A DNA stretch of 64,000 bases from Patescibacteria group bacterium. GTDB lineage: Bacteria; Patescibacteriota; Minisyncoccia; Moranbacterales; UBA2206. The notes beneath the pieces were generated by a model that had not been told where the DNA came from, ran no database searches, and was given only the letters and a program-made list of their open reading frames with translations. Each line of letters starts with the position of its first letter. Positions within the stretch are counted from its first letter, which is position 1. Below are positions 1-64,000 of this stretch, one piece after another. The stretch spans positions 10,592-74,591 of the forward strand of contig JAKLFF010000004.1 of NCBI GenBank assembly GCA_022711335.1, given 5' to 3'. The position numbers and the translations under genes are program-made.

Positions 1-578
1 CTGAAACAGAAAAATTCGCCCATGTCACTTACTTTTTTAACGGCGGAAATGAAGAGCCTTTTCCCAAGGAAGATCGAATAATAATCCCCTCCAAGGCCGT
101 TTCTGTTTTCACTGAAGCACCAGAAATGAGCGCCAACGAAATTACTGACAAGGTTTGCGAGGTTATCTCCCTCAATAAATATGATTTTATCTTGATAAAT
201 TATGCCAACGCCGATATTGTCGGACATACAGGAGATGAAAAAGCCGCTGTCGAAGCAGTTGAAACCATTGACCGATGCTTGGAAAAGCTTATACCCGCTG
301 TCATATCCAATGGCGGATGCCTCCTTATAACCGCTGACCACGGAAACGCCGAAGAGCTGGTTAATCCGCGGAACGGAGAAACTGATACGGAACACAGCAT
401 AAATCCCGTTCCGCTTTGGTTTGTTACATCCTCAAACCATTGCGACGAATCTGGAAAATGTTATACAATGAAAGTCGCAGGGCTTCTTTCCGATATCTCA
501 CCGACGATCCTCGACCTTATGGAAATTAAAAAGCCCAAAGATATGACCGGCGAAAGCCTGTTGTCGATGCTGAAATAA
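1..578 (+). CDS. gpmI: 2,3-bisphosphoglycerate-independent phosphoglycerate mutase, C-terminal part (5' end outside window)
   Basis: The frame opens at position 3 and reads ...HVTYFFNGGNEEPF... then ...ADHGNAEEL...; the track ORF 126..578 starts at an internal Met of this frame. Confidence 0.85.
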   Translation, partial: ETEKFAHVTYFFNGGNEEPFPKEDRIIIPSKAVSVFTEAPEMSANEITDKVCEVISLNKYDFILINYANADIVGHTGDEKAAVEAVETIDRCLEKLIPAVISNGGCLLITADHGNAEELVNPRNGETDTEHSINPVPLWFVTSSNHCDESGKCYTMKVAGLLSDISPTILDLMEIKKPKDMTGESLLSMLK

Positions 579-698
579 AAAACAAGAAACAAAAAAGAGT
601 CTAAGATTCCAGAAGCTTCAGAAATCCTAGACTCTAAGTGTTACTTGCGGACGACAGCAAAACGCCTTTGTCTGTTTTATCGCCTTATATAAATTTTT

Positions 699-2342
699 TT
701 ACTTGCTTTTCATCACCCAAAAAACATATTTTCCGTTGTCATAGGTATATTTTTGCTGGGAAAGATCCGGGCAACGGATTTTATATTGATCGCGGAGCCA
801 TTGGTCCGATTCCAAAAAGACCACCTGCGTTCCATCGCAGTTGATGCTGTCTTTTCCTTCCAGCGGCCTCACAAATTCATAGTCTTTTATTTTCGGCCAG
901 GCTATATATTCGGTAGTTTTCATGCTGGATTCTTTTTTAGTATCTTTTATCCAAGTATTGTAAGCTACAGTGATGTAATTATTTTTTCCAACAGGCAGTT
1001 CCTTTACGAGCATTCCGAAATCGTAGAGTTTTCGTTCATAAGCTCCGAGAACGCTCAAATTTTTCGGCCATTCAAAAAAATAAGTATAAACCTGGGTAAC
1101 TCCCCCAATTATCATAAAAAATAAAAGACTTGCGAAAATAACCAGGAAATTATTGCTGCTTGGGAATTTTCCTCCGGTTTTTTTTGATTCTCCATAATGC
1201 CCAATAATATATTCCAGCGGCAAGACAGAAAGAACAAAAACTCCCGGAATCGCTCCGATAATGCGGAGAGAGTGAGGAATGCCCTCGATGCTTAAAAATC
1301 CCGGGACAAGCATCAGCCAAAAAATGCTTTGTCCCAGAACGGATATATGAAACCAAGGCGAAGCTGCAAAATCCGGGTTAATTTTTCTTTTATATTTTAT
1401 AAATTTAGAAAGGGTTTTCGCTATTTCCCCGAGACTTATGACAGATCCGATAAAAAACAAAACCGCCCAAGCCGCCGGAAGAAGCGGCTGGTTATTATAG
1501 TTATGCCGGGGATTTTTGTCTCCAAAAACAAAAAAAGCGCTAAGGTGGCTAACTACGCTTTTCCCCAAAGCTTCTCCGACGCCCATACCTTTCGGAGCGT
1601 TGAAAATAGACACAGCTTCCGAACGCGAAATAAAATCCTTGAAATGGCCGGAGTAATATAAAATTATCGGCAAAGATACTAAAACAACGCCCAGAATAGA
1701 AAAGGCCAGATATTTTTTATAATTTTTCCAGAGCTTTTCTTTTCCCAAAAGAAAAGATGCCGCGACTAAGGCAAAAACCAAAGGAGCAATTCGAAAAGAA
1801 ATATAAGTATGAAACCCCAGCCCCAAAAAAATTCCAGCCAGGAGAATCCAAATCGCTTTCTTTTTCGGATTATTTACCGCCTTCCAAAAAAAATAAAACA
1901 TCCAGACCAAAATAAGCGGGACCATAATCGCCCGGTAAGCCGTCCGGGAAAAAACAAGATGCCAAAAAGAAAAAGCCAGCATAAAAGTTCCAGCCAAAAC
2001 AGAAAGAGATGAAAACTTAAATTCCCGAAGGAGAAAATAAAAACCTAAAAGAGTAAGCGACCCCCAAAGAGCATTGGCAAACCGGAGGCCGAAATTTGTA
2101 TTTCCGAATATTTTTATGAAAAAAGCAATAACGTTTATATGCAGCCCTTCCCGCCCATAATTTTCAGGATAAAAAAAACGGAAATTTCCGCTTTCTAAAG
2201 ATTTTAGCGCGTCTATTCCGTTAAAAGCTTCATCATAATGGACTCCCGGAGGAATAACATCCAGATGCCAAAAACGGATGAAAATGCCGCCAGCCAAAAC
2301 CAAAATACTCAAAAAAACAAAAATATTCTTTCTTATTTTCAT
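699..2342 (-). CDS. Polytopic membrane glycosyltransferase, GT39/GT83 ArnT-PMT-like
   Basis: 547 aa with many TM helices; HYDEAFNG motif near the N-terminus is typical of ArnT/PMT-family transferases. Confidence 0.6.
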   Translation of the reverse strand: MKIRKNIFVFLSILVLAGGIFIRFWHLDVIPPGVHYDEAFNGIDALKSLESGNFRFFYPENYGREGLHINVIAFFIKIFGNTNFGLRFANALWGSLTLLGFYFLLREFKFSSLSVLAGTFMLAFSFWHLVFSRTAYRAIMVPLILVWMFYFFWKAVNNPKKKAIWILLAGIFLGLGFHTYISFRIAPLVFALVAASFLLGKEKLWKNYKKYLAFSILGVVLVSLPIILYYSGHFKDFISRSEAVSIFNAPKGMGVGEALGKSVVSHLSAFFVFGDKNPRHNYNNQPLLPAAWAVLFFIGSVISLGEIAKTLSKFIKYKRKINPDFAASPWFHISVLGQSIFWLMLVPGFLSIEGIPHSLRIIGAIPGVFVLSVLPLEYIIGHYGESKKTGGKFPSSNNFLVIFASLLFFMIIGGVTQVYTYFFEWPKNLSVLGAYERKLYDFGMLVKELPVGKNNYITVAYNTWIKDTKKESSMKTTEYIAWPKIKDYEFVRPLEGKDSINCDGTQVVFLESDQWLRDQYKIRCPDLSQQKYTYDNGKYVFWVMKSK

Positions 2343-2941
2343 TATTTTATAATCTTGTCCACTATGCCATATTTTTTAGCTTCTTCCGCGCTCATAAAAT
2401 AATCCCGCTCCGCGTCTTTTTCTATTTTTGAAATCGGCTGCTTCGTATGCTTGGATAAAATTTCATTGAGCCTTTTTTTGACGCTAAGGATATGCTTCGC
2501 ATGGATATCAATATCGGTCGCTTGCCCTTGCGTTCCTCCCATTACCTGATGAATAAGCACTTCGCTGTTAGGAAGAATTATTCTTTTCCCTTCTTTCCCG
2601 GAAGCCAGAAGCAGTGTTGCCGCCGAAGCCGCAAGGCCCACGCAAATTGTAGAAACATCTGCTTTGACATGCTGCATCGTATCATAAATAGCAAGCGCTG
2701 AGGTCACTTGACCGCCTGGAGAATTAATATAGAGCTTGATGTCTTCCTTGCTGCTCTGAGAATCCAGAAAAAGAAGCTGGGCGATAATACTGTTGGCGGA
2801 AATATCATCAACGGGACCGCCCAAAAAAATTATTCTCTCCTTGAGAAGCCTTGAATAAATATCGTAAGCCCGCTCGCCATAGCTGGTCTTTTCTATCACT
2901 GTGGGTATCAGATATTGATTTATAATATTATTTTTATTCAT
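2342..2941 (-). CDS. clpP: ATP-dependent Clp protease proteolytic subunit
   Basis: [24 protein letters not shown]...; the track ORF begins at a TTG (2977); the ATG giving [15 protein letters not shown] (2939-2941) is the more plausible start. Confidence 0.9.
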
Positions 2942-3031
2942 AATTTCGAATTTAAAACGATTTTTAATTTTTGGCAACTTGAATTTTAATATTGTTTAGA
3001 ATCTAAGATTTAGCACTTAGAATTTATTAAA

Positions 3032-4327
3032 TTAAAGCCTCTCCAGGAACTCAAATACTTTTTCATTCTCAAGAGTTCCCTTGCAATAGCTATACAATCT
3101 TTCCATATCCAAATTCTTCTCCATATTCCTAACATCTTTATAATACTTGAGGGTTTTGTTGATTTCTTCTTCTATTTCTTTTGTATCAGCTTTTATGTCT
3201 TCGTCTTTGGCGATTTGCCCAAGCGCCAGGGCGGAAATTATTCTTTTTTCCGCTTGAGGTTTCCAATCAGTTTTGAGATCCTCCTTGCTTTTTTTAATAT
3301 TAGCAAGATACTGGTCTATTGTCATTCCCATCGGGCTAATTTGATGTTCAAATTCATGAAGCATTTTTTCCGTTTCCTCCTTGACGAGAATTTCAGGAAG
3401 ATCCGTTTTTGAATTTTGGACGATACTGTCTAAAAATTCAGTTCTTCTGTTTTCTTTCATTTTATGCTCTTTCTCGTGTTCAAGCCCTTCTTTCAGGCTT
3501 TTTCGAAGCATTTCAAGATTTTCAAATTTGCCAAGGGATTTTGCAAAATCATTATTGATTTCCGGGGTCTGCCTTTCCTGAACTAAATTCATCTTGACCT
3601 TAAATGTAGCCGCTTTTCCAGCCAAATCTTTCTTGTGATAATCAGCCGGAAATGACAATTCGAATTCCTTTTCTTCCCCCTCTTTCATTCCGATTATATT
3701 TTCTTCAAATCCGGGAATAAAAACACCTTTTCCAATTATCAGCGGATGTTTCTCGCTCTTTCCATTTTCAATCGGCGCCCCGCCGACAGACACTTCAAAA
3801 TCAATTTCCACGCTGTCTCCTTTTTTCGCTTCGCGTCTGACTGTTACCAGCTTCACCCGGCTCGCGGCCAGTTTTTCAACTTCAAGATCAACATCCTTTT
3901 CATCAACCTGGCTTTCTTTTTTAGAAAATTCCTCGTTGATTTTTTTTATCTCTTTTTTGTAGGCTGGCTCTATTTTTATTTCCGGCATAATTGATACCGT
4001 TGCCTTATATCTAAGATCTTTTCCCTCTTCCATTTCCACTATTTCCACTTTAGGGCTGCCGATGACTTCCAATTTTTTTTTCTCCGCCAGCTGGCGGACA
4101 TATTCAACATAGCTCTTTCTGACCGCTTTTTCTGAAGCCTCATTGAGAATGGCTGCTTTTCCTATTTTTTGCTCTACGATATTTCTCGGCGCTTTTCCAG
4201 GACGAAAACCAGGAATTTTTATCTCTCCTGATAATTCTTCCGCCGCCTGGTCCAGATATTTTTTCCAATCCTCCCAAGACACCGCCAATTCAAATTCAAT
4301 TTGAGATTTAGGTAGTTTTTTGATCAT
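3032..4327 (-). CDS. tig: Trigger factor
   Basis: 431 aa; N-terminal ...GFRPGKAPRNIVEQK... ribosome-binding signature; the classic tig-clpP adjacency. Confidence 0.9.
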   Translation of the reverse strand: MIKKLPKSQIEFELAVSWEDWKKYLDQAAEELSGEIKIPGFRPGKAPRNIVEQKIGKAAILNEASEKAVRKSYVEYVRQLAEKKKLEVIGSPKVEIVEMEEGKDLRYKATVSIMPEIKIEPAYKKEIKKINEEFSKKESQVDEKDVDLEVEKLAASRVKLVTVRREAKKGDSVEIDFEVSVGGAPIENGKSEKHPLIIGKGVFIPGFEENIIGMKEGEEKEFELSFPADYHKKDLAGKAATFKVKMNLVQERQTPEINNDFAKSLGKFENLEMLRKSLKEGLEHEKEHKMKENRRTEFLDSIVQNSKTDLPEILVKEETEKMLHEFEHQISPMGMTIDQYLANIKKSKEDLKTDWKPQAEKRIISALALGQIAKDEDIKADTKEIEEEINKTLKYYKDVRNMEKNLDMERLYSYCKGTLENEKVFEFLERL

Positions 4328-4365
4328 AATTCAGGCTCTTAATTATAATTCTTCAATTTCATTGA

Positions 4366-6357
4366 TTACAATAACATCCCAACTATCAACAAAGCTACGA
4401 TATTCAGAATTTTTATCATCGGATTAATCGCCGGTCCGGCTGTGTCTTTGTAAGGATCGCCGACTGTATCTCCGGTCACCGCCGCCTGATGAGCGAAGCT
4501 TCCTTTTCCTCCATATTCTCCATTTTCAATATATTTTTTGGCGTTGTCCCAGGCTCCGCCTCCGCTTGTCATGGAAACCGCTACAAAAATTCCAGTGATA
4601 ATCGATCCAACCAAAAGCCCTCCAAGAGCATGCACGCCCAGAATGAATCCGACCAAGATCGGTACAACAACCGGAATAAGCGCTGGCACAATCATTTCGC
4701 TAATAGCCGCCTTAGTTACAATATCGACTGTTCTTCCGTAATCTGGGTTTTCCGTTCCCGCCATAATCCCGGGCTTTTCTTTAAACTGATTGCGCACTTC
4801 TTCTACGACTGACCCAGCTGCTCTTCCTACCGCCTGCATAGAAAGCGCTCCAAAATAATACGGTAGAAGGCCGCCAATGAAAAGTCCGGCAAGAACTTTT
4901 GGATCGTTGATTAAAAATTGAAACGATCCGGGTATGCTATAGGTAAAGTCAGAAAATAGAACTAGCGCCGCAAGGGCTGCGCTGCCAATTGCATAGCCCT
5001 TCGTTACTGCTTTTGTCGTATTTCCAACCGCATCCAGCGGATCAGTAATATTCCTAACATCTTCTCCCATTTCCGCCATTTCAGCAATTCCTCCCGCATT
5101 GTCTGTAATCGGACCATAAGAATCAATTGCCACAATTATTCCCGCCATGGAAAGCATGGCCATTGCCGCAATTGAAACCCCATAAATTCCGGCTAGTTCA
5201 TAAGCGCCTAGAGTTGCCGCAACAATAACAATAACCGGCCAGGCAGTCGATTTCATGGAAACTGCCAATCCTGCGATAACGTTAGTGCCGTGTCCCGTCT
5301 GGGATGCTTTGGCAATATCTTTCACCGGCTGATATTTAGTCGAGGTGTAATATTCAGTGATAATTACCATCGCCGCTGTCACTGCGAGCCCGATAAGGGA
5401 AGCCAGGTATAAATTCAGCGTTTCATATTTTCCATTGCCAAACATAAGATAATCAGTCGCCGGATAAAAAGCAATCGCCGCTAAAACTCCTGAAACAATA
5501 AGGCCCTTATAAAGCGCGCCCATTATGTTTGGGTTTTTATCCTCTCCTAATTTTACAAAGAAAGTTCCAACTATTGAAGTTATGATTGAAATCGCGCCAA
5601 GAACCAAAGGAAAAATAATAGCATTCGGAAAAGTCTTGAAAAGCAAAGACCCTAGAATCATTGTTGCAATCGAAGTTACCGCGTAAGTTTCAAAAAGATC
5701 AGCGGCCATTCCGGCGCAATCTCCGACATTATCCCCAACATTGTCCGCAATCACAGCTGGATTTCTTGGATCATCTTCCGGAATTCCCGCTTCCACTTTT
5801 CCAACCAAATCCGCTCCCACATCGGCCGCTTTCGTGAAAATTCCTCCTCCAAGCCGCGCGAAAATTGAAATCAAAGATCCGCCGAATCCAAAACCAATAA
5901 GCGCATGAATATCTTTGGTAACAAAATAAAATCCAGCCGTTCCGAGAAGTCCAAGTCCGACAACCAAAAGTCCAGTTACGCTGCCGCCTTGAAAAGCCAC
6001 CGTAAGAGCCTTTTGCATTCCAGATCGCGCCGCTTCCGCTGTTCGCACATTCGCCCGCACAGAAACATTCATGCCGATATAGCCAGTCAAAGCTGAAAGA
6101 AACGCTCCGATAATAAAAGCAACGGCTGTCATCCATCCCAGAGACGGAATGAATCCGATAACAATAAACAATACAGCCGCCACCATCGCTACTGTCTTAT
6201 ACTGGCGGTTAAGATAGGCTTTCGCCCCTTCCTGGATAGCTTTCGCAATCGATTGCATTTTTTCATTTCCAGAAGGCAGTTTTATCACTTTTTCAATTAG
6301 AATGATGCCATAGATTATGGCCAGTGCTGCTCCCCCTAGCACAAATAGAGTCACCAT
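4366..6357 (-). CDS. hppA: Membrane-bound H+/Na+-translocating pyrophosphatase
   Basis: 663 aa polytopic protein with the PPase motifs [19 protein letters not shown] and DNVGDNVGD. Confidence 0.9.
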
Positions 6358-6391
6358 AAATGTTTTATTTAAATAATTAATTTAATTGATT

Positions 6392-7759
6392 TTATTCTTC
6401 AGCATCTTCGACTTCTTTTACTTCTTTCTCTTTCTTCACTTCTTCGCTTACAGCTTCTTTCTTTTTTTCAGTCTCCTTGATTTCTTCTGATTCTGTTTCT
6501 GTTTCTGTTTCTGTTTCTTTGCCTTCTTTTTCCACTGCGTTGCCATCGGCTTTTATTCCTAAAATATCGATTTTCCATCCAGTCAGCTTTGCCGCCAGCC
6601 GCACGTTTTGTCCACGTTTTCCGATTGCCAAAGAAAGCTGGTCTTCCGGCACCGTTACCTTGGCTTCTTTCTGTTCTTCGTTGATTTCAACATTAAGCAC
6701 TTTGGCAGGGCTAAGCGCCGCTGAAATGAATTTTGAAGTATCGTCGTTCCAAAGAATGATATCGATTTTTTCTCCGCCAAGCTCGTCAATTACCGCCTGA
6801 ACCCGGGTGCCTTTCTGCCCAACGCAAGATCCGATCGGATCAATGCCTTCCTCCTTTGAAGATACGGCGATCTTGGTTCGCTCGCCGGCTTCTCTCGCAA
6901 TGGCCTTTATTTCCACTGTTCCCGCGAAAATTTCCGGCACTTCCAGCTCGAAAAGCTTTTGGATCATTTCCGGACGCGTCCGGCTCAAAGTTATTCCCGG
7001 CCCCTTGTTTCCAGCATCCACTTTCGCTACATAAACTTTTATCCTCTGTCCGGTTCGATAGCTCTCCCGTTCCACTTGTTCCCCGTAAAGCAGCACGCCG
7101 ACTGATTTTCCAAGATCAATAAAAACATTCCGGCCTTCAATTCTTTGCACTACTCCGCTCACTACTTCACCTTCGCGATTCTTATATTCATCGTACATTG
7201 CGTCTCTTTCTGCTTCGCGAATTCGCTGGATAATTACCTGCTTGGCCGTTTGCGCCGCTACCCGGCCGTAGTCTTTTTTCTCTTCCAGCTCTTTTTCAAT
7301 TATATCTCCGACTTTCGCGCCCTTTTTTATTTTTTTGGCTTCGTCCAAAGTCAGATCGCGCTCCGGATTAAAGCGCGGCAATTTCTCCTCGTCAAGATTT
7401 TCTGCTTCAAAAACTTTTTCTTCTTTTTTTTCGGCTTTTTTAGCCGGTTTTTTTTCTTTTTTGGATTTTTCCTCTCCCTCTGCTTCCTCCAAAACAAATT
7501 CCCGCAGAGTTTCATCCACCACTTCTTTTACCAGAAAAAATTTTGCTCCGCCAGTCATTTCATCGAATTCCGACCGGATGTTCTGTCCTTTTCGGCCATA
7601 GTCTTTTTTATAAGCCGCGGCCAGCGCCGCTTCGATTGTTTCAATTACTTTGTCTTTTGAGATTCCTTTTTCTTCGCAAATCTGCGAAATTGCACTGCCA
7701 AAATCAGCCGTTTTTCCGCCTGATTGAGAATCGTCAGTTGTTTTTTTTCTTCGAGCCAT
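6392..7759 (-). CDS. nusA: Transcription termination/antitermination factor NusA
   Basis: N-terminal domain, S1 and two KH domains (...IGKRGQNVRLAAKLTGWKIDI...); carries a K/E-rich insertion in the N-terminal region and an acidic tail. Confidence 0.9.
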   Translation of the reverse strand: MARRKKTTDDSQSGGKTADFGSAISQICEEKGISKDKVIETIEAALAAAYKKDYGRKGQNIRSEFDEMTGGAKFFLVKEVVDETLREFVLEEAEGEEKSKKEKKPAKKAEKKEEKVFEAENLDEEKLPRFNPERDLTLDEAKKIKKGAKVGDIIEKELEEKKDYGRVAAQTAKQVIIQRIREAERDAMYDEYKNREGEVVSGVVQRIEGRNVFIDLGKSVGVLLYGEQVERESYRTGQRIKVYVAKVDAGNKGPGITLSRTRPEMIQKLFELEVPEIFAGTVEIKAIAREAGERTKIAVSSKEEGIDPIGSCVGQKGTRVQAVIDELGGEKIDIILWNDDTSKFISAALSPAKVLNVEINEEQKEAKVTVPEDQLSLAIGKRGQNVRLAAKLTGWKIDILGIKADGNAVEKEGKETETETETESEEIKETEKKKEAVSEEVKKEKEVKEVEDAEE

Positions 7760-7947
7760 AAAATTATGTTATTTCTTTTAAAATTTATTCCTTATTAACA
7801 AACAAAGTCCGCTTTCGCGAACTTCTACCGTAGTCATCACAAGTTAATACTAGCAAATCATTGGATTTGTGTCAAATTGGTAATATAAATCTAATAAAAC
7901 AGAGTAAAATGAAAACATTTTTCAAATATTTAGTTGAACAAAATAAA

Positions 7948-7985
7948 GAGGGTCAGCATATATCAATGCATTCCCTCTAAAAAAA
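7948..7985 (-). terminator. Intrinsic terminator for the zinc-ribbon gene
   Basis: On the minus strand a hairpin AGAGGG...CCCTCT is followed by a U-rich tract. Confidence 0.5.
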
Positions 7986-7996
7986 TAATGAATGAA

Positions 7997-8182
7997 TCAT
8001 TTAGGAATCTGGCCTTTTCCTTCACAGACTTTACAAATTCCTTTATAGTAACGTGTACGCTTGTAATGACCATCTATTTCTTCTCTCACAACTGAACAGC
8101 TTGCACAGTCACATTCGGTCCTACCTGAACAGTGAGGACACAACTGAAAACCTTGCTTTACCTCCCATTGACTCAGACTCAT
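7997..8182 (-). CDS. Small Cys-rich zinc-ribbon protein, DnaJ-CR-like
   Basis: 61 aa with CPHCSGRT, CDCASC and CKVCEGKG motifs (CxxCxGxG type). Confidence 0.5.
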   Translation of the reverse strand: MSLSQWEVKQGFQLCPHCSGRTECDCASCSVVREEIDGHYKRTRYYKGICKVCEGKGQIPK

Positions 8183-8324
8183 TTTTTTACCTCCTCATCA
8201 ATAACATTTTTCAAATAATATGTTTATAATAAACACTGGCTTATTACTACCACAAAAGTAATTATTTTGTCAATTTTTCCATAAAATTTAACGTTGCTTT
8301 AATATCTTGTAAGTTTTAAGTAAC

Positions 8325-8353
8325 TTGACTTTTTTTCCGTTTTGTGCTACTAT
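8325..8353 (+). promoter_or_regulatory. Sigma70-like promoter
   Basis: TTGACT, 17-bp spacer, TACTAT; followed by the palindrome TTACCAA-ATAG-TTGGTAA and a GAGCCT/AGGCTC hairpin in the leader. Confidence 0.4.
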
Positions 8354-8442
8354 CCAACATTACCAAATAGTTGGTAATAAGGCTTATTTTTGAGCCTTTC
8401 GAGGCTCGTTGACAATTAAATATTAGATTGGGAGGAAAGAAG

Positions 8443-9153
8443 ATGGCAAGAAAAACTGCAAATCCAGAAGCGCCAAGAAACGAAAACGAAGAACCGAAAA
8501 TGGATCGACAAGCGGAAAAAAAACGTGGTTTTTTGTGGATGATGATCCGGGAAAATATCCAAGATGTCGCTCTGGGAATTTTGCTGGTTCTGGGTTTCAA
8601 AAAACCATCCCAGAGTGGAACTGTCCAGTTTCAAGGACAAGAAAGGCAAGTTCCAGATTGGTTCCTGTCGGCCTTCCCGGGACTTACCAGAGATGATGAG
8701 AATGAGTATAATTTAGCACTTGATTCCCATCCTGATCCAAAAGCCCGAATCGCAGCGGAAGAATTTTGGGAGATGGTAAAAAAAGATGAACTTTATGATG
8801 AAGTCAGATATGTTGTAAACATTGTCGAGCTTCGTCGTGAGTTTATCGAACGCCTAAGGCGTCCCGCACCAAAGGATGAATCCGGCGGACGGCTGGGGTT
8901 TGACCCATTGACACAACGCGATTCTATAAATATTTTTTTCAACAGGCTCCTCGAAGAAAAGAGCAGGGGAGGTTCACCTGAAGAGATTTACAAACGGCAG
9001 AAAGAGATAGCACTAAAAAGAAAACTCCTGCCAAAGAAACACCTGTTTAAACGTTTATTAGAAAACAAAGCCAGCGCAATCATGTATTTCTTTGCAACAT
9101 TGTTCTTTGCGTTTGGCTTTATGTATTTCATTCTCTATTGGATTTTCGGATAA
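8443..9153 (+). CDS. Hypothetical protein with a C-terminal TM anchor
   Basis: ATG preceded by GGGAGGAAAG; no family recognised. Confidence 0.5.
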   Translation: MARKTANPEAPRNENEEPKMDRQAEKKRGFLWMMIRENIQDVALGILLVLGFKKPSQSGTVQFQGQERQVPDWFLSAFPGLTRDDENEYNLALDSHPDPKARIAAEEFWEMVKKDELYDEVRYVVNIVELRREFIERLRRPAPKDESGGRLGFDPLTQRDSINIFFNRLLEEKSRGGSPEEIYKRQKEIALKRKLLPKKHLFKRLLENKASAIMYFFATLFFAFGFMYFILYWIFG

Positions 9154-9171
9154 CAAGGAAAGGGGTTCGCA

Positions 9172-10185
9172 ATGAGAGCATGGCTAGCAGCACAATGGGC
9201 GATGTTCCAGGCAAGTTTTCCAAATGCTAGCGCCTGGATTCTTAGAAACCTTAGAGCAATCCTTGCTCTGGTTGGCGGGATTATTTTCTTCTCGCTGGCC
9301 ATTCACAGCTGCACCTCCTCATCAAGCGGGACACCTGCTCCCGGAGCCGGTTGGTTTTTTATGAAACTGGCTTTTGTTGGATTGATTGCAGCAGCGGTCA
9401 TTTCACGGGACAGGCCATATCTGGCCTGGACTCTTGCCGGACTGGCTGGACTATTTTTCCTGGTAATTCTTGGAAAAATGGACAGTCTTTTTGGCTGGAC
9501 TACGCTTGGCTTGCCGCTTCTTGCGGCCGCCGGAGTGTGGGGATGGAACAGAACCGATGGCAGAACCCGATCATTTCTTGGGTTCGCGTCCGGAGTTGTA
9601 ATTTCATTTTGGCTATATCTATTTCTCCAAAACAATATGAGCTTCAAGCTGGATTTTCTCGGTGATCGAATTACTAACTCAGAACTTTTGATCATCGGTT
9701 TTCTAGCTATCGGACTTTTTGCCTTTGCCACATGGAAAAGAAGCAAGGTATTTTACCTGATTTCTTTTCTTATATTAGCTTCGTGGTTAGGCAATGAAGT
9801 CTTCAAGGAGATAGCAGATCGCTATCCTAGCATGTTAAAACTCTCGGTTCCCAGCGGAATTACCGAATTAGGCAATGCGACCAACGAACGGCTGAAAATT
9901 ATTGCCGACGAAGTAAAAAACCCCAAAAAAATCAAGAAAGAAGAGAAAAAAGAAACTTATTCCCTAACCCTCTACGGAATTGTTTCCGAAGAGGTTTCTC
10001 TTTCCCCGGGAACGTGGAAAGTCTCCCGGGATTGGAAGTTAGCAGAATACCGGCTCAGAGAATGGGCAGACTATCGCCCTATCACCGAGGAGATAAAGAT
10101 CTCCAAAAAGTCGGATGTGTTTTTTAGAAACAAAGACAAATCTGGGAAAAGCAATGTCTATTCCCAGATCATTGTCTCGAACTGA
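9172..10185 (+). CDS. Hypothetical polytopic membrane protein
   Basis: 337 aa with at least 8 hydrophobic helices; RBS AAGGAAAGGGG. Confidence 0.5.
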   Translation: MRAWLAAQWAMFQASFPNASAWILRNLRAILALVGGIIFFSLAIHSCTSSSSGTPAPGAGWFFMKLAFVGLIAAAVISRDRPYLAWTLAGLAGLFFLVILGKMDSLFGWTTLGLPLLAAAGVWGWNRTDGRTRSFLGFASGVVISFWLYLFLQNNMSFKLDFLGDRITNSELLIIGFLAIGLFAFATWKRSKVFYLISFLILASWLGNEVFKEIADRYPSMLKLSVPSGITELGNATNERLKIIADEVKNPKKIKKEEKKETYSLTLYGIVSEEVSLSPGTWKVSRDWKLAEYRLREWADYRPITEEIKISKKSDVFFRNKDKSGKSNVYSQIIVSN

Positions 10186-10191
10186 TGAAAA

Positions 10192-10232
10192 AAACGGGCG
10201 CCTAGCGAAATCGCAGGCGACCCGTTTTTATT
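10192..10232. terminator. Bidirectional hairpin terminator between convergent genes
   Basis: ACGGGCGCC...GGCGACCCGT hairpin followed by T-runs. Confidence 0.5.
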
Positions 10233-10244
10233 TTTCTCAAAATA

Positions 10245-10946
10245 TCAGAAAATCATGTTGGATCCCCGAAGAGCCGAATCAATGGCCTGGATTATTACAA
10301 ATCCGGAAAGCGCCACAATAACCCCAATGATAGAATATATCAAATTCTTCTTGGCTGTTTCCATCATTTTTTCATCCCCGGCCGCCGCGAAATATTGGAT
10401 TCCAGAAACCACGAAAGCTAAAATGGCCAGCATTCCAAATATCCCCAAAATCCACCCTAAAACATTAGCCAAAATCGCTCGGATGCCTCCCGAAGGGCTG
10501 GGCAAGCCTGTAGCTGGAATAGTCAATCCGCTTTTTGAGGTTGATGATGACTTGCCGCTGCTGGAGCTGGAAGAAGTAGAGTTTGTTCCTGATGATGTAT
10601 TGCTGCTTGAGCTTTCATCTGAACTTTCAACTGTATAGCATCCCATATATTGTTCTCCAAAAGACTCATATTGGCGGCAATGTCCGGATAAGCCGCTGCT
10701 ATCAGTGCAGGCATCCTCTTCATTTGCGCATCCGTCCTGTTTGATGACAGGCACATAGCATCCTATCCTTTCCTCACCGAAAGATTCATAAGCCCGGCAA
10801 TGGCCGACTTGGCCGTCTCTCGTGCAAGCGGTCTCTTCTGTCTGACATCCGTCTTCGCTCACAATTGCATATGCCGGAGAAATAAAAAACAGAGAGAGAA
10901 ATAAAAGCGGAAAAAATTGCATAAAAAATACTTTTTTGTTTTTCAT
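10245..10946 (-). CDS. TrbC/VirB2-type (T4SS pilin-like, PF18895-like) protein with a duplicated Cys-rich domain and Ser-rich linker
   Basis: Signal peptide; two about 35-aa Cys repeats (DGC..E.AC....G..GHCR.YESFGE...GCY); poly-Ser linker; C-terminal TM-[AAGDEK..TAKKNLIYSIIGVIVAL]-TM module. Confidence 0.65.
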   Translation of the reverse strand: MKNKKVFFMQFFPLLFLSLFFISPAYAIVSEDGCQTEETACTRDGQVGHCRAYESFGEERIGCYVPVIKQDGCANEEDACTDSSGLSGHCRQYESFGEQYMGCYTVESSDESSSSNTSSGTNSTSSSSSSGKSSSTSKSGLTIPATGLPSPSGGIRAILANVLGWILGIFGMLAILAFVVSGIQYFAAAGDEKMMETAKKNLIYSIIGVIVALSGFVIIQAIDSALRGSNMIF

Positions 10947-10950
10947 TGTT

Positions 10951-11373
10951 TTAAAAATAAAGGCCCGCGCTTAAGATCAAATAAACAGTTTTTATCAGAA
11001 CCACTCCGGAAAGGCCGACGATTATGCCAATAATTGAATAACTCATGGCGTTCTTGGCTCTTTTCATTTGATCATCGTCTCCAGCGCTAAGAAGATACAA
11101 TATTCCTGAAATTACAAATCCCAAAATTCCCAAAAATCCAAAAAGATAAAGTATCCATTGAAGAATGCCAACGACGATTCCAGTAACCGATCCTCCAGGC
11201 AATCCAAAATAGGAAAGATAACCTGGATTCCAGCCGGAAGTGGAATAATTGCCGCTGCCCGGAGCAAGATATCTCCATTCCCATTCAGCCGAAGAAACAA
11301 ATGGAACTAGAATAAGCGCCAAAGAAAAAAATACTGCAAATGCCCTAAAGCTTATTTTGTTTTTTATTTTCAT
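10951..11373 (-). CDS. TrbC/VirB2-type pilin-like protein
   Basis: Signal peptide then ...ILYLLSAGDDDQMKRAKNAMSYSIIGIIVGL...; paralog of the neighbouring genes. Confidence 0.65.
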   Translation of the reverse strand: MKIKNKISFRAFAVFFSLALILVPFVSSAEWEWRYLAPGSGNYSTSGWNPGYLSYFGLPGGSVTGIVVGILQWILYLFGFLGILGFVISGILYLLSAGDDDQMKRAKNAMSYSIIGIIVGLSGVVLIKTVYLILSAGLYF

Positions 11374-11412
11374 TTTTTAGTCCTTAATTTTTCTTTTTTT
11401 ATTATACCACAA

Positions 11413-11451
11413 ATAAAAAAAACGACCAGTTTTTTTCTGGCTCGTTTTTTT
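11413..11451. terminator. Bidirectional intrinsic terminator
   Basis: Arms CGACCAG and CTGGCTCG (one-base bulge), flanked by A8 on one side and T7 on the other. Confidence 0.6.
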
Positions 11452-11473
11452 GTTATTGAAAATATTTTTTGGT

Positions 11474-11836
11474 TTATAGCCTGTTCCCCGCGCTAAGAAG
11501 ATTGGCGGCAAAACGAAGAGCTACTACTCCGGCAATCGCGACAATTACTCCAATGATGGAATAGAGCATAGCGTTTTTGGCTTTCGTAATCCGATCGTCA
11601 TCTCCGGCTGCTGTCAAATAGAGAATTCCGGCAATCGCAAATCCGATTATTCCCAAAAATCCGACAATGTAGAGCAGCCATTGGGTAACGCTTATAATTA
11701 TCTCGGTTACTGATCCTTCCGGGACGCCTGTTCCAGCTGGAATTCCAAACTGCGCGCCTGCCGCCACTGGCAAAGAAAGGGCCAGAACAAAAGCAAATGA
11801 AACTATTGATTTAATTTTATTTTTCATAACTTGCAC
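11474..11836 (-). CDS. TrbC/VirB2-type pilin-like protein
   Basis: Signal peptide then ...ILYLTAAGDDDRITKAKNAMLYSIIGVIVAIAG... Confidence 0.65.
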   Translation of the reverse strand: MQVMKNKIKSIVSFAFVLALSLPVAAGAQFGIPAGTGVPEGSVTEIIISVTQWLLYIVGFLGIIGFAIAGILYLTAAGDDDRITKAKNAMLYSIIGVIVAIAGVVALRFAANLLSAGNRL

Positions 11837-11894
11837 CTCCCTTCTTTTTGACTGTTAAGAGATATTAACAGAAATTTTTATTTTTATTTTGTAT

Positions 11895-12671
11895 CTACTG
11901 CCCTGAAATTAAACTTGATATCTCATTAATAATGACCACTGCCGAAAGCGCTACAACAATTCCAATTATGGCATAAACAATAATTTTCTTTCCGGTTTCA
12001 ATTCTCTTTTCATCCCCATAAGCGGTGAGATACATTCCTCCGCCGACCACTAGGGATATTATAGCGATAATTCCGAAGATTGACAACAGAAGATTCAAAA
12101 TATTTATGCCAATTTGATAAAGAGTCGGCCCAGTAAGGCCCGCGGTATTCACCCCGCTTGAGCCTCCAAGGATATTTATGATTTCCGTGAGAAACGACGG
12201 CGCCGCAAGAACAATGGCCAAGCCGATAACCGCCCCGGTCCAGCAGAGCTTCGCCCGCGTTATCATCTTTTCGCTTCCGGCTGAAAGCATATAAAGGATT
12301 CCGCCGAGCACTATAAAAATGATGGCTACCACCGCAACGATACTTCGAAGGCTTGTCAGAAATTTATTCAAAAACTCGCTGACTGTCTTTATGCCAAGAG
12401 GATTGGGAAATTCTGCCGTAGCGCTGCTACCGCTTGCAGTGCTAGCAGCACCAGAACTTGAGCTACTTGATTTGCAATCAGAGGGACATGAACCATCTAT
12501 TATCGTTCCCGCACAATCATAAATCTGTTGGCTAGTTGTCGCATTGCTACATTGAGAACCTTCGGTAATAATACAGCATTTAGTATCAGCACTGGCAGTA
12601 TTAAATATAATTCCAAATAAAAAAACTAAACTACAAACAAAACTATATAACAATATTTTTTTATTTTTCAT
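11895..12671 (-). CDS. TrbC/VirB2-type pilin-like protein with two tandem pilin modules
   Basis: Signal peptide; Cys-rich N-terminus; Ser-rich linker; two copies of the TM-AGSEK/YGDEK-TM module. Confidence 0.6.
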   Translation of the reverse strand: MKNKKILLYSFVCSLVFLFGIIFNTASADTKCCIITEGSQCSNATTSQQIYDCAGTIIDGSCPSDCKSSSSSSGAASTASGSSATAEFPNPLGIKTVSEFLNKFLTSLRSIVAVVAIIFIVLGGILYMLSAGSEKMITRAKLCWTGAVIGLAIVLAAPSFLTEIINILGGSSGVNTAGLTGPTLYQIGINILNLLLSIFGIIAIISLVVGGGMYLTAYGDEKRIETGKKIIVYAIIGIVVALSAVVIINEISSLISGQ

Positions 12672-12688
12672 TCTAATAAAATAAATAG

Positions 12689-14077
12689 TTACCTAATTAA
12701 TTGTCCCGCTCTGGCCGCCGCGGTTTCGAGCGCTTCATGGACTGTCAGCTGCCCGCGGTTGACTTTGTCGATCATTTCAGAAAATATCGTTTCAATCGCT
12801 TCCGGATCAACTTGCCTCCATGATTTAGCGATCAGATTGCCTTCGGCAAACGCTCCGATTTTCGGATCAGATTTCTGGATTTCAATAAGATCGCGCCGGG
12901 CTGCCGGTTTTCCGGTGTTTTTTGCATAAACCGACGCCGGATCATAATTGGAATTAGCCGTCTGCGTCGTTCCCGCCACACTTCTCTTTATCTCAATCGG
13001 AGTTTCTGACTTTGTTGCCAGATAAGCCAGAAATTTCCAAGCTTCTTCAGCTCTTATATCATTAGTTACATTAGTTGAATTCTTGGATGAAATTTTATTT
13101 TTGGCCACCCCATACGCCCAATAATTCGCAAAATTCACCGGAATTCCTTCAGCAAACTGCGGAATGGAAACTGCCGCGAAATTCAATTTCGGCGATTTGC
13201 TTTTTATCGTATCCATGTGCCAGGAATAATTGAACATCATTCCCAGATTCCCTTCCGAAAAGGCGTCGATGGAATAATGCATGTCCCTGTTCCAGGAATA
13301 TTTGCTCGAGCCGGATCTTGCAAAATCAATATAAAAAGTCAGCGCGTTTTCCCCGGAGGAAATCATTTTTCCGTTCACCATCTGGATCTGATTGAAATTT
13401 ATGCTTCCGTCATCGGCAACCATTTTTGTTCCGCTCTGGAGCATCAGCATAGAGAGAATGTCTGTTGACCGGTTTATATTATAGGCCGTCCCAAGAGCTG
13501 CGCCCGATCTTGAAATTTGCCCGTTTCCCTCTATTTTGGTAAGTTTCTCAACATCGGTTATAAATTCGCTCCAATTTTTCGGAGGAGCGGTTATAGAGGC
13601 CGCATTAAAAAGATCTTTATTATAATACAGCCCGAGACAATCCACTGAAAGCGGCGCCGCCCATACTTTCCCGTCACTCAAAAAATCATCAGCTACGACA
13701 TCCACAAAATCTTTTCGAAGCTTCTGCTCATTCAAAACCTCCTGCGGGGCAGAAACTATTTTATCCTGGAACTTGGGAAGCCAGGTGTTGTGGAGAAGAA
13801 ATACATCCGGCCCTTGTCCAGCCGCCATTGCTTCTATCAGTTCTTTTTCATATGTATCAGCAGAAAGCTTTTTATATTCGATGCTTTCAATGTTGGGGTT
13901 GATTTTCTTGTAATTTTCAAAAATCTCCGGAAAAACTGAACTGTCGTCTGCAAATCCCCAGACTTCCAGATTAATCCGGTATTTTTTCGGATTGCTTTCT
14001 TTGCATCCGCATCCGGAAAGCACAAAAACTCCTAGAATTAAAAAAAACGATATTACTGGTTTTAATTTAATTTTCAT
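12689..14077 (-). CDS. ABC transporter substrate-binding lipoprotein (family 1, sugar-type); no permease or ATPase nearby
   Basis: Lipobox LSGCGC; 462 aa with the solute-binding fold; flanking genes are unrelated. Confidence 0.6.
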   Translation of the reverse strand: MKIKLKPVISFFLILGVFVLSGCGCKESNPKKYRINLEVWGFADDSSVFPEIFENYKKINPNIESIEYKKLSADTYEKELIEAMAAGQGPDVFLLHNTWLPKFQDKIVSAPQEVLNEQKLRKDFVDVVADDFLSDGKVWAAPLSVDCLGLYYNKDLFNAASITAPPKNWSEFITDVEKLTKIEGNGQISRSGAALGTAYNINRSTDILSMLMLQSGTKMVADDGSINFNQIQMVNGKMISSGENALTFYIDFARSGSSKYSWNRDMHYSIDAFSEGNLGMMFNYSWHMDTIKSKSPKLNFAAVSIPQFAEGIPVNFANYWAYGVAKNKISSKNSTNVTNDIRAEEAWKFLAYLATKSETPIEIKRSVAGTTQTANSNYDPASVYAKNTGKPAARRDLIEIQKSDPKIGAFAEGNLIAKSWRQVDPEAIETIFSEMIDKVNRGQLTVHEALETAAARAGQLIR

Positions 14078-14082
14078 TATTT

Positions 14083-14652
14083 TTATTTTCCCAGCACCAA
14101 GCCATAATGGAAGTTGCTGGCTTCTATTTCCTTTACGATTTTTAATTTGTTTTTTTGGGCTATTTTAATCAGGTCTTTTTTGGAAATTTTATTTTTTCTG
14201 TCCGGACCGATAGGCAGATCTTTTTCTTCCCATTCAATGATGAGCATTTTTCCTTTTTTTCCGAGAATTCTCTCGGCTTCCAAAAGTATCCTATCTTTGC
14301 CGCTATTTTGAAAAAGCATATTAACCGCAACCACCCAATCGACACTCCCGTTTCTAAGGCCCGACCCTTTTTCTGCTTCAAGGTTGGCTTTCTTAGTCAT
14401 TATATTGGTAATTCCTTCTATTCTCGCGCGGCTTTCGATCACTTCTAGTTTTTCTCTGCGAACATCCAAAGCATACACAATTCCGTCAGGACATATTTTT
14501 TTGGCTATTGGAACGGCAAAATATCCCGTACCGCAACCGAAGTTGGCCACCTGCATTCCATTTTCAAAATCCAGGCTTTCTATTATCACTTCCGGTGCTA
14601 TAAATTTTGATCCGTATTCGATAGCCTTTGATAATTTTTTATTTTTGTCCAT
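14083..14652 (-). CDS. Class I SAM-dependent methyltransferase
   Basis: Motif I ANFGCGTGYFAVPIA. Confidence 0.65.
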   Translation of the reverse strand: MDKNKKLSKAIEYGSKFIAPEVIIESLDFENGMQVANFGCGTGYFAVPIAKKICPDGIVYALDVRREKLEVIESRARIEGITNIMTKKANLEAEKGSGLRNGSVDWVVAVNMLFQNSGKDRILLEAERILGKKGKMLIIEWEEKDLPIGPDRKNKISKKDLIKIAQKNKLKIVKEIEASNFHYGLVLGK

Positions 14653-14698
14653 CGCGTTCTTATTTTACAATAAAAAGCAAAAATCGACAAACCTTTTC

Positions 14699-14788
14699 TG
14701 GCGGAAGTGGGAGGATTCGAACCTCCGGTACCGTTTCCAGTACAACAGTTTTCGAGACTGCCCGATTAAACCACTCTCGCACACTTCC
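14699..14788 (-). tRNA. tRNA-Ser(CGA)
   Basis: 90 nt; long variable arm; anticodon loop CUCGAAA; T-arm GGAGGTTCGAATCCTCC; CCA encoded. Confidence 0.8.
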
Positions 14789-14885
14789 GTATTCTAAATC
14801 TATACAATTTTACGCTTCCAATCAATAGCGCGCCTTTTTAGAAATATCTGATATAATAAAACCAGCTAAAATATAAGATAAAAAA

Positions 14886-15527
14886 ATGGGGCTGCTTTTC
14901 AAAAGAAATCTGGGAGGAAAAAACATTTCGTTTAAAAAACGAGTGGCTGATAGCGCAATTTCCAACAGCTATATAAGGGAAACAATAAAAAAATCGAGAT
15001 CAAAATTCGCTCTGGGAAAATCCGGAGCCGCAAAAAGAACTGAAAGAGATATTATAAAAGCTCAAGCAGGCGGACTGGATCTGAAAGAAACTCACGAAAT
15101 AATCCAAAAAAGAATCGCTGCTGGAGATATCACAAAAGAAAAAGCTAAAAAGCTGGCTATCGAATGGGGACTTACTGAAGAAAGGTTTCATAAATTCAAA
15201 GATATATCTGAATGCAAAAATATCCAGAAAAGGCAGGAATGGATGGAAAAAGCGCAAAAAAAATCAAATACTCAAAAAAATGGGCCGGCCAATGCCCAAA
15301 ACAGCCCGCCAAAAGGATTTTCAGCCAGGACAAATTTAAATAAATCAGCAGTTTTTCCAGCGAATATTGATTCGCAGCCGGCGCTAAAAATTGCCAGCCA
15401 AAGAAAACTTGCTAATCTGGAAACACAAAATAACGAAGAGCCGGTAAAACCAAAAAATATATGGGAAATTATAAACAAGCAAAAACACCGCGATGCTTTC
15501 CCGGAGGATAGCCAGAAAACCGCTTGA
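14886..15527 (+). CDS. Hypothetical K-rich protein
   Basis: 213 aa; no motif recognised. Confidence 0.4.
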   Translation: MGLLFKRNLGGKNISFKKRVADSAISNSYIRETIKKSRSKFALGKSGAAKRTERDIIKAQAGGLDLKETHEIIQKRIAAGDITKEKAKKLAIEWGLTEERFHKFKDISECKNIQKRQEWMEKAQKKSNTQKNGPANAQNSPPKGFSARTNLNKSAVFPANIDSQPALKIASQRKLANLETQNNEEPVKPKNIWEIINKQKHRDAFPEDSQKTA

Positions 15528-15626
15528 ATCTTTATTTCATGGCAATGCATTAGCGCGGGGTTTACACAAACCAATATAAATGATAGCCTGAAATAAGCAC
15601 TTTTCGGGAACAATTATTCAACGCTT

Positions 15627-16127
15627 ATGCCAAATTTTCAACAATTTATTCAAAACAACTGGCTTATTCTTCTGCAAGTTTTTCTTTTTCTTCTTTTTTT
15701 TATTTTAATCTGGAATATCGTTCTGACCCTTAAAATGAAAAAAATTAAGAAAAATATCCAGGAAATGTTTTCTGGGAACAAAGTCACTAATCTTGAAGAA
15801 CTTTTGCTTGGACAAGCTAAGAATATCCAGATGTTAGACAAAGACATCCAGGAACTCTATGACATTTCCAACCAAATCAATTCCTTGGCCGGAAAGGGGC
15901 TTCACAAAGTAGGAATGGTAAGATTCAATCCCTTCAAAGATGTCGGCGGCGATCAGAGTTTCGCCATCGCGCTTCTCAATGGAAAAGGAAACGGCTTGAC
16001 GATAAGCTCGCTCTATTCTCGAGAAGGAACTCGGATTTATTCCAAATCCATAACATCCGGAGAATCAGAAAAGCATCCGCTTACCGAAGAAGAAAAAGAA
16101 GCTATTAAAATCGCGGAAAAATCATAA
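15627..16127 (+). CDS. DUF4446-like protein with an N-terminal TM
   Basis: ...[30 protein letters not shown]... pattern. Confidence 0.5.
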
Positions 16128-16158
16128 AAATGAAATTCTAATCAATGCTATTTGCGCT

Positions 16159-17946
16159 ATGCCGGAAAAAAGTCCAAAAAAAATAAGCTTGCCGCCTTCT
16201 ATCACTGTCAAAAAATTCAGCGAGCTTTTGGATTTGCCGGTAAATATTACCATTTCCGAACTTATGAAAAACGGAATTTTGGCGACTATCAACGAACCGA
16301 TTGATTTTGAAACCGCCTCCATAATTGCCAACGATTTGGGATATGAAACTGAAGAAACCACTGAAATTTCTGAAAAAGAAATGACGCTCGAAAAACTGAT
16401 CGAGATTTTAAAGCATGAGAAAGAATCAGGAGAAAATCTCAAAAAACGCCCGCCAGTCGTCACCATTTTGGGCCATGTCGACCATGGGAAAACCACTCTT
16501 CTCGACACCATTCGAAAAACCAATGTTGCCGCCAAAGAATCCGGCGGAATCACCCAGCATATAAACGCCTACCAGGTAAAAAAGAAAGGCGAACTTATAA
16601 CTTTTGTGGACACTCCGGGACATGAGGCTTTTAGCGCTATGCGCGAACGTGGAGTGAGTCTTGCCGACATTGCAATTTTAGTGGTAGCCGCCGACGATGG
16701 CGTCCGTCCCCAAACTAAAGAGGTCATCCAATATCTTCTCGAAAAAAAGATTCCCGTTGTTGTTGCCATAAATAAAATCGACAAACCAGAAGCTAATATT
16801 CAAAGAGTTAAGCAGGAGCTGGCTGATAATGGCATCCTCCTTGAAGACTGGGGCGGCCAAGTCCTTTATTCCAAAATAAGCGCCAAACAAAATATCGGAA
16901 TTGACGATCTTTTGGACAATATTTTGCTTGTAGCCGAAGTCGAGGATTTCAAGGCTGATTACAAGCGCGATGCTTTGGGAATAGTTCTGGAGTCGCACCT
17001 TGATCCGCAAAAAGGCCCGGTTTCCACGATTCTCATAAAAACAGGCACGCTTAAAGAAGGCCAGGACTTAGTTGCCGGATCAGTTTTTGGAAGAGTGCGC
17101 CGAATTGACGATTTTAAAGGGAATAAAATATCTCAAGCCCCCCCATCGACTCCCGCCAGTATTATCGGGCTCCATTCTGCGCCCAATTCAAATGATATTA
17201 TTCAAGTCGTTTTGGATGGAAAAATAAAGAAAGACAAATTGGGGACTTCCGAAAATTCCCAAGATTCAATCGGAGCTGAGGCCCTAACCACTCAGAAAAT
17301 TTATAAAACCATCGCCGATGAAAAAATCAAAAAACTGAACGTCATTCTCAAATCGGATGTGCAAGGGTCGCTTGAAGCCATACAGCAAATACTTTCCGAA
17401 ATAAAATCTGAAGAAGTTGCGGTTAGCTACATTAGTTTCGGCGTAGGCAATATAACCGAATCCGACGTAAGGCTGGCCGGAAGTTCAAATGCCGTCATCT
17501 TCGGGTTCAATGTTAACGCTACTCCAGTTGCCAAAAGAATGGCGGAGACTTCCAAAGTGGAAATTAAAAATTATAAAATAATTTATGAACTGGTTGAAGA
17601 AGTGAAAAGAAGGCTCATCGCCCTTCTGCCCCGGGAATTTGAAAGAACCGATTTTGGAAAAATGAAAGTGCTGGCTATTTTCAGGACAGATAAGGAAAAG
17701 AAGGAAATGATTGTCGGCGGAAAAGTAACAAATGGAAAAATCGCCAATGAGTCGCTGATAGAAGTGCTAAGGGGAGAAATTCCTATCGGAAAAGGCACCC
17801 TCAAAAATCTCCAACAAAATAAAGTTAACGTCAATGAAGTCGCGTCCGGAAACGAATGCGGCATAACTTTCAAAGGTGAAACAAAGATTAAGGAAGGCGA
17901 CATCTTGCTTTCCTATAAAGAAGAAGAAAAGAAAAAAACATTATAA
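16159..17946 (+). CDS. infB: Translation initiation factor IF-2 (short form)
   Basis: G domain [27 protein letters not shown]. Confidence 0.9.
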
Positions 17947-17955
17947 TCAAAAATT

Positions 17956-18285
17956 GTGAGTACCAGAATTGACAAAATCAACGAGCTTATAAAACATCAA
18001 GTAAACGATATTATATTAAAAGACCTCTCTCTAAAAAGCGGGGTTTTTGTTACCATATCGAAAGTTGACACTACTTCTGATATGCGGTATGCTCGGGTGT
18101 TTATAAGTATTTTCCCAGAACGCGAAATTAATTATGCGGCTAAAACCCTCAATCGGGAAATCTTCCGCATTCAGGGAGAACTGAATAAAAGACTAAAAAC
18201 AAAGATTCTGCCTAAGATAGAATTTCGAGTCGATATGACAGAATCCAAAGCGGATAAGATTGAGAAATTGCTCAAAGAATTATGA
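17956..18285 (+). CDS. rbfA: Ribosome-binding factor A
   Basis: RIDKINELIKHQV...RYARVFISIF; non-ATG start. Confidence 0.8.
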   Translation: MSTRIDKINELIKHQVNDIILKDLSLKSGVFVTISKVDTTSDMRYARVFISIFPEREINYAAKTLNREIFRIQGELNKRLKTKILPKIEFRVDMTESKADKIEKLLKEL

Positions 18286-18372
18286 ATTTAGAATAAAGAA
18301 TCATGAATTTCCATATTCAAAATTCAATATCTCTATTCTAAATTCCAAATTCACAATTCTAAATTCTTTTCT
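18286..18372. repeat. AT-rich hairpin-forming short-unit repeat (GAATTT/AAATTC units)
   Basis: Intergenic imperfect palindrome of AATTC/GAATT units. Confidence 0.5.
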
Positions 18373-19332
18373 ATGCCTAACTTTTTCCAAGAATTTCATA
18401 CTCTGAATTATACTATCAAGAATTCTGATAACGTTCTTCTTTTTGCCCATTCCCGGCCAGACGGCGACACGGCCGGCGCCAGCCTTGCTCTCAAGGAATA
18501 TATAAAAAACATCGGCGGAAAAGCCGAAGTTGCCTGTTTCGATCCCCTGCCGGATTATCTGAAAGATACTACTGGGAATGATTTTAAATTTCCAAGCCAA
18601 ATTGATCTTGGTCAATATAAATTAATAATCGCCACCGACAGCGTAGACCGCGGGTTTAATAAAATAAAAGATCGGGTTGGTGAAAATCAAATCACCGCAA
18701 TTCTTGACCATCATCCAGATATAACGACCCGCGGCGATATTAATATCATAGACCCCGCTTTTTCCTCTGTTTGTGAAATTGTATATGAATTTTTCATCTT
18801 TAATAAAATCGAAATCAATCGGAAGATGGCCACTTGTCTCATGCTCGGAATTTTGGGGGACACTGGAATGTTTCAACATTCCAACACCACTCCCCACGCG
18901 CTTGAAATCGCCTCCCATCTCATGAAACTCGGCGCCCCCCTTTCAAAAATAGTCCAGATGTCTTTTTCTAACAAAAAAATCTCCACCCTGAAGCTTTGGG
19001 GCAAAGCATTTGAAAAAGCCAAGATCGATTCAAAAAATGGAATGATCTTCACGGTCCTCACTCAAAATGATATCGCGGAATGTGAAGCCAGCAATGACGA
19101 CATTGCCCAGGTTTCCGGGATTCTAAACACCGTTCCCGGAACCCGCTTCGCCATGATTCTTTCCGAACGGGGAGACGGAATTGTAAAGGGTAGCCTGCGA
19201 TCGGAAGAATATAAAGATGTCGACGTTTCCAAAATCGCCGCAAGGCTCGGTGGTGGCGGCCACAAACTGGCGAGCGGGTTTGAAATCAAGGGAAAAATCG
19301 TTGAAACGGAGGATGGATGGAAAATAATATAA
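18373..19332 (+). CDS. nrnA: DHH-DHHA1 phosphoesterase (NrnA-like oligoribonuclease/pAp phosphatase)
   Basis: LLFAHSRPDGDTAGASLAL, DHH, GGGGHKLASGF. Confidence 0.8.
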   Translation: MPNFFQEFHTLNYTIKNSDNVLLFAHSRPDGDTAGASLALKEYIKNIGGKAEVACFDPLPDYLKDTTGNDFKFPSQIDLGQYKLIIATDSVDRGFNKIKDRVGENQITAILDHHPDITTRGDINIIDPAFSSVCEIVYEFFIFNKIEINRKMATCLMLGILGDTGMFQHSNTTPHALEIASHLMKLGAPLSKIVQMSFSNKKISTLKLWGKAFEKAKIDSKNGMIFTVLTQNDIAECEASNDDIAQVSGILNTVPGTRFAMILSERGDGIVKGSLRSEEYKDVDVSKIAARLGGGGHKLASGFEIKGKIVETEDGWKII

Positions 19333-19408
19333 AATTAAAATGTAAAAATCAAAAATTAAAATTTATGTGTCGCTTCGCGACATTTTTTTTGTATGCTAAG
19401 ATAATCCT

Positions 19409-20233
19409 ATGAACATCGGCTGCCACATTTCCATCGCCGGAGGAATTCAAAATGCGCCTGAGCGAGCGCACGATTTGGGATGCGAAGTGATGCAAATTTT
19501 CACCCGCTCTCCCCAAGGAGGAAAAGCGCCGGAGCTTACTAAAGAAATTATTAATTCATTCAAAATTCAAAATTCAAAATTCAAAATTCTTAATACTTAT
19601 ATTCACACACCGTATTATATAAACTTCGCTTCCGGCAACAACCGCATCCGCTACGGATCAGTGAGTGTCGTCCGGGATGAACTGGAGCGCGGAAGCCTCC
19701 TCGGTGCGAAATATGTCATGACTCATCTTGGATCAGCCAAAGAATTGGGACAAAAAAAAGCCCTTACCAAAACGATTGAGATGCTCAAAAAAACTTTGGA
19801 AGGATACGCTGGAACAACTAAATTGCTCTTGGAAAACAGCGCTGGAGCTGGAGAAATCATCGGCGATGACTTATCGGAATTAGCCGGAATTATTAAGAAA
19901 GTCAACCATCCGGCTTTAGCTGGAATCTGTCTTGATACCCAACACTCTTTTGCTTCCGGTTATGACTGGCGGGATTTTGAAAAAACCATCAAAAAGATTT
20001 CTTACGAAGTCGGACTTCGTAAGATCAAACTTATCCATGCCAATGACAGCCAGACCGATTTTGATTCTAAAAAAGACCGCCATGAACATATCAGGAAAGG
20101 AAAAATAGGTTTGGACGCTTTCAAAAATATCGTCGCTTTTGCTCAAAAAAATGAGATTGATATGATTTTGGAAACCAAATGGCCGGAAGTGAAGGAAGAC
20201 ATAAGTGTGTTAAAAAAATTAAGAGATGCATAA
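19409..20233 (+). CDS. nfo: Endonuclease IV (AP endonuclease family 2) with an in-frame repeat insertion
   Basis: MNIGCHISIAGG...; the insertion NSFKIQNSKFKIL is encoded by tandem AAATTCAAAATTC units at about 19555-19600. Confidence 0.8.
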   Translation: MNIGCHISIAGGIQNAPERAHDLGCEVMQIFTRSPQGGKAPELTKEIINSFKIQNSKFKILNTYIHTPYYINFASGNNRIRYGSVSVVRDELERGSLLGAKYVMTHLGSAKELGQKKALTKTIEMLKKTLEGYAGTTKLLLENSAGAGEIIGDDLSELAGIIKKVNHPALAGICLDTQHSFASGYDWRDFEKTIKKISYEVGLRKIKLIHANDSQTDFDSKKDRHEHIRKGKIGLDAFKNIVAFAQKNEIDMILETKWPEVKEDISVLKKLRDA

Positions 20234-20234
20234 T

Positions 20235-20322
20235 TGTCATTCCCGCGAAAGCGTGAATCTAGTAAAGTAAAAAACCAATAAGTTAAGACTGGATCCCGGG
20301 TCAAGCCCGGGATGACAAATCT
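20235..20322 (+). promoter_or_regulatory. Two-hairpin RNA motif (GNRA-loop hairpin A plus TCAAG-loop hairpin B) occluding the downstream RBS; copy 1
   Basis: ATTCCCGC-GAAA-GCGTGAAT at 20239..20258 and ATCCCGGG-TCAAG-CCCGGGAT at 20293..20313; the GGGA of hairpin B lies 14 nt before the ATG at 20328. Confidence 0.5.
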
Positions 20323-20327
20323 ATCTT

Positions 20328-20831
20328 ATGAAAATAGCTATCATTTCCGACATCCACAATAACACCACCAATCTTCAAAAAGTCCTGAATTACTGCAGAT
20401 ATAATGAGATTAAAACCATTATCTGTTGCGGCGATCTGGCGTCAGATGAAACGCTGGATTTTTTAAATGATAATTTTAACGGAGCAATTCATTATACTTT
20501 TGGCAACATGGACAATGATCAGTTAAAAAGTCATTTAGACGCTAAAATATATAAGCACACAAACATTTATAATAATTTTGGGGAAGTTGAGATAGAGAAC
20601 AAAAAAATCGCTTTCGTTCATTTTCCAGAAATTGCCAGAAAACTTGCGGAAACTGGGAAATATAATTTCGTTTTTTATGGCCACACCCACAAGCCTTGGG
20701 AAGAAATAATCGGAAAATGCAAAATGCTGAATCCGGGAAATGTAGCGGGAGAGATATATTTTCCGACTTTTGCAGTCTGGAACACAGAAAATGATAAATT
20801 TGACCTTATAAGAATTCACAATCTTAAATAA
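20328..20831 (+). CDS. Metallophosphoesterase (YfcE/MJ0936-like)
   Basis: MKIAIISDIHNN...CCGDL...GHTH. Confidence 0.7.
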   Translation: MKIAIISDIHNNTTNLQKVLNYCRYNEIKTIICCGDLASDETLDFLNDNFNGAIHYTFGNMDNDQLKSHLDAKIYKHTNIYNNFGEVEIENKKIAFVHFPEIARKLAETGKYNFVFYGHTHKPWEEIIGKCKMLNPGNVAGEIYFPTFAVWNTENDKFDLIRIHNLK

Positions 20832-20945
20832 TAGAATTTTGAATTTAGTATTTGGAATTTGGAATGAGAATCAAGAATATAGAATCTAGATTCAAAATTC
20901 CGTATTCTCATTCTAAATTCTGAATTCACAATTCTAAATTCACAA
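20832..20945. repeat. AT-rich hairpin-forming short-unit repeat
   Basis: Imperfect palindrome of GAATTT/TAGAAT units. Confidence 0.5.
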
Positions 20946-21530
20946 ATGAATAAACAAGAACAACTTAAAAACCTTAACGACCGCATGATGAAATGCAGCC
21001 AATGTGCCCTGCGCAGCGGTTGCACCCAAGTCGTTCCCGGAGAGGGATCAGCAGACGCAGAAATCATGTTTATCGGCGAAGGGCCTGGGCAAAAAGAAGA
21101 CGAGCTGGGCCGGCCATTTGTCGGTGCGGCTGGAAAGTTTCTCGACGAAATGCTGGGGATTATTAACCTGAAGCGCGAAGAAGTTTACATTGCTAATATT
21201 GTCAAATGCCGCCCGCCCCAAAATCGCGATCCACTTCCTGAAGAAGCGGCTGCCTGCTGGCCATGGCTTCTTTCTCAAATAAAAATCATCCAACCAAAAC
21301 TCATCGTCACTCTCGGCCGCCATTCAATGGAAAGATTCTTGCCCAATCAAAAAATTTCCCAAATCCATGGCCGGGCAATGAAAAGAGAAGTAGACAAGAT
21401 AGGAAAACAAGTATTTTATACTCTTTATCACCCCGCCGCCGCGCTCTATAACGGTTCCATGCGCGAACTGCTAATTAAGGATTTCAAACGTATTCCGAAA
21501 GTGATTGAAAAAATAAAAGAAGCTATTTGA
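20946..21530 (+). CDS. udg: Uracil-DNA glycosylase, family 4
   Basis: GEGPGQKEDELGRPFVGAAGKFLD...NIVKCRPPQNRDP. Confidence 0.8.
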   Translation: MNKQEQLKNLNDRMMKCSQCALRSGCTQVVPGEGSADAEIMFIGEGPGQKEDELGRPFVGAAGKFLDEMLGIINLKREEVYIANIVKCRPPQNRDPLPEEAAACWPWLLSQIKIIQPKLIVTLGRHSMERFLPNQKISQIHGRAMKREVDKIGKQVFYTLYHPAAALYNGSMRELLIKDFKRIPKVIEKIKEAI

Positions 21531-21577
21531 ATTGACCCTGTTTTGTATTTTTGATAGTCTAAAATAAGTTAAAAACT

Positions 21578-21648
21578 GGTCCGGTGGCCGAGCAGTTAGG
21601 CAAGGGTCTGCAAAACCCTCTACAGCGGTGCAACTCCGCTCCGGACCT
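21578..21648 (+). tRNA. tRNA-Cys(GCA), atypical T-loop, CCA not encoded
   Basis: Acceptor stem GGTCCGG/CCGGACC; anticodon loop CUGCAAA; T-stem AGCGG/CCGCT with loop TGCAACT. Confidence 0.55.
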
Positions 21649-21662
21649 CAAAGATTTTGTAA

Positions 21663-21746
21663 GCCCAGGTGGTGGAATTGGTAGACACAAGGGACTTAAA
21701 ATCCCTCGATCGCAAGATCGTGCGAGTTCGAGTCTCGCCCCGGGCA
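21663..21746 (+). tRNA. tRNA-Leu(TAA)
   Basis: 84 nt; long variable arm; anticodon loop CUUAAAA; one A-C mismatch in the acceptor stem. Confidence 0.75.
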
Positions 21747-21754
21747 CAATACAA

Positions 21755-21785
21755 AAACCTCCTGATTACCCAGGAGGTTTTTGCT
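21755..21785 (+). terminator. Intrinsic terminator after the tRNA pair
   Basis: CCTCCTG...CAGGAGG hairpin followed by TTTTTG. Confidence 0.7.
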
Positions 21786-21794
21786 TTAGATGAT

Positions 21795-22376
21795 TTACAT
21801 AATCACTTCTGCTTCAAGATTTTTTCTTCCGAAAGAAAAGGCATCTTTTTTGGTTTCCATATAGATATCTATATGGTTACCCTTAATTGCTCCGCCTCGG
21901 TCTTCACAGATACGAGTTCCCATTCCTTCGATCTTGATTTTAGTACCGAAAGGAAACTGAGGAGGACAAGCAATAGTCACACCTTCCTTGACCTTGAGGC
22001 CGGAGGCGGTGATTCCATCGCTTTTTCCGCATTCATCAGCGGCGGCAGTATACGCAGAAGCATTGATTGTAAATTTACCTTGAGGATAACTAGCATTTTT
22101 TCGCTTTTCCTCATATTTGGCTAAAACTTTCTCTCTTTTGATTTCGTCTTCGGTTTTAACCGAAATATATCCTTCGAAGTTTTTGGGAGTGCTGGCAAGC
22201 AGCATGGTATTTTTGTCCCTAATAACTCCGTTTTCTAATATGAAATTGTCTTCTATTTTAAAGTTTATGTTTGTTTCATTAGAGCCCGCTTCGAAAGCTT
22301 CCACTGTCGAAGCAACTTGCGGTACTGTTACCATGCAAAGCATGGACAGCGCCACAGCACTTCTAATGATACGCAT
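21795..22376 (-). CDS. Secreted 3D-domain (MltA-like) protein
   Basis: Signal peptide; C-terminal ...GTRICEDRGGAIKGNHIDIYMET... 3D-domain signature. Confidence 0.6.
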   Translation of the reverse strand: MRIIRSAVALSMLCMVTVPQVASTVEAFEAGSNETNINFKIEDNFILENGVIRDKNTMLLASTPKNFEGYISVKTEDEIKREKVLAKYEEKRKNASYPQGKFTINASAYTAAADECGKSDGITASGLKVKEGVTIACPPQFPFGTKIKIEGMGTRICEDRGGAIKGNHIDIYMETKKDAFSFGRKNLEAEVIM

Positions 22377-22891
22377 TATTTAACTTTAAATGTTAGTCTC
22401 GCACGTTATTTCCTCAATCAAGCCGTATAAAATAGAGATTTCAGAACTTATTAAGGAAACAAAGTGCGAGGCCAGTATTAAAACCCCTTTCGGGGCTCGT
22501 CTACTGACTTGCCAGTATAGCAAATCCAGTCCAAAAAGTCAACTATACATACGTAATCTTGGCTTAAATAAGCCATCGTAAAATAGCCAATTGCCACTTA
22601 TTGCCTTAAATAAGCCGCAAAAACCAAAAAAATCCCTCAATGGGAATTTTGGCTTAAATAAAGGTAATAACAACAAAAAAACCACCCCCTATAACTTACG
22701 CTATTGAAACCATTCTTTCTTACGCTCTCTCTAGCGCCCATCGCTTACGCTAATGATCTCCTCTCTCTTCAGAAAACCATTAACGCCTTGCCATTTACCT
22801 TATTGACTCTCTCCCCAGAGGTGGTTGCCATTGCACATCTAGTACATTTTAGAACCAGCCTTCTTACATAAATTGATACATCTGTTTCTCT

Positions 22892-23089
22892 CTATAGGCC
22901 ATAAGCCGAGGTCATTGTTTTCAAAAACCAGGGAATGGCAACTACCAAGCCTAAAAGTGGCAAAATAAAAGCAACAATTGTCGCGATTAATGTCCACAAA
23001 AAATACTTTCTTGTCCTTTCTACTGAGCTATAAATTTCATCCAATTTTTTGCTCTGTTTTTTAAATTTTTCCAGAATTTCTTGTTCCAT
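22892..23089 (-). CDS. Possible small membrane protein (65 aa)
   Basis: Lone ORF with one long hydrophobic helix in an otherwise noncoding region; weak RBS. Confidence 0.25.
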   Translation of the reverse strand: MEQEILEKFKKQSKKLDEIYSSVERTRKYFLWTLIATIVAFILPLLGLVVAIPWFLKTMTSAYGL

Positions 23090-23198
23090 TATGTTGATTT
23101 ATTTTTTATGCTAACTTAACAATTTTGTAAAAATCTAACTATCTTTAATTATTTTTACGCTTTTATTCTACCACAAAGAGTTCCAGCTGTCTTTTTTG

Positions 23199-23228
23199 GC
23201 AACAAAAAACAAGGCTTTCCATAGCCTT
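23199..23228 (-). terminator. Intrinsic terminator downstream of the minus-strand tRNA cluster
   Basis: On the minus strand, AAGGCT-ATGGAA-AGCCTT hairpin then GTTTTTTGTT. Confidence 0.6.
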
Positions 23229-23233
23229 ATCTT

Positions 23234-23305
23234 GAGCGGGTAACGGGAGTCGAACCCGTATCTCTACCTTGGCAAGGTAATATAATAGCCGCTATACGAT
23301 ACCCG
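23234..23305 (-). tRNA. tRNA-Gly(GCC)
   Basis: Acceptor stem GCGGGTA/TACCCGC; anticodon loop UUGCCAA; T-arm GGGTTCGACTCCC; no CCA. Confidence 0.75.
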
Positions 23306-23385
23306 CCTACGCTACGCTCTGGCGGGCAAGCCCGCTTTTGCAAAGCTTAGATTTTCAATTTTTCATTCTTAAACTTCAACTTCTT

Positions 23386-23460
<75 letters not shown>

Positions 23461-23490
23461 CTCACTTTCATTATATATACGATAAAAACT

Positions 23491-23563
23491 GTGGGCAATA
23501 TAGGACTCGAACCTATAACCCCCTCGGTGTAAACGAGGTGCTCTAGCCATTGAGCTAATTGCC
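23491..23563 (-). tRNA. tRNA-Val(TAC)
   Basis: GGGCAATTAGCTCAATGG...; anticodon loop UUUACAC; no CCA. Confidence 0.8.
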
Positions 23564-23574
23564 CATTTTTCGCG

Positions 23575-23657
23575 GTGCCTTCGGCGGGACTCGAACCCGC
23601 ACGGCCTTGCGACCCATGCACCTCAAGCATGTGTGTATACCAATTCCACCACGAAGG
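23575..23657 (-). tRNA. tRNA-Leu(GAG)
   Basis: Long variable arm; anticodon loop UUGAGGU; no CCA. Confidence 0.75.
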
Positions 23658-23676
23658 CAAAACTATATCAGCGAGA

Positions 23677-24114
23677 TTATTTGTTCTTTTCCTCAGTCCT
23701 TGTTTCTTCCTTTTTTTCTTCAACTTCTTCTGCTGGTTTTTCCTCTTCTTTCTGAATATAATCCTTAATGTCCTTATATTTCATTCGGCTTTGCTTGGTA
23801 GTCAGATCCCGGACATAATAAAGCTTCGCCCTTCTAACTTTGGCTTTTTTGACCAGCGTTATTTTTTCGACATTTTTGGAAAGCAGCGGCAAAATCATCT
23901 CAACGCCGACGCCATGCGTCACTTTTCGAACGGTTATTTTCGGCGAAGAACTCTGGCGGGCGCTGACAGAAAGAACCAGTCCTTCAAAAATCTGAACCCG
24001 CTCTTTGCCGCCTTCTTTGATTTTCAGATGAACTTTCACCACGTCTCCAGATTGAAAATCCATTTTTTTCCCTTTTCTTTGCTCGCTATTAAACTCAATT
24101 ACTTTCTTTTCCAT
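23677..24114 (-). CDS. rplS: 50S ribosomal protein L19 with a K/E-rich C-terminal extension
   Basis: FQSGDVVKVHLKIKEGGKERVQIFEGLVLS... Confidence 0.85.
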   Translation of the reverse strand: MEKKVIEFNSEQRKGKKMDFQSGDVVKVHLKIKEGGKERVQIFEGLVLSVSARQSSSPKITVRKVTHGVGVEMILPLLSKNVEKITLVKKAKVRRAKLYYVRDLTTKQSRMKYKDIKDYIQKEEEKPAEEVEEKKEETRTEEKNK

Positions 24115-24291
24115 ATAATTATTATATCAATTAATTACAAAAAATAAAAATAAAGACTTTAAAAGCCTCTAAATTTAGCTCATTCATACTAACTTTTTAT
24201 CCTCTTTTCGTCAACCCCGTTAAATAGCAATTTATTAAAATCACTTCTCCTTAACAAATTCGAATTTTCTGATAAATTTTAACAATTAAAT

Positions 24292-25233
24292 TTAATTCTT
24301 ATTTAACAGGGTCAAGCAATCAATAATTTCAGAAAAATCTTCCGGAAGCTCCGCTGAAAAGCTATACTTCTTGCCGAATAAGCTAAGCTCTATGCTCCTT
24401 GCATGGAGCATTTGTCTTTTAGCAAATAATCCGTCCTTGCTATTCTTTAGCTTATATATTTTATCGCCTATTATAGGATGGCCGATAGATTTCATATGTA
24501 CTCGAATTTGATGCATTCGTCCCGTTTTCGGACTGGCTTCAATCAGAGAATATTTTTTATATTTTTTTATTACTCCATACTCGGTCAGAGCCAGCCTTAT
24601 TTTTGTCCTGGTTTTTCTTCCGGCAATTATCTGTTTTTTATAGTTGCTTGAACGCGCAATTGATTTTTCAATAGTTCCTTTGCTATTTTCCATTTTTCCA
24701 TAAACTATGGCCAGATATTTTTTTTCAACTTCCCTGTTTTTAAACTTTTTTTTAAGTTCCTCAAAAGTCTTTTGATTTCTGGCAACAATCATGACTCCGC
24801 TCGTATCCTTGTCTAGCCTATGGACAATCCCGGGACGAATTTCGGGTTCATCGCCAACAGATTTAATTCCAGGAAATTCATAAACCAACCAGTTAGCCAG
24901 GGTGTTAGTTTCACTTAATTTTGAAGGATGGACTGAAATCCCAGCTGGCTTATTGATAGCAATAATATTTTTATCCTGATATATGATTTCAAATTTTATA
25001 TTTTTATTGGGAACTAGCTTTCCTGATTCTTTTTCAAAATTAACTTCTATTTCATCGTTTTCTTTCAAAATATAGCTTGGTTTTATTTTTTTATTATTGG
25101 TTAAAACATTGCCATCTTTTATCTTCCTGGTTATCTCTCCACGGCTGATTTTTTCATTAAAAAAAACTTCCTCTTTGAGGAATTTATCAATTCTTTTTCC
25201 TGAACTATTTTTTTCTACAGTTATATTTTTCAT
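24292..25233 (-). CDS. RluA-family pseudouridine synthase with an N-terminal S4 domain (RluD-like)
   Basis: HRLDKDTSGVMIVARN; the true start is the ATG (MKNITVEK...) at 25231-25233; the longer track ORF runs into two tRNA genes. Confidence 0.8.
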   Translation of the reverse strand: MKNITVEKNSSGKRIDKFLKEEVFFNEKISRGEITRKIKDGNVLTNNKKIKPSYILKENDEIEVNFEKESGKLVPNKNIKFEIIYQDKNIIAINKPAGISVHPSKLSETNTLANWLVYEFPGIKSVGDEPEIRPGIVHRLDKDTSGVMIVARNQKTFEELKKKFKNREVEKKYLAIVYGKMENSKGTIEKSIARSSNYKKQIIAGRKTRTKIRLALTEYGVIKKYKKYSLIEASPKTGRMHQIRVHMKSIGHPIIGDKIYKLKNSKDGLFAKRQMLHARSIELSLFGKKYSFSAELPEDFSEIIDCLTLLNKN

Positions 25234-25235
25234 CG

Positions 25236-25319
25236 TGCCCAGAAGAGGACTCGAACCTCCAATCCCTTGCGGGAACCAGTTCCTAAGACTGGCGCGTATA
25301 CCAATTCCGCCATCTGGGC
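25236..25319 (-). tRNA. tRNA-Leu(TAG)
   Basis: 84 nt; long variable arm; anticodon loop CUUAGGA. Confidence 0.75.
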
Positions 25320-25331
25320 ATTTGCAAAGCG

Positions 25332-25415
25332 TGCCTTGAGCGAGACTCGAACTCGCAATCCCTTGCGGGAACATGCTCCTGAAGCATGCGCGTATACCAA
25401 TTCCGCCACCAAGGC
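25332..25415 (-). tRNA. tRNA-Leu(CAG)
   Basis: 84 nt; long variable arm; anticodon loop UUCAGGA. Confidence 0.75.
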
Positions 25416-25419
25416 AATG

Positions 25420-25674
25420 CTACATTTTTTCTTTTAGAATTTCCCTGATTTTTTTTCTTCCAGCACAGCTTTTGTAATATCTTTCCATATATCTAGCCTC
25501 TGCTAGCAAATTGTAATTTTCCTGATAAATTAATTCCATCGGCAATCTATTTTTTGTACTTTCTACCTTGCCTTTTTCATGTTGTGCGAGTCTTCTTTTT
25601 AAATCATCAGTAGAACCAATGTAAGTTTTTCCATCTTTTAAGCTTTTTAAAATATATAGATATCCTGTTATCAT
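25420..25674 (-). CDS. Small GIY-YIG (URI-domain, UPF0213/YhbQ-like) nuclease family protein
   Basis: YLYILKSLKDGKTYIGSTDDLKRRLAQHEKG... Confidence 0.7.
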   Translation of the reverse strand: MITGYLYILKSLKDGKTYIGSTDDLKRRLAQHEKGKVESTKNRLPMELIYQENYNLLAEARYMERYYKSCAGRKKIREILKEKM

Positions 25675-25745
25675 GGCTTTACTAATTCCGCCCGCCTCGC
25701 GTCGACGAGCGGTCGTCTCCGCAAGTCGAGGCGGGCCATCAAGGC
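25675..25745 (-). other. Duplicated 5' fragment of tRNA-Leu (acceptor and D-arm) split by a 44-nt GC-rich nested hairpin
   Basis: The minus strand reads GCCTTGATGGC[hairpin GCCCGCCTCG...CGAGGCGGGC]GGAATTAGTA; compare the start of tRNA-Leu(CAG), GCCTTGGTGGCGGAATTGGTA. Confidence 0.5.
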
Positions 25746-25755
25746 ATTTCTAAAA

Positions 25756-26049
25756 CTAATTCAAAAGCGCGTTTAGCCTTCTCACTTCCTCTTTCAGTAC
25801 TCCCTCGTTCTCATATTCTCCATGATGCCTTGTCCCTTCTCCATAAGTTTCCTTTTTTGCGTCATAATGGATGTTAATTATCATATCAGCTCCTTCCGTT
25901 TTCACATACATATGGAATCTGGGATATCCGGAAGCGGAAAACGGCCGCACAAAACTCATCTCATTCCCCTCGCTTCTCTGAAAGGAATATCCCAACCGAC
26001 GAAGCATGTTCACTGGATTTTCCTTAATATTTTTAACTTCTATTTTCAT
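25756..26049 (-). CDS. Hypothetical protein (97 aa)
   Basis: No motif recognised. Confidence 0.4.
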   Translation of the reverse strand: MKIEVKNIKENPVNMLRRLGYSFQRSEGNEMSFVRPFSASGYPRFHMYVKTEGADMIINIHYDAKKETYGEGTRHHGEYENEGVLKEEVRRLNALLN

Positions 26050-26066
26050 ACTAAGCTAATTTCTTA

Positions 26067-26118
26067 CCCTCCTCTCCCCTTGGGAGAGGATGTCCCGTTT
26101 AGCGGGACAGGAGAGGGG
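26067..26118. repeat. GC-rich nested-hairpin element (CCTCTCC...GGAGAGG family)
   Basis: CCTCTCCCC-TTG-GGAGAGG, GTCCCG-TTTAG-CGGGAC, GGAGAGGGG; about 60% GC in a roughly 35% GC genome. Confidence 0.5.
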
Positions 26119-26123
26119 AAAAA

Positions 26124-26990
26124 TTAATCATTTAGATTATTCTTATATAATCTCTTTGCAGTCTCGACTGTATTTTTCATCAGCATCGCCACCGTCATCG
26201 GCCCAACGCCTCCTGGAACCGGAGTGATCGCGCTGGCAATTTCTTTCACGTTTTCAAAGTCCGCGTCTCCAACTAATTTTCCATTCGATAATCTATTCAT
26301 CCCGACGTCCACAACCACAACTCCCTTTTTTATCATGTCTTTTTTAATCAGTCCAGCTTTGCCGACCGCAGTAACTAAAATATCCGCTCTTTTTGTAATT
26401 TCTCCTAAATTTTCTGTTTTTATATGAGCCACTATGACTGTCGCGTTCTCTTCGAGAAACATCATCGCCATCGGCTTTCCGACAATATTGCTCTTTCCCG
26501 CAACCACGCATTCCCTTCCTGAAATTTCGATATTATTTCTTTTTAATATTTCCATAATTCCTGCTGGAGTGCACGGTAATAATTTTCCAATACCGATAGA
26601 CAGTTTTCCAACATTTTCCGGGTGAAAACAATCCACGTCTTTCTTAGGATCAATTGATTCAATAATTTTTCCTTCATCAATATGTTTTGGGAGAGGCAGC
26701 TGCACCAGAATTCCATGAGTTTTTTCATCCGCATTTAGTTTTTGAATCAGTTTCAATAATTCTTCTTCCGTTGTACATTCCGGCATCTCAAAAACCTGGG
26801 AATTAATTTCCATTTCCTCGCAAGCTTTCTTTTTGTTATCTACATAAATCTTTGAAGCCGGATCATCGCCAACGAGTATTACAACCAAGCCCGGAGCTAT
26901 TCCGGTTTTTTTAAGCTGCGCTATTTCTATTTTCAGCTCTTCCTTGATTTCAGAGGCTAATTTTTTCCCGTCTAATATTTTTGCGCTCAT
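26124..26990 (-). CDS. folD: Bifunctional methylene-THF dehydrogenase/cyclohydrolase
   Basis: ...GLVVILVGDDPASKIYV..., ...HGILVQLPLP... Confidence 0.85.
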   Translation of the reverse strand: MSAKILDGKKLASEIKEELKIEIAQLKKTGIAPGLVVILVGDDPASKIYVDNKKKACEEMEINSQVFEMPECTTEEELLKLIQKLNADEKTHGILVQLPLPKHIDEGKIIESIDPKKDVDCFHPENVGKLSIGIGKLLPCTPAGIMEILKRNNIEISGRECVVAGKSNIVGKPMAMMFLEENATVIVAHIKTENLGEITKRADILVTAVGKAGLIKKDMIKKGVVVVDVGMNRLSNGKLVGDADFENVKEIASAITPVPGGVGPMTVAMLMKNTVETAKRLYKNNLND

Positions 26991-27041
26991 AATCCTATGC
27001 TAACTTTAATTCTATCTTTTGTCTAGAAAAAAACCTCATTC

Positions 27042-27116
27042 GTCCCGCTTCGCGGAACAACTTCTCCTTAGTAAAGGAGAAGGTTAAACTTTTCCCTCTC
27101 CTTGGCAAGGAGAGGG
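27042..27116. repeat. GC-rich multi-hairpin element (same family as 26067..26118)
   Basis: CCGC-TTC-GCGG; CTTCTCCTT-AGTAA-AGGAGAAG; CCCTCTCCTT-GGC-AAGGAGAGGG. Confidence 0.5.
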
Positions 27117-27135
27117 TAGGGTGAGGTTACAGCAT

Positions 27136-27164
27136 TTGACAGATTTCGATAGGCATGCTATATA
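27136..27164 (+). promoter_or_regulatory. Consensus sigma70-type promoter driving the GC-rich noncoding region
   Basis: TTGACA, 17-bp spacer, TATATA. Confidence 0.55.
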
Positions 27165-27169
27165 AAATA

Positions 27170-27702
27170 CACATTTAAAAAAGAGGCGACGGTGTCCGGC
27201 GGCGTTTCAGCGCCAAAGGAAGAATTGGAAAAACCCAATCGCAAGGAGAGGAGAAATGGGCGTTATTGTGTCTTGTTCCAAATGGAAAATTTATAATAAT
27301 ACAGTCACCGTCCCGGCCACCTGCAACCGCAACACCGGCTGAGCGACCCGTGGGCGCCCGCCAGACTGACGATGTCTGGCTAGTCAGCCCTGGGAAATGG
27401 CCGTAGTGTAACCGCCGTCCGCGCCCCCTCCGAGCAAGCCTCGGACCAGTCCACAAGGGACATTGGGCGCGGCCGGCACACACAGCATTTGCCCGCCATC
27501 GTCTGCGCGGGCAGAAAGGACAAATATGCGCCGCATACCCTTTTCAGGGTTGAGAACCAACGTCTCAGCGACGCAACCGGATGTCTGCAATCCAGACTCT
27601 AGTCCCGTGAATAGGCCCCGCTCCACGGAATTTACGCCACTGGAGCCGCCACGAATTTAGGACGTATTAGGGACGCAGTCTGATTGCAGACGTCACCCAG
27701 CA
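27170..27702 (+). ncRNA. Candidate structured noncoding RNA of unknown class (about 450-570 nt, about 60% GC)
   Basis: No ORF over 102 aa in any frame; many local hairpins; bracketed by a consensus promoter and a strong intrinsic terminator; GC content far above the flanking DNA. Confidence 0.45.
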
Positions 27703-27741
27703 GAGCCCAAGAGTTCTCAACTCTCGGGCTCATTTTTTTTA
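27703..27741 (+). terminator. Intrinsic terminator
   Basis: GAGCCCAAGAG...CTCTCGGGCTC hairpin followed by a T8 run. Confidence 0.75.
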
Positions 27742-27750
27742 TCAAAAAAC

Positions 27751-27780
27751 TTGCTAATTTGTAATAATTAGTGATATAAT
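27751..27780 (+). promoter_or_regulatory. Promoter of rarA
   Basis: TTGCTA, 18-bp spacer, TATAAT. Confidence 0.5.
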
Positions 27781-27796
27781 ATCACTATCTTTATGT

Positions 27797-27846
27797 CATT
27801 CCCGCGAAAGCCTGCCTGTCCGGTAGGCAGGCAGGAATCTAGTTAT
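27797..27846 (+). promoter_or_regulatory. Hairpin-A-like leader element (partial copy of the two-hairpin motif, with an inserted sub-hairpin)
   Basis: GTCATTCCCGCGAAAGC[CTGCCTGTCCGGTAGGCAGGCAG]GAATCTAG directly upstream of the rarA ATG. Confidence 0.4.
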
Positions 27847-29043
27847 ATGAATACTTCCCCTCTCGCCGATCGAATCCGCCCCCAGACTCTCAATGAATTC
27901 TTCGGCCAGAAAAAACTAATCAGCAAAAATTCCTATCTCCAAAACGCGATTGAAAATGACCGCGTACCTTCAATGATTTTTTGGGGTCCGCCCGGATCGG
28001 GAAAAACAACTCTTGCCCAAATTATCGCCAACCTTACGAAGTCCGACTTCATAAAACTTTCCGCGGTTTCATCCGGCAAAAAACAACTGGTAGAAATTGT
28101 TGAAAAAGCGAAAGAAAATATAAAAATTAAAAAGAAAACTATTCTTTTTATCGATGAAATTCATCGTTGGAACAAAGCTCAGCAGGACGCTCTTCTTCCC
28201 TACGTTGAAAACGGAACTATCATTCTCATCGGCGCCACCACTGAAAATCCCAGTTTTGAAGTCATTGGCGCTCTCATTTCTCGCGCTCGGGTTTTTGTTT
28301 TGGAAAAATTGGAAAAAGAAGATATTGAAAAAATCTTAAAGCGTGCAATTAGCATTGTAGGGAACGCACATGTGCGTTCCGAAAAAAAAATAAAAATCTC
28401 CGAAGACACTATTAGGTTGATTTCCAATCTTTCCAATGGCGATGCCCGCATGGCGCTAAACACCCTGGAAGCTTTGATCAACGCAAACAAAAATATAACT
28501 GAAAAACTCGTCAAAGAAATTCTCCAAAAAACCCATCTGCTTTATGATAAAACCGGCGAAGAGCATTATAATATTATTTCCGCCCTCCACAAATCCATGC
28601 GCGGAGGCGATGCCAATGCCGCTCTCTATTGGCTCGCTCGCATGATTGAAGGTGGCGAAGATCCGCTCTACATTGCCCGAAGGTTAGTTCGATTCGCTTC
28701 CGAAGACATTGGCCTTGCCAATAACACTGCCTTAATTTTAGCCAATGCTGTTTTTGATGCTTGTCACAAGCTGGGTTACCCAGAATGCAATGTCCATCTG
28801 GCTCAATGCGTCATTTATCTTTCTAAATCCAAAAAGGACGTAACCGCCTACCTGGCTTATGAAAAAGCCAAGAAAGATGTGACTGATTTTGGCAATCTTC
28901 CTATCCCCTTCCACATCAGGAACGCTCCGACAAAACTGATGAAAGAATTGGGATATGGAAAAAATTACAAATACACGCCTCTTGAAGACAGCTCAGATCA
29001 AACTTACCTTCCGAATAAACTGAAAAACAAAAAATACATATAA
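27847..29043 (+). CDS. rarA: Replication-associated recombination protein A (AAA+ ATPase)
   Basis: GPPGSGKTTLAQIIA Walker A and MgsA-type C-terminal domain; the track ORF start at 27793 is created by an ATG inside the repeat. Confidence 0.85.
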   Translation: MNTSPLADRIRPQTLNEFFGQKKLISKNSYLQNAIENDRVPSMIFWGPPGSGKTTLAQIIANLTKSDFIKLSAVSSGKKQLVEIVEKAKENIKIKKKTILFIDEIHRWNKAQQDALLPYVENGTIILIGATTENPSFEVIGALISRARVFVLEKLEKEDIEKILKRAISIVGNAHVRSEKKIKISEDTIRLISNLSNGDARMALNTLEALINANKNITEKLVKEILQKTHLLYDKTGEEHYNIISALHKSMRGGDANAALYWLARMIEGGEDPLYIARRLVRFASEDIGLANNTALILANAVFDACHKLGYPECNVHLAQCVIYLSKSKKDVTAYLAYEKAKKDVTDFGNLPIPFHIRNAPTKLMKELGYGKNYKYTPLEDSSDQTYLPNKLKNKKYI

Positions 29044-29090
29044 AAAAAGCCGATCCATTAGAATCGGCATTAAAAATCTTCTTTGGGAAG

Positions 29091-29393
29091 CTATTCGGCT
29101 GGGCGAAGAACATCTTCTTTGATTTTGTCAATCTTATTGAGGATATCTTTGACGCACTTAGGCACCTCCTTAAGCTCACAAGTGCCAATCTTGATATCAT
29201 CACTGATAGCTACCAGCTCTAACTTGGCGACAAAAATCTTTAAATATTTTGGACCGTCAATATCATCAATTAAGTCCTTGAGTCTTTTTTTCGCATCCTC
29301 AAGATAGATGTTATGAATGGAGTCAAGAACCCTGGAAATGCCGACATAAGCTGAAACAGATATCGCTTTGATTTCTTGGCGTTCTTGATCCAT
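29091..29393 (-). CDS. Hypothetical protein (100 aa)
   Basis: No motif recognised. Confidence 0.4.
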   Translation of the reverse strand: MDQERQEIKAISVSAYVGISRVLDSIHNIYLEDAKKRLKDLIDDIDGPKYLKIFVAKLELVAISDDIKIGTCELKEVPKCVKDILNKIDKIKEDVLRPAE

Positions 29394-29469
29394 CTCGCCT
29401 TCCTCCTTAAAAATGTCAATTAAAAAGAGCTTCTCCGCAACACATGAAACATCCTACTTTAATTTTTTA

Positions 29470-29913
29470 TCACTTACCAATAATTTGAAGCGCGATCTGC
29501 CTCGGTCTTGAATCATCTAGCTCCACGGCAAAAATCCGCTGCCATTGTCCGAGCTGCAACTTAGATTTCACAATATTAAGAAACACTCCCGGAGTGAGAA
29601 AAACGGCTTTACAGTGGCTATGACCGTTTATCGGCTCGTTCGGATTCATATTGACTGTCCGAATTTCAAAATTATCGTGCATGTATTCCATTGTCCGAGG
29701 CGCTACTTTCTCCAGGGTTTTTTTGAGATCCCCGAGAAGCAGCGGTTCGGCTTCCTGGATTATCACTGCCATTGTCGTATGCATAGACTGGACATTTATT
29801 ATTCCATCCTTAATTCCCTTTTCTTTGATTACTTTTTTTACCTTATCCGTAACATCAATAAAATCCAAAGTAGCATTGGTAGTTAGATTTAGAACATGGT
29901 TTACAATTTTCAT
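29470..29913 (-). CDS. YjbQ/UPF0047 family protein
   Basis: ...VQSMHTTMAVIIQE...NGHSHCKA... Confidence 0.65.
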   Translation of the reverse strand: MKIVNHVLNLTTNATLDFIDVTDKVKKVIKEKGIKDGIINVQSMHTTMAVIIQEAEPLLLGDLKKTLEKVAPRTMEYMHDNFEIRTVNMNPNEPINGHSHCKAVFLTPGVFLNIVKSKLQLGQWQRIFAVELDDSRPRQIALQIIGK

Positions 29914-29975
29914 TTTTTATATTAACCCTATTGAATATTTTTTCTTTCAGAAAAAATAATTTTGCAAAGCAAAAT

Positions 29976-30653
29976 TTATTCAGCAGGGTAAATTATTTTT
30001 TGAGATATTTTTTTTAATAACTCTACAGCCTTTTTATCTTGCTTAATCAGTATAATCTTTTTCATTATTTCATCAAGGGAAGCCGGCAAATGGCTGTTTT
30101 TGGAAAGAAAAATTCTCATTGATTTTTCGTTTGGGTTATTCTCAATATATCTGGCTATCATCGCATACCAAAGATTGTACGTTTCCCTGCTTATGCTTAT
30201 ATCCATTCCTAAAAATGGCGGGTTATTGAAATAGTTTTTGAGCTTTTCCCAGTTATTATATTCACCATAGGAAAATTCATCTTCCAAAATTTTTGACGGA
30301 AAATTATATAAATCGGAAGTATTTTGCAATTTGTAAAATCCCAGATCATTTAGAATTTTTTCCCTCTTCATATCGCACCAAAGATGAAATTTCCATCCAG
30401 CTTGAAATGAAGTTAATCCCGAAAAATCCAGATTAAGCGGAAGAAACTTCATATGAGTATCTTTTCTTTTCACGTTTTCATCAATTCTCCGGATATCCGG
30501 AAAAACACAGCCCAGAAGAAATTCGTCTTTATTTAACTTCCCCAGAGGATAAGAAATTTTTTCTTCGCCATTGGAATTTTTAACGAGAGACCCTGTTTCA
30601 AGAGCTTCAAAATATTTTTTCGCATAGACGATATGGGAAATTTGGGAGGCCAT
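29976..30653 (-). CDS. Hypothetical protein, possibly a metal-dependent hydrolase-like fold
   Basis: H/D-containing motifs SHIVYA, GCVFPDIRR, KFHLWCD; weak call. Confidence 0.35.
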   Translation of the reverse strand: MASQISHIVYAKKYFEALETGSLVKNSNGEEKISYPLGKLNKDEFLLGCVFPDIRRIDENVKRKDTHMKFLPLNLDFSGLTSFQAGWKFHLWCDMKREKILNDLGFYKLQNTSDLYNFPSKILEDEFSYGEYNNWEKLKNYFNNPPFLGMDISISRETYNLWYAMIARYIENNPNEKSMRIFLSKNSHLPASLDEIMKKIILIKQDKKAVELLKKISQKIIYPAE

Positions 30654-30738
30654 AAGATTGTATTTAGTATAAAGTATTTTTGAAAAAATAAAAAATGGCT
30701 GCCGAAATTATATTCCGACAGCCGTAAGACACGACATA

Positions 30739-31071
30739 TCATCGAAGACATGCGTTATACGATGATTCAATCAACCGGTCGCCATTGGCAACCGCTGCTG
30801 AAACTTTTCTCAAAATCAAAATCAACCCGCTGTTTTCAACAGTTGCTACATTCCTTCCTGTGTTTTGAAGCAAAAACTCTCCCGGCTGCATAATGAAAAG
30901 AGAACCGATATCATTTCCTTCTAAAATTTCGAAAAAACGTGGAATCTCTGCTTGAAGAATCAAACATCCTTCCGCCTCACAGCAAATCCACTTTTTGAAA
31001 TTTGGGTTTACGAACACTTCTTTTTTTCTACGACAAAAACCGCAAAAATAGCTGACTTTCAACATGGCCAT
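30739..31071 (-). CDS. Hypothetical Cys-rich small protein
   Basis: CGFC...CC..EGC at the N-terminus. Confidence 0.35.
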   Translation of the reverse strand: MAMLKVSYFCGFCRRKKEVFVNPNFKKWICCEAEGCLILQAEIPRFFEILEGNDIGSLFIMQPGEFLLQNTGRNVATVENSGLILILRKVSAAVANGDRLIESSYNACLR

Positions 31072-31094
31072 CTGAATTCTCCTTTGAAATAAGT

Positions 31095-32666
31095 TTATTT
31101 CACCCAGTATTTCCCCTTCGTTTCCTCGTCTTCTAATTTCTGTTCTTCCTTAATCTTATTTTTTGCCATTTCGCGAAGATTGCTCAAATCCTCGTTTAAC
31201 AGCTTTTTTGCAAATTTTAAAAGATCTTTTTTATCATTTAGCTCTGGTTTTTCTATAACTTCAGCCAATAAAACATCCAATATCCCCCCTATTTTCGGCC
31301 CCGGTTGCATTTTAAGCTCTCTTATTAAGTCATTTCCGTTAATTTTCAACTGTTTCACAGAAATCGGGTCTTTCGACACCTTTTCCACCATATATTTAAA
31401 ATGGCGTAATTTATAAGGAACGGCTTTTTTGACTCCAGATCCCAGTCGGTCAGCAATCCGAACATCAATCAGGTCGTTTATATTTTCCATTCCTACTTTC
31501 CGCACTACCCTTCGCACTCCTGCCTCCCCTACTTCATCCACATTGTAGTAGAACATATGATTCTGCACTAAAAGTACGGTTTTGTCAATAGTTTCACGTG
31601 AAAACCGCAGCCGCGACAAAATCTGGCGCGTAATTTTCGCTCCAGCATACTGATGATTATAGAAAGTTGTCGCTTTTCCCGATCCGCCTTTAGTTTGAGG
31701 CTTGCCAATATCATGCAATAGGCTTGCTAGGCGCACTTCCAGCTTTTTTGACGGACATTTTTCCAAACTCGCGATCAAATGGTCAAAAACATGGCGGTAT
31801 GGGCCATCATAATGATGAAAACCTTGCTCCATCCCGACAGCCTTTTCAAATTCCGGAATAAATTGTCGAAGCAATCCTGTTTCATGAAGCATAATTACTC
31901 CTTCGGCTGGATGGTCAGAAAGAATAATTTTTTCAAATTCATCTCTAATCCTTTCGGCAGATATAAATTTTAAGTTTCCAGCGTTCTTTCTTATTGCATT
32001 AAATGTATTATTTTCAATCTCCCAGCCGTTTTGAATTTTTAATTTCGAATTTTGATATTGTTTCGGATTTCGAATTTCGGATTTCGGATTTCCATTGAGC
32101 GTACTCGCGAAACGGACTGCTCTCATCATCCGAAGAGCATCCTCATTAAATCTATCATCCGCATTTCCAACTGCTCGTATTATTCTACTTTTTAAATCTT
32201 TCTGCCCATCGAACGGATCAATAATTTCATAGCACATATCCTCTGCCCCTCTCTGAGGGGAAGTGCCCGAAGGGCGAAGGGGTGGGATTTTTATCGCTAG
32301 CGAGTTAATCGTAAAATCTCTCCTACTCAAATCTTCTTCTAAAGTTTTTGCAAACTTGATTTCATCCGGATGCCTTTTGTCAGTATATTTCGATTCAATC
32401 CGATAAGTTGTAATTTCAACGACATCCACAGTATCCTCACCTTCTTTGATTTTAATTCCGACAGTTCCAAACTGATTTTCATAAACAGAATCGGGGAAAA
32501 TTTTCAAAACTTCTTCCGGCTTGGCATTTGTTGCGATGTCCCAGTCTTTTGGAGCTTTATTAAGCATCAAATCCCGCACGCATCCGCCCACGACAAAAGC
32601 CTTAAAACCGCCAGTTTCGAGTTTTTTGATTATATCCGATACATAATCCGGCATTAAATTTTTCAT
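31095..32666 (-). CDS. cca: CCA-adding tRNA nucleotidyltransferase with an HD domain; carries two in-frame repeat insertions
   Basis: GGCVRDLMLNK..DWDIAT head domain; HD motif LASLLHDIGKP; inserts PPLRPSGTSPQRGAEDM (GC hairpin at 32246..32286) and NGNPKSEIRNPKQYQNSKLKIQNGW (AT repeat at 32030..32100). Confidence 0.85.
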   Translation of the reverse strand: MKNLMPDYVSDIIKKLETGGFKAFVVGGCVRDLMLNKAPKDWDIATNAKPEEVLKIFPDSVYENQFGTVGIKIKEGEDTVDVVEITTYRIESKYTDKRHPDEIKFAKTLEEDLSRRDFTINSLAIKIPPLRPSGTSPQRGAEDMCYEIIDPFDGQKDLKSRIIRAVGNADDRFNEDALRMMRAVRFASTLNGNPKSEIRNPKQYQNSKLKIQNGWEIENNTFNAIRKNAGNLKFISAERIRDEFEKIILSDHPAEGVIMLHETGLLRQFIPEFEKAVGMEQGFHHYDGPYRHVFDHLIASLEKCPSKKLEVRLASLLHDIGKPQTKGGSGKATTFYNHQYAGAKITRQILSRLRFSRETIDKTVLLVQNHMFYYNVDEVGEAGVRRVVRKVGMENINDLIDVRIADRLGSGVKKAVPYKLRHFKYMVEKVSKDPISVKQLKINGNDLIRELKMQPGPKIGGILDVLLAEVIEKPELNDKKDLLKFAKKLLNEDLSNLREMAKNKIKEEQKLEDEETKGKYWVK

Positions 32667-32676
32667 ATGTTTTGCG

Positions 32677-32749
32677 TGCGCTTGGCAGGAATCGAACCTG
32701 CGACGCCCGCCTTAGGACGGCGGCGCTCTATCCACTGAGCTACAAGCGC
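32677..32749 (-). tRNA. tRNA-Arg(CCT)
   Basis: GCGCTTGTAGCTCAGTGGATAGAGC...; anticodon loop GUCCUAA; no CCA. Confidence 0.7.
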
Positions 32750-32755
32750 AATTTT

Positions 32756-33307
32756 TTAGCCATTAACAATTTTTTCAATTTCCAAAAAAATTTTTTCATT
32801 CCAATTATGGCCAACTTTTCCTAACTCGATTAATTGTATCTTTTTTTCTTTTATTATTTCAGCTGCTTCGTTGTCAAAAAAATGATTATCATTTTTACCT
32901 CTTATTATAATGAGATCGTCTTTTGGAATTTCATCGATGATAGGAAGCGGATCAACCTGCATTAATTTTATCAAATTAATAATCCCCCGGAATATATATG
33001 GAAAACACCTGCTTCTTTTCTTTGTTATTTTTGATCTTTCGAATATTTCATGTTTTATCCATCTAAGAAACCAGTTTGATATTTTTCTTTTGGGCGCAAG
33101 CGGCATTGTTAATATTAATTTCGAATTTTTGTTCTTTTTCCAATTTAAGAGTGCCCAATTGGCGCCTGTACTATATCCGACAATATATTCAGCATCAATT
33201 TTTTGATTGATGTCTATTTTTTCTTTCCAAATATCCAGTCCCGGCCAATTCACTAAATTTTCAACTGTATCCATCCAGCCTGGAATAAAAATTATCTTTT
33301 TTTTCAT
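32756..33307 (-). CDS. Alpha/beta hydrolase-like protein
   Basis: KKIIFIPGW...GYSTGANWAL...; the start ATG abuts or overlaps the 3' end of tRNA-Ala. Confidence 0.5.
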   Translation of the reverse strand: MKKKIIFIPGWMDTVENLVNWPGLDIWKEKIDINQKIDAEYIVGYSTGANWALLNWKKNKNSKLILTMPLAPKRKISNWFLRWIKHEIFERSKITKKRSRCFPYIFRGIINLIKLMQVDPLPIIDEIPKDDLIIIRGKNDNHFFDNEAAEIIKEKKIQLIELGKVGHNWNEKIFLEIEKIVNG

Positions 33308-33380
33308 GGTGGACCTAGGCAGAATCGAACTGCCGCCCGTGCAATGCGAATGCACTGTTCTACCACTAGACTATAGGCCC
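33307..33380 (-). tRNA. tRNA-Ala(CGC)
   Basis: G3:U70 identity pair; anticodon loop UUCGCAU; CCA encoded. Confidence 0.75.
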
Positions 33381-33886
33381 TCAACTATTTTTAATACATC
33401 GCCATAGCAATCTCTTAGCCAATACGTATATTTTTCTGAATTATTTTTCAAATCTTTCGCCAGCCATTTGGTACTCGCCCATTTCCAATCTTCCGCCTCA
33501 TTTTTATTCAAAATAGGATCCTTGCTGTACTTTCCAAAAAAAACGTGGTCATATTCATATTCCGTAAAGCCATTGTCCAACTTGGCTTTGTACATGAAAG
33601 TATGGATTTCTTTTAATTCCGTGTCTATTCCCATTTCATCTATTAGCCTTCTTCTTGCCGCGTCTGCGGTTGCTTCTCCTGGAGCCGGATGGCTGCAGCA
33701 GGTATTCGACCATAATCCTCCGGAATGATATTTTCCGCCGGCTCTTTTTTGAAGCATCAGCTCGCCATTAGAATTAAAAATAAAAATTGAAAAACACCTG
33801 TGAAGCAGGCCTTTCTTATGCGCTTCCAGCTTTTCTTCCTCTCCAATCGCATTATCTTTTTTATCAACCAAAATCACTTTTTCCAT
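33371..33886 (-). CDS. idi: Isopentenyl-diphosphate delta-isomerase, type 1 (Nudix)
   Basis: ...WSNTCCSHP...E...; the last 3 codons overlap the 5' end of tRNA-Ala; stop codon is TAG. Confidence 0.8.
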   Translation of the reverse strand: MEKVILVDKKDNAIGEEEKLEAHKKGLLHRCFSIFIFNSNGELMLQKRAGGKYHSGGLWSNTCCSHPAPGEATADAARRRLIDEMGIDTELKEIHTFMYKAKLDNGFTEYEYDHVFFGKYSKDPILNKNEAEDWKWASTKWLAKDLKNNSEKYTYWLRDCYGDVLKIVEGL

Positions 33887-33898
33887 AAATTTACACTG

Positions 33899-33961
33899 TG
33901 GGTGTATCTGGACTTAAACCAGAGACCTTACGGATGTGAACTGTACGCTCTAACTTCACCC
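33899..33961 (-). pseudogene. tRNA-like remnant (D-arm-less, tRNA-Val-related)
   Basis: GGGTGAAG-TTAGAG...TCTGGTTTAAGTCCAGA-TACACCC; about 63 nt with acceptor and T-arm but no proper D-arm. Confidence 0.35.
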
Positions 33962-33974
33962 TGTTACATCTGAG

Positions 33975-34048
33975 TGGGTGCAAGTGGATTCGAACCACTG
34001 ACCCCTACCGTGTGAAGGTAGTACTCTAACCAACTGAGCTATGCACCC
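33975..34048 (-). tRNA. tRNA-Val(CAC)
   Basis: GGGTGCATAGCTCAGTTGGTTAGAG...; anticodon loop UUCACAC; flanked by a perfect 14-bp inverted repeat CCCTGTTACATCTG/CAGATGTAACAGGG. Confidence 0.8.
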
Positions 34049-34096
34049 AGATGTAACAGGGCAAGACTGAGCTAATCGTCCAAAGTCTTAAAATAG

Positions 34097-34169
34097 TGGA
34101 CCATACCGGGATCGAACCGGTCACCTCATCCATGCCATGGATGCGCTCTACCAGATGAGCTAATGGCCC
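34097..34169 (-). tRNA. tRNA-Ala(GGC)
   Basis: G3:U70; anticodon loop AUGGCAU; no CCA. Confidence 0.7.
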
Positions 34170-34266
34170 CAATATGCTTTCATTAAATATATTTTATCAT
34201 AAGCAACTAAATGTAGTTAGTCAATAAAAATTCAGGCTCGCTGCAGTTTCTGCAACGAGCCTGTTT

Positions 34267-34483
34267 GACACGCCAAAGTACTAAAAAATTAAGCCTCATG
34301 GAACTCTTTACGAAGAGTTTCAAAAAGCTCCTTTACGGAAATTATCCTTTCCGCAAGATACGCGTTTGTTCCGGCAAACGCAAAACCGTAGTGAAACTTT
34401 CCGAGCTTTGCATTTTTCAAAGCGCGCGCAATACAGTAGGGACTGCTTTTCATGAAGCAGGATTTGATGCACTGGTACGGGCA
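34267..34483 (-). other. Conserved C-terminal 72 codons of the FabK/NMO gene, lying downstream of an in-frame TAG
   Basis: Same frame as 34484..35356; translates CPYQCIKSCFMKSSPYCIARALKNAKLGKFHYGFAFAGTNAYLAERIISVKELFETLRKEFHEA*. Confidence 0.6.
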
Positions 34484-35356
34484 CTAGAAGGGCTGTTTTT
34501 TTCCTTCTTTAACTTCTTCCAAAAACTGGTTGTTAATAGCCCTTCCTGGCATGCCCACAGGACTTTTGATGATGACGATATCTTTTTCCTTCGCATCAAT
34601 GTAAGTCCGCTTGAATTCAACGTCGGCATCACACTCACTGGTCGTCACAAAACGAGTGGCCATTTGCACCGCACTCGCGCCAAGATTTAAAAACTTTCTG
34701 ATATCACTGCCGGTATAAATTCCTCCGGCAGGAATAACTGGAATCATACTCTTTCCTTTTTGACAAAATTCACTGACTGATTCAAAAACATCAACTACTA
34801 GCTTTTCCAATGAAAATTCCGGCTTATTAAGATCTTCTGCATTAAAACCAAGATGCCCGCCTGCTTTAGGCCCTTCCACTACAAAAGCGTCTGGCAAATA
34901 ATTAAAATTCTGCAGCCATCGTTTACATAACGCTCTTGCTGCTCGACCGGATGAAACGATGGGTATTAATTTTGTTTTACATCCTTCCTTGAGGTATTTT
35001 GGCAAATCCAAAGGAAGACCGGCGCCAGAAATGATAACATCAATTTTTTCTTCTATAGCCGCATTCACGAGGTCAGAAAAATTCGTGAGGGCCACCATAA
35101 TGTTAACACCCAGAATTCCTTTCGTAGCCTCCCGAGCTCTTCTAATTTCCCGTTTCAAAGCCCTAATATTCGCTTCGATCGAGTTAGAAATAATATCCGG
35201 TTCATCAATTCCAACCATTGCGGCAGCGATCACTCCAATTCCGCCTTCATTTGCAACGGCAGAAGCCAAACCGGAGCCAGAAATTCCCACACCCATGCCT
35301 CCTTGAATAATGGGGAGAGATAACTTTTTTAATAATTCTTTCATTGTCTCAATCAT
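34484..35356 (-). CDS. NAD(P)H-dependent flavin oxidoreductase (nitronate monooxygenase / FabK-like), N-terminal 290 codons up to an in-frame TAG
   Basis: IIQGGMGVGISGSGLASAVANEGGIGVI...; TAG at 34484-34486. Confidence 0.75.
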   Translation of the reverse strand: MIETMKELLKKLSLPIIQGGMGVGISGSGLASAVANEGGIGVIAAAMVGIDEPDIISNSIEANIRALKREIRRAREATKGILGVNIMVALTNFSDLVNAAIEEKIDVIISGAGLPLDLPKYLKEGCKTKLIPIVSSGRAARALCKRWLQNFNYLPDAFVVEGPKAGGHLGFNAEDLNKPEFSLEKLVVDVFESVSEFCQKGKSMIPVIPAGGIYTGSDIRKFLNLGASAVQMATRFVTTSECDADVEFKRTYIDAKEKDIVIIKSPVGMPGRAINNQFLEEVKEGKKQPF

Positions 35357-35477
35357 TTTATTTTATCCTTTTCTGTATAAGGTTTATATTCTGTAACTTT
35401 TAGATTTTAAGGAACTTGATAAGTTTATCACAGAATTTGTTTTATATATAATAAAGTGGTTATAATACAAGAAAGTC

Positions 35478-37334
35478 ATGAATTATATTTACTGTTTTTG
35501 GAGTAAACTCAAAATAAAACCAGATATTTGGTTTTTTTATGGATTTTTATTAACTTTTACTTTTAGTATCCGGAAAGTACTGTTTTACTTTCCAATTAAA
35601 GGAACTTTTAATGAATATACCGGAATATACGTTTATATTTCCGATATTTTTTTATTTTTCACGATGTTATCGTGGATTATACTCATATTATCCAATAAAA
35701 ACATTTATTTGTCAAACTGTAAGTTGTGGATAACTCAACTTATACACAGTTTATATTGTAAAATAGCCCTAGAATTAAAGTTTATTTTTTTTAATCGTTC
35801 AATTAACCTACCAAATAATTATTATGAAAATAGTTCAACTGATAAAGTCTCTAAATGTTCTACACATGCCTTATTACTTTCAAATGTTTCGTCTCTTGAA
35901 AAATGTTCCACGTGGAACATTACATGGAACAAACATGGTATATTCATCATTATTCCATTAGTCATTGTAATATGGTCATTTATATCAATCATATGGTCGT
36001 CTAATCAAACCATAGCTGTTTTTAGATCTATCAAACTTTTTGAGTATTTTTTGTTATATTCATATATTGCATTTAGACTTGTTCCATTTATTAAATCAAA
36101 AGTATGTTCCACATTTGCTTCACAAATTGTTCCACGTGGAACAATTTTTATGGGATGGAATAGTATAATGGTGATTATTATAATAATTGGCTTATTTCAG
36201 TCAATAATTGGAATCATCCACTTCATTGATCAACACTCAATTGGCCTTTTTTGGCTTAAAGAAAGCATAATTTCACCTGATATCGCTGGCGTAGCCAAAA
36301 TTGTTATAAATGGCCAGAAATATATCAGGGCCTATGGCCTATTTCCTCATCCCAATATTCTGGGTGGATTTTTGTTGTTTTCAATTATCATTACACTCAT
36401 GTATTACAGAATGTTCCATGCTTGCCGTGTAACATCTAATTGTTCTACGCCTGCCCCGTTTAATGTTCCACGTGGAACAATTCTCAATTCCCTTATCCTC
36501 GTCCAATCCATCGCATTTTTTTTAACATTTTCTAAATCAGCCATTCTGGGACTGACAATTTCCCTGTTTTATATGTATATTGCTCCTCATCTGGTTAGTG
36601 CGACTAAAATGTTCCACCCCATAAAACTTCAAAATGTTCCACATGGAACAATTGGAAGTAATGGGGCAGGCGTGGAACATTTCAAATCCCTAGACAGTAA
36701 AATGTCTTTAAATAATATAAAGCATGATCGTAATTTAAGAATTGCGTTATTAATATTTCTCATAATTATTCTGACTTTCTATCTATCATGGACAACCGTT
36801 GACTCAATGATCCGAAACTCAATTGAACAGCGTATAATCTATCTCAATGTTTCACGTGGAACAATATTGGCCAATCCAGTTCTTGGCATTGGAATGGGCC
36901 AATTCGTTCCCAATATGCAAAAATATACCGCTAATCTTGAACTATGGCAATTTCAGCCTGTTCATAACGTATTTTTACTAATTTGGTCAGAGTTGGGGAT
37001 AGTTGGATTAGGCTTTTTTACATATTGGATGTACAAAATGTTCCACATGAAACACAAAACCCTCTCTCCTTTACAAGGAGAGGGCTGGGATGAGGTAAAT
37101 AAGGTTACAAGCGAAACAAATGATAGGGAAGTAGCTAATTCTGATAAATCTATATTACAAAATAAAAGCAATTCTTTGTCAAGTGGTATAACCCTTCGGT
37201 ATTTTAAGGCAATTCTTCTTGGATTCATTTTTATAATGCTTTTTGACCACTATTTTTGGGATATCCAGCAGGGGAATATCATGCTTTGGATGACGATGGG
37301 ATTTATTGCTGGATTGAATAAAAATATTACATAA
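35478..37334 (+). CDS. O-antigen ligase (Wzy_C/WaaL-like) family membrane protein carrying multiple in-frame palindrome insertions
   Basis: Polytopic; ...YGLFPHPNILGG..., ...QPVHNVFLLIWSELGIVGL...; frame intact across 618 codons. Confidence 0.55.
   Translation: MNYIYCFWSKLKIKPDIWFFYGFLLTFTFSIRKVLFYFPIKGTFNEYTGIYVYISDIFLFFTMLSWIILILSNKNIYLSNCKLWITQLIHSLYCKIALELKFIFFNRSINLPNNYYENSSTDKVSKCSTHALLLSNVSSLEKCSTWNITWNKHGIFIIIPLVIVIWSFISIIWSSNQTIAVFRSIKLFEYFLLYSYIAFRLVPFIKSKVCSTFASQIVPRGTIFMGWNSIMVIIIIIGLFQSIIGIIHFIDQHSIGLFWLKESIISPDIAGVAKIVINGQKYIRAYGLFPHPNILGGFLLFSIIITLMYYRMFHACRVTSNCSTPAPFNVPRGTILNSLILVQSIAFFLTFSKSAILGLTISLFYMYIAPHLVSATKMFHPIKLQNVPHGTIGSNGAGVEHFKSLDSKMSLNNIKHDRNLRIALLIFLIIILTFYLSWTTVDSMIRNSIEQRIIYLNVSRGTILANPVLGIGMGQFVPNMQKYTANLELWQFQPVHNVFLLIWSELGIVGLGFFTYWMYKMFHMKHKTLSPLQGEGWDEVNKVTSETNDREVANSDKSILQNKSNSLSSGITLRYFKAILLGFIFIMLFDHYFWDIQQGNIMLWMTMGFIAGLNKNIT
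35903..37060. repeat. Array of at least 7 copies of the palindrome (A)ATGTTCCACGTGGAACA(TT), plus half-sites and an associated GCCTGCCCC submotif
   Basis: Perfect copies at 35903..35920, 36125..36146, 36465..36480; near-perfect copies at 36631..36652, 36846..36865, 37036..37056; half-sites at 36104, 36411, 36607, 36671. Confidence 0.8.
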
Positions 37335-37569
37335 AAATATTTTCTAAATTGTTTCCATCTTTTTCCCAGTTAATTGGATTTTTAAAAATATATTCGCGAA
37401 TTTTATTCAATTCAATTTCATTTCGAATGATACGATCATAAAAAGACCGTTGCCAAATATTTGTAATACAGGAAATATTTTTTGATTTCATTAATTGAAT
37501 ATATTCTACGGCTGATTTGGATTTAAACGTTTGGATTATTTTTGATAATAATCCAATTTGATTAGAATT

Positions 37570-37651
37570 TTGTAGGGACAGACCTTATGTCTGTCCTGAA
37601 TTTTTTATTTGTATTTTTTTATTTTGGGCGGACACAAGGTCCGCCCCTACA
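37570..37651. repeat. REPIN/BIME-like 82-bp element, copy L (TIR TTGTAGGG/CCCTACAA, two 8-bp-stem hairpins)
   Basis: GGACAGAC-CTTAT-GTCTGTCC and GGGCGGAC-ACAAG-GTCCGCCC. Confidence 0.6.
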
Positions 37652-37905
37652 TTTCCGATAATCTCTATGATCAAATGAACATGGTTTGGCATTATTATGT
37701 TTTCATCTAAAAATACACTTGGAGAATAATTTGAAACATTATTTAAATTTTTTAAAATAATCTTTCCCACATCATTCAAAACCATTTCTGTATTTTTAAT
37801 TTCACCAAAAAATTCTTCACGATTTTTTGTACAGATGGTAATAAAATACATTCCTTGCTGTGAATAATCATAACTATTGAGGCGATTTAATTTACGGTTT
37901 TTCAT
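37585..37905 (-). pseudogene. Truncated REP-associated tyrosine transposase (RAYT / IS200-like TnpA), N-terminal half only
   Basis: YDYSQQGMYFITICTKNREEFFGEI...MPNHVHLIIEI, then the reading frame runs into the REPIN copy; the catalytic C-terminal Tyr region is missing. Confidence 0.6.
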
Positions 37906-37916
37906 TGGAAATATGG

Positions 37917-38663
37917 CTATTTTACCCTTACCTCCGGCAGATTATCCCAAGCTAACTCAAACATCCACTTTAAAGTATTATTAATCTCCGCGCTTTCAAT
38001 GATCACTGCCATTTGTTCTTTGGAAGAAATAAGCGCGACTTTTTGATGGCCGTACACATCCACTTCCACTGAAAAAGGATATTTATCTTTTTTAATTAGT
38101 TTACAGACTCGCAATTGTTGCTGGTCTCTCGCCACTAATGATTCTTCCAAATATTTTGTTCCCGGAAGAATCGCCCGCACGCGCACGCCCTTCTTCATTC
38201 TTTTTTTGATATACCATTCGATCCAATCTTCACCCAAAACATCTCGGACATCTTCCGAACCAAATGCCAAAATTTCACCGGAATATTTCAGCGCATCGTC
38301 ATATGCTTCCATGAGTCCTTCCTTACCTTCATAAAATCTAATCTTCGGTTTTGTGCCTTTGACGTTGTAGATGGATTTCAACTGCGGAAGGATTTCTTCA
38401 AAAAGGCTTTCTTTTTTTTCAAGGTCTTTTTTTATTTTCTCCGGATCTTCGCCGATGAATAATCTTTTCTTTCCACTAAGCGCCTGAGACACAAGGCCGT
38501 CTTTTTGCAGATCAAGAAGAATGTCATAGGCGGTGGTTCTTTTGATGTTGGCCTTCCGGGATATGTCTATTACCGACGCCCCGCCCAATTCCAAAGCCGC
38601 CAGATATACATCTGCTTTTCGGCCATGGAGGCCAAATTGTTTGAGAATTTGTCGGGTTTCCAT
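37917..38663 (-). CDS. TrmB-family HTH transcriptional regulator (copy 1)
   Basis: N-terminal HTH ...DVYLAALELGGASVIDISRKANIKRTTAYDILLDLQKDGLV... plus a TrmB-like C-terminal domain. Confidence 0.65.
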   Translation of the reverse strand: METRQILKQFGLHGRKADVYLAALELGGASVIDISRKANIKRTTAYDILLDLQKDGLVSQALSGKKRLFIGEDPEKIKKDLEKKESLFEEILPQLKSIYNVKGTKPKIRFYEGKEGLMEAYDDALKYSGEILAFGSEDVRDVLGEDWIEWYIKKRMKKGVRVRAILPGTKYLEESLVARDQQQLRVCKLIKKDKYPFSVEVDVYGHQKVALISSKEQMAVIIESAEINNTLKWMFELAWDNLPEVRVK

Positions 38664-38682
38664 GATAATTATTTTGCAATCT

Positions 38683-38764
38683 TTGTAGGGACAGACCTTG
38701 TGTCTGTCCTGAATTTTTTATTTGTATTTTTTTATTTCGGGCGAACACAAGGTTCGCCCCTACA
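38683..38764. repeat. REPIN/BIME-like 82-bp element, copy R (about 93% identical to copy L, same orientation)
   Basis: Same TIRs and hairpins as copy L. Confidence 0.6.
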
Positions 38765-38884
38765 TTTTGCCCTTATTTTACCATATGACGACATTTTTCG
38801 TCAAATAATAAGATTTTTAATTATCTTTATTTGCCTTTATTTAGCCATTTTATATAATATATTGCAATTTACTTGACGTAGTTC

Positions 38885-38913
38885 TTTGACATTTTTGTCA
38901 TTTGGCTGTATAA
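38885..38913 (+). promoter_or_regulatory. Consensus promoter of the REC-domain gene
   Basis: TTGACA, 17-bp spacer, TATAAT; RBS AAAGGAG. Confidence 0.55.
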
Positions 38914-38992
38914 TTGGCAGTTAAGATGAAAGTTCCAATGAGGAACTGGAATCTTAATAAAAGTTCATTACATTCCAAAAAAGGAGCAAGCT

Positions 38993-39745
38993 ATGAAAAT
39001 AATGATTATTGACGATACCAATGCAAATCTGGAAGCAGCTCGTACGGCTTCGGCTAATTTTTCTGAGCACGAGTTTTCCTTTTTCAGTTCAGCAAAAGAA
39101 GCAGCTGATAAATTGGAAGATTTCGATGCCATAATCTCTGACCTCTTCTTTCCTAATGAGAATCATCATGACGGAAGCAATTTGGATGATTTATATGCAA
39201 TTTATCGTTCGGAAATGGATCATCCTGTCTTCAATGAGATCGTTGATTATTATTATGGTGGCGACTGGAAAAGAGCAAATGGCAAACTCCAGGATGCCGT
39301 AGCATTGCTGGAAGAGGGAACTATTAGAAAAGCTATTGAGAGATTAATCCGTTTCTTCTATGGAAAAGGAGATGCTTGGGGATTAGAAAAAGCAAAGGAA
39401 TATGAAGAAAGATTAGAAAGCCTCCCTGACCAACAATTTCCATACGGAGGCGCCTTGATTTTGGAGGCAAAAAAGGTTGGAAAAGCTTGCTGCCTAGTGT
39501 CGGATATTCATCGCCATGCCGGAGAATATAAAGATGCAGTAGGAGCCATTGATGCCATGACTCTGCTCATACCTCTTATGGGTGCTGGCATCGTTACGAT
39601 TGAACAAGCGCAATATGATGGAAAAAATAGTTTGACATACATAGGCAATGATGAGCTGTATAAGACTGCGGGCAGTCAGAAAAAGAATTCTCCGAAAGTA
39701 TGGGTAGAAGCAATTAAAAGAGTTCTTTCTCAAATTGACCACTAA
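38993..39745 (+). CDS. Orphan REC (CheY-like receiver) domain protein with an uncharacterised C-terminal domain (copy 1)
   Basis: MKIMIIDD...DAIISDLFFPNE... receiver fold; the C-terminal domain is shared with the 46473..47156 product. Confidence 0.55.
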   Translation: MKIMIIDDTNANLEAARTASANFSEHEFSFFSSAKEAADKLEDFDAIISDLFFPNENHHDGSNLDDLYAIYRSEMDHPVFNEIVDYYYGGDWKRANGKLQDAVALLEEGTIRKAIERLIRFFYGKGDAWGLEKAKEYEERLESLPDQQFPYGGALILEAKKVGKACCLVSDIHRHAGEYKDAVGAIDAMTLLIPLMGAGIVTIEQAQYDGKNSLTYIGNDELYKTAGSQKKNSPKVWVEAIKRVLSQIDH

Positions 39746-39886
39746 AGGTTTCCGGGAAGTTTATCCTTGCTTATCAAGGCAAAAAACTTCCCAATTTTAT
39801 TGAGTTTTTCTTGAATAGGTCAAGGAAGATTCATTGAATGAAGGTTCTTTGAAATTACTCACATTACAAATTATAAAGGAGCAATT

Positions 39887-40141
39887 ATGTGGTATGAAAT
39901 TCATTTTTTTAGGTATGAGTTTGAGTATGCGGAACCTGTACTGTCAGAAGTTCTTTTTTTTAAATCAAGAAAGGAGTTAGAAAAATATCTCGATGGAATG
40001 ATTTCTGGCAATATGGTTTTTGGAGTGGATACTCTCAGTTTCTATGCAGGCACAATTTACCAATTGTGCAGAAATGGAGTAAAAAGAAAAATTGAAAAAT
40101 TCCGTAACAATGTTTACAAAAAATATCCAGATTGGTACTAA
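39887..40141 (+). CDS. Hypothetical protein (84 aa)
   Basis: Strong RBS AAAGGAG; no motif recognised. Confidence 0.4.
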   Translation: MWYEIHFFRYEFEYAEPVLSEVLFFKSRKELEKYLDGMISGNMVFGVDTLSFYAGTIYQLCRNGVKRKIEKFRNNVYKKYPDWY

Positions 40142-40210
40142 CTTTAAAGACTTGAGCTACGTCTATAAACTGGCTCTTTTTATTTGTAAATCGGCTTTTT
40201 TATTTTTTAT

Positions 40211-40242
40211 ATAAACAAAAAAGACGCCCCATTGGAGCGTCT
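40211..40242 (-). terminator. Intrinsic terminator downstream of gyrA
   Basis: On the minus strand, AGACGC-TCCAATGGG-GCGTCT hairpin followed by a T6 run. Confidence 0.65.
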
Positions 40243-40264
40243 CTACAAAATATCTTTTGACTGG

Positions 40265-40284
40265 ATTCCCGCTTTCGCGGGAAT
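40265..40284 (-). promoter_or_regulatory. Isolated hairpin A of the two-hairpin motif (perfect ATTCCCGC-GAAA-GCGGGAAT), 13 nt after the gyrA stop
   Basis: The minus strand reads TTTGTCATTCCCGCGAAAGCGGGAATCCAG. Confidence 0.45.
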
Positions 40285-40297
40285 GACAAAATAAATT

Positions 40298-42742
40298 TTA
40301 CAATACCGTAATCGCGCTGACTTTGTCACCAGCCTGTGGCCTCATAACTCTTACGCCTTGTGTCGCCCGGCCGAGAACGGAAACTTCTTTGAGAGAAATG
40401 CGGATAATCTGGCCTTTTTCAGATGTAAGGATTACGTCTTCTTCAATCTGATCCAAATTAACCACTTGCGCGCCGATCAGTTTTCCGGTTTTGGCAGTAA
40501 CCGATGCCGTCTTTATCCCGCTGCCTCCCCGATTTTGAACTTTGTATGATTTCAGATCAGATCTTTTTCCATATCCGTTTTCCGAAATCACCAAAAGTTG
40601 ATTGCCTTTCTGATTTTTGAGGACCACATCCATTCCAACTACCTTATCTTCGCTTTTTAGCTTGATTCCACGCACTCCAGCCGCGGCGCGTCCCATTGGA
40701 CGGACATCTGATTCTTTGAAATGAATAGCTTGTCCGGCGGCAGTCGTCACAACCACTTCATCCGATCCGGTTGTCGCCTCCACCCAGCGGAGCGCATCGC
40801 CCTTTTCCAGTTTGATCGCAAGCAATCCAGAACGCCTGACATTATCAAATTCATCGAAGGTGGTTTTCTTGACTGTCCCAGTTTCTGTCACCATGAGAAG
40901 ATATTTATAATTATCATCTTTTCCAAAAGCAACGATCGCCGTTACGGATTCTTCCGAAGAAAGGGAAAGGAAATTAACAATTGATTGTCCTTTGGCCACT
41001 CGGGAAGATTCCGGAATTTCATAAGCCTTGGTTTGGAAAACTTTTCCGGAGTTCGTAAAGAAGAGCATATTGTCATGTGTCATTACGCCAAGAAGTTTTT
41101 GAATTTCATCACCTTCTTTGGTTGTCGCACCGATCACGCCCTTTCCGCCACGCTTCTGGACTTTGTAAACTCCCGGGTTCATTCTTTTTATGTAGCCTTC
41201 TTTAGTGATAGTTATGATAGCTTCCTCATTCGGAACCAAGTCTTCCTGCTTGAATTCTCCGATTCCGCCTTTCACCACTTTGGTTTTTCGCTCATCGCCA
41301 TATTTTTCTTTGACTCGAGCCAATTCATCTTTCACAATTGCCAGAATTTTCTTTTCTGATTTCAAAATGGCTTCCAATTCCGCAATCAGCTTCAGTTTTT
41401 CGGCCAATTCGTCTTCAATCTTCTTTCGTTCCAATCCTGCAAGTGTCTGCAGCCGCATTTCGAGAATTGCCGTTGATTGTCGATCGGAAAGCTTGAATTT
41501 TTTCATCAAATTCGCATGCGCTTCTTCTTTTGTCGGAGATTTCCGGATTGCATCAATCACGGCATCGATATTATCGAGTGCTTTTTTAAGGCCTTCCAAT
41601 ATATGCGCCCGGTCTTTGGCTTTTTCCAAATCATATTTAGTCCGCCTGGTGATAACAATTTTTCGGTGTTCGATATATTCTTCCAAAATATCCTTGAGAT
41701 TGAGCACTCTCGGCTCGATTCCATTGACCAGCGCCAGCATATTCACCCCGAAGTTCTTCTGAAGATCCGTCATAGAATAAAGCTTGTTGAGAACTTTTTG
41801 CGGATAGGCGTCTTTTTTAAGATCAATGACAATCCGCACTCCTTCCTTGTCAGACTCATCTCGGATATCTCGGATCCCCACAATTTTTCCATCTCGAACC
41901 AAATCGGCCATTTTCTCAATAAGCGTCGCTTTATTGGTTGCATAAGTCATTTCGCTGACCACAATTTGAAAAGCACCGGCTTTGCTTTCCACTATATCAA
42001 CTTTGGCACGAGTAAGAATCTTTCCACGACCGGTTCGATATGCTTCCAAAACATCTTTTTTATTGTAAATTATCCCGCCCGTCGGAAAATCTGGACCTTT
42101 GACAAATTCTGCCAGATCTTCAATGGTAGCTTCTGGGTTATCAATAAGACATGAAATTCCATCGGCAATTTCATTCAAATTATGCGGAGGAATGTTCGTT
42201 GCCATTCCAACCGCAATTCCCATTGAACCATTGAGAAGCAGCTGAGGAAGCGCTGCCGGAAGAACAGTCGGTTCTTTGTGCTGTCCGTCAAAATTAGGGA
42301 CAAAATCAACCGTGTTTTTTTCAATGTCAATAAGCATTTCCTCGGCAATGGCAGAAAGTTTGGCTTCCGTATAACGATAAGCGGCCGCCGAGTCACCGTC
42401 CATCGAGCCGAAATTTCCCTGGCCGCGAACAAGAGGATAGCGAAGAGAAAAATCCTGGGCCATGCGCACCATAGAATCATAAACAGCGCTGTCTCCGTGC
42501 GGATGAAACTTTCCCAGCACTTCTCCGACTACTGTAGCTGATTTTCTGAATTTTGCGTTAGCCCGAAGACCGGTGTTCCACATGGAATAGAGGATTCTTC
42601 TGTGAACTGGCTTAAGGCCATCCCTGACATCCGGAAGAGCGCGCGCGACAATGACACTCATCGCATAATCAAGATAGCTTTGCGATATTTCTTCGGTAAT
42701 TTCGCGATTCTTTATATTTTGTACTTGTAGTTCTTTAGTCAT
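40298..42742 (-). CDS. gyrA: DNA gyrase subunit A
   Basis: ...[23 protein letters not shown]..., 814 aa. Confidence 0.9.
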
Positions 42743-42744
42743 AC

Positions 42745-42864
42745 AATTAAAATTTTCAATTCACAATTTTCAATTTTCAATCAATTTACAATTTCATAAT
42801 TTTCAATGACTAAAACATTTAATCATTGGAAATTGTTTAGAAATTAGAAATTGAAAATTAGAAA
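42745..42864. repeat. AT-rich imperfect palindrome of about 115 bp made of short units (TTCAATTT / GAAATTG)
   Basis: Left arm TTCAATTTTCAATT; right arm GAAATTGAAAATTAGAAATT. Confidence 0.5.
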
Positions 42865-43140
42865 TTAATTTTGATTTTGCAAATTCCCTTGCCCCTGAAA
42901 ACCGCTTTTCATTTGGCCGGTTACGTCTTCAAGCGATTTTTTTTGATCCTTAAACTGCTCCAGAATTTGGGGATTCGGAGTTATCTCAGAAGCCGTATTT
43001 TTCTTATTTTGCGCCACAATTGACACTATCCAGATAGCAACAACAAAAACCATTGAAATAGAGACCCACATCCAAACATAGCGAATGCGGATATACTCCG
43101 GCTTTTGGCGAATTTCATCAATTTTGTCTTGCAATCCCAT
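42865..43140 (-). CDS. Hypothetical small membrane protein
   Basis: 91 aa with one TM helix. Confidence 0.4.
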   Translation of the reverse strand: MGLQDKIDEIRQKPEYIRIRYVWMWVSISMVFVVAIWIVSIVAQNKKNTASEITPNPQILEQFKDQKKSLEDVTGQMKSGFQGQGNLQNQN

Positions 43141-43225
43141 TGTTTTACGAAATACGAAATGAGCGAAATATGAAGCATTCTATTTATTATTTCGTAGTTC
43201 GTTAATTTCGTATTTCGTAAAGTCT
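43141..43225. repeat. AT-rich palindrome of about 85 bp (TTACGAAATACGAAAT ... ATTTCGTATTTCGTAA)
   Basis: Near-perfect inverted repeat. Confidence 0.55.
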
Positions 43226-43883
43226 ATTCTATCCCCATCAGCACCACTTCCATACTTTTTTCATCGATGTCTTTCTTTTTTATATTAAGCTTGGAAAATT
43301 TTGTTCTGGGACAATTTCCCATTTCATTGCAAAATTTCTTTTCATCGTCAACGTCTATATTAGACCCGTTTATCTTGTAGTGCATTGGGATTATAATTTT
43401 CGGCTCGATCTTTTTTATAATATCCACCGCCTTTTTGCCATCAATAGTATATTTTCCGCCAATCGGAATCATGAGAATATCCACGCCATTTATATCTTCC
43501 AGCTGCTTTTCTGTGAGGTCGCATCCCAGATCTCCCATATGGCAAACCCGCATATCTTCACTTTCAAAAACGAAAATAGTATTGAGGCCTTGTTCCGCAC
43601 CTTGTTTATTATCATGAAATGAAGTAATTCCGACAATATTTATGCCCTTAACTGAATATTCCCCGGGAATATTAACAATATACGGTTCGCCTTTTATGGC
43701 TTCGATATTGTTGTGATCATGATGATCATGCGTAGAAAGCACCAGATCAGCGCTGCCCTGGGGCGGGCGAAGGCCGATGGATTTGTCAAAGGGATCAATA
43801 AAAAGCGCCACATCCTGCTGGCCTCTTCCTTCAGGCTTTGTGGTTATTTTAAAGCAGGAATGGCCGTAATATTGGATATTCAT
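43224..43883 (-). CDS. MBL-fold metallo-hydrolase
   Basis: STHDHHDHN motif. Confidence 0.7.
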   Translation of the reverse strand: MNIQYYGHSCFKITTKPEGRGQQDVALFIDPFDKSIGLRPPQGSADLVLSTHDHHDHNNIEAIKGEPYIVNIPGEYSVKGINIVGITSFHDNKQGAEQGLNTIFVFESEDMRVCHMGDLGCDLTEKQLEDINGVDILMIPIGGKYTIDGKKAVDIIKKIEPKIIIPMHYKINGSNIDVDDEKKFCNEMGNCPRTKFSKLNIKKKDIDEKSMEVVLMGIE

Positions 43884-44140
43884 ATAAGAAGATGTGATTT
43901 ATTACTAACTTATCCTATCATAAAAAAATATGTGTGTCGAGATTCGTCCGAATTGACTAATAGGCTTTTTTGCTCTAGTTTTAATGCAGATTAAAAATTT
44001 CCAGGGAGAAGGAGGCTTTGGATTTTAAAATGGTTCATTAATAACTGAGTAATTCGAAAAATTTTCGGTTTTCATATACATGAAACAATGGTGGTAATTA
44101 TCAAAAAACATAAGTTTTCCCAAAAATAAGGAGACTAGAC

Positions 44141-44845
44141 ATGGACAGCAAAAAAAAGAACTTCATTCGTTCAATTTTTAAGTATGGTAGAATTGAAATT
44201 CGTGATGTGGATGGTGGCCAGGAGCCGTTTCTTTACAGCACAAAGAATCACGGTCCCGGCTATGTCGATGTGAAAGGGGGAGTTGGTATTGATGAGTTTT
44301 TTGAACCAGCTCTTGATCTTCTTGCCGACATAATCGTGCAAGATCAAATTCCTATTGACATTGTAATTGGCATGATGACCGGCGGAGCCCTTCCTGGTTA
44401 TCGTCTCAAACAACATCTTCAAGAGCGCCTTAATAAGAGAATTGTGTATATCTACCAGCGTGGCGCACGAAAAGAAGGCGGGCACGCCGAACTCGACACA
44501 GGTGATCGTAATAACTGCCATATACAGGAAGGCTGTTACGGGCTTGTAGTCGAAGAGCTGGTAAATTTTGCAGGAACAACCACTAACGGCGTTCTCTATG
44601 AGCGCAATGTTAAGAAAAGAATCGTTGATCACGCGGCCACAATTCTTTTCTACAAAAACCCCGTGGCAATCGAACGGCTTAAAGAAAACAGCATCACTCT
44701 CCATTGGGTTGTTGCGCTTCCGGAAGTTTTGGATCTTGGTTTTCAAGAAGGCTATATTAACCAAAAACAATTCGATCAATATACAGCCTTCCTCCAAAAT
44801 CCAAAAACATGGAATGAAAGTCGCGGATACGAATTCTTCGGATAA
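44141..44845 (+). CDS. Type I phosphoribosyltransferase, orotate-PRTase-like
   Basis: PRPP-binding-like GLVVEELVNFAGTTTNG; N-terminal orotate-PRTase-like segment. Confidence 0.5.
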   Translation: MDSKKKNFIRSIFKYGRIEIRDVDGGQEPFLYSTKNHGPGYVDVKGGVGIDEFFEPALDLLADIIVQDQIPIDIVIGMMTGGALPGYRLKQHLQERLNKRIVYIYQRGARKEGGHAELDTGDRNNCHIQEGCYGLVVEELVNFAGTTTNGVLYERNVKKRIVDHAATILFYKNPVAIERLKENSITLHWVVALPEVLDLGFQEGYINQKQFDQYTAFLQNPKTWNESRGYEFFG

Positions 44846-44856
44846 GGAGACATGTC

Positions 44857-45561
44857 ATGTATAAGCGCGCATTTCCAAAATTTTGTCTTGCCATTGACGA
44901 CAGTTCGGCCGAAAAAGTCGTTTATAAGGCAAATCAGATCAAGGGTGTTCCCGGGAATTACGGAATCAAAGTTAATCTGGATGCCATCGTGGATAGCAAA
45001 AGAGTTATTAGTGATATTTGTGTGATAACCGGCAAACCCGTTTTTACTGATTTTAAGGGCTGGAATGGGAATCGGACACTTAAAGAGCTTGTTACTATCG
45101 CGGCGGGCGAAGGCGCATCTATGATCAATTTTCACGCCTTAGCTGATAGCATGCTCGAAAAAGCAGTCGAAGAAGGGGAAAAGCTAGGCGTTATCGTTCT
45201 TGGAGTTACAATCCTTACCCATTACGACGATGCCTATTGCCGGCGCCATTTTCGACGATCTCTTTCTGAGTCAGTACGCCATTTCGCCAAGGTTTCTCTT
45301 GAAAGAGGCTGCGATGGATATGTGATGCCCGGAACTATGCTTGATGCAGTGAAAGGTTTGCGAGGCATTAAATTTATTCCAGGAACAAGGCCGTCGTCTT
45401 TCGAAGATAAATCAGCAAATTTTCAGAAACAATTCGAGGATCCACTTATTTGCTTAGCTAACGGCGCCACAATTGTTTCGTGCGGATCTCCAGTATGGAA
45501 ATCCGATGATCCTTGTAAAGCACTCCATGTGCTTGTCCGTCAAGTGAACAACATCGATTAA
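44857..45561 (+). CDS. OMP-decarboxylase-superfamily (PyrF-like) protein
   Basis: LAIDD..., ...VIVLGVTILTHYDD..., ...IPGTRP... Confidence 0.5.
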   Translation: MYKRAFPKFCLAIDDSSAEKVVYKANQIKGVPGNYGIKVNLDAIVDSKRVISDICVITGKPVFTDFKGWNGNRTLKELVTIAAGEGASMINFHALADSMLEKAVEEGEKLGVIVLGVTILTHYDDAYCRRHFRRSLSESVRHFAKVSLERGCDGYVMPGTMLDAVKGLRGIKFIPGTRPSSFEDKSANFQKQFEDPLICLANGATIVSCGSPVWKSDDPCKALHVLVRQVNNID

Positions 45562-45565
45562 CTTA

Positions 45566-45630
45566 CAACCCAACCCCGCGATTTAGCAGATAATTCTGCA
45601 AAAGTCGCGCGGGTTGTTTTTATTTTTCTT
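45566..45630 (+). terminator. Hairpin with a T-run after the pyrF-like gene
   Basis: AACCCCGCG...CGCGCGGGTTG followed by TTTTTATTTTTC. Confidence 0.45.
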
Positions 45631-45727
45631 TACGAAACATAAATCTAATACTAGTATATTAATGTATGAGTAATCATATGTTTTATTAAGTATATAAAAG
45701 AATATTTTTATATAAAAAAGCTCTGAT

Positions 45728-45875
45728 GGACCCAGTAGTAGAATTTCGACTTTTAATATGCTGAGTCCGACAAACATAATTTGATTGTAATAGAATTATT
45801 AATATTTAATAAATTAACTAAGTCTCTTTTGATTTTTCCGTAGGAAAAATCAGTCGAAATTTCACTACTGGGTGG
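45728..45875. repeat. Inverted-repeat-bounded element of about 150 bp
   Basis: Left end GGACCCAGTAGTAGAATTTCGAC, right end GTCGAAATTTCACTACTGGGTGG; internal 9-bp-stem hairpin GATTTTTCC-GTA-GGAAAAATC; the GTG start of the next gene lies inside the right repeat. Confidence 0.5.
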
Positions 45876-46438
45876 ATATTCTCGCTCATGGCCTTTGGGC
45901 CGGATCAGCCGGAAAGGCTGTTAATTTAATCCGCCAGCCGGCGGAAAAAGAGCCGCTAAAACTCAAATGGATGGTTGTTTGGGGAATTTTTCCGGATTTT
46001 TTTGCCTTTGCCATTTCTTTTTCCTGGATGATCGGGAGCCAGATTTTTCCGTTTATTCCTAAAATCGAGCACTTGGGTCCTGGCAATATGGAGCCGGTTA
46101 CTCAAAACAGCCTTTTCATAATGCATCTTACCCATACTTTATATAATATCAGCCATAGCCTGTTTATATTTTTCCTTATTTTTGGATTAGCCTGGCTGAT
46201 TTTTAAAAAGCCTGTCTGGGTTATGACTGGCTGGCTACTGCATATTCTCATGGATATCCCTTCCCATTCCTATGATTTCTATCCCACGCCTTTTCTTTGG
46301 CCGATATCTGATTTCAAAATAAACGGCTTCCATTGGGGCACCCCGTGGTTTATGATAACTAATTATTCTTTGATAATAATTGCATATCTTCTTCTATATA
46401 TTATTAATAAGAGGAATAAAAAAAGAGCCAGTTTATAG
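45872..46438 (+). CDS. YdjM/DUF457-like membrane-bound metal-dependent hydrolase
   Basis: MDILAHGLWAG... N-terminus, multi-TM, conserved H and D residues. Confidence 0.5.
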   Translation: MDILAHGLWAGSAGKAVNLIRQPAEKEPLKLKWMVVWGIFPDFFAFAISFSWMIGSQIFPFIPKIEHLGPGNMEPVTQNSLFIMHLTHTLYNISHSLFIFFLIFGLAWLIFKKPVWVMTGWLLHILMDIPSHSYDFYPTPFLWPISDFKINGFHWGTPWFMITNYSLIIIAYLLLYIINKRNKKRASL

Positions 46439-46472
46439 ACTTGGCTCAGGTCTTTGTGGTTAGAGCGCTACA

Positions 46473-47156
46473 TTAAGCGGCGCTCCCTTTCGTCACCTCC
46501 TTTCTCATTTCTTCCCAAAAGATTCTGTGTTCTTTTGGGTTTTCGAGCTCCTCGCCAGAGGAGTTCTTGTGGCCGTAGTCAAAAATATCCGACCACTTTT
46601 TTGAGCTGACAAACTGATTAATTGCTTCCAGCTTGTCGTTGTGATGGAACAGGGACGAGGCCATTCTGAATTTCAGGCCTCTTTTTTCGCATTCCTCAGC
46701 CACTAATATTCCCAATGGCTGATCTGCTTCGTCTTGGCTTGAGAGCCACGAGTCAACCGCCCCTGCAATTCTTTCGGCCTTTTCGACACAATAAGTTATG
46801 TGTCGAATTTCGTTTTTGACGTACTTTAATTTATACGTCAATTTTTTCTCATCTTCGATGAACTCCTTGTTGAAGAGAGCTTCCTCCAGCGTTTCGAAGA
46901 AATTCTCAATTCCTTTCTCCTTTACGAAATTTTTAAGCCTTTCCGCCAGCTCCCCAGCCATCTCTTTCTTCCCCGTTCCAGTTTCCTGGGGGAAGAAGAT
47001 GTCTGTGATCACCAGGTCATATTGACCCTGGCTAAGTTTTTCCATTGCAGTGGCATAGTCACCAGTGATTTCGATCTGGTTTTCAGTCCCAAAAACTTCA
47101 GAGATTAAGGATTGAGCAATAGCGTTATCTTCGACAAACAGGATGGATTTTTTCAT
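46473..47156 (-). CDS. Orphan REC (CheY-like receiver) domain protein with an uncharacterised C-terminal domain (copy 2)
   Basis: MKKSILFVEDN...DLVITDIFFPQE...; C-terminal domain paralogous to the 38993..39745 product. Confidence 0.55.
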   Translation of the reverse strand: MKKSILFVEDNAIAQSLISEVFGTENQIEITGDYATAMEKLSQGQYDLVITDIFFPQETGTGKKEMAGELAERLKNFVKEKGIENFFETLEEALFNKEFIEDEKKLTYKLKYVKNEIRHITYCVEKAERIAGAVDSWLSSQDEADQPLGILVAEECEKRGLKFRMASSLFHHNDKLEAINQFVSSKKWSDIFDYGHKNSSGEELENPKEHRIFWEEMRKEVTKGSAA

Positions 47157-47348
47157 GGCAATTCCTTTCTTATAGAGGTGATTTTTAAAAAACTTATTAA
47201 GCGTCCAACCGGACTATCCAATTTTCAGCTTAACGGTCTATTATACATCAAAAATGGGAATTAGTCAATTAATTTAGTTATTATTATTGTATTATATTGC
47301 TTTATTTATGACATTTTTTAGAATATATACTTTTTGTTGTTAATTTTA

Positions 47349-47377
47349 TTGACAATTTGCTATATAGCTGATATACT
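47349..47377 (+). promoter_or_regulatory. Promoter of TrmB copy 2
   Basis: TTGACA, 17-bp spacer, TATACT. Confidence 0.5.
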
Positions 47378-47400
47378 AAAAATACCCTTAAAAAGCATTT

Positions 47401-48204
47401 ATGAACCAAAATCACATTCAAGCCATCCAGAATCTAGGTTTAAACGAAAAAGAAGCCATTGTTTATTTGGCTCTTTTGGAAACCGGGAAAGCTTCAGCCA
47501 ATAGCCTTTCTTTGAAAAGCGGCTTAAAAAGGCCAACAACCTATGTAATTCTGGAACAACTGATGAAAAAAGGCTTTGCTTTCAAAATTCCCCGAGCCAG
47601 AAAGCACGCTTTCCAAGCAGTCGAGATAGAAAAATGCGCCCTTTTGGCCAAAGAAAGATTGAATTATAGCTTGGAAATACTTCCGGAAATAAAAGCTATC
47701 CAAAAAGGCAAGGAAGAAAAAACCAGTATTTTCCACTTTGAAGGAACTGAGGGACTGAAAGAAGCGTATGATCGAATATTGAAAAATAAAAAAGATATTG
47801 AGTGTGCGGCTTTTTTCGCTCACCAGCGTAATGTCCCCGATGAAGTTAAAAATTATTGGGAAAAAATAGATAAATTATACGCGAAAAATAATATTAAAAG
47901 AAAAATTATCATTCCCGATGATTCTTCGGTTCGGGATTATATTGGCTCAGTAATCGGAAAACGAGATGACATCGCACTTAAAAAATTGCCGCTTGAACAA
48001 TTTGACAGCGATGTAGCTATTGAAATTTATGACAATATAACTCTCTTTGTTTCCCACAAACACATGCAGGCTTCAATGGTTGAGGACGCGGACATTGCCA
48101 AAACCATCACGCAAATTTTCAATCTAGTTTGGAAATCAGCAGAAGACAATGTAAAAAATCCTGATGAAAGCAACATGCTGTCTACGAATTTGACAAAGTT
48201 CTAA
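47401..48204 (+). CDS. TrmB-family HTH transcriptional regulator (copy 2)
   Basis: ...EKEAIVYLALLETGKASANSLSLKSGLKRPTTYVILEQLMKKGF... Confidence 0.65.
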   Translation: MNQNHIQAIQNLGLNEKEAIVYLALLETGKASANSLSLKSGLKRPTTYVILEQLMKKGFAFKIPRARKHAFQAVEIEKCALLAKERLNYSLEILPEIKAIQKGKEEKTSIFHFEGTEGLKEAYDRILKNKKDIECAAFFAHQRNVPDEVKNYWEKIDKLYAKNNIKRKIIIPDDSSVRDYIGSVIGKRDDIALKKLPLEQFDSDVAIEIYDNITLFVSHKHMQASMVEDADIAKTITQIFNLVWKSAEDNVKNPDESNMLSTNLTKF

Positions 48205-48375
48205 AAATCAAATACACTGATAAACACAATAATTATTAGGAAAATTGAATATCCGCCCGAGGCGGACAAGCGGGATGCTTTAATTCCGTTCTAATCATTA
48301 ATTTTCTTGATAATTTCCCTTACGCGGAAATTTTTTTGTTTTCATAATAATTAATTTTCATTATTATTTAACGCT

Positions 48376-49782
48376 ATGGACAACATTTTAGACCAATTAG
48401 CCAAAGAAGTGGACAAAATATCTGAAGAAGATATTTCAAAAGACGAAAAAACCAAACAAACTGAAAAAACTGAGAAAAAACCTGCCAAAAATGAAGCGGA
48501 TGATTCTCCTATGGGAAAACTGATGAGCAAAAAAACAGTTGCTTTCCCATGCGTTGGAGATGTTATAGAAGGAAGAGTAATTGACATCACTTCATCAGAA
48601 ATGTACCTGGATCTGGCACCTTTTGGAACCGGAATCGTTTTAGGAAAAGAAATTAAGGACGGCATGGGATCAGGAAAAGCAAAAATCGGAGACAAGGTTA
48701 CCGCCACTATCATGGACATGGAAGATGAAAACGGATATATCGAACTTTCTATCCGCGAAGCTTCACACGAAAAAGCCTGGGAAGATATTGAATCCAAGCG
48801 CGACACCCAGGAAAAAATCACTACCAAAATTATCAGCGCCAACAAAGGCGGTCTGCTTATTGAAGTCAACGGCATATCCGGATTTCTGCCTGTTTCCCAG
48901 CTTTCCAGCAAAAACTATCCGAGAGTGGAAGATGGGGATAAAAACAAGATATTAAGTATCCTAAAAAAAATGGTCGGACATGAACTGGAAGTTCGAATTT
49001 TAGACGCCGACAAAGAAACCCAAAAATTAATCGTCAGCGAAAAAGCCGCCCAGAGCGAAAAAGACAAGGAAATTATTTCCAACCTCCATGTCGGCGATAC
49101 AGTTTCCGGCGAAGTCAGCGGGGTAGTGGATTTTGGAGCATTCATAAAATTTTCAGCCAAAGAATCAGGAGAAAATGCCCAGGAAGAGGAAAAAATGGAA
49201 GGACTGGTCCATATTTCAGAACTAGCCTGGCAGCTTATCGAAGACCCGAGAACCATTATCAAGGTAGGCGACAGAGTACAGGCTAAAATAATTGGAATTG
49301 ATGCAGACAAGATTTCCCTTTCTATCCGAGCCCTTCAAAAAGATCCTTGGAGCGAAGTCAACAAAAAATACAATATCGGAGACGTGGTTTCCGGAACGGT
49401 CAATAAAATCAATCACTTTGGAGCCTTCGTTTATCTCGACAAAGACATTCATGGCCTGGCGCACATCAGTGAAATGTCCGAAATGTATCCTGGGAAAAAT
49501 ATCGATGAACTCATAAAAACTGGTGAGAAATATGATTGGAAAATTCTATCTATTGAGCCGAGAGAGCATAGAATGGGACTGGTATTGACTGATAAAAAAT
49601 CTAGATCCGCCTCCGAAGGAAAGGCTAAAAAAGAAAAGGAGCCTGCCAAAAAAACTGTTAAGGCTGAAAAGGATGGGAAGGAAGTTAAAAAAGAAAAGAA
49701 AGCAAAGGAAATAAAAGCAGACAAAAAGGAGAAAAAAGAAGCTCCCAAGAAAAAAACAGCTAAAAAAGAAACTAAAAACTAA
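48376..49782 (+). CDS. rpsA: 30S ribosomal protein S1 with K/E-rich N- and C-terminal extensions
   Basis: Four S1-domain repeats. Confidence 0.8.
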   Translation: MDNILDQLAKEVDKISEEDISKDEKTKQTEKTEKKPAKNEADDSPMGKLMSKKTVAFPCVGDVIEGRVIDITSSEMYLDLAPFGTGIVLGKEIKDGMGSGKAKIGDKVTATIMDMEDENGYIELSIREASHEKAWEDIESKRDTQEKITTKIISANKGGLLIEVNGISGFLPVSQLSSKNYPRVEDGDKNKILSILKKMVGHELEVRILDADKETQKLIVSEKAAQSEKDKEIISNLHVGDTVSGEVSGVVDFGAFIKFSAKESGENAQEEEKMEGLVHISELAWQLIEDPRTIIKVGDRVQAKIIGIDADKISLSIRALQKDPWSEVNKKYNIGDVVSGTVNKINHFGAFVYLDKDIHGLAHISEMSEMYPGKNIDELIKTGEKYDWKILSIEPREHRMGLVLTDKKSRSASEGKAKKEKEPAKKTVKAEKDGKEVKKEKKAKEIKADKKEKKEAPKKKTAKKETKN

Positions 49783-49791
49783 TTCGCTCCT

Positions 49792-50367
49792 ATGTCAAAA
49801 ATCTTTATCATCTCTGGACCTTCTGGCGCCGGCGAAGATTCGGTTATTTCGGGAATCAGCAAATCTTTTCCGATCGAAAGAATAGTTACCACAACAACAA
49901 GACCGATGCGCGCCGGAGAATCTCAAAAAAACCCTTATTATTTCGTATCTAAAGAAGAATTTGAAGCTAAGATCAGAAACGACGAGATGGCTGAATGGGC
50001 CAGGGAATACAACGACAATCTTTACGGAGTTACAAAAAAAGAGTTAGAGAGAGTTGGGGCATCAGAAAAAATCGGAATCTGGAAAATAGAATATAAAGGA
50101 GTTATTACCGCCAAAGAAAAATTTCCCGATATAAAATCTATTTATATCGCTCCGCCTTCTCTCAAAATCCTGAGGAAAAGAATATTAAAAAGAGATGCTA
50201 ATGTCAGCAAAGAGTATCTCAAAGAGAGAATGGAATATACAAAGGAGTGGATGAAGCACGAAGATATTTATGACTATAAGGTTGTAAATGAAGAAGGCAA
50301 GCTAGACAAAGCAGTGGAAAAAGTTGCTAAAATTATAGAAGCCAATTTCAATGCCCAATCTGATTAA
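49792..50367 (+). CDS. gmk: Guanylate kinase
   Basis: IFIISGPSGAGEDSVI...TTTRPMRAGE. Confidence 0.85.
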   Translation: MSKIFIISGPSGAGEDSVISGISKSFPIERIVTTTTRPMRAGESQKNPYYFVSKEEFEAKIRNDEMAEWAREYNDNLYGVTKKELERVGASEKIGIWKIEYKGVITAKEKFPDIKSIYIAPPSLKILRKRILKRDANVSKEYLKERMEYTKEWMKHEDIYDYKVVNEEGKLDKAVEKVAKIIEANFNAQSD

Positions 50368-51295
50368 AAAAGTCCAAAACACTATTTTCGAACATAATCT
50401 TTTTCCGCACGGTTCAAAAATAATTTTGGCTTGTTCTGGAGGGCCAGATTCATCTGCGCTTCTAGATATTCTTTCAAAGCTTCGAAAAAAATACGATCTA
50501 GAGCTAGTTATCGCTCATGTAAATTATAGTCTGCGTGAAAATGATAGCAAAAGAGACGAAAAATTTGTAACAAATCTATCTGAGAAATACGACTTAAAAC
50601 TATTTGCTCTAAATCCCAAGGTTGGAAAAATTTCAGAAGACAGCCTGCGTAAAATTCGCTATGATTTTTTTGAAAAAATCAGGCGAGAACTGAATTTCAA
50701 TTTCATCGCCGTCGGACACACGCTAGACGATCAGGTAGAAACATTTCTCATGAGAATCATCCGCGGTTCGGGACTCGCTGGACTTTCTGCAATCTCTTAC
50801 AAGAACAATGCTATTATCCGGCCGCTATTGAATATATCTAAAGCTGAAATTCTAAATTATCTTAAAAAAAATAAATTATCCTACCGAATCGACAGAACCA
50901 ATCTTGAATCTGATTATTTGAGAAATAAAATTAGAAACCAGCTAATCCCGATTCTTGAAAAAAATTATAATCCGAAAGTCAAAACTACCATTTTCAATTC
51001 AATTAAATCCATACAGGAAGATTTTGATTTTTTAGAAAAAATTTCCAATAAAGAATTTAAAAAAAATAAAAATTTGTCAGTCAAAAGCATCCTCTCTGTC
51101 CATCCGTCGCTCCAAAAACGGCTTCTCCTTCTGGCAATAGCAGAATCAAAAAACAGCCTCAAAAATATCAGCTCATCCCACATAAGAGAACTCTTGAAAA
51201 TTCTCAAAAGCACGAAAAGCAAAGGCCAGATTGTAGTATTTCAAGGTTTGAAAATCACCCGCAAAGGTGATAAGCTAACAATAGAAAAAATCTGA
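50351..51295 (+). CDS. tilS: tRNA(Ile)-lysidine synthetase
   Basis: PP-loop ILACSGGPDSSALL. Confidence 0.85.
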   Translation: MPNLIKKVQNTIFEHNLFPHGSKIILACSGGPDSSALLDILSKLRKKYDLELVIAHVNYSLRENDSKRDEKFVTNLSEKYDLKLFALNPKVGKISEDSLRKIRYDFFEKIRRELNFNFIAVGHTLDDQVETFLMRIIRGSGLAGLSAISYKNNAIIRPLLNISKAEILNYLKKNKLSYRIDRTNLESDYLRNKIRNQLIPILEKNYNPKVKTTIFNSIKSIQEDFDFLEKISNKEFKKNKNLSVKSILSVHPSLQKRLLLLAIAESKNSLKNISSSHIRELLKILKSTKSKGQIVVFQGLKITRKGDKLTIEKI

Positions 51296-51408
51296 CGCAT
51301 TATATAACATTCAACTGTTACAGTCTTATAAGAATTGCGAATTAAATTTCGTAAATTCGCCTGCTTGCCGGCAGGCAAGTATATTCGTATAAGATTCGTA
51401 GTCGCAAT

Positions 51409-53295
51409 ATGCGAAATTTACTCAAAAATATCGGGATTGTTCTCCTAGTTTTCATGTTTATTGCCGCCATATCCATACTTTACAGTTCTCCCCAAGCCAA
51501 GCCTCAGTCGGTCTCTTTAAGCACTCTTGTTTCGGAAATCAATGATGGAAAAGTAAAAGAGATATCTATCGACAGCGACAATCTTAAAATTACTCTCGCT
51601 GACGGAACAACTCAAAAATCTACCAAAGAAAAAGAAACGGGATTCACAGAATCGCTCAAAAACTATGGGGTGGACAACGAAAAGTTAACTCCTATAAACA
51701 TTGACATCAAAGGAGAATCATCCACTTCTTTTTGGCTTTCCAATCTTCTGCCGTTCATAATTCCTTTTATCCTGGTAGCTGCTTTTGTCTGGTTTATGTT
51801 CCGCCAAGCCCAGCGAGGAAATTCTCAGGCGCTTTCTTTCGGAATGAGCCGCGCCAGAATGACCGACCCCAAAGATAAAAAAGGGAGGATAACTTTTGCC
51901 AATGTCGCGGGAGCCAAAGAAGCTAAGGAAGAATTATATGAAATAGTTGAATTTCTAAAAAATCCTAAAAAATTCCTAAATCTCGGAGCCAAAATTCCCA
52001 AAGGCGTGCTTCTCCTTGGATCGCCCGGAACCGGAAAAACTTTGATTTCAAAAGCAGTGGCTGGAGAAGCCAATGTCCCGTTTTTTAATATTTCCGGATC
52101 AGAATTTGTGGAAATGTTTGTGGGAGTCGGAGCATCGCGCGTACGCGACCTTTTTAAACAAGCCAAAAGAAATGCACCTGCTATTGTTTTTATAGACGAA
52201 ATTGACGCTGTTGGACGACATCGCGGAGCCGGGCTTGGCGGAGGACACGACGAGCGCGAGCAAACATTAAACCAAATTCTTGTAGAAATGGACGGATTTG
52301 ACACCAGCACCAATGTGATTGTTATTGCTGCCACCAACCGCCCGGATGTTCTTGATCCGGCACTTCTTCGTCCCGGAAGATTTGACCGCCGGGTAGTTAT
52401 GGATCTTCCGGATATTGAGGAAAGGCTGGAAATTTTGAAAATTCACTCAAAAAATAAACCTATATTAAAGGGAGTGAATCTTCGAGTAATTGCTCAAAGA
52501 ACTTCAGGATTTTCCGGAGCCGATCTTGCTAATTTATTGAATGAAGCGGCTATTCTTGCTGCCAGACGCAGCAAAAAAACCATCGGGATGGAAGAGCTTG
52601 CCGAATCAATTGAAAAAGTAATCTTAGGGCCGGAACGAAAAAGCCGCCGAATTGATGAACAGGAGAAAAAAATAATTGCCTATCATGAAGCTGGACACGC
52701 GCTTGTCGGAGCTACTCTCAAAAATGCTGATCCGGTCCAAAAAGTTTCCATAATCTCGAGAGGACATGCCGGAGGATATACCTTGAGCGCTCCAGAAAAA
52801 GACAAGACTCTCCATAGCCGAAAATATTTTATCGACGAGCTATCTGTGCTTCTCGGGGGTTATGTGAGCGAAAAAATTACTTTTGGCGATATCACTACCG
52901 GCGCCTCCAATGATTTAGAAAGAGCAACGGCAATGGCCAGAAATCTAGTGACAAGATACGGGATGAGCGATTTGGGACCAAGAACCTTCGGACATAAAGA
53001 AGAGTTGATATTCCTGGGAAAAGATCTTCATGAAGAAAAAAATTACTCGGAAAAAACCGCCGAAGACATCGACAAACAAGTTTCCCAGTTTATTGAAAAT
53101 GCATATCAGGTAGCGAAAAGAATTCTCACCGACAAAAAAGAAACCTTGGACAAAATATCCTCTATCCTTCTTGAAAGGGAAACAATCGAGCAGGAAGAAT
53201 TCAATGCATTAGTGGGAATACCAACAAAAGATAAGGCTGAAGATGAAAAAGAAACCCAAGAAAAAACAGAAGTACGGGTAAATTTGAAAGGCTAA
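51409..53295 (+). CDS. ftsH: ATP-dependent zinc metalloprotease FtsH
   Basis: Two TM helices; AAA domain GSPGTGKTL; HEAGHAL zinc motif. Confidence 0.9.
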
Positions 53296-53393
53296 ATTTA
53301 AAATTTGAAATGAATTTTAAATATTTAAATTTTAATTTAACATTTACCAATTTATCAATTTTTAAATTGATTGAAAATTGAAAATTTTCATCA
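53296..53393. repeat. AT-rich hairpin-forming short-unit repeat (AAATTT/AATTTTAAA units)
   Basis: Intergenic. Confidence 0.45.
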
Positions 53394-54374
53394 ATGCCTC
53401 CCATAAATTACATCGAAATATTAAAACGCGCCTGGAACATGACCTGGCACAATCGCCACTTGTGGTGGTTTGGTTTGCTTATTGCATTAGCCAGTCCCGG
53501 CAGCATGAACTTCAATTTGGGTTCAGGAGGAAATGAAAAAATTGACGACGCGAAAATTCAAAAAATATCTGATTTTATGGTTCAAAATATGCATTGGATT
53601 ATAGCGGGAGCAATAGTACTGATGGCGCTTCTTATCATTCTAGTGGTTATCGGCATAATCGCCCGAGCCGGACTTATCAAATCCATTGATTCTTTCTGCA
53701 AAAATAAACCGCTTGGATTTAAGATGGGAATGCGGGAAGGAAAAAGATATTTTGGAAAATTATTCTTGCTTGGAATATCTATTTTCTTTCTGGTGCTTTC
53801 TTCAATTATAGTTCTGGCCGTCCCGATAATTTTTCTTATCTTTACCAAAGCCTATGCGCTCGGAATATTTTTAGGAATACTGGCCTTTTTGATCCTTATT
53901 CCGGTTTTTATACTGGCCGTATTTTTGAAAGAATTTGGAAATTTATATATTGTCCTTGGCGACCTATCGGCGTGGAACTCCCTGGAAAAAGCCTATGAGC
54001 TTTTCCGAAAAAATTTGCTTGCTAGCATTGTTATGTGGCTTTTTTTCATCCCAATTGGATTTATCCTTATGCTGGCAATCATTGCAATTCTTATTCCCTT
54101 GGCCATAATTTTCATAGCGATTGGATTTGGATTGTATTTTGCCGCCGGAACACCGGGAGCTATTATTGCCGCAGCAGTCGGAGCGATTTGTTTTCTGGCC
54201 ATTGTTTTGGCTCTTCGTTCGGTCTATGAAACTTTCGCCCAAACGGCTTGGTACCTCTTTTTTCTGGAAATTGCCAAGCCGAAAATTGAAGAAAGGGTTC
54301 TGGAAGAAATTTTGGAGAAAAAGGAAGAACTGCCAACTCCAGAGCCGGTTAAGACAATAGGGATAGAGAAATAG
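53394..54374 (+). CDS. Hypothetical polytopic membrane protein
   Basis: 326 aa with at least 6 TM helices. Confidence 0.45.
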   Translation: MPPINYIEILKRAWNMTWHNRHLWWFGLLIALASPGSMNFNLGSGGNEKIDDAKIQKISDFMVQNMHWIIAGAIVLMALLIILVVIGIIARAGLIKSIDSFCKNKPLGFKMGMREGKRYFGKLFLLGISIFFLVLSSIIVLAVPIIFLIFTKAYALGIFLGILAFLILIPVFILAVFLKEFGNLYIVLGDLSAWNSLEKAYELFRKNLLASIVMWLFFIPIGFILMLAIIAILIPLAIIFIAIGFGLYFAAGTPGAIIAAAVGAICFLAIVLALRSVYETFAQTAWYLFFLEIAKPKIEERVLEEILEKKEELPTPEPVKTIGIEK

Positions 54375-54656
54375 ACATATCTTAGCAAATATGATATTTT
54401 AAACTTAGATAATTAATAAATATTAAAACATATGGGATTTGAAACACCAAAAGCACCAAAAAAACCCAAAAAACTTCAAAAAAAGATGACTTTTGGGAGA
54501 AAAAAGGAAGAGAAACACTCGCAGAATTAGAACGGCTTGCAGCACAAAAACCACCAATATCCCTAACAGAAGAAGAGGAAAAAAAAAGCAAGGAGTAGAA
54601 GTGAGTCAGATTATCAACTCGATAAAGACTTTGCCTTAATAAGAAATGGCGGGAGT

Positions 54657-55031
54657 TTGAAAATGCTAGGAAACCAGATCGAAAGAGCGAAGGAAGAAAT
54701 GCATGGCGAAATGAATAGTAAAGAGACAGGGCATTATTATAAAAATGAAAAAATAAATGGCATACATTTTATTGTACGCTGGGACGAGGGATATAGACAA
54801 TATACTGTGTATTTTCCGGATATTAAGACGTATCAGAGAATGGTAGACCGATATGGAATAACGGACCAAACCATAAGAATAAGCAATGATCCAAAAAAGG
54901 CTGAAAAAGTTTTTGATTATATTGAAAAAGAAGTAAAAAATGTTAGATATGCAGATCCTTATAGCTTATACAAAGAGGTTGATGAATTTATACAAAATTT
55001 GGACGATGAAAAAAATGAAGACGGGATATAG
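54657..55031 (+). CDS. Hypothetical protein (124 aa)
   Basis: TTG start; no motif recognised. Confidence 0.4.
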   Translation: MKMLGNQIERAKEEMHGEMNSKETGHYYKNEKINGIHFIVRWDEGYRQYTVYFPDIKTYQRMVDRYGITDQTIRISNDPKKAEKVFDYIEKEVKNVRYADPYSLYKEVDEFIQNLDDEKNEDGI

Positions 55032-55098
55032 TTAAACCAAATTCACATATACAGCCTGACATATTTATCATAAAACACTGCCCTAAGGTAGTATTTTT

Positions 55099-55173
55099 TG
55101 GTGGGACCAGCTGGATTCGAACCAGCGACCAAGCGGTTATGAGCCGCCTGCTCTACCACTGAGCTATGGTCCC
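55099..55173 (-). tRNA. tRNA-Met(CAT) (elongator or tRNA-Ile2)
   Basis: GGGACCATAGCTCAGTGGTAGAGC...; anticodon loop CUCAUAA; CCA encoded. Confidence 0.75.
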
Positions 55174-55443
55174 CAAATATTTTCTTAATTTTTTTCTTAA
55201 ATCCTCTCGACCTTTTGTTGTTTTATAATATTTTTCATTTCTTTCTGCGTCCTCTTTCTCAGAAAAACATTCATAATAAATCAGCTTGACCGGCAACCTC
55301 TTGCTAGTTGATTTAACCTTTCCTTCCTTGTGTTGATTATATCTTAATTTCAGATTACTCATAAAACCTATATAAAATTTGTTGTCTTTTAAACTTAGCA
55401 ATATGTAAACAAAAAACATACTTTTTACGATTATGCCCAGCAA
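55153..55443 (-). CDS. Small GIY-YIG (URI-domain, UPF0213/YhbQ-like) nuclease family protein (copy 2)
   Basis: FFVYILLSLKDNKFYIGFMSNLKLRYNQHKEG...; the last 7 codons (KYLGTIAQW, then TAG) are encoded by the 5' part of tRNA-Met; the real start is probably the internal Met (MFFVYIL). Confidence 0.65.
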   Translation of the reverse strand: MLGIIVKSMFFVYILLSLKDNKFYIGFMSNLKLRYNQHKEGKVKSTSKRLPVKLIYYECFSEKEDAERNEKYYKTTKGREDLRKKLRKYLGTIAQW

Positions 55444-55445
55444 AC

Positions 55446-55470
55446 TTGCTGGGCTACCGCTGAGCTATGG
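55446..55470 (-). other. Duplicated 5' fragment of tRNA-Met (acceptor and D-arm), followed by the hairpin CCCAGCAA...TTGCTGGG
   Basis: CGGGACCATAGCTCAGCGGTAG matches the first 21 nt of tRNA-Met with one substitution. Confidence 0.5.
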
Positions 55471-55475
55471 TCCCG

Positions 55476-55549
55476 TGGGCTCGTCCAGACTCGAACTGGA
55501 GACCTCGTCGATGTCAACGACGCACTCTAACCAACTGAGCTACGAGCCC
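55476..55549 (-). tRNA. tRNA-Val(GAC)
   Basis: GGGCTCGTAGCTCAGTTGGTTAGAG...; anticodon loop UUGACAU. Confidence 0.8.
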
Positions 55550-55591
55550 GGATAACATAATAATCTTATTTCAAAAAAAGAGTTTGGTCAA

Positions 55592-56620
55592 TTACTTCTT
55601 CCTTCTCCTCCCATGAAACGCCTGATGCACTTCTTTGAGCTGTTTATTAGTTATGTGGGTATACACCTGCGTGGTTGTGATTGAAGAATGGCCAAGCATG
55701 GCTTGCACACTTCTGATATCAGCCCCATTGATTAACAAGTCCGTCGCGAAAGAATGGCGAAGCGTGTGCGGATGGACGTTTTTTACAATTCCAGCTTTCA
55801 CCGCGTAGTATTTGACGATTCTTTGAATTGATCTCGGTGTTAGTCTTAAATTATCTGAATCTCTTTTCTTTTTTTCATCTTTGGCAGAAAATTTTTCCAA
55901 TCCTTTCACGTCCCTCACAAACAAGGCCGGATCAATGTCTGTTCTTTTGTCTAAATATTGCCGGATGGCCCTTTTGGCACTGTCAGAAATGAAAACCACC
56001 CGGATTTTTTCTCCTTTTCCTCGGACAGATAGCTCTCCGCTTCCAAGATCCAGCTTGTCGCGGTTAATTCCTACGAGTTCCGAAACCCGCAGCCCGGCAG
56101 AAAAGAGGAGTTCAAGAATTGCCTGATCGCGAAATGCTTTAAAACTCGCTCCAGAAGCAGCAGTAATAATCCTTTCCACTTCATCGGATTCTAAAAATTC
56201 CACCTCCCTTTCTGGGGTTTTGCCAATTTCTATTTTCTCTGCCTGAAGCGTCTTGATATCCCGCTTAGCCAAATACTTTAAAAAACTTCTGAGAGCAATG
56301 ATGTAATAGCTTTGCGTGGCTTTTTTTAGCCCTTTTTCATTTTTGTACTTATAGCGATTAAGAAATATCCGGTAGTTTCTAATCAAACCGTCTGTAATAT
56401 CAGAAGATTTATCGATTTTCGCCCAGCCCAAAAAATTGGAAAGATAGCGATCATAATTTTCAATCGTTTTTTGCGACCGTCCGCGCTCTATTTCCAAATA
56501 TTCTAAAAACTGAGTTTTTAATTCTCCTATGCCCATAAATTTTCTTTTGCAACACTCTAAATTATACTGTTTATAATCGTTTTTGACAAAAAGAGCAGTT
56601 TTGTGTATACTGGACACCAC
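55592..56620 (-). CDS. Tyrosine recombinase XerC/XerD-like
   Basis: ...HTLRHSFATDLLINGADIRSVQAMLGHSSITTTQVYTH...; the N-terminal 28 aa are probably not translated (start near MGIGELKTQFLEYLE). Confidence 0.8.
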   Translation of the reverse strand: MVSSIHKTALFVKNDYKQYNLECCKRKFMGIGELKTQFLEYLEIERGRSQKTIENYDRYLSNFLGWAKIDKSSDITDGLIRNYRIFLNRYKYKNEKGLKKATQSYYIIALRSFLKYLAKRDIKTLQAEKIEIGKTPEREVEFLESDEVERIITAASGASFKAFRDQAILELLFSAGLRVSELVGINRDKLDLGSGELSVRGKGEKIRVVFISDSAKRAIRQYLDKRTDIDPALFVRDVKGLEKFSAKDEKKKRDSDNLRLTPRSIQRIVKYYAVKAGIVKNVHPHTLRHSFATDLLINGADIRSVQAMLGHSSITTTQVYTHITNKQLKEVHQAFHGRRRKK

Positions 56621-56760
56621 GTAAGAATTAGGGTTTTGATTTATAAAAAATAAGGCTTTAGGGCCTTTTTCCAGTCAAAACCATAAGAAAGGCCAACCTC
56701 ATTAGCAAACTTACATCAACCATTTCGAGAAATTTTCTGGAACGAAAAAATGCTGTCGAT

Positions 56761-57891
56761 TTGCCGAAACGTATCCATATAGCCCAAAAAAGAATAATTC
56801 GATTTATAAAGGAACATAGAACTATTAAGATGCTGCATATTTTTAGAAATTATTCAGCTCTTATAGTGGTCATTTCAAGCACTCTTTTAGTTTCTGCCAC
56901 AAATTTTGCCGCCGGGCATGAGTCCAGTGGTTTTTTGTTTGGCTATTTCGGAACGGAAGAAAGTTATGAAAATCCTCTTGAGGGAAAAATGTTCCTAAAA
57001 ACCAACAATAAAACTAGCTTGGCAATGGCACCCCTGGCCGAATCCAGTTCCGCGCCCGATCCTGATTCTAAAAAAAATGAGGAGGAGGAGCTGCTCACTC
57101 AAGGGCAGGCCCTCATTGCTTCGAATTGCCCAGTCAAAAAGGATCCTGAAGAAGACGGAGGAGTTATTATTTATGAAGTCAAAGAAGGCGATACCGTGAG
57201 CACCATTGCCGCCAAGCACAAAATTACAACAAACACCATCCTTTGGGCTAATGAACTGGATAATGTAAACTCCATAATGCCAGGAGACAAAATATTCATT
57301 CTGCCGGTTTCCGGACTTTCCTATACTGTCAAAAAGGGAGACAAGATTGAAAATCTGGCCGAAAAATATAAAGCTGATAAAGACAAAATCATCGCTTTTA
57401 ACAATCTTCCTGCCAATGGCGAACTTTCCGAAGGAGAGGAAATTATGATACCCGGAGGAGAAAAAGAAATACCAAGAACCCAAAGCACGGTGCCAGCGAC
57501 TCCCGGAAGTTCGCTTGGTATAGCCGCCCGCCCGTACGAATCTTTTGGAACATCCGGAAAATCAACTCTCTCTGGAAAAGCTGGAGCTGGACATCGCTTC
57601 CCATATGGATACTGCACCTGGTATGTGGCTTCAAAAAGATATGTTCCCTGGGGAGGAAATGCCGGAACCTGGCTCTATCATGCCAAGGCAGCCGGATATG
57701 CCACTGGCAGAACTCCGAGGCCGGGAGCTATCATGGTCAGCTCTGAATCATGGTGGGGGCACGTGGCAATTGTAGAAAGCGTCAGCAGAGGAGAATTTAA
57801 GATTTCTGAGATGAACTACGCCGGCTGGGGAAAAAGATCGACTCGAACAATTTCAACTGGAAGCAGGGTAGTAAAAGGATTTATATATTAA
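56761..57891 (+). CDS. Secreted peptidoglycan hydrolase with 2x LysM and a C-terminal CHAP domain
   Basis: LysM (YEVKEGDTVSTIAAKH, YTVKKGDKIENLAEKY); CHAP (GYCTWYV...GHVAIVE). Confidence 0.7.
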   Translation: MPKRIHIAQKRIIRFIKEHRTIKMLHIFRNYSALIVVISSTLLVSATNFAAGHESSGFLFGYFGTEESYENPLEGKMFLKTNNKTSLAMAPLAESSSAPDPDSKKNEEEELLTQGQALIASNCPVKKDPEEDGGVIIYEVKEGDTVSTIAAKHKITTNTILWANELDNVNSIMPGDKIFILPVSGLSYTVKKGDKIENLAEKYKADKDKIIAFNNLPANGELSEGEEIMIPGGEKEIPRTQSTVPATPGSSLGIAARPYESFGTSGKSTLSGKAGAGHRFPYGYCTWYVASKRYVPWGGNAGTWLYHAKAAGYATGRTPRPGAIMVSSESWWGHVAIVESVSRGEFKISEMNYAGWGKRSTRTISTGSRVVKGFIY

Positions 57892-57894
57892 TTT

Positions 57895-58047
57895 CTGAGA
57901 TATTAAAAAAGTCCGGTTTGTTTCCGGGCTTTTTTTATTTTTATAAAGTTTCTTCATATTCAATTTTTAATTTAAAATTTTTAATTTTTAATCAATTTCG
58001 AATTTATTAATGTCTAAATTTTAAATTAAAACTTAAAATTGAAAATT
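57895..58047. repeat. AT-rich hairpin-forming short-unit repeat (AATTTTTAA / AAATTTTAAA units)
   Basis: Intergenic between convergent genes. Confidence 0.45.
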
Positions 58048-60267
58048 TTAAATTTTTTTGAGTGGCGCTATGTTAGCCGATAATTTTTTCAGTCCGACTT
58101 TCGAAAAAGCTATTGTTATTACATCACCCTGCGTTGCCACTATCATTCCATCGCCGAAAACCGTATGCCTTACTCGATCACCATCCTTAAATTTAATATT
58201 TTGTATTTCAAAATTATTTTCCTTTTTAAAATTGGAAATTTTATCATTAAAATTTGATTGTAAACTGGTAATTGGTAATTGGTAATTCCGCACAAGGTGC
58301 GACGGTATATCATCCAGAAAACGGGACGGTGGATTGATTTGGGTCGACCCAAAAATATTTCTTTCTGATGTAAAGAGCAGATATACTTTTTCCTTGGCCC
58401 TGGTTATACCGACATACATAAGCCTTCTCTCTTCTTCCATTTCACTGTGATCAAGCATGCTCCTGGAATGAGGCAGAATCCCTTCTTCAAGCCCGGCAAT
58501 GAAAACCACCCGAAACTCAAGCCCTTTGGCGCTGTGGAGCGTCATAAGATGCACAGATTCGATGTTTTGATCGATATTATCCGTGTCGGATACTAAAGCC
58601 ACTTCTTCTAAAAACAAATTTAATCCCTCTTCTCCTTCATAATCTTCGTATTTTTTAGCGACGGTCAGCAATTCACGGACATTTTCTTGGCGCATCTCGC
58701 CCTCTTCAGTTCCATCCAGCAGATATTTTTCATAACCGGATTCAACGAAAACTTTTTGGATAAAGTCAGTGATTAGCAGTTTCTTTTTCAATTCTGCCAT
58801 TCGCACTATAAATTCTGAGAATTTAGATATGGCATCCAATTTTGCATCTCGTATTTTATATTTGGTATTTTTTATTTGGTCATTTAGAATTGGAGTTTTT
58901 TTGGAAATTGGTAATTGGAAATTGGAAATTGCGAGACCGGTTTCAATCAAGTCTTTGTTGTTCTTCCTGGCAAGTTGAGTCCACTTACCTAGCGTAATAT
59001 CACCTATTCCTCGTTTCGGCTCGTTTATTATCCTTTCTAAGCTGACTTCATCGCTAAAATTATTAATCAATCTTAAATACGCAACCACGTCCTTTACCTC
59101 TTTTCTCTGATAAAATTTTATCCCGCCAATGATACGGTAGGGAATAGAATTTCTTAGCATCACTTCCTCAATAATTCTAGATTGCGCGTTGGTTCTGTAG
59201 AGAATAACAAAATCGCCATAGGCATGCTTAGTTTTTTTCATCTTTTGAATTTCCTCTGCAATAAATTCAGCTTCATTTTTTTCATTATCAGCTTCATAGG
59301 AAACCAACAGATGCCCGCCTGAATTTTCAGTCCATATTTTTTTGTCTTTGCGGTTTACGTTTTTTGAAATAACTCCATAGGCCGCATCCAAAATGTTCTG
59401 CGTGGAACGATAATTTTGCTCAAGTTTTATCACCTTTGCTTTAGGATAGTCCTTTTCAAAATCCAAGATATTTTGAATGTTAGCTCCCCGCCAAGAATAA
59501 ATCCCCTGCCAATCATCCCCCACGACACAGATATTTCCATGCTTTTGGCTCAATAGTTTTATAAGCAGATACTGAGCATGATTGGTATCTTGATATTCGT
59601 CCACCATGATGTAGCGAAAAATATTCTGATATTTTTTCAGAACTTCTGGAAATCGTTGAAAGACCTTGGCTGTGTACATCAAAATGTCATCAAAATCCAG
59701 CGCGTTTTGCTCTTTTAGCTTTTTCTGATAATTTGTATAAATTTTAGAAACCACTTCCTCGAAATATCCGCCAATGCCTTTTTTAAATTCCTCGGCATCA
59801 ATCAATTCATTTTTGGCCTTGGATATAGCGCCTAGAATCGCTTTCGGCCGAAATTGCTCCACATCGATTTGCATCTCCTTCATTGTCCTTTTCATGAGAG
59901 CCAATTGATCCTGATCGTCAAAAATATTAAAACTGGTTTTGAATCCAATTTTATCAATCTCCCGGCGTAAAATTTTCACACAGATTGAATGGAATGTTCC
60001 CATAACAGGGAAGTTGGCATCTCCTCCATTGCTTTCAAGCAAACTTTTTATCCTCTCTTTCATCTCCTGCGCCGCCTTATTGGTAAAAGTCACCGCTAAA
60101 ATATTTCCCGGCCTCACTCTTTTTTCGCAGATGAGATAGGCTACCCGGTGCGTCAGCGCCCTGGTTTTCCCCGATCCCGCCCCAGCAATAATCAAAACCG
60201 GCCCTTCGGTCGTAGTCACAGCTTCTTTTTGACTATTATTAAGCTTTTCTAAAATGTTGTCTTTCAT
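58048..60267 (-). CDS. pcrA: ATP-dependent DNA helicase PcrA/UvrD with two in-frame repeat insertions
   Basis: [18 protein letters not shown]...; insertions [22 protein letters not shown]... (58190..58285) and [18 protein letters not shown]... (58860..58935) are encoded by AATTGGTAATTGG-type tandem units. Confidence 0.85.
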
Positions 60268-60394
60268 AGCTAAATTATTTTATCACATTAGACTGACTGG
60301 ACAAAACTTTTTTATTGTTATACTGTTTACACATAATAATTCATTAGCAAACATTGGTTGCGGCAGCGCCCAACGAATGTTTCGCCCCAAAACT

Positions 60395-60664
60395 ATGGCA
60401 CTCAACGCCAAACAAAAAGCCAGAGTAACTAAAGAAGTAAAAAGGCATGAAAAAGACTCCGGATCACCAGAATATCAAATTGCGCTTTTTACCGAAAGAA
60501 TCAAAAAATTGACCGCGCATCTAAAGAAAAATACAAAGGATTTTCACTCTAGACGCGGGCTTCTTAAGATGGTATCCAAACGGAAAAAATTGATGGACTA
60601 TCTCAAAAAAACAAATGAAAAAGCCTACAAAGCTTTAGTTAAAAAATTAGGATTAAAAGGATAA
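60395..60664 (+). CDS. rpsO: 30S ribosomal protein S15
   Basis: [44 protein letters not shown]...; the track ORF start at 60254 lies upstream. Confidence 0.85.
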
Positions 60665-60671
60665 CTCAACA

Positions 60672-60750
60672 TGTCATTCCTGCGGAAGTAGGAATCTAGT
60701 GCAAAAATTAGATTCAATGACTAGATCCCGAGTCAAGCTCGGGATGAAAA
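60672..60750 (+). promoter_or_regulatory. Two-hairpin RNA motif occluding the downstream RBS; copy 2, with compensatory base changes
   Basis: ATTCCTGC-GGAA-GTAGGAAT at 60676..60695 and ATCCCGAG-TCAAG-CTCGGGAT at 60725..60745; the GGGA lies 14 nt before the ATG at 60758. Confidence 0.5.
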
Positions 60751-60757
60751 ATATAAT

Positions 60758-61255
60758 ATGTCTATATACAAAGAACAACGCGTAGGAGTTTTGGTTGACA
60801 TTCAAAATCTCTATTATTCCGCCAAAGTCATCTACAAAAAGAAAGTTAATTTTGGACAGATTCTCCGCGCTGCAACCGGAGACCGGAAGCTCATCCGAGC
60901 CATTGCTTACGGAATAAAAACCTTGGAAGGACAGGAAAAAAATTTTTTTGAAGCTTTAGAAAAGCTTGGTTTTGAAGTAAAAACCAAGGATCTTCAGATT
61001 TTTCCCGGAGGCGCCAAGAAGGGCGACTGGGACGTAGGAATTGCTGTTGATGCCATCAAAATGTCCAAAAGCCTTGATGCTATCGTTCTCGTATCCGGAG
61101 ACGGCGATTATATTCCTCTTGTAAAATATATCCAATCAACCACCGGATGCCGCGTGGAAGGGATAGCTTTCCAGGAATCTACCAGCAACAAGCTTATTGA
61201 AGAACTAGATAGCTTCACTAATCTTAGCGAGAATAAGAAGAAATTTTTGATATAA
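60758..61255 (+). CDS. NYN-domain (LabA/DUF88-like) protein
   Basis: ...VLVDIQNLYYS..., ...LVSGDGDYIPLV... Confidence 0.65.
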   Translation: MSIYKEQRVGVLVDIQNLYYSAKVIYKKKVNFGQILRAATGDRKLIRAIAYGIKTLEGQEKNFFEALEKLGFEVKTKDLQIFPGGAKKGDWDVGIAVDAIKMSKSLDAIVLVSGDGDYIPLVKYIQSTTGCRVEGIAFQESTSNKLIEELDSFTNLSENKKKFLI

Positions 61256-61439
61256 GTTGAAGCGACCCCAGCACCAATTCAAAAAAGAATTTATTATACT
61301 TTTAGTTTGGTGAATATTGTCGCCTTCGGCTTAAGTTTAACAAATATAAAAAGTCTTTCGAGCAAATTGGTGCGGGGTTCTCAATTTTGTATCCACTCGC
61401 TATCGCTCGCAGACAAAATTGGAAAAGGAGGTGTTAATT

Positions 61440-61892
61440 ATGGATCCTAATTACATAGGAAGTGCAGGCTCAGATGCAGCAGCAGCCGGTTTTTTGGCTT
61501 TCTTTGCCGGATTTTTCATGATTATTTTGGTTGTTCTTCTTGCTGTCTATATTTTCATGGCAGTTTGCCTTATGAAAATTGCCAAGAAAACCAACACTCC
61601 TAATGGCTGGTTTGCCTGGATTCCGATTCTAAATGTTGTTCTGATGCTTCAAATTGCCAAAAAGCCAGTTTGGTGGATAATTCTACTTTTTATTCCGGTT
61701 GTAAATATGATTTGGATTGTGCTCCAGATTTTGGTTTGGATGGCCATATCTAGAGAATGCGGAAAAGAGGAATGGCTGGGAATATTAATTATAATTCCCG
61801 TAGCCAATATTATTGTTCCAGCTTATCTAGCTTTTTCCAAGAATAGTACAACTCCCATTCAGTCGGTTCCTCCTGTTCAACCAGTAGTTTAG
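61440..61892 (+). CDS. Hypothetical small polytopic membrane protein
   Basis: AGGAGG RBS 8 nt before the ATG; the track ORF starts at an upstream TTG (61419). Confidence 0.45.
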   Translation: MDPNYIGSAGSDAAAAGFLAFFAGFFMIILVVLLAVYIFMAVCLMKIAKKTNTPNGWFAWIPILNVVLMLQIAKKPVWWIILLFIPVVNMIWIVLQILVWMAISRECGKEEWLGILIIIPVANIIVPAYLAFSKNSTTPIQSVPPVQPVV

Positions 61893-62029
61893 AAAATGAT
61901 TTAGACATAAAAACAAAGATGCCTGAAAAGGGCATTTTTGTTTGACAAAACATCGAAAATAGGCTAGAATCCAACTGCTTTAAAAGCTACTAAAAAAACT
62001 TAAAAAGCCTTTGTTAATGCGTTAATTAA

Positions 62030-62160
62030 ACTCAAAACGCAAAACTCAAAACGCAATCCGCCGACTGGCGGATAAAGCTAAAAACTTAAAACTTTTAGTT
62101 TTAAGCTGTAGCTTTAAACTTTGAGCTTTGAACTTTGAGCTTATTATATATACGTCATTA
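62030..62160. repeat. Inverted short-unit repeats (AAACTCAAAACGC ... AAGCTGTAGCTTTAAACTTTGAGC)
   Basis: In the 5' leader region of pnp. Confidence 0.45.
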
Positions 62161-62182
62161 GCGCAAGGCTAGTACGCAAATC

Positions 62183-64000
62183 ATGCAAAGTAAAAAATGG
62201 TCTCTCCAGATCGGAGGGCGAATTCTGGAAGTCGAAACAGGGCTTCTGGCAGGCCAAGCCAACGGAGCCGTAACTGTCCGTTATGGCGACACGGTGGTTT
62301 TGGCCACAGCCGTTATGAGCAAATCCGCTTCAAAAATCAGCGGCTATTTTCCGTTGATGGTGGACTTTGAAGAGCGCTATTATGCCGCCGGAAAAATCAA
62401 AGGATCGCGCTTTATTAAGCGTGAAGGCCGTCCGTCTGATGATGCCATCCTCTCCGGTCGCGCTGTTGATCGGACTATCCGCCCTTTATTTAACCACCGG
62501 ATGCGAAATGATGTCCAAGTTGTTTTAACTGTCCTGTCTTATGATGGAGAAAATGATCCGGATATTATTTCAATTATCGCCGCTTCAGCCGCCCTTTCTA
62601 TTTCCAACATTCCCTGGGGAGGCCCTGTAGCCGCTGTAAGAATCGGACGGGTTAATAACGAGCTTATTCTAAACCCAGTAAACGGCGAGGTTTCTGAAGG
62701 CGATCTTGATCTTCTGATTTCTGGAACGAAGGATAAAATAAATATGATTGAATGCGGATCAAAGGAGGTTCCAGAAACCGATATGATCCAGGCTTTGGCC
62801 TTTGGGCAGGAAGCTATTAAGAAAATTGCCGCTTTTTTAGAAGAAATCCAAAAAGAAATAGGCAAAGAGAAATCGCAGCCAGCGCTTGTTCAAGGCTCAG
62901 ATGAATTTGAAGCCAAAGTAAAAGAAATCCTTCTTTCTGAAGGACTAGCTGAAGCTCTTTATGATAAAAACAAAAAAGTTATTGAAGAAAAAACCAAAGC
63001 TATCCAGGAAAAAGTGGAAGACTTTATAAAAAATGCTTATCCTGAAGAAACTGATAAATTAAAAGAAATCGCGGAAATTGTTTTTGAAGAAGTTTCAGAT
63101 GAAATAGTCCATCAAAATGTTTTGGAAAAAGAGCAAAGGCCAGATGGAAGGAAATTGGATGAAATCAGACACATTGAATGCAAAGTGGGCATTTTGCCGA
63201 GAACTCATGGAACCGGGCTTTTTACCCGCGGAGAAACACAAGCGCTGACTGTTACAACGCTTGGTTCTCCCGGCGACCAGCAGATCATAGACACAATGGA
63301 AGTGGATATGAAAAAAAGATATATTCATCACTATAATTTTCCTCCTTTTTCAGTCGGAGAAACAAGGCCGATGCGCGGTCCTGGAAGACGAGAAATCGGG
63401 CATGGAGCGCTCGCAGAAAAAGCGCTTGTTCCGGTGCTTCCAGAAAAAGAAGACTTTCCATACACGATTCTTCTTGTGTCAGAAGTGCTGTCTTCCAATG
63501 GATCTTCTTCCATGGCTTCCACTTGCGGATCAACACTGTCGCTTATGGATGCAGGAGTGCCTATAAAGAAGCCGGTCAGCGGCATTGCCATGGGAATAAT
63601 CGTCGGAAAAGATAAAAAATTTAAAATTTTGACCGATATCCAGGGACTCGAAGATCATTATGGAGACATGGATTTCAAAGTAGCCGGAACAGATTCTGGA
63701 ATTACCGCCATGCAAATGGATGTAAAGGTCGATGGAGTAACTCTCGACATGTTAAAAGCAGTTCTGCAGCAATCCCACCAGAATAGACTGGAAATATTGG
63801 AAAAAATTACTGCTGCCATTGCCTCTCCGAGAACAGAAATGTCTCAATATGCTCCAAGAATTATCATCATGAAGATAAATCCCGATAAAATCAGAAATGT
63901 TATTGGAACCGGCGGCAAGATAATCAATGAAATTATTGATGAAACCGGAGTTCAAATCGACATAGAAGACGATGGATCTATTTTCATCACTTCCCCAGAC
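62183..64000 (+). CDS. pnp: Polynucleotide phosphorylase, N-terminal about 605 codons (3' end outside window)
   Basis: RNase PH domains, KH (...IRNVIGTGGKIINEI...); the open frame runs to the window edge, so it is absent from the ORF track. Confidence 0.85.
   Translation, partial: MQSKKWSLQIGGRILEVETGLLAGQANGAVTVRYGDTVVLATAVMSKSASKISGYFPLMVDFEERYYAAGKIKGSRFIKREGRPSDDAILSGRAVDRTIRPLFNHRMRNDVQVVLTVLSYDGENDPDIISIIAASAALSISNIPWGGPVAAVRIGRVNNELILNPVNGEVSEGDLDLLISGTKDKINMIECGSKEVPETDMIQALAFGQEAIKKIAAFLEEIQKEIGKEKSQPALVQGSDEFEAKVKEILLSEGLAEALYDKNKKVIEEKTKAIQEKVEDFIKNAYPEETDKLKEIAEIVFEEVSDEIVHQNVLEKEQRPDGRKLDEIRHIECKVGILPRTHGTGLFTRGETQALTVTTLGSPGDQQIIDTMEVDMKKRYIHHYNFPPFSVGETRPMRGPGRREIGHGALAEKALVPVLPEKEDFPYTILLVSEVLSSNGSSSMASTCGSTLSLMDAGVPIKKPVSGIAMGIIVGKDKKFKILTDIQGLEDHYGDMDFKVAGTDSGITAMQMDVKVDGVTLDMLKAVLQQSHQNRLEILEKITAAIASPRTEMSQYAPRIIIMKINPDKIRNVIGTGGKIINEIIDETGVQIDIEDDGSIFITSPD

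Follow-up and report, generated by a model that had tools for sequence, protein, structure and literature searches.

A FabX-like flavoenzyme gene of a Candidatus Moranbacteria bacterium is interrupted by an in-frame TAG at codon 291, and we regard it, with a probability of roughly 0.86, as a young pseudogene that arose through a recent CAG-to-TAG nonsense mutation and was lost in parallel in a sister strain group. Five observations bear directly on this reading: the TAG is real, it is the derived state, TAG is a normal stop codon in the window (the whole 64,000-nucleotide stretch of DNA analysed here), a second and independent lesion is present in the same gene, and no intact allele of the species was found.

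The interrupted reading frame

The open reading frame (ORF) 34484..35356 on the minus strand begins with an ATG at 35356 and encodes 290 amino acids up to ...EEVKEGKKQPF, after which it ends in TAG (34486..34484). Re-reading of the frame and of the listed translation agrees with an earlier sequence-only reading of this DNA on both the stop and the end of the protein. On the coding strand, the premature stop is flanked as AAACAGCCCTTC-TAG-TGCCCGTAC. Beyond it lie another 64 sense codons in frame, up to a TAA at 34291..34289 (minus strand); the earlier count of 72 codons was eight too many, and its placement of the TAA at about 34267 was off by 22 nt. The interval 34267-34288 is untranslated spacer ahead of a terminator-like hairpin. 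The features of the locus, with the evidence for each, are:

34484..35356, minus strand: 5' part of the gene, 290 codons and the premature TAG; predicted FMN-binding TIM-barrel part of an NMO/FabX-like flavoenzyme (translation; Pfam NMO; PDB FabX, 2e-73; exact product on 14 contigs)
34484..34486, minus strand: premature stop TAG at codon 291, derived from CAG (Gln) by a coding-strand C-to-T change at window base 34486 (strain and species comparison)
34289..34483, minus strand: 3' remnant, 64 in-frame codons and the original TAA (34289..34291); most of the predicted [4Fe-4S]-binding subdomain (translation; homology)
34433..34483, minus strand: CX3CX3CX7C motif at codons 292, 296, 300 and 308, the four predicted [4Fe-4S] ligands (FabX alignment; 58 homologs)
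34532..34534, minus strand: codon 275 (AAC), intact in the window; base 34534 is deleted in the sister strain group (comparison with L001, L106 and L107)
34298..34300, minus strand: codon 353, CAT (His), a derived non-synonymous change in the remnant; Gln in the sister strain group and in all close species (strain comparison)
34223..34263, minus strand: terminator-like hairpin with a T-rich tail (stem 34263..34233), 26 nt past the original TAA (terminator scan of 34150..35520)

The frame past the stop translates as CPYQCIKSCFMKSSPYCIARALKNAKLGKFHYGFAFAGTNAYLAERIISVKELFETLRKEFHEA, starting with CPYQCIKSCFMKSSPYCIARALK and closing with ...LRKEFHEA. When read through with X at the stop, the product has 355 amino acids, and its residues 10-349 match Pfam NMO with an E-value of 1.5e-59. 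Taken by themselves, the 64 residues past the TAG give an ungapped alignment with the C-terminus of a homolog from Desulfobacteraceae (P0016) at 66 per cent identity (E = 7e-27). That the family's C-terminus is encoded downstream of the stop was thus correctly recognized from the sequence, and its conservation, as measured by this alignment, is far above chance. We also considered a separately translated C-terminal piece and rejected it: the frame has no ATG after the TAG until codon 302, which lies past three of the four cysteines.

The terminator-like hairpin has 14 pairs, nine of them G-C, and its stem is kept in L001 despite adjacent indels. It was the one terminator-like site found in 34150..35520, and no such site lies in the scanned interval directly 3' of the TAG. 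The hairpin may mark the original end of the transcription unit, shuffled sequence also yielding about one site (mean 1.2).

A FabX-like enzyme with a predicted iron–sulfur subdomain

The sequence-only reading had labeled the gene FabK/nitronate monooxygenase. The NMO family assignment holds, with a score of 202.5 bits against a cut-off of 28 for Pfam NMO (PF03060), a match that spans residues 10-349 of the read-through product and positions 8-329 of the 331 in the profile. The FabK part of the label does not: the score against the NCBIfam FabK equivalog TIGR03151 is 150.2 bits, far below the cut-off of 453.1. The best solved relatives are the Helicobacter pylori FabX entries 7E1Q and 9LT5 (2e-73, residues 10-348 aligned), whereas FabK structures match with E-values of 1e-22 to 1e-29 (best 3.5e-29). 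By these comparisons, the gene stands nearer to H. pylori FabX than to FabK.

FabX (HP0773; PDB 7E1Q/7E1R/7E1S and 9LT5) is a decanoyl-ACP dehydrogenase/isomerase that carries FMN and a [4Fe-4S] cluster, and the gene studied here encodes the same predicted NMO-type TIM barrel and C-terminal subdomain. In FabX, the C-terminal [4Fe-4S] subdomain comprises residues 267-363 and its ligands are C300, C304, C308, and C320; mutation of any ligand cysteine other than C304 destroys the cluster, destabilizes the protein, causes loss of FMN, and abolishes activity (PMC8626469). FabK shares Pfam NMO (PF03060) and the FMN barrel with our gene, but it has an NAD(P)H-binding region where the protein here has the Fe-S subdomain, and FabK-type relatives function without an Fe-S cluster (PMC8626469).

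In the alignment with 9LT5 and 7E1Q, the TAG codon falls on A299 of FabX, directly ahead of ligand C300, and C292, C296, C300, and C308 of our protein align with C300, C304, C308, and C320 of FabX. By these four cysteines, the encoded protein belongs with the FabX type, and their columns are invariant in 58 homologs. Because all four cysteines lie 3' of the TAG, the translated product lacks every predicted cluster ligand. Two differences from FabX stand beside these similarities: the loop ahead of the fourth cysteine is four residues shorter, and the gene is interrupted; its family membership is read from its sequence. Homologs with 64–72 per cent identity are widespread in Desulfobacterota and other anaerobes, and relatives with 48–65 per cent identity occur in Bacteroidales and others. 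With these 48–72 per cent relatives spread so widely, the family extends beyond FabX sensu stricto. No fatty-acid-synthesis (fab) genes are found nearby; the neighbors are a Wzy_C-like gene, tRNAs, idi, and the gene of the CCA-adding enzyme.

The stop codon is present in independent datasets

The exact 290-amino-acid product was called on 14 contigs, and the TAG with identical surrounding DNA occurs in at least nine independent datasets from JGI, ENA, and Logan (two JGI projects, three ENA assemblies, and four Logan run assemblies for the retrieved loci with the exact product). Seven of these loci (L003-L009) have 100 per cent identity across the 1518 bp surrounding the gene. For L004-L009, identity with the window is also 100 per cent from end to end of the locus, and L002 differs from the window by two gaps only. 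L003 differs from the window at 13 of 8842 bases, all of them outside the gene, and still has the TAG; a further TAG variant, L108, has low coverage and carries K287R. Beyond the prior plausibility of a mistake in a metagenome-assembled genome, nothing favors a sequencing or assembly error at 34486, one of the options that the sequence-only reading had named. With the same base recovered by different groups and pipelines, the divergent L003 and the low-coverage L108 included, we consider such an error virtually excluded.

Two strain groups carry two different lesions

All seven members of the 90-per-cent-identity cluster around the protein are truncated (286–301 amino acids), and they are not all truncated in the same way. 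Group A (the window, L002-L009, L108, P0124, and P0125) has TAG at codon 291 and His at 353. In group B (L001 from JGI, L106 from ENA, L107 from Logan, and P0122), both positions are Gln, the codon at 291 being CAG. Group B lacks one A in codon 275 (base 34534), which turns ATTAACAAC into ATT-ACAAC, 48 nt upstream of codon 291. The frame after the deletion reads ...GRAITTSFWKK...NPAS*, and its shifted end is ...GRAITTSFWKKLKKEKNSPSSARTSASNPAS*. The deletion is found in L001, L106, and L107, as well as in P0122, and we take it to be real because the first three are independently produced assemblies. DNA of group B is about 97–99 per cent identical to that of group A, and the flanks of L001 are 96.5–98.8 per cent identical to the window, which places L001 in the same species.

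Codon 291 is CAA or GAA in five sister species whose proteins are 80–85 per cent identical, and the position is occupied by K or R in the wider family (58-homolog alignment). With CAG in conspecific strains and CAA or GAA in sister species, the option of a very recent nonsense mutation is the one that gains support. Outside a recombination-like tract in L106 and L107, groups A and B differ in the whole gene by three changes (the nonsense change, the deletion, and Q353H), and strains within group A differ by at most 0.15 per cent. No intact allele of the species was found among 5.8 billion protein clusters, the best full-length match being only 85 per cent identical. This distribution suggests that the immediate ancestor held an intact gene with CAG and that each group broke the gene separately. 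The sequence-only reading had counted intact related strains as evidence against it; the related strains do have a sense codon, CAG, at the site, but their gene carries its own one-base deletion at codon 275 and is not intact. An independently broken relative favors gene loss more than an intact relative would. The locus thus has the marks of a unitary pseudogene, with a reproduced lesion set against intact, constrained orthologs and an independent lesion in a sister lineage. No secondary decay has been seen so far in either allele.

The tract in L106 and L107 (L106:1510-2415; L107:637-1542) consists of 11 substitutions within 80 nt (codons 85-111, 35024..35102), 10 of which fall on third positions; elsewhere in the gene, these loci show no substitutions other than the lesions. 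It looks like a short recombination import from a related species. Another locus, L054 (Ga0302252_1004797), was the only close match in a scan of JGI metagenome contigs. It matches window positions 38356..34538, being identical through codon 114 and then about 25 per cent divergent up to codon 273, and the contig ends at 34538, before both lesions. Its divergent part has no close relative among the retrieved sequences (best 84–85 per cent overall), and L054 is a genuine mosaic allele or else a chimera made in assembly. A scan of GTDB species representatives found no conspecific or congeneric genome, and the best matches, from other phyla, are 63–65 per cent identical.

Selection on the gene and state of the remnant

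Among the sister species, pairwise omega is about 0.04–0.12 in 14 of the 16 measurable estimates (the two outliers, 0.014 and 0.20, are C-terminal), values that indicate strong purifying selection on the gene in these species. Relative to the nearest intact species, dN of the interrupted gene is 0.07–0.10 downstream of the TAG and 0.10–0.16 upstream of it; with dS against the intact species above 1 or undefined (saturated), this comparison, by dN only, speaks for constraint over the long term and cannot date the lesion. Lineage-specific residues number 2 of 50 downstream and 5 of 197 upstream, intact relatives falling in the same range, and this count is uninformative for decay because the lesion is so young.

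The remnant keeps every column that is invariant in the 58 homologs and has neither a second stop nor an indel. Its only change since the split from the CAG strains is Q353H, which is non-synonymous, and the TAG strains, at 99.85–100 per cent identity, give no power for a test of selection. The youth of the lesion accounts for the intact state of the remnant, since 192 nt of neutral sequence have had too little time to change, and that state is therefore not evidence of translation. The polymorphisms of the broken alleles outside the recombination-like tract are all non-synonymous: A99T (P0124), K287R (P0125 and L108), and Q353H. This agrees with relaxed constraint, in numbers too small to test.

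Genomic neighborhood and public record

Several proteins of the window, among them GyrA, Idi, and the CCA-adding enzyme, match NCBI proteins HRZ95016-HRZ95024 exactly (Candidatus Moranbacteria bacterium, P5262_00395..00440). The accessions step from HRZ95021 (Wzy_C-like, tag _00410) to HRZ95022 (idi) with no protein between them, and the NMO gene, three tRNAs, and idi take up exactly the five locus-tag slots that lie between _00410 and _00440. This numbering suggests that the NMO gene was tagged without a protein, that is, that it is already annotated as a pseudogene in NCBI. The order of the Wzy_C-like gene, the NMO gene and, further on, the genes of the CCA-adding enzyme and YjbQ is common to the contigs of the closest intact homologs (P0001, P0002, and P0005), of which P0001 is the closest intact protein with Gln at the TAG site. 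This shared gene order argues for vertical inheritance of the NMO gene in the species group.

Several other features of the neighborhood were observed. At about 37330-37930 of the window (compared with L003:3367-3981), ORFs of 106 and 54 amino acids take the place of a GDSL lipase gene that is present both in L003, which is 99.85 per cent identical, and in the sister species locus L011. The 106-amino-acid ORF (37585-37905, minus strand) bears the NCBI name 'glucose-6-phosphate dehydrogenase' (HRZ95020.1), which is implausible for its size. ORF 35478..37334 on the plus strand, whose product is a 618-amino-acid Wzy_C-like membrane protein, contains six copies of a palindromic motif of about 20 nt (AAAATGTTCCACGTGGAACA) at 35900-37054 without a break in the frame. 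The 14-mer core of the motif has five matches at up to one mismatch against zero expected, and the motif yields the recurring peptides VPRGT, CSTWNI, and FHVEQ in several frames. The tRNA-Ala(cgc) gene at 33307-33380 (minus strand) shares 10 nt with the end of idi and also overlaps the listed start of ORF 32756..33355, for which the public record has a product of 183 amino acids starting at 33307. The listed ORF 24292..25374 contains two tRNA-Leu genes (25235-25415, minus strand) and must therefore truly begin farther downstream.

TAG usage and alternative explanations

The stop codons of the 66 non-overlapping ORFs of at least 80 codons in the window are TAA (45), TAG (13, or 12 besides the NMO gene), and TGA (8). 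Of the eight TAG-ending genes that were inspected, four match a Pfam model to or nearly to its end, one is without a Pfam match, and the remainder cover their models only in part. Inspection of the ORFs agrees with the sequence-only reading that idi ends in TAG, and this TAG directly adjoins the tRNA-Ala gene (33307..33380), so that reading through it would translate a tRNA gene. In a comparison of all adjacent in-frame segment pairs in the window, one stop interrupts just one conserved gene, the NMO gene. Of the 15 tRNAs in the window, none is a tRNA(CUA), and an Rfam scan of the window returned tRNAs only and no recoding element. The 121 nt at 34380..34500 have no significant RNA fold (z = -1.66; 15 of 200 shuffles are at least as stable).

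Nothing specific favors a genome-wide sense meaning of TAG or the insertion of pyrrolysine, and we give this explanation next to no chance. TAG ends too many other ORFs, half of the inspected genes reach or nearly reach the end of their Pfam models, idi would run into a tRNA, one conserved gene alone is interrupted, and homologs have Q, E, K, or R at the site, that is, no conserved special residue. The earlier conclusion that the window does not indicate a genome-wide code change stands. The sequence-only reading had also allowed for programmed readthrough or recoding of this one UAG. Under that explanation, leaky or programmed readthrough at codon 291 by a near-cognate tRNA (e.g. tRNA-Gln), or by a suppressor encoded elsewhere, would give some full-length, cluster-bearing enzyme, and the C-terminal part would still be under selection. 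The 64 downstream codons are intact and family-like, and Gln, the ancestral residue, is what near-cognate tRNAs usually insert at UAG. With the terminator-like site 3' of the original TAA, the mRNA would still include the remnant. An undecayed remnant, expected for a very young lesion, fits continued translation equally well, and this is the point that counts against the pseudogene reading. The case shares with known UAG recoding systems (pyrrolysine, viral leaky stops, and phages recoded from TAG to Gln) an in-frame UAG followed by an intact homologous frame, here with an ancestral Gln. Unlike in those systems, the stop is absent from conspecific and congeneric orthologs and varies within the species, no stimulatory structure was found downstream, no tRNA(CUA) is present in the window, and TAG is an ordinary stop in the neighboring genes. 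The frameshift of group B is, moreover, beyond rescue by stop readthrough, and the youth of the lesion explains the intact remnant without selection. We therefore consider readthrough at this codon very unlikely.

The truncation itself could be tolerated or adaptive, with a 290-amino-acid FMN barrel that keeps or gains a useful activity and two groups that converged on dropping the Fe-S subdomain. The lesions at codons 275 and 291 both lie in the last 23 per cent of the gene, inside the equivalent of the FabX subdomain (residues 267-363); the first 274 codons are untouched, the FMN barrel is intact, and FabK-type relatives act without an Fe-S cluster (PMC8626469). The chance of such positions is about 0.05 if lesions land uniformly, and two lesions are too few to establish a non-random position. 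Loss of the cluster in FabX, however, destabilizes the protein and costs it its FMN (PMC8626469), and the variants in the retained part in the TAG group (A99T in P0124 and K287R in P0125) are only non-synonymous, which points to relaxed rather than purifying selection. We judge this explanation improbable, and neither it nor low-level natural readthrough has positive evidence behind it. An A7 run (GGAAAAAAACAG, 34496-34502, minus strand) lies between the deletion site (34534) and the TAG (34486), and slippage on it could restore the frame of the deletion allele, which is pure speculation. A variant that joins these elements is a long shot: both groups would have converged on removing or down-tuning the [4Fe-4S] subdomain, with the TAG allele leaking a little full-length protein through near-cognate Gln and transcriptional slippage along the A7 run (34496..34502) perhaps rescuing the frameshift allele. 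If true, such convergent down-tuning would amount to a population-level 'dimmer switch' on an oxygen-sensitive enzyme.

A probable young pseudogene, lost in parallel

The course of events that we propose begins with a FabX-like, NMO-family flavoenzyme with an FMN TIM barrel and a C-terminal [4Fe-4S] subdomain, which would have been inherited vertically among Candidatus Moranbacteria species. A single C-to-T transition would then have changed codon 291 from CAG to TAG in the lineage of the window. Translation would halt one residue ahead of the first cluster cysteine, giving a 290-amino-acid product without the Fe-S subdomain, and by analogy with FabX this product should be unstable and inactive; it is the predicted inactivity that makes the locus a young pseudogene. 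The mutation would have become fixed in a nearly clonal, widely sampled population, too recently for the remnant to decay, and the sister strain group would have inactivated the same gene separately through the one-base deletion in codon 275. From this we infer that selection on the gene is relaxed in the species, in which the enzyme appears to have become dispensable.

A feature of this kind is ordinary and already known, and in this instance it is apparently annotated already. Parallel pseudogene formation in reduced or host-dependent genomes likewise involves independent point lesions in the same gene of sister lineages, with intact, constrained orthologs elsewhere, and the organism here, a small-genome bacterium of the candidate phyla radiation, resembles those cases. 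We see no difference in kind from them, except that this one has been caught unusually early, before secondary decay.

An in-frame stop with a perfectly conserved downstream sequence mimics recoding, and comparison of strains shows it to be a nonsense mutation too young to have decayed, with no bearing on the genetic code. The locus offers a small, clean case of parallel gene inactivation in a bacterium of the candidate phyla radiation whose sister species keep the gene under constraint. That both known strain groups have disabled the same FabX-like Fe-S flavoenzyme hints that the enzyme is dispensable in the niche of this species.

Follow-up and report, generated by a model that had tools for sequence, protein, structure and literature searches.

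A probable chromosomal parS cluster written in frame into a membrane-protein gene of a Moranbacteria-type Parcubacterium

RPEs, the palindromic elements of Rickettsia, are repeated segments of ~100 to 150 bp that are inserted in frame into coding genes at tolerant positions. RPEs are scattered over intergenic regions and a wide range of unrelated genes, and they are not known to have a cis function. Palindromes are also the binding sites of chromosome partition systems. In ParABS, ParB binds parS, spreads in a CTP-dependent manner, and builds a partition complex (PMC7022226). The general parS consensus is TGTTNCACGTGAAACA, while the exact 16-mer TGTTCCACGTGGAACA constitutes parS2 and parS3 of P. 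aeruginosa as well as parS of P. putida, and M. xanthus carries 22 clustered TGTTCCACGTGGAACG sites (PMC4368675, Table 1; PMC7022226, Table 1). It is normal for parS sites to lie inside coding sequences, as 9 of 10 do in P. aeruginosa (PMC4368675).

Here, we describe an array of such palindromes in a 64,000-nucleotide stretch of DNA (the window) from a Patescibacteria group bacterium. The array is carried in frame by one forward-strand open reading frame (ORF; 35478..37334), whose 618-aa product is a polytopic membrane protein with the Wzy_C/WaaL O-antigen-ligase fold. Both the Wzy_C domain and the WaaL-like polytopic fold were found in the product, and the ORF is a genuine gene for a protein of this type. 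Because the DNA of this host gene is identical across five independent samples and assemblies, an assembly artifact is ruled out. Judging from sequence, we consider it probable (roughly 85%) that the array is the chromosomal parS cluster of this organism, and hence its centromere, lying in frame within a single membrane-protein gene. The parS motif is known. What is unusual is where the cluster sits, in its entirety and in frame within the loops and helix ends of a single membrane-protein gene.

The ORF contains six full copies of TGTTCCACGTGGAACA, three of them perfect, in addition to split and half sites. A first-pass annotation of this DNA had reported at least seven insertions, a number that is reached only when split and half sites are counted; the perfect and near-perfect copies that it described are real, and it was right about the peptide inserts and about the frame staying open. 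Perfect copies start at 35904, 36128, and 36464, copies with one mismatch at 36635 (CACATG center) and 36848 (TGTTTCAC arm), and a copy with two mismatches at 37039. Further half-sites occur at 35855, 35922, 36104, 36411/36427, 36441, 36609, and 36672. When up to three mismatches were allowed, only 0.10 matches were expected by chance in the whole window, and none of 100 shuffles reached nine matches. In the remaining 62 kb of the window, beyond the host gene, no copy has one mismatch or fewer. That DNA does hold three weak matches, at 42574 (two mismatches, in gyrA) and at 27274 and 59394 (three mismatches each), rather than the single distant half-site (59401) noted earlier.

The sites map to six or seven inter-helix regions of the host protein and, in its structure model, fall in low-pLDDT loops or at the ends of helices, which bears out the earlier view that the inserts occupy loops of a real O-antigen-ligase-like protein. 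The perfect parS-1 (35904..35919) is read in frame 0 (K-C-S-T-W-N) within a disordered model loop (105-148), and an extra right half-site, ACATGGAACAA (35922..35932; family D3), follows 3 bp past it. An extra left half-site, ATGTTCCAC (36104..36112; D1), sits 15 bp upstream of parS-2 (36128..36143), which is also perfect, is read in frame 2 (I-V-P-R-G-T) in loop 208-224 (pLDDT <50), and belongs to the extended 22-bp perfect palindrome AATTGTTCCACGTGGAACAATT (36125-36146). The third perfect site, parS-3 (36464-36479), closes a composite unit on the forward strand (36438..36482), in which the half-site TGTTCTAC leads through a GCCTGCCCC spacer to parS-3 itself, read in frame 2 (N-V-P-R-G-T) in a coil (314-331) directly before helix 332. 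A similar composite unit lies in reverse orientation on the minus strand (36609..36680; loop 375-410, pLDDT <50). There, the two halves of one parS (36609-36617 and 36672-36680) flank a palindromic insert of 54 bp, within which lie parS-4 (36635-36650, the copy with the CACATG center) and GGGGCAGGCG; the folding energy of this unit as DNA is -20.2 kcal/mol (z = -5.1). The second submotif that had been described in both orientations, CGCCTGCCCC, is indeed exact at 36448 (+) and 36663 (-). The remaining sites lie at the ends of helices. With a T at degenerate position 5, where this base is permitted, parS-5 (TGTTTCACGTGGAACA; 36848..36863; helix 418-465) is read in frame 2 and encodes L-N-V-S-R-G-T-I, which is conserved in the host family: among 20 homologs, V458 and S459 are invariant and T462 is at least 90% conserved. 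The degenerate parS-6 (TGTTCCACATGAAACA; 37039..37054; helix 498-522) is read in frame 1 (K-M-F-H-M-K-H), and its position is semi-conserved (YKMFH...). These two peptides, L-N-V-S-R-G-T-I and Y-K-M-F-H, are found at conserved positions across the whole family.

The identity of the sites as parS is supported by direct comparison. Three copies in the array are identical to the P. aeruginosa parS2/parS3 16-mer (PMC4368675, Table 1), six sites are within one mismatch of TGTTNCACGTGNAACA, and the array sites are 16-bp palindromes that match tGTTNCACGTGAAACa or an experimentally validated variant. In a logo built from 32 sites in five organisms, 11 of the 16 positions are invariant; those that vary are position 5 and its mirror, position 12, which correspond to the known degenerate N, together with the central CpG. 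We also surveyed the neighborhood of the 20-mer AWTGTTCCACGTGGAACAWT in a test that did not presuppose that it was parS. We found the 20-mer in no fewer than 120 genome stretches spanning many phyla, compared to ~2 expected by chance according to our own arithmetic. Families most common within 2.5 kb of it were GidA (54 loci), ParA (30), ParB_N+HTH_ParB (30), GidB (25), and MnmE (14), and ParB was encoded in the same stretch at 34 of 120 dense-pair metagenome loci.

Alternatively, the array could consist of operators for some other DNA-binding protein, for example, the adjacent TrmB-like winged-helix regulator, or of targets for CACGTG-specific restriction-modification. We regard this as very improbable. 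A TrmB-family gene does adjoin the parS cluster in the window and in five related loci (L071, L126, L127, L132, and L133), and even in a Kerfeldbacteria locus (L033) without the Wzy_C host; moreover, no ParB was found locally. However, the sites agree with the ParB consensus at every nucleotide, the known degenerate position included, and TrmB-like genes are multicopy in these genomes (two in the window), so their adjacency is weak evidence. As for restriction or methylation, which had been proposed earlier, CACGTG shows neither avoidance nor excess elsewhere in the window (6 copies in total versus 8.9 expected, with 4 of the 6 in the array), and we saw no restriction or DNA-methylase gene in the window. 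The fallback idea of the first-pass annotation, a dense array for a dimeric DNA-binding protein, was essentially correct.

The palindrome is a feature of the DNA rather than of the protein, as had been claimed, because every reading frame is used for it. In none of the three does the CC/GG variant of parS contain a stop codon, which allows translation as C-S-T-W-N, V-P-R-G-T, or M-F-H-V-E-H. All of these readings occur: the 74 perfect sites counted across 10 genes divide 15/18/41 by frame. Signature peptides numbered 781 in 150 family representatives versus 0.05 in shuffles, and the signature was carried by 118 of 120 homolog clusters (median, 6; maximum, 13). A protein-level repeat, in which the peptides themselves are selected, would find some support in the positional conservation seen at parS-5 and parS-6. 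Yet one DNA sequence yields three unrelated peptides in three frames, both within one protein and across the 150 representatives, and while the DNA palindrome is conserved, no single peptide is. This three-frame usage refutes a protein-level repeat, the probability of which we put at practically nil. The first-pass annotation had also specified that orthologs with the same peptides but lacking palindromic DNA would count against it; in orthologs, the peptides and the palindromic DNA occur together. For a parS cluster in coding DNA, selection at the DNA level would keep the sites, and selection at the protein level would keep the frame open.

Relatives show that the array is confined to this gene and reveal how it expands. 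In five related organisms, 32 sites are found in the host gene versus none in ~142 kb of flanking sequence, intergenic DNA included. The homologous ORF has at least 10 sites in each of L071 and L077 and 11 in each of L222 and L244. Across homologs, which range from 450 to 924 aa, loop lengths and site numbers differ widely. In L222, three ~99% identical modules of ~130 bp (parS, DnaA box, parS) reside in different loops and have unrelated flanks, while L132 contains three copies of a three-site module. Repeated palindromic units in frame within ORFs, as in RPEs, are present in L222 and L132 and in the composite units of the window. Such arrays turn over, and they expand when parS-bounded modules are copied and pasted in frame, which accounts for their likeness to RPEs. 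Most simply, this copying would reflect recombination or template switching at identical palindromes, from which it would follow that copies accumulate only where a parS already exists. The host gene would have carried the array across Moranbacteria-type Parcubacteria.

The resemblance to RPEs that had been pointed out earlier thus holds in one respect, namely that palindrome-bounded modules of ~110 to 130 bp are copied in frame into different loops of relatives. It fails in that the palindrome is the pan-bacterial parS and not a lineage-specific selfish element, and in that the flanks of all five organisms are free of it. We consider it unlikely that the array is a miniature selfish element of the RPE, MITE, or REP kind, in which the terminal palindrome would merely look like parS and would have no centromere function. 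Such an element would have inserted in frame into a tolerant gene, and the neighboring RAYT-type Y1 transposase might mobilize the hairpins. The ~99% identity of modules in different loops fits this account, as do the nested and split palindromes of the window (a parS split by a parS-bearing insert) and the RAYT-like gene found directly downstream both here and in the P0003 organism, and module copy-and-paste is also the expected product of a small mobile element. However, validated parS has exactly this sequence, which is found with parAB in many phyla, two sites hold conserved positions throughout the family, and RPEs, REPs, and MITEs are dispersed, unlike the copies described here. The RAYT-like gene (37335-37905) is itself disrupted, scoring 77 bits against a cutoff of 80 after insert removal, and it has its own, different REP doublets of the GC-rich GTAG type (37572-37650 and 38685-38763) immediately downstream of the host gene. 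In addition, no RAYT-like gene is called next to the arrays of L126, L127, L132, and L133.

Identical palindromes in loops could also support inversion, deletion, or duplication, and thereby act as recombination sites through which the exposed loops of this surface-related protein would be diversified in a programmed way (shufflon-like or phase variation). The variation in loop length and site number among homologs is compatible with such a role, and a tyrosine recombinase gene is present at 55592-56620. But this recombinase gene lies at a distance of 19 kb and its product resembles the XerC/D type, inversion between sites would break the ORF, and the identity of the gene in five independent samples means that no population variability was seen. 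Given that parS identity accounts for the sequence without such a hypothesis, we find diversification scarcely credible.

If the array is a parS cluster, ParB (Spo0J) dimers would load on each 16-bp site and then spread along adjacent DNA in a CTP-dependent manner, and the resulting partition complex would mark the origin-proximal domain for segregation and SMC loading. Across the window, 10 kb to its left, and 17 kb beyond its right end (~91 kb in total), we detected neither a ParB nor a ParA gene, and the ~370 kb of CPR loci examined likewise had none. We infer a cognate ParB in this organism from the ParB-family COG in the Parcubacteria core gene set: COG1475, which is ParB (PMC6015842), is listed for 13 of 17 genomes, alongside SMC (14/17) and DnaA (15/17) (PMC4508563, Supplementary Table 1). 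COG1475 also includes ParB-like proteins without a role in partition, and the 17 genomes include no known Moranbacterium. The gene gyrA is located 3 kb from the array, and the chromosomal neighborhood is syntenic in relatives. A parS beside gyrA is also found in unrelated low-GC lineages (L209, L074, and L016). The cumulative GC skew changes slope near 36 to 44 kb with no clean minimum, gene orientation shifts there too, and neither dnaA nor dnaN was found in the region around the array.

The host gene also contains DnaA boxes. An inverted pair within the ORF, TGTGGATAA and TTATACACA (35725..35748), encodes L-W-I-T...L-I-H-S. The first of these is a perfect DnaA box, the sole one in the 64 kb, and codons that preserve the box (Leu xTG, Ile ATA) are used in 4/4 orthologs. 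Perfect TTATCCACA boxes are enriched in host genes, where they are kept at the DNA level, with 8 in 15.7 kb versus 2 in 170 kb of flanks. With respect to origin proximity, the boxes embedded in the array are suggestive only.

A parS array at this location would mark the centromere of a large uncultured CPR group, the Moranbacteria-type Parcubacteria, and provide a sequence marker for metagenome-assembled genomes. It would account for the peptides that recur in the "O-antigen ligase family" proteins of these organisms (MFHVEHF, NVPRGT, and CSTWN) and for their large variation in length, which should help annotation and modeling. It would also offer a natural example of a protein-binding DNA site kept in coding sequence in three frames, with selection on DNA dictating the sequence of protein loops, and of a centromere array that expands by copying parS-bounded modules. 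The interleaved DnaA boxes raise the question of whether replication-initiation and segregation signals share one gene, and expression of a membrane protein from a centromere raises that of a mechanical role. One speculative and rather unlikely answer is that the host is a dedicated "centromere gene" and not a chance landing place. In this view, parS and, in several lineages, interleaved DnaA boxes are kept in an actively expressed polytopic membrane-protein gene so that transertion (the coupling of transcription, translation, and membrane insertion) tethers ParB-bound, origin-proximal DNA to the membrane; alternatively, the gene and a functional section of the replication origin overlap. The tether, if real, would provide minimal cells with an anchoring or segregation device that needs no dedicated polar anchor proteins, and in both cases selection would have placed cis-elements of replication and segregation in the coding DNA of one kind of gene.

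In the searchable literature, we found no description of a parS cluster that lies within one non-par ORF, is module-copied, and includes DnaA boxes. REP/REPIN palindromes with RAYT are short and hairpin-forming, like those of the array. In contrast, the parS palindromes lack a GTAG head, are AT-flanked and intragenic, and share no sequence relationship with the REP doublets nearby. The modules of L222 and L132 behave like RPEs in being palindromic inserts in frame, but copies here are confined to one gene and consist of a centromere motif that is functional and pan-bacterial. DnaA-box clusters outside oriC (B. subtilis DBCs and E. coli datA/DARS) likewise place perfect boxes at a specific non-dnaA locus, whereas the boxes here are inside an ORF and interleaved with parS (parS, box, parS). 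Chromosomal parS clusters (P. aeruginosa parS1-4, the 22 sites of M. xanthus, and 10 each in C. glutamicum and B. subtilis) share with the array a 16-bp palindrome in clustered copies, and the degeneracy of the array at position 5 and at the center matches that of known weaker sites. Unlike those clusters, the array described here lies wholly in one ORF (6 sites, with up to 13 signature peptides in relatives) and in three frames, occupies the loops of one conserved non-par gene throughout the lineage and not beside parAB, and grows by in-frame module copying with DnaA boxes embedded.

The names carried by homologs place the AT-rich window (about 40% GC) in a Candidatus Moranbacteria-type genome (Patescibacteria/CPR). 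The palindromes lie inside the plus-strand ORF at 35478..37334, whose 618-amino-acid product carries a Pfam Wzy_C domain. Perfect copies of TGTTCCACGTGGAACA were found at 35904, 36128, and 36464, single-mismatch copies at 36635 and 36848, and a copy with two mismatches at 37039; chance alone predicts 0.10 matches over the entire window. Half-sites in this gene, and the submotif CGCCTGCCCC in both orientations, were present as the first-pass annotation had stated. Because the DNA of the host gene was identical across five independent assemblies, the array is not an assembly artifact. Outside the gene there were three weak matches (27274, 59394, and 42574), compared with 0.1 expected in the whole window. 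Those at 27274-27289 and 59394-59409, the latter within a UvrD/PcrA gene, have three mismatches and may represent weak contacts of ParB with half-sites or be coincidental. The third, the parS-like 16-mer TGTTCCACATGGAATA (42574-42589), lies in gyrA (40298-42742, minus strand) and has two mismatches. Since it codes for YSMWN, a conserved GyrA motif, is the same in four of five organisms, and carries synonymous changes in the related locus L132, we rejected it as a real parS site and regard it as a coding coincidence.

Resemblance to parS, the centromere palindrome bound by ParB, was evaluated in two independent ways: a genome-wide context scan and the literature. When AWTGTTCCACGTGGAACAWT was scanned over about 185,000 reference genomes (596 Gb), it occurred in at least 120 genome stretches, versus approximately 2 calculated by chance for 596 Gb. 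The matches listed span Bacteroidota, Acidobacteriota, Nitrospirota, Verrucomicrobiota, Planctomycetota, Firmicutes, Proteobacteria, Bdellovibrionota, and Patescibacteria. Every ORF lying up to 2.5 kb from a match was clustered without a presupposed answer, and the largest clusters were assigned with Pfam. Among the matches listed, the neighboring families were GidA/MnmG (54 loci), ParA (30), ParB_N+HTH_ParB (30), GidB/RsmG (25), YbeY (21), and MnmE (14), which include the classic origin-proximal par/gid neighborhood. In the literature, Pseudomonas aeruginosa parS2 and parS3 and the P. putida parS match the 16-mer exactly, a cluster of 22 TGTTCCACGTGGAACG sites is known from Myxococcus xanthus, and the consensus for parS in general is TGTTNCACGTGAAACA (PMC4368675 Table 1; PMC7022226 Table 1). 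In a sequence logo built from 32 sites in five organisms, 11 of 16 positions were invariant; variation fell on position 5 with its mirror, position 12 (the known degenerate N), and on the central CpG. Together, the par/gid context, the exact literature match, and the logo identify the palindrome, at the level of sequence, as a parS-type site. Our confidence that the palindromes are parS and are kept for binding by ParB is roughly 85%. A role in restriction or methylation, which had been proposed earlier, gained no support.

Across the window and four related loci (L126, L127, L132, and L133, whose host proteins share 38-48% identity with the query), the homologous gene contained 32 sites within one mismatch of TGTTNCACGTGNAACA, versus none in the roughly 142 kb of flanking DNA from the same five organisms. 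At least 10 sites were found in the truncated homolog of the GTDB genomes L071 (Moraniibacteriota UBA11098) and L077 (Parcubacteria), and metagenome loci carried 7 (L198), 8 (L223), or 11 (L222/L244), all in the gene. Gene order is conserved, running from NMO or PolyA polymerase through the Wzy_C gene, a TrmB-like gene, gyrA, and a Lactamase_B gene to an OMP decarboxylase or S1 gene, TilS, FtsH, and a Xer-like integrase. The 55099-56620 region of the window contains a XerC/D-like tyrosine recombinase gene adjoining tRNA-Met and tRNA-Val genes, and in L132 this gene comes right after FtsH; altogether, 15 tRNA genes lie in several clusters in the window. The TrmB-like protein could be proposed as the binder of the sites, being a conserved neighbor, but it belongs to a multicopy family.

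Other low-GC lineages carry dense arrays in DNA without any ORF of at least 120 amino acids. The array of L209 (2419-3199; eight sites in about 800 bp) is apparently noncoding and begins 9 bp after gyrA. Sites of the parS type directly adjoin gyrA in L209, L074, and L016, which are unrelated low-GC lineages (GC 27-29%), and a centromere beside gyrA may be widespread. In Kerfeldbacteria (L033), four perfect parS sites (140-1524) adjoin NUDIX and TrmB-like genes, the same neighbors as in the window, with no Wzy_C host, which suggests that the centromere already occupied this position before the Wzy_C gene captured it. Given these nongenic arrays, the in-gene arrangement is specific to the host protein family, and the chromosomal position seems older.

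Within the host protein, copies of the palindrome are read in three frames, as K-C-S-T-W-N, (I/N)-V-P-R-G-T, and K-M-F-H. In an alignment of 19 homologs (47-62% identity), MFHVEH(F), NVPRGT, and CSTWN, the three translations of AATGTTCCACGTGGAACATT, recurred in the variable segments of almost all sequences. One or more strict signature peptides occurred in 118 of 120 homolog clusters (median 6, maximum 13), and 63 of the 120 used all three frames. An exhaustive search recovered 277 family clusters (50% identity) at E ≤ 1e-30, and the best 150 of these 277 representatives contained 781 signature peptides, compared with 0.05 in shuffled controls. Thus, the palindrome is conserved at the DNA level, not the protein level.

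The first-pass annotation had likened the palindromes to Rickettsia palindromic elements. That comparison holds insofar as palindrome-bounded modules were copied in frame. In L222, a module of ~130 bp (parS, 41 bp, TTATCCACA, 44 bp, parS) occurs three times at about 99% identity, in frame in three different loops with unrelated flanks. L132 also has a module in three copies, each combining a conserved spacer with three parS sites that are all read in different frames. In the window, a single parS is split: its arms are the half-sites at 36609 and 36672, and between them lies a palindromic insert of 54 bp containing a further parS. A composite unit of the same kind occupies 36438-36482 in the opposite orientation. 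The comparison fails in that copies were found only where parS already exists, which makes recombination or template switching at identical palindromes, as the step that would generate in-frame copies, more likely than transposition. Programmed recombination is unsupported, since the host gene is invariant across samples.

Immediately downstream of the host gene is a RAYT/IS200-like Y1 transposase gene (37335-37905, minus strand) with an NHVHLI HUH motif and a WQRSFYDRIIR Tyr motif; without its insert, the gene scores 77 bits (cutoff, 80). A stop codon interrupts it within that in-frame ~79-bp, REPIN-like doublet of GTAG-headed, GC-rich hairpins (37572-37650), and a second copy of the GTAG-type REP doublet lies upstream of the TrmB-like gene (38685-38763). 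This region (37335-38763) resembles a small, local REP/RAYT system within a CPR genome. At the corresponding position, the P0003 organism has a gene with a faint Y1_Tnp match. As a source of the palindromes, the adjacent transposase is unlikely: its own REP doublets are unrelated to parS, and most relatives have no such gene in the adjacent position.

Perfect DnaA boxes were enriched about 40-fold in host genes (8 in 15.7 kb versus 2 in 170 kb of flanking DNA; Poisson P of about 3e-11), where the three L222/L244 copies reflect one duplicated event, leaving at least three independent occurrences. Boxes lie in frame at 35725-35748 in the window, 10314 in L126, 10248 in L127, and 1531 and 1557 in L198. 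They read L-W-I-(T/S), with codons that always preserve the box (Leu xTG, Ile ATA); in L126 and L198, the position of the box within the gene is shifted (314 versus 248). In L222 (gene positions 562, 1306, and 1906) and L244, boxes fall midway between parS pairs, giving a parS-DnaA box-parS module. The embedded motifs may mark oriC, form a DnaA-titration locus, or mean nothing.

Neither ParB nor ParA was found in the window, in 10 kb to its left, in 17 kb past its right end (reached by contig walk), or in the ~370 kb of CPR loci examined. The left part of the window contains several T4SS-pilin/TrbC-like genes (10245-12671), and right of it, at L254 18918-20852 (about 80 kb in window coordinates), is a PrgI/TraC/VirB4-like type IV secretion cluster. 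COG1475, the ParB COG (PMC6015842), belongs to the Parcubacteria core set in 13 of 17 genomes, along with SMC and DnaA (PMC4508563 Suppl. Table 1), which supports the presence of ParB at class level only. Cumulative GC skew declines at a steady rate between 0 and about 36 kb, declines more slowly to 44 kb, and is flat beyond; near 44 kb, the predominant gene orientation also changes from minus to plus. These shifts hint weakly at a replication-related boundary at about 36000-44000, with no clean origin signature. At 14083-16127, a SAM-methyltransferase gene, tRNA-Ser, a very basic, uncharacterized 213-amino-acid ORF (14886-15527), and a DUF4446 gene lie together. DUF4446 is often beside parB in Firmicutes; the 213-amino-acid ORF had no family match and no ParB similarity.

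No description was found in the searchable literature of a whole centromere array read in three frames across the loops of one conserved WaaL-fold gene in a CPR lineage, combined with in-frame module copying and interleaved DnaA boxes. Among known ParABS systems, both parS arrays and single in-gene parS sites are already familiar, and 9 of 10 parS sites in P. aeruginosa lie in coding sequence (PMC4368675).

Follow-up and report, generated by a model that had tools for sequence, protein, structure and literature searches.

The question raised by this locus is whether the RAYT gene carried by the window (the whole 64-kb stretch of DNA analyzed here) is the truncated relic of a mobile element, stranded next to a regulator gene of the trmB family between two copies of a short repeat, or whether it is a resident of the chromosome that was complete until recently. 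The former picture was that drawn by the first-pass annotation, according to which the frame lacks the catalytic C-terminus and runs into the repeat instead. The gene called by gene finders is an ORF of 106 aa located on the minus strand (37585..37905); this ORF does exist, contains the RAYT motifs quoted in that annotation, and ends at a premature TAA.

The RAYT reading frame and its family

The C-terminal part was found to be present. Translation of the minus strand from 37905 to 37327 runs through 193 codons of a single frame, counting the terminal stop, and takes in the HUH motif, the entire repeat, and the helix with the catalytic Tyr (WQRSFYDRIIRNE); the only interruption is the TAA at 37587-37585, after which the reading goes on through ...LMKSKNISCITNIWQRSFYDRIIRNEIELNKIREYIFKNPINWEKD.... 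The tblastn alignment of an intact homologue, P0002, with the window consists of a single HSP spanning all of this frame (37905..37330, 193 aa, 70% identity, E 9e-85), and the Pfam model PF01797 Y1_Tnp matches residues 120-174 of the read-through protein, in its C-terminal part, with 30 bits (cut-off 23 bits). The second half of the frame includes a 54-aa ORF (37327..37491, minus strand) in the same frame as the N-terminal ORF, which holds the catalytic-Tyr helix along with the Pfam and NCBIfam matches. This ORF is annotated as a gene of its own in public assemblies, and in the public records the RAYT gene appears as two unrelated small ORFs, one of which is named glucose-6-phosphate dehydrogenase. 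Reading the frame in full corrects this annotation trap, into which the gene falls either as two small ORFs or as a truncated gene. No second RAYT was detected by tblastn within the 64-kb window, which contains one RAYT locus.

The RAYT-type identity proposed at first pass was upheld by the HUH and Tyr motifs and by the Y1_Tnp match. In the HUH motif region MPNHVHL (residues 72-78; 37672..37692, minus strand), M72, N74, H75, and H77 are invariant in an alignment of 40 sequences (A1). The motif WQRSFYD (residues 150-156; 37438..37458, minus strand), which aligns with WQPRFWEH of the E. coli TnpA-REP structure 4ER8, includes the putative catalytic Tyr155, and its W and Q residues show no variation in alignment A3 and almost none in A1. 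The top-scoring NCBIfam model was NF047646 REP_Tyr_transpos (66 bits, E 3e-18, short of the 80-bit equivalog cut-off), the match being broken into two stretches by the linker insertion, and the next one was transpos_IS200 (25 bits). A PDB profile search gave 4ER8 (TnpA-REP) as the sole match (E 8.5e-6). In the AlphaFold2 model of P0002, the mean pLDDT is 81.6 and the REPIN-encoded residues 91-110 are below 50; the top 30 Foldseek matches of this model are all Y1 transposases (IS200/IS605/TnpA-REP), 4er8 among them. The fold evidence comes from this intact, 70%-identical homologue and not from the window protein, and it is via P0002 that the RAYT gene is predicted to have the Y1 HUH fold. Judging from its sequence, the gene is a RAYT/TnpA-REP-type Y1 HUH transposase.

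In all, 4532 RAYT homologues were found, and nearly all of the best 120 of these 4532 are single full-length proteins. Subclass 2.4 of TnpA-REP is characterized by the motifs NH[IFV]H / WQ / YIxNNP and a length of ~194 aa (PMC6006769). The window RAYT has NHVH, WQ, and YIFKNP in 192 aa, its homologues having YIxNNP or YIxxNP, and it carries in-frame REPs between the HUH and Tyr motifs in a variable linker; these features match subclass 2.4, the motifs and the length having been compared with Table 1 of PMC6006769.

The REP doublets inside and outside the gene

The repeat had been described as an 82-bp sequence with terminal inverted repeats and two hairpins, present in two copies about 93% identical and in the same orientation. 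It is real and extends over 86 bp; the two copies are indeed in the same orientation, are 95% identical (82/86), and share both REPs and a 29-nt spacer. The in-gene REPIN (37569..37654) consists of an inverted pair of GTAG hairpins and a 29-nt A/T spacer, and is read in frame as (N)VGADLVSAQNKKIQIKNSGQT*GLSLQ(N). Its type-B REP unit (GTAGGGGCGGACCTTGTGTCCGCCC; 37626..37650) is on the minus, coding strand, at the start of the linker, and its type-A unit (GTAGGGACAGACCTTATGTCTGTCC; 37572..37596) is on the plus, non-coding strand, at the end of the linker. In the extragenic REPIN (38682..38767), which has the same spacer, the type-A unit (38685..38709, plus strand) has the loop CTTGT, and the type-B unit (GTAGGGGCGAACCTTGTGTTCGCCC; 38739..38763, minus strand) is a variant with a compensated stem (GGGCGAAC/GTTCGCCC). 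The copies differ at four bases: one in a loop, one in the spacer, and two in the second stem, where a G>A change is compensated by C>T.

The anatomy of a REP doublet, with two 8-bp-stem hairpins per copy, was borne out: each copy contains two inverted units composed of GTAG, an 8-bp stem, and a 5-nt loop, this pattern occurs four times in the window vs 0.00 expected (100 shuffles), and each copy folds into two hairpins on either strand (z = -6.4 to -7.4). Rfam searched over the whole window at the gathering threshold returned only tRNAs and nothing at the repeats (a run at a permissive E-value covered 26900-27800). The GTAG-plus-hairpin layout indicates that the 82-86-bp unit is a REP doublet (REPIN-like), and the window contains only these two copies. 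They flank trmB (37917..38663), as had been claimed, but do not bracket it precisely: since copy 1 lies inside the RAYT gene, they enclose both trmB and the 5' 254 bp of RAYT.

Far from replacing the C-terminus, the repeat is an in-frame part of the ORF throughout the family. At the position of the REPIN, the full-length homologues of the alignment (170-235 aa) all possess a variable linker. Most of them encode VGADLVSA...GQTQGLSLQ there or, outside CPR, VGADLRVCP...GEH(T/I)GSPL, and covarying variants such as VGTDLASV are present too; the Val-Gly pair (GTAGGG) at the type-B position is kept in at least 90% of the family members (V86, alignment A1). A convergent pair of GTAG hairpins was present within the linker in 8/8 of the homologue genes checked at the DNA level, with several compensated stem types. 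Intact homologues have the repeat at this same place and read through it, so that it cannot be regarded as an insertion that disrupted the gene. The recent insertion of a MITE into a once-empty gene was likewise ruled out, since a doublet and spacer homologous to these are in frame in the orthologues. Subclass 2.4 (= RAYT group 4) was already described in 2018 as having REPs in frame between the HUH and Tyr motifs, a variable linker, and "double foot" REPs (PMC6006769).

The hairpins are under nucleotide-level constraint. Where amino acids are identical, codon identity amounts to 80% in the REP codons vs 59% elsewhere, and the GC content is 0.54-0.65 in the REP codons vs 0.24-0.38 elsewhere. 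Between the window and the sister strain L007, 0 substitutions were observed in the 28 REPIN codons, the dS of the flanks being 0.13-0.6. With an unconstrained R/Y pattern, all three free pairs were Watson-Crick in 139 of the 151 matches listed, vs ~19 expected.

The in-gene spacer, which is matched nearly exactly in the extragenic copy, is homologous to the in-gene spacers of the orthologues L186 and L138; since its homologues lie inside orthologous genes, copying appears to have proceeded from the gene to the extragenic site, and the extragenic copy appears to be a local daughter. A promoter-like site, TTGACG-18-TG-TAAAAT (38775..38804, minus strand; a consensus match only), would place this copy in the 5' leader of the trmB-RAYT operon, which is its probable location.

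Identical REP units are scattered in other genomes and contigs. The 25-mer identical to the unit at 38739..38763 accounts for 52 of the 151 REP matches listed, in genomes of many phyla, and a loop-free REP pattern gave at least 120 rows of matches in genomes of other phyla. The exact type-A unit was found in at least 57 metagenome stretches, a count that is incomplete, the known carriers L001, L004, and L008 being absent from the matches. L146 carries a classic RAYT flanked by REP arrays with the same type-A unit as the window. In the low-GC contigs examined, most of the dispersed REP units checked lie within long ORFs, in frame; REP units are found on both strands and in other frames too, both within unrelated genes and outside any gene. 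Few or no further REP copies are present within +/-10 kb of the CPR loci of the homologues. In the window, a third GTAG hairpin of a different type (GTAGGGAACGCACATGTGCGTTCC = VGNAHVRS; 28357..28380, plus strand) is in frame within a MgsA/RarA-like gene (27793..29043), and this same unit makes up the linker in two intact syntenic orthologues of the RAYT, P0024 and P0026. In-frame palindromes resembling those of Rickettsia are also to be seen in this MgsA-like gene and in long ORFs of other low-GC contigs. The first-pass annotation depended on the existence of other copies of the element and of intact RAYT genes in relatives, and both were found, in the form of the REP units elsewhere, the 4532 homologues, and the intact syntenic P0026.

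Inheritance of the locus and loss of the frame

The trmB-family regulator gene (37917..38663, minus strand; Pfam TrmB E 4e-10) is located 11 nt upstream of the RAYT start and is a probable operon partner. The order TrmB-RAYT-Wzy_C is common to the window, the sister strains, and a related species, and the intact ortholog P0026 of a related genome shows the same gyrA..TrmB-RAYT-Wzy_C-NMO..PolyA_pol-YjbQ synteny (the DNA comparison with the intact syntenic orthologues used the shorter P0024 contigs). A mosaic, putatively recombinant structure is apparent between the window and P0024, and the interval between gyrA and trmB is variable. The shared synteny indicates that the trmB-RAYT-wzy locus is vertically inherited and that the RAYT is domesticated at a fixed chromosomal position and is not an IS. 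Vertical inheritance fits better than the earlier idea of a fossil mobile element that landed beside a TrmB module, and the upstream copy is best regarded as the local daughter. A functional link between TrmB and RAYT was also considered and rejected, the evidence being too weak: the TrmB paralogue near the 70%-identical RAYT in L186 is only 30% identical and is arranged differently.

The premature stop (37585..37587, minus strand) is situated in the 5-nt loop of the type-A hairpin and corresponds to a C>T change, on the coding strand, of a loop base that is not paired; the codon at this position is CAA (Gln) in the extragenic repeat copy, in L007, and in the homologues. A protein identical to the 106-aa ORF (P0018) occurs on 18 contigs from several samples, and six TAA-carrying contigs are 100% identical to the window in both RAYT and trmB. 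Since the same stop is present in 18 contigs from different samples and the six copies compared are 100% identical, the TAA is not a sequencing error; as regards selection since it arose, no variation was found in RAYT or trmB among the six TAA contigs. An alternative genetic code was ruled out because the terminator of the RAYT itself is also TAA. In the sister strain L007/L008, the codon is CAA and a 2-bp insertion further downstream breaks the frame: the frame was lost independently in this lineage through a 2-bp frameshift.

The dN/dS of RAYT (0.063) is as low as that of trmB (0.065), and amounts to 0.05 in the N-terminal part of RAYT and 0.03 in its C-terminal part; the lesions can therefore have existed for no more than a few percent of the time since divergence. 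The inactivation of the RAYT is thus very recent, and the sequence suggests that its function has been lost. In agreement with the first-pass annotation, the stop would make the gene non-functional as a single polypeptide, but the gene is not truncated: it is of full length with one nonsense codon.

The data lend themselves to other readings than the one we prefer, namely a gene with its own REPs embedded in it and a recent stop. The gene might be a C-terminally truncated RAYT fossil, its frame entering a non-autonomous element of 82 bp that transposed to both sides of trmB: the called ORF has just 106 aa and ends inside the repeat, and there is a copy on either side of trmB. This is very improbable: the same frame goes on to encode the C-terminal catalytic part, which already refutes truncation, intact homologues read through the repeat at this very position, and copy 1 lies within the gene and not beside it. 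It is hardly credible, moreover, that the linker peptides (VGADLVSA, GQTQGLSL) have been selected as protein, the DNA hairpins and the dispersed copies being by-products. These peptides are conserved in many homologues, but their amino acids covary as base pairing demands (A..SA <-> T..SV), their codons are conserved beyond the synonymous expectation and, although the gene is AT-rich, strongly shifted toward GC, disorder is predicted for the segment, and REP units are also present on both strands, in other frames, in unrelated genes, and outside genes.

Whether the lesions have really abolished the enzyme is another matter, since it might still be functional in two pieces, a HUH fragment (106 aa; 139 aa in the sister strain) associating non-covalently with a separately translated 54-aa Tyr-helix fragment starting from a conserved Met (37491). 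Such an assembly would seem sterically feasible in view of IS608-type Y1 dimers, whose active sites are assembled in trans; the two lesions, which are independent, both separate the HUH part from the Tyr part, the 54-aa ORF (MKSKN start) is intact in both lineages, the upstream stop of L007 overlaps the ATG of this ORF (ATGA), and the dN/dS is low in both parts (0.05 and 0.03), as in the neighboring trmB. We nevertheless consider a two-piece enzyme improbable: nearly all of the best 120 of the 4532 homologues consist of one full-length chain, TnpA-REP of E. coli is monomeric (PMC6006769), and the TAA allele, which has accumulated no variation, is simply young, so that a low dN/dS is to be expected anyway. 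Streamlined genomes, moreover, delete old pseudogenes, so that only young ones are seen.

Proposed explanation and comparison with known systems

In the explanation that we regard as quite likely, the locus is a REPtron of subclass 2.4 / RAYT group 4 in Candidatus Moranbacteria (CPR), with embedded cognate REPs, one copy transferred from the gene to the leader, and a recent stop in a hairpin loop. The RAYT would be a Y1 HUH single-strand-DNA endonuclease/ligase carrying an inverted pair of its own cognate GTAG REP hairpins in frame, in a disordered linker between the HUH strand and the Tyr helix. By analogy with E. coli TnpA-REP (PMC3333891, PMC3479197), which is taken here as the model for an activity on the REPs of the window, the enzyme would bind the folded REP on ssDNA, read the 5' GTAG, and cut and rejoin the strand, thereby dispersing REP doublets. 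A single copying event would have carried the whole doublet with its spacer from the gene over 1.1 kb to what is now the probable 5' leader of trmB-RAYT; consensus matches suggest that these two genes form an operon. The recent C>T change at the unpaired loop base would then have converted CAA to TAA, cutting the protein between its two catalytic halves, and the sister lineage would have lost its frame independently through the 2-bp insertion.

The in-gene REP pair might further be the heritable master copy seeding the extragenic copies, and not a tolerated passenger, but we find this rather doubtful. If it were so, having the substrate inside the ORF would secure the co-inheritance and co-evolution of the enzyme and its target, with a built-in weak point, the unpaired loop codon being one transition away from a stop. 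A stop in a hairpin loop is a specific cost of carrying a structured element within a coding sequence. The locus also constitutes a natural experiment, as a single syntenic locus occurs in three states (intact, nonsense, and frameshift) with little divergence between them, and it could show whether REPIN decay follows the loss of the RAYT.

The closest known system is TnpA-REP subclass 2.4 (Quentin, Siguier, Chandler & Fichant 2018, BMC Genomics 19:475, PMC6006769), which corresponds to RAYT group 4 (Bertels et al. 2017, PMC5581495). The features shared with it are NHVH, WQ ahead of Tyr and YIxxNP after it, a length of ~190 aa, a HUH-Tyr insertion of variable length made of in-frame REPs, a single copy as counted within the 64-kb window, vertical inheritance, and long GTAG REPs with G-C pairs at the base of the stem, "double foot" forms being found in relatives. 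Unlike subclass 2.4 as published, the window has a CPR/Patescibacteria host and a nonsense codon inside the embedded hairpin, and the only other doublet within 64 kb is a local daughter, without any REP arrays flanking the gene. The terms "Patescibacteria" and "candidate phyla" are absent from the main text of PMC6006769, and no paper among those listed in a literature search pairing RAYT/TnpAREP with CPR terms mentions RAYT or TnpAREP.

The E. coli REPtron, composed of TnpA-REP and REP/BIME (Ton-Hoang et al. 2012, PMC3333891; Messing et al. 2012, PDB 4ER8, PMC3479197), shares the Y1 HUH fold, the GTAG at the foot of the REP hairpin, and the inverted REP pairs, but it belongs to subclass 2.2, its REPs flank the gene instead of lying inside it and have bulged stems, and its similarity to the window RAYT is marginal (profile E 8.5e-6). 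In the Pseudomonas REPIN-RAYT system (Bertels & Rainey 2011, PMC3116915), two inverted REPs and their spacer are likewise copied as a unit, and the associated RAYT is present in a single copy and vertically inherited; Pseudomonas REPINs, however, are extragenic, number hundreds per genome, and form one long hairpin, whereas in the window each REP folds alone, only two copies occur in the 64 kb, and one of them is within an ORF. Another parallel is offered by Rickettsia palindromic elements (RPE) and intragenic REPs (Di Nocera et al. 2013, PMC3733652), palindromic repeats that are likewise read in frame in genes which still function; for RPEs, no dedicated transposase is known, whereas in the window the host gene is the cognate transposase itself. 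The fold, the catalytic motifs, and subterminal hairpins recognized on ssDNA are shared with the IS200/IS605 family (IS608, ISDra2 TnpA), the members of which are mobile and multicopy with hairpins at the ends of the element, whereas the window RAYT is fixed at a syntenic chromosomal position. This kind of system has been known since 2018, when REPs embedded in tnpA-REP genes were reported; the window gene is a CPR member of it, freshly dead, and brings ultra-small CPR genomes into its range.

The RAYT reading frame and its embedded REP doublet

On the minus strand, translation from position 37905 down to 37327 gives one frame of 193 codons with a sole internal stop (...MPNHVHLIIEIIGN-VGADLVSAQNKKIQIKNSGQT*GLSLQ-NSNQIGLLSKIIQTFKSKSAVEYIQLMKSKNISCITNIWQRSFYDRIIRNEIELNKIREYIFKNPINWEKDGNNLENIFM*), so that the catalytic C-terminus is present and the entire repeat is translated in frame. 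The 106-aa ORF described in the first-pass annotation (37585..37905, minus strand) does exist and carries the motifs quoted there, but the claim that this RAYT is truncated and lacks its catalytic C-terminus is wrong, since the C-terminal part follows in the same frame. This part matches Pfam Y1_Tnp with 30 bits (cut-off 23); the best NCBIfam model, that of the REP-associated tyrosine transposase, scores 66 bits, which is under its 80-bit cut-off. An intact homologue (P0002) aligns with 37905..37330 in a single HSP of 193 aa (70% identity, E 9e-85). The internal stop is a TAA codon (37587-37585) that falls within the type-A hairpin loop; the corresponding codon in the second copy of the repeat is CAA. 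The gene is degenerate only insofar as it is a very recent pseudogene with a one-codon lesion, and it is not truncated. The N-terminal fragment (P0018, 37585-37905) is misannotated as "glucose-6-phosphate dehydrogenase" in one NCBI record, and the C-terminal fragment of 54 aa is called as a separate anonymous gene.

The repeat search of the window yielded a single family of two copies, 86 nt long and 95% identical, which share one orientation and lie at 37569-37654 and 38682-38767. Each copy consists of two inverted units, in which GTAG is followed by an 8-bp stem with a 5-nt loop. A degenerate pattern run over the 64-kb window detected exactly four units, all in the two copies (0.00 expected, 100 shuffles), and in single-stranded DNA folding each copy formed two separate hairpins on either strand (z = -6.4 to -7.4). 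The repeat and the anatomy first ascribed to it are confirmed. The copies differ at four positions: one in a loop, one in the spacer and two that form a G>A / C>T pair and leave the second stem paired (GGGCGGAC/GTCCGCCC vs GGGCGAAC/GTTCGCCC).

The only PDB match of the family profile was E. coli TnpA-REP (4ER8), and the best 30 Foldseek matches of an AlphaFold2 model of P0002 were all IS200/IS605/TnpA-REP structures. The pLDDT of this model averages 81.6, with values above 90 in the core and below 50 for residues 91-110, which the REPIN encodes; the embedded element is therefore predicted to encode a disordered loop that connects the catalytic halves.

The in-frame repeat in the family and in other genomes

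The database search gave 4532 homologues at E < 1e-5, and most of the best 120 of these are full-length proteins. In a 40-sequence alignment, the linker that joins the HUH strand to the Tyr helix varies in length. It reads VGADLVSA...GQTQGLSLQ in CPR members and VGADLRVCP...GEH(T/I)GSPL in other phyla, with covarying variants such as VGTDLASV; most members show one of these peptides, and at least 90% of the aligned sequences keep the Val of GTA-GGG. Tandem duplications also occur, in P0104 and when P0015 is compared with P0016. All eight homologue genes examined at the DNA level carry a convergent GTAG hairpin pair in the linker, with several compensated stem types among them. The in-frame repeat is a feature of the family, not a peculiarity of the window gene, and the constraint on it acts at the nucleotide level: where residues are identical, codon identity is 80% for REP codons vs 59% elsewhere, the GC content of REP codons is 0.54-0.65 vs 0.24-0.38 in the remainder of the gene, and when three stem pairs were left free (R/Y), 139 of the 151 matches listed were fully Watson-Crick (about 19 expected).

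The 25-mer GTAGGGGCGAACCTTGTGTTCGCCC of the window, loop included, accounts for 52 of the 151 matches listed, in 120 genome stretches. The taxa among these matches are Armatimonadota, Desulfobacterota, Deinococcota, Acidobacteriota, Chloroflexota, Planctomycetota, Bacteroidota, Gemmatimonadota, Gammaproteobacteria and one Promethearchaeota MAG. This identity across many phyla, one archaeal MAG included, is striking (L009-L128), and the units often form head-to-head dimers. The exact type-A unit was found in at least 57 metagenome stretches, one of which (L146) is a classic REPtron from a high-GC organism, with arrays of six and five units flanking the RAYT. Of 13 dispersed type-A/B units or doublets checked on low-GC (CPR-like) metagenome contigs, seven form an in-frame part of long ORFs (279-790 aa), where they nearly always encode VG(A/T)DL(V/A)S(A/V) (L148, L144, L173, L176, L161, L140, L162). 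Few or no additional copies occur within +/-10 kb of the CPR homologue genes.

The locus is vertically inherited: P0026, an intact RAYT of 177 aa, lies in the same gene order as in the window (Lactamase_B, gyrA, variable segment, TrmB(248), RAYT, Wzy_C, NMO ... PolyA_pol, YjbQ). Its linker carries a different REP type, with GTAGGGAACGCACATGTGCGTTCC (= VGNAHVRS) at the start and the inverted partner (QERMYAFPT) immediately before the WQ motif. Compared with the orthologue P0024, the window gene shows 61% amino acid identity over the N-terminal 84 aa (1-84; DNA similarity intermediate), 21% in the linker (85-112) and 27% in the middle part (113-149), where DNA similarity is low, and 93% over the C-terminal 43 aa (150-192), the DNA being highly similar from the WQ motif into the downstream flank. 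Such a mosaic pattern suggests that recombination took place, with its break points close to the embedded REPs.

The type-C unit (VGNAHVRS) also occurs in frame at 28357-28380 (+) in the MgsA/RarA-like gene of the window (27793..29043). This replication-associated ATPase gene carries a single GTAG hairpin of this third type, which is also the linker unit of the intact syntenic RAYT orthologues P0024 and P0026. The start of the ORF, MSFPRKPACPVGRQESS, is encoded by a palindromic element, TTCCCGCGAAAGCCTGCCTGTCCGGTAGGCAGGCAGGAATC (27793-27845); similar strings (SFPRKRESS, AGRQAG) lie upstream of trmB in the strain variant L185 (140-420), and TTCCCGCGAAAGCCTGCCTGTCCGGTAGGCAGGCAGGAATC appears to represent another dispersed palindromic family. 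Upstream of the gene, a GC-rich non-coding island (27290-27735, +) ends in a clean stem-loop and T-run (RNA fold z = -7.5 vs shuffles). It gave no Rfam family at the gathering threshold or E <= 1 and no tRNA/tmRNA, which makes this stretch of about 430 nt a candidate for a structured RNA outside the known classes. In the Wzy_C (O-antigen-polymerase-like) ORF (35478-37334, +; 618 aa, 574 aa in the syntenic ortholog), six copies of the 16-nt palindrome TGTTCCACGTGGAACA with 0-2 mismatches (35904, 36128, 36464, 36635, 36848, 37039) are read in frame in different phases (CSTWNI, NVPRGTI, MFHVEQ). The entire window has nine matches vs 0.1 expected by chance. TGTTCCACGTGGAACA appears to represent a second family of palindromes inserted in frame.

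The internal stop and the extragenic copy

The TAA stop is genuine and recent. The exact 106-aa product is encoded by 18 contigs, which come from several samples of JGI and ENA, and six copies fetched are 100% identical to the window across RAYT and trmB (37917-38663, minus strand). The sister strain (L007/L008) has CAA at this codon, but carries a frame-shifting 2-bp insertion further downstream. Between the two lineages, the dN/dS of the RAYT (0.063, dS 0.23) is as low as that of its functional neighbour trmB (0.065), so that both lesions are young compared with the divergence of the lineages. The very low dN/dS, together with the fact that both lesions fall between the catalytic halves, would also suit a RAYT still working as a two-piece enzyme, which we regard as unlikely. 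Enzymatic activity of the RAYT on these REPs is presumed, and its function has probably been lost in the window genome. The stop is the only substitution in the 28 REPIN codons, with a flanking dS of 0.13-0.6; the hairpin region is therefore changing at a rate below that of synonymous sites.

Only 11 nt separate the end of trmB from the start of the RAYT, and the two genes probably form an operon. Since a promoter-like site (38804..38775, minus) lies upstream of the extragenic REPIN, this copy is probably located in the 5' leader of the trmB-RAYT transcript, judging from consensus matches. The in-gene doublet has an A/T spacer homologous to those inside the genes of orthologues L186 and L138, and the spacer of the extragenic copy is nearly identical to that of the in-gene doublet. 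Given this homology, the simplest reading would be that copying went from the gene to the extragenic site, as a whole unit, and before the two sister lineages split. The extragenic copy of L007 has lost 23 nt of spacer and kept both hairpins; central deletions of this kind were proposed to have given rise to double-foot REPs (Quentin et al., PMC6006769). A "double-foot" palindrome, GTAGGGAATAAAAATTTTTTATTCCCTAC, lies directly 3' of the RAYT stop codon in L007 (9754-9782) and is absent in the window.

The gyrA-trmB interval (window 38768-40297; L007 3588-8356; L185 174-1502) differs between strains and is a variable island with the extragenic REPIN at its boundary. It contains ORFs of 250 and 84 aa in the window, an AbiEii toxin gene and several small ORFs in L007/L008 and the P0026 contig, and other content again in L185, with a lone type-A REP beside gyrA. 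No Pfam match at E <= 0.01 was obtained for the 250-aa ORF (38993-39745, +), which the first-pass annotation paired with trmB as its REC partner; a perfect-consensus promoter-like site (TTGACA-17-TATAAT, 38886-38914) lies upstream of it.

Comparison with TnpA-REP subclass 2.4

Subclass 2.4 of TnpA-REP (Quentin, Siguier, Chandler and Fichant, 2018, PMC6006769) is equivalent to group 4 in the RAYT classification of Bertels et al. (2017). Its REPs are inserted inside the tnpA-REP genes between the HUH and Tyr motifs, leaving the frame undisturbed; its proteins, of about 194 aa, have a highly variable insertion domain and the motifs NH[IFV]H / WQ / YIxNNP, and "double foot" REPs are associated with it (PMC6006769). 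The terms "Patescibacteria" and "candidate phyla" are absent from the main text of that paper, and among the 10 papers listed by the literature search pairing RAYT/TnpAREP with CPR terms, none mentions RAYT or TnpAREP. The window gene fits the features of subclass 2.4, to which it is assigned on the basis of these features. The gene-embedded REP arrangement is thus already known in this subclass, and the window gene is a new CPR member of it, the instructive details of which are the nonsense mutation of a loop codon, the parallel loss in the sister strain and the syntenic ortholog, which is intact and has another type of REP cassette.

Follow-up and report, generated by a model that had tools for sequence, protein, structure and literature searches.

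Stand-alone receiver (REC-only) genes divergent from genes for ArsR-family wHTH regulators have been described in Thaumarchaea, as has FilR1, a fused regulator with the order wHTH-DUF1724-REC (Galperin et al. 2018, PMC5847659). TrmBL2, a chromatin protein abundant in archaea that also acts as a global repressor, has no known receiver partner (PMC3031468, PMC4877046). In CPR/Patescibacteria, signal transduction is poorly understood. The window analyzed here, a 64-kb stretch of a Moranbacteria (CPR) genome, contains two trmB/REC units that constitute an uncurated variant of a known signaling module. An earlier note on this DNA had proposed an undescribed signaling or regulatory unit; the conserved, two-copy pairing of a TrmB protein with a receiver supports that proposal in part, but the predicted structures do not bear out the fusion of a receiver with a new output domain. 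Because each receiver is modeled as a single CheY-like fold interrupted by a helical insertion, the units are best described as a variant of a known module.

The first unit comprises trmB1 (37917..38663, minus strand, 248 aa) and REC1 (38993..39745, plus strand, 250 aa), and the second comprises REC2 (46473..47156, minus strand, 227 aa) and trmB2 (47401..48204, plus strand, 267 aa). All four open reading frames (ORFs) proved to have the coordinates and strands first assigned to them, and both pairs lie back to back as described, with divergent intergenic regions of 329 bp and 244 bp. The cassette is present in two copies: the window encodes exactly two TrmB-like ORFs, each adjoining one of exactly two receiver-family members. 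A regular-expression screen for the histidine-kinase H-box, a weak test combined with inspection by eye, found none in window ORFs of at least 60 aa, in agreement with the claim that no kinase is encoded nearby. By this screen, the linkage of a two-component system, with a kinase gene beside the receiver gene, was not found in the window, and no histidine kinase is evident among the called genes flanking receiver homologs.

TrmB1 and TrmB2 are paralogs, as proposed, with 31% identity over 243 aa (E=5e-26). Both carry an N-terminal TrmB-type winged helix (PF01978, 39.8 and 54.7 bits, respectively; gathering cutoff 25.6), which is also found in 10 of 10 REC-adjacent TrmB homologs. The profile of these REC-adjacent proteins matches the TrmBL2 structures 5BOX/5BPD/5BQT over positions 9-246 (E=1.3e-9), a full-length match that includes the dimerization helix and C-terminal domain common to TrmB and TrmBL2, while the TrmB structure 3QPH is matched over positions 4-135 only. 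At 248 and 267 aa, the two proteins lack the sugar-binding C-terminal subdomain of the TrmB/TrmBL1 subgroup (~340 aa), and their scores against the NCBIfam TrmB/TrmBL1 equivalogs fall far under the cutoffs. As judged by sequence, TrmB1 and TrmB2 are therefore TrmBL2-type proteins, with a DNA-binding domain, a helix for dimerization and a C-terminal domain, and without a sugar-sensing subdomain.

Exhaustive searching recovers 933 cluster representatives of the receiver family at E≤1e-3, whereas a word-indexed homolog search badly under-reported it (8-10 clusters). Genomic neighborhood analysis reveals that the proposed co-localization in related genomes holds: the REC-TrmB pairing is still seen at 28% receiver identity and survives changes of gene context, with a receiver lacking a TrmB neighbor in 7 of 21 loci. 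A phage origin was considered and rejected, since a scan of viral contigs yielded no relatives.

Both divergent regions carry near-consensus sigma70 promoters, as claimed. The top three matches in 37500..48400 are those of REC1 (38886..38914, plus strand), a perfect TTGACA-17-TATAAT (12/12) that ranks first in the 11-kb region, REC2 (47240..47268, minus strand; TTGACT-17-TATAAT, 11/12) and trmB2 (47349..47377, plus strand; TTGACA-17-TATACT with TG, 11/12). The predicted trmB1 promoter (38775..38804, minus strand) is a TG-extended TTGACG-18-TAAAAT (10/12) with a TTGACG...CATAAT counterpart in an ortholog locus. Its -35 box is overlapped by a palindrome read from the sequence, TGACGA-N6-TCGTCA (38786..38803), which is kept as TGACGAcgatttCCGTCA in the same ortholog locus and is a candidate autoregulatory operator. 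The REC1 leader begins with a 5'-terminal two-tier hairpin (38920..38960, plus strand; GTTAAGAT...ATCTTAATAA), and the leader as a whole (38920..38998) folds with -20.8 kcal/mol (z=-5.05). The underlying pattern, GTTAAG-N20-40-CTTAATAA, occurs twice in the window, once in each receiver leader, versus 0.02 occurrences expected. Its only other instance, in the REC2 leader (47194..47234, minus strand; GTTAAGC...GCTTAATAA), shares this two-tier fold, its outer stem differing by one compensatory change, and is kept in two other loci; the stability of the whole REC2 leader is no better than that of shuffles (z about 0). Rfam contains no family matching either leader, its matches being noise on REP-like repeats only.

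Structurally, REC1 and REC2 are each predicted to be one CheY-like receiver with the doubly wound (beta-alpha)5 fold, into which a helical module of ~85-90 aa is inserted after beta3. In the REC1 model, the receiver N-half (residues 1-57, 38993 to 39163, plus strand) is followed by five inserted helices (about residues 58-148, 39164..39436) and the receiver C-half (residues 149-250); in REC2, the insertion is a two-helix hairpin (about residues 60-145, 46722..46979, minus strand). In both predicted structures, the insertion sits at the rim of the active site, directly after the Asp-bearing strand, and it is the least conserved part of the family, with sequences that are unrelated and lengths between ~18 and ~90 aa. 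The best structural matches of REC2 are exclusively receivers. Foldseek against the PDB aligned the N-half only (best E=3.8e-3). Pfam Response_reg (PF00072) likewise reaches REC2 only at residues 5-61, with 25.9 bits against a gathering threshold of 30.2, gives no match for REC1, and is matched at E<=0.01 by only 8 of 50 relatives. After in silico removal of the insertion, the Response_reg match still ends at profile position 55, so the second half is not demonstrable by a single-sequence HMM; in a member with a naturally short insertion and in shorter relatives, the match is similarly confined to the first half. Defense-system and NCBIfam libraries returned only weak receiver-like N-terminal matches, and a Rosetta-stone search of longer family members found no fusion to TrmB or to another known domain.

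The catalytic residues of a receiver are retained. The acidic pair closing beta1 and the phospho-acceptor Asp closing beta3 correspond to DD7-8 and D50 in REC1 and to ED9-10 and D52 in REC2, and are kept in 46-49 of 50 family members. The Asp of D(I/L)FFP, presumed from the outset to be the phosphorylation site, falls on the acceptor Asp in alignments with the solved RpfC and AHK5 receivers, which supports that assignment. In the models, the Ser/Thr at the end of beta4 is S170 in REC1 (after strand 165-169) and S167 in REC2 (after strand 163-166), the position being S/T in 49 of 50 members. The candidate active-site Lys of the beta5-alpha5 loop (K231 and K208, respectively) is present in every member (50/50); it precedes the last helix by 3 residues but follows the beta5 aromatic only after 12-14 residues. 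In addition, the family has motifs of its own, D-x-F-F-P-x-E, P-x-G, S/T-x-x-H-x-H and K-x5-W, with the site-proximal residues F52, F53, H173, H175 and W237 found in 38-50 of 50 members.

These features bear on two other readings of the receiver proteins. The earlier note had seen an N-terminal CheY-like receiver joined to a separate, novel output domain of ~130 aa, shared by both proteins and unrecognizable. What remains of this is the P-x-G...S-x-x-H-x-H motif downstream in both, which aligns in register as a 28-residue block within the last ~100 aa; that segment alone gives no significant alignment (hhalign, E=0.03 and 0.008), and a C-terminal-only comparison of the paralog families yields HMM scores that do not exceed those of shuffled decoys (hmmsearch, 4,000 decoys). 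The middle ~90 aa are unrelated (profile-profile probability 2%), and BLASTP detects a shared stretch of only 14 aa. Full-length profile-profile similarity (94.7%, E=6e-8) is due to the N-terminal part, which alone reaches 97.1% (E=7.5e-11). A separate domain would fit the observation that Pfam and Foldseek recognize a receiver in no more than the first ~55-80 residues, but it is contradicted by the predicted structures, in which what follows the N-half is the insertion and then the other half of that one receiver fold, and is highly improbable. Also distinctly improbable is the reading as an enzyme or as a pseudo-receiver independent of phosphorylation, the enzyme being an Asp-based phosphatase or phosphotransferase with the inserted helices as a HAD-like cap, under TrmB-family (metabolite-linked) control. 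The rim position of the insertion, the family's own site residues, the negative H-box screen and a weak NCBIfam match of REC2 to a Cof-type HAD-IIB hydrolase (E=0.005, 16.5 bits, cutoff 137) speak for it. Yet the catalytic order is that of a receiver (beta1 acidic pair, beta3 Asp, beta4 Ser/Thr, Lys before alpha5), the best structural matches of REC2 are all receivers, and an insertion so variable in length and sequence is ill suited to serve as a conserved substrate-binding cap. Membership in the HAD superfamily is rejected on motif order, strand 1 ending in IIDDT or VEDN with no DxDxT.

The best explanation, to which we assign a probability of roughly 0.5, is that the modules are ‘split response regulators’, each a receiver gene with a divergently transcribed TrmBL2-type partner. 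An unlinked kinase, or a small molecule such as acetyl phosphate, would phosphorylate the receiver on its conserved Asp, and the conformational change that follows would extend to the inserted helices and to the alpha4-beta5-alpha5 face. The receiver could then bind its cognate partner and change how that partner binds DNA, also at the divergent promoter region that the two genes share; phosphorylation, this physical interaction, the operator and the direction of regulation are what we infer here. A somewhat unlikely but compatible alternative is a regulator with its target, in which the TrmBL2-like protein represses or activates the divergent receiver gene and itself, and the receiver acts elsewhere through protein-protein interaction, as do CheY, DivK and MrrA, never touching TrmB. 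Divergent regulator-target pairs are the most frequent arrangement in bacteria, and the conserved palindrome over the trmB1 -35 box, the element, conserved in sequence, that lies where transcription of both receiver leaders is predicted to start and that could be an operator, and the loci with a receiver alone are all consistent with it. However, it leaves the signal for a sensor-less TrmBL2-type protein unexplained, and the pairing, in its depth and across contexts, is closer than a simple local repressor usually shows.

A broader scenario, quite unlikely as a whole, would make these modules a widespread, unrecognized class in ultra-small CPR (perhaps DPANN) genomes, in which the insertion beside the phospho-Asp, variable between lineages, is the specificity element and docks each receiver on its own TrmBL2-like partner, receivers that have no dedicated kinase read acetyl phosphate or another metabolic phosphodonor directly, so that minimal genomes gain phosphorylation-gated transcriptional or nucleoid control, and the leader hairpin provides common post-transcriptional or operator control of both paralogs. 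The receiver subfamily is sizeable and uncurated, and standard domain models detect only about half of the receiver, so automated annotation reports a "hypothetical" protein or mistakes it for a receiver joined to an unknown domain.

Like CheY, Spo0F, DivK, MrrA and VemR, REC1 and REC2 are modeled as a single (beta-alpha)5 fold with no separate output domain; they conserve the acidic pair, phospho-Asp and Ser/Thr of these stand-alone regulators, together with a candidate for their Lys, and their output is presumed to occur through protein-protein contacts. Unlike the CheY type (about 120 aa), they total 227-250 aa, with the ~85-90-aa insertion after beta3 (five helices or a two-helix hairpin), 12-14 extra residues between the beta5 aromatic and the conserved Lys, and family-specific motifs, and they are below threshold or undetected by Response_reg. 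An insertion beside the phosphorylation site is an interesting case of receiver output-surface elaboration. The proposed control of transcription by a phosphorylated receiver that binds another protein rather than DNA recalls, by analogy only, PhyR-NepR-sigmaEcfG partner switching; PhyR, unlike the trmB/REC receivers, has a fused sigma-like domain and acts via an anti-sigma factor, with no sequence or architectural relationship. TrmB1 and TrmB2 resemble TrmBL2 (Pyrococcus furiosus / Thermococcus kodakarensis TK0471) in their wHTH, dimerization helix, C-terminal domain, length of about 260 aa and lack of a sugar-binding subdomain, but they come from bacteria, occur in duplicate and are linked to a receiver gene, and identity is low. 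As in the Thaumarchaeal REC-only/ArsR pairs, a stand-alone receiver gene diverges from a winged-helix regulator gene, with cooperation between them as the idea by analogy; FilR1 fuses in one chain the receiver and wHTH parts that are separate here. The trmB/REC modules differ from the Thaumarchaeal pairs in using a TrmB/TrmBL2-type rather than an ArsR wHTH, in their bacterial CPR hosts and in their insertion-bearing receiver. They thus offer a specific, testable case in which a stand-alone receiver is genetically linked to a TrmBL2-type regulator that lacks a sensor, and bear on whether archaeal REC-only proteins control neighboring wHTH regulators by direct contact.

Two divergent gene pairs in the window join a TrmB-type regulator gene to a receiver-family gene: trmB1 (37917..38663, minus strand) with REC1 (38993..39745, plus), and REC2 (46473..47156, minus) with trmB2 (47401..48204, plus), the four ORFs having exactly the coordinates and strands reported in an earlier note. 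TrmB-like ORFs and receiver-family members each number exactly two in the window, every TrmB adjoining a receiver. Public-database proteins identical to those of the window are labeled Candidatus Moranbacteria. The two TrmB proteins are clearly paralogous (31% identity over 243 aa, E=5e-26), and both exceed the Pfam TrmB gathering score, which bears out their proposed family. The near-consensus sigma70 promoters noted in both divergent intergenic regions were recovered for all four genes: REC1 (12/12), REC2 (11/12) and trmB2 (11/12) give the top three sigma70-like matches in an 11-kb region, and trmB1 has a 10/12 site. A simple H-box motif screen of the window's ORFs of 60 aa or more gives no kinase signature, in agreement with the remark that no histidine kinase is encoded nearby.

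The same note described each REC protein as a CheY-like receiver fused to a shared C-terminal domain of about 130 aa. BLASTP similarity between REC1 and REC2 is limited to a 14-residue D-x-I-I-x-D-x-F-F-P stretch, a Pfam scan returns no match for REC1 and a sub-threshold Response_reg match for REC2 (residues 5-61), and the few close homologs of REC1 are distinct from those of REC2. A profile-profile comparison between these homolog groups aligns 158 columns (94.7% probability, E=6e-8). When the proteins are split, the signal comes from the N-terminal part (∼57 residues by themselves, 97.1%, E=7.5e-11), so sequence statistics do not establish a C-terminal domain common to both: the central ∼90 residues show no relationship (2% probability), the final ∼100, although correctly registered across P-x-G...S-x-x-H-x-H, fall short of significance when compared by themselves (E=0.03, or 0.008 using a broader profile), and a C-terminal-only HMM performs no better than shuffled decoys.

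The note's observation is confirmed in part, with its domain architecture misread: structural modeling from merged alignments replaces the separate output domain with an insertion followed by the remainder of the same fold. The AlphaFold models, both of high confidence (REC1, pLDDT 91.5, pTM 0.87; REC2, pLDDT 89.9, pTM 0.85), open with beta1-alpha1-beta2-alpha2-beta3, continue into a helical block (in REC1, five helices spanning residues 63-142; in REC2, a pair of long helices, 65-101 and 106-139), and then resume with helix-beta4-helix-beta5-helix. Since the receiver fold resumes in both models, REC1 and REC2 are each predicted to be a single receiver domain carrying an inserted helical module. 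Foldseek, which is unable to bridge the insertion, likewise matches response regulators only, over the N-half alone (best E=3.8e-3). A natural relative at locus L029 is a short form: just ∼18 residues (ITDIHFPEQ...PCGVAVVAEAVGKGVPVVVCSDINHH) occupy the site of the insertion, direct evidence that the P-x-G-helix-strand-S/T-x-x-H-H block corresponds to alpha3-beta4. The Pfam match still ends at profile position 55 after in-silico removal of the insertion, and likewise goes no further in the short form. Pfam, NCBIfam and PADLOC offer no family that spans the receiver protein; weak matches of the N-terminus of the PADLOC candidate-defense model PDC-M60C (E about 4-6e-4) to REC1 residues 1-62 and REC2 residues 23-60 probably reflect merely a receiver-like N-terminus in that model.

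The family is broad: the cluster representatives recovered by an exhaustive profile search number 933 at E≤1e-3, 198 at ≤1e-10 and 39 at ≤1e-30; a word-indexed homolog search gave a far smaller family. In an alignment of 50 diverse members (REC1 numbering), all five positions canonical for receivers are conserved (D/E7 in 49/50, D8 in 46/50, D50 in 47/50, S/T170 in 49/50, K231 in 50/50), alongside the family-specific residues F52, F53, G152, H173, H175 and W237. The family profile aligns with solved receivers (E=6e-6), placing the presumed phospho-Asp of the D(I/L)FFP motif on their phospho-acceptor Asp. A caveat is the spacing of the Lys, which in CheY lies 3 residues past the beta5 aromatic and here lies 12-14 residues past it. 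Among seven variants (P0057, P0058, P0067, P0075, P0080, P0063, P0114), four carry a second ∼60-aa insertion between alpha1 and beta2, two have 170-300-aa C-terminal extensions without a Pfam match, and one has a Cys-rich N-terminal extension (∼100 aa). L029 encodes two divergent receiver-like genes (182-1033, minus; 1626-2180, plus) and no TrmB; the short-form member there has a ∼110-aa C-terminal extension. At L002, the same 5' coding start (MERFFIQQDNKEKIMKVII; 2722-2780 and 5266-5320) on a family receiver and on a CheY-sized 127-aa ORF 2.5 kb downstream suggests duplication of a promoter/5' region.

A partner profile built from ten REC-adjacent TrmB proteins matches crystal structures of archaeal TrmBL2 along its full length (positions 9-246, E=1.3e-9), whereas its match to sugar-sensing TrmB (3QPH) covers the N-terminal 135 positions only. 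TrmBL2 has the wHTH, dimerization helix and C-terminal domain of TrmB without the sugar-binding subdomain (PMC4877046), and in Thermococcales it is a chromatin protein and global repressor (PMC3031468). Because of this full-length match to a protein without that subdomain, the partner reads as a DNA-binding protein with no recognized sensor of its own.

Genomic neighborhood analysis supports the proposed cassette. Relatives' loci (31 fetched, scored with local HMMs) gave 21 non-redundant cases, the window's two modules included, in which the receiver gene has 700 nt or more of upstream sequence. A TrmB-like gene is directly adjacent and divergent in 11/21 (the two window modules, L001, L004, L006, L012, L013, L018, L020, L027, L030), divergent with one gene in between at L023, ≤3.5 kb away at L011 and L014, and absent in 7/21 (L002, L008, L009, L026, L028, L029, L031). 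The flanking genes vary (O-antigen ligase/gyrA, YdjM/S1, infB/secreted proteins, DedA-like protein) and the pairing persists even where receiver identity has fallen to 28% (L030). The two genes thus behave as a unit, with the caveat that the sampled loci are phylogenetically related. Viral contigs yielded no relatives. The interposed L023 gene (724-1437, minus; 222 aa) starts MYIFIDESGNF, a beginning reminiscent of DUF3800. In L001 (6532-7745, against window 44141-48204), the S1-domain gene almost directly follows the metallo-beta-lactamase-fold gene and the window's five-gene block (PRTase-like, OMP-decarboxylase-like, YdjM, REC2, trmB2) is missing; close relatives thus differ in whether they have the REC2 module.

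Both receiver leaders open, 6-7 nt past the -10 box, with GTTAAG-N-CTTAATAA, which occurs at these two sites only in 64 kb (0.02 expected) and begins a predicted two-tier 5' hairpin (GTTAAG...CTTAATAA; REC1, 38920-38960, plus; REC2, 47194-47234, minus). The outer stem is conserved in sequence with one compensatory change, and the inner hairpins differ in sequence with pairing kept. Folding z is -5.05 for REC1, -2.45 for L001 and about 0 for REC2. Orthologs L001, L004 and L006 keep the hairpin; in the higher-GC relatives L002, L011 and L014 its place is taken by another strong hairpin, and no Rfam family matches the leaders. Conservation between paralogs with only 18% protein identity suggests that a common trans-acting factor may act on this candidate RNA element or DNA operator. 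Past the hairpin, some 30-45 nt before the start codons of receiver genes, lies the motif AGTTCATT (window 38962-38969; also L004, L006, L011, L012, L014, L028) or its variant AGTTCTTT (L001, L002, L023); AGTTCATT is not widespread in the window as a whole (2 matches, 3.5 expected). A palindrome that L001 also keeps, TGACGA-N6-TCGTCA (38786..38803), overlaps the -35 box of trmB1. An 86-nt direct repeat (37569-37654 and 38682-38767, 95% identical, two GC-rich hairpins per copy) flanks trmB1 and an apparently truncated 106-aa ORF (37585..37905, minus) with a weak IS200/Y1-transposase match and an HVH (HUH) motif, an arrangement that looks REP/RAYT-like. The second copy separates the predicted trmB1 promoter from its start codon; the L001 ortholog has no copy and an 8-nt leader.

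The best-supported reading of the module is a split response regulator, in which the receiver would serve as signal input and the separately encoded TrmBL2-like protein as the DNA-binding part; we infer their interaction, the phosphodonor and the direction of regulation. The inserted helices adjoin the predicted phosphorylation site and differ between the paralogs, and could plausibly form a specificity or output surface. The main rival, that TrmB merely regulates the adjoining receiver gene, may also be true. That the receiver-like protein is an enzyme or pseudo-receiver is less likely, because its catalytic residues follow receiver order and the insertion is its least conserved part.

For the split response regulator, receivers working with wHTH proteins have archaeal precedent: a two-component census describes REC-only genes divergent from ArsR wHTH genes, their interaction untested there, and FilR1, a fused wHTH-DUF1724-REC regulator (PMC5847659). 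A literature search found no paper on this receiver family or its TrmB pairing. The kind of system is thus already known, and what is new here is an insertion-bearing receiver subfamily coupled to a TrmBL2-type regulator.
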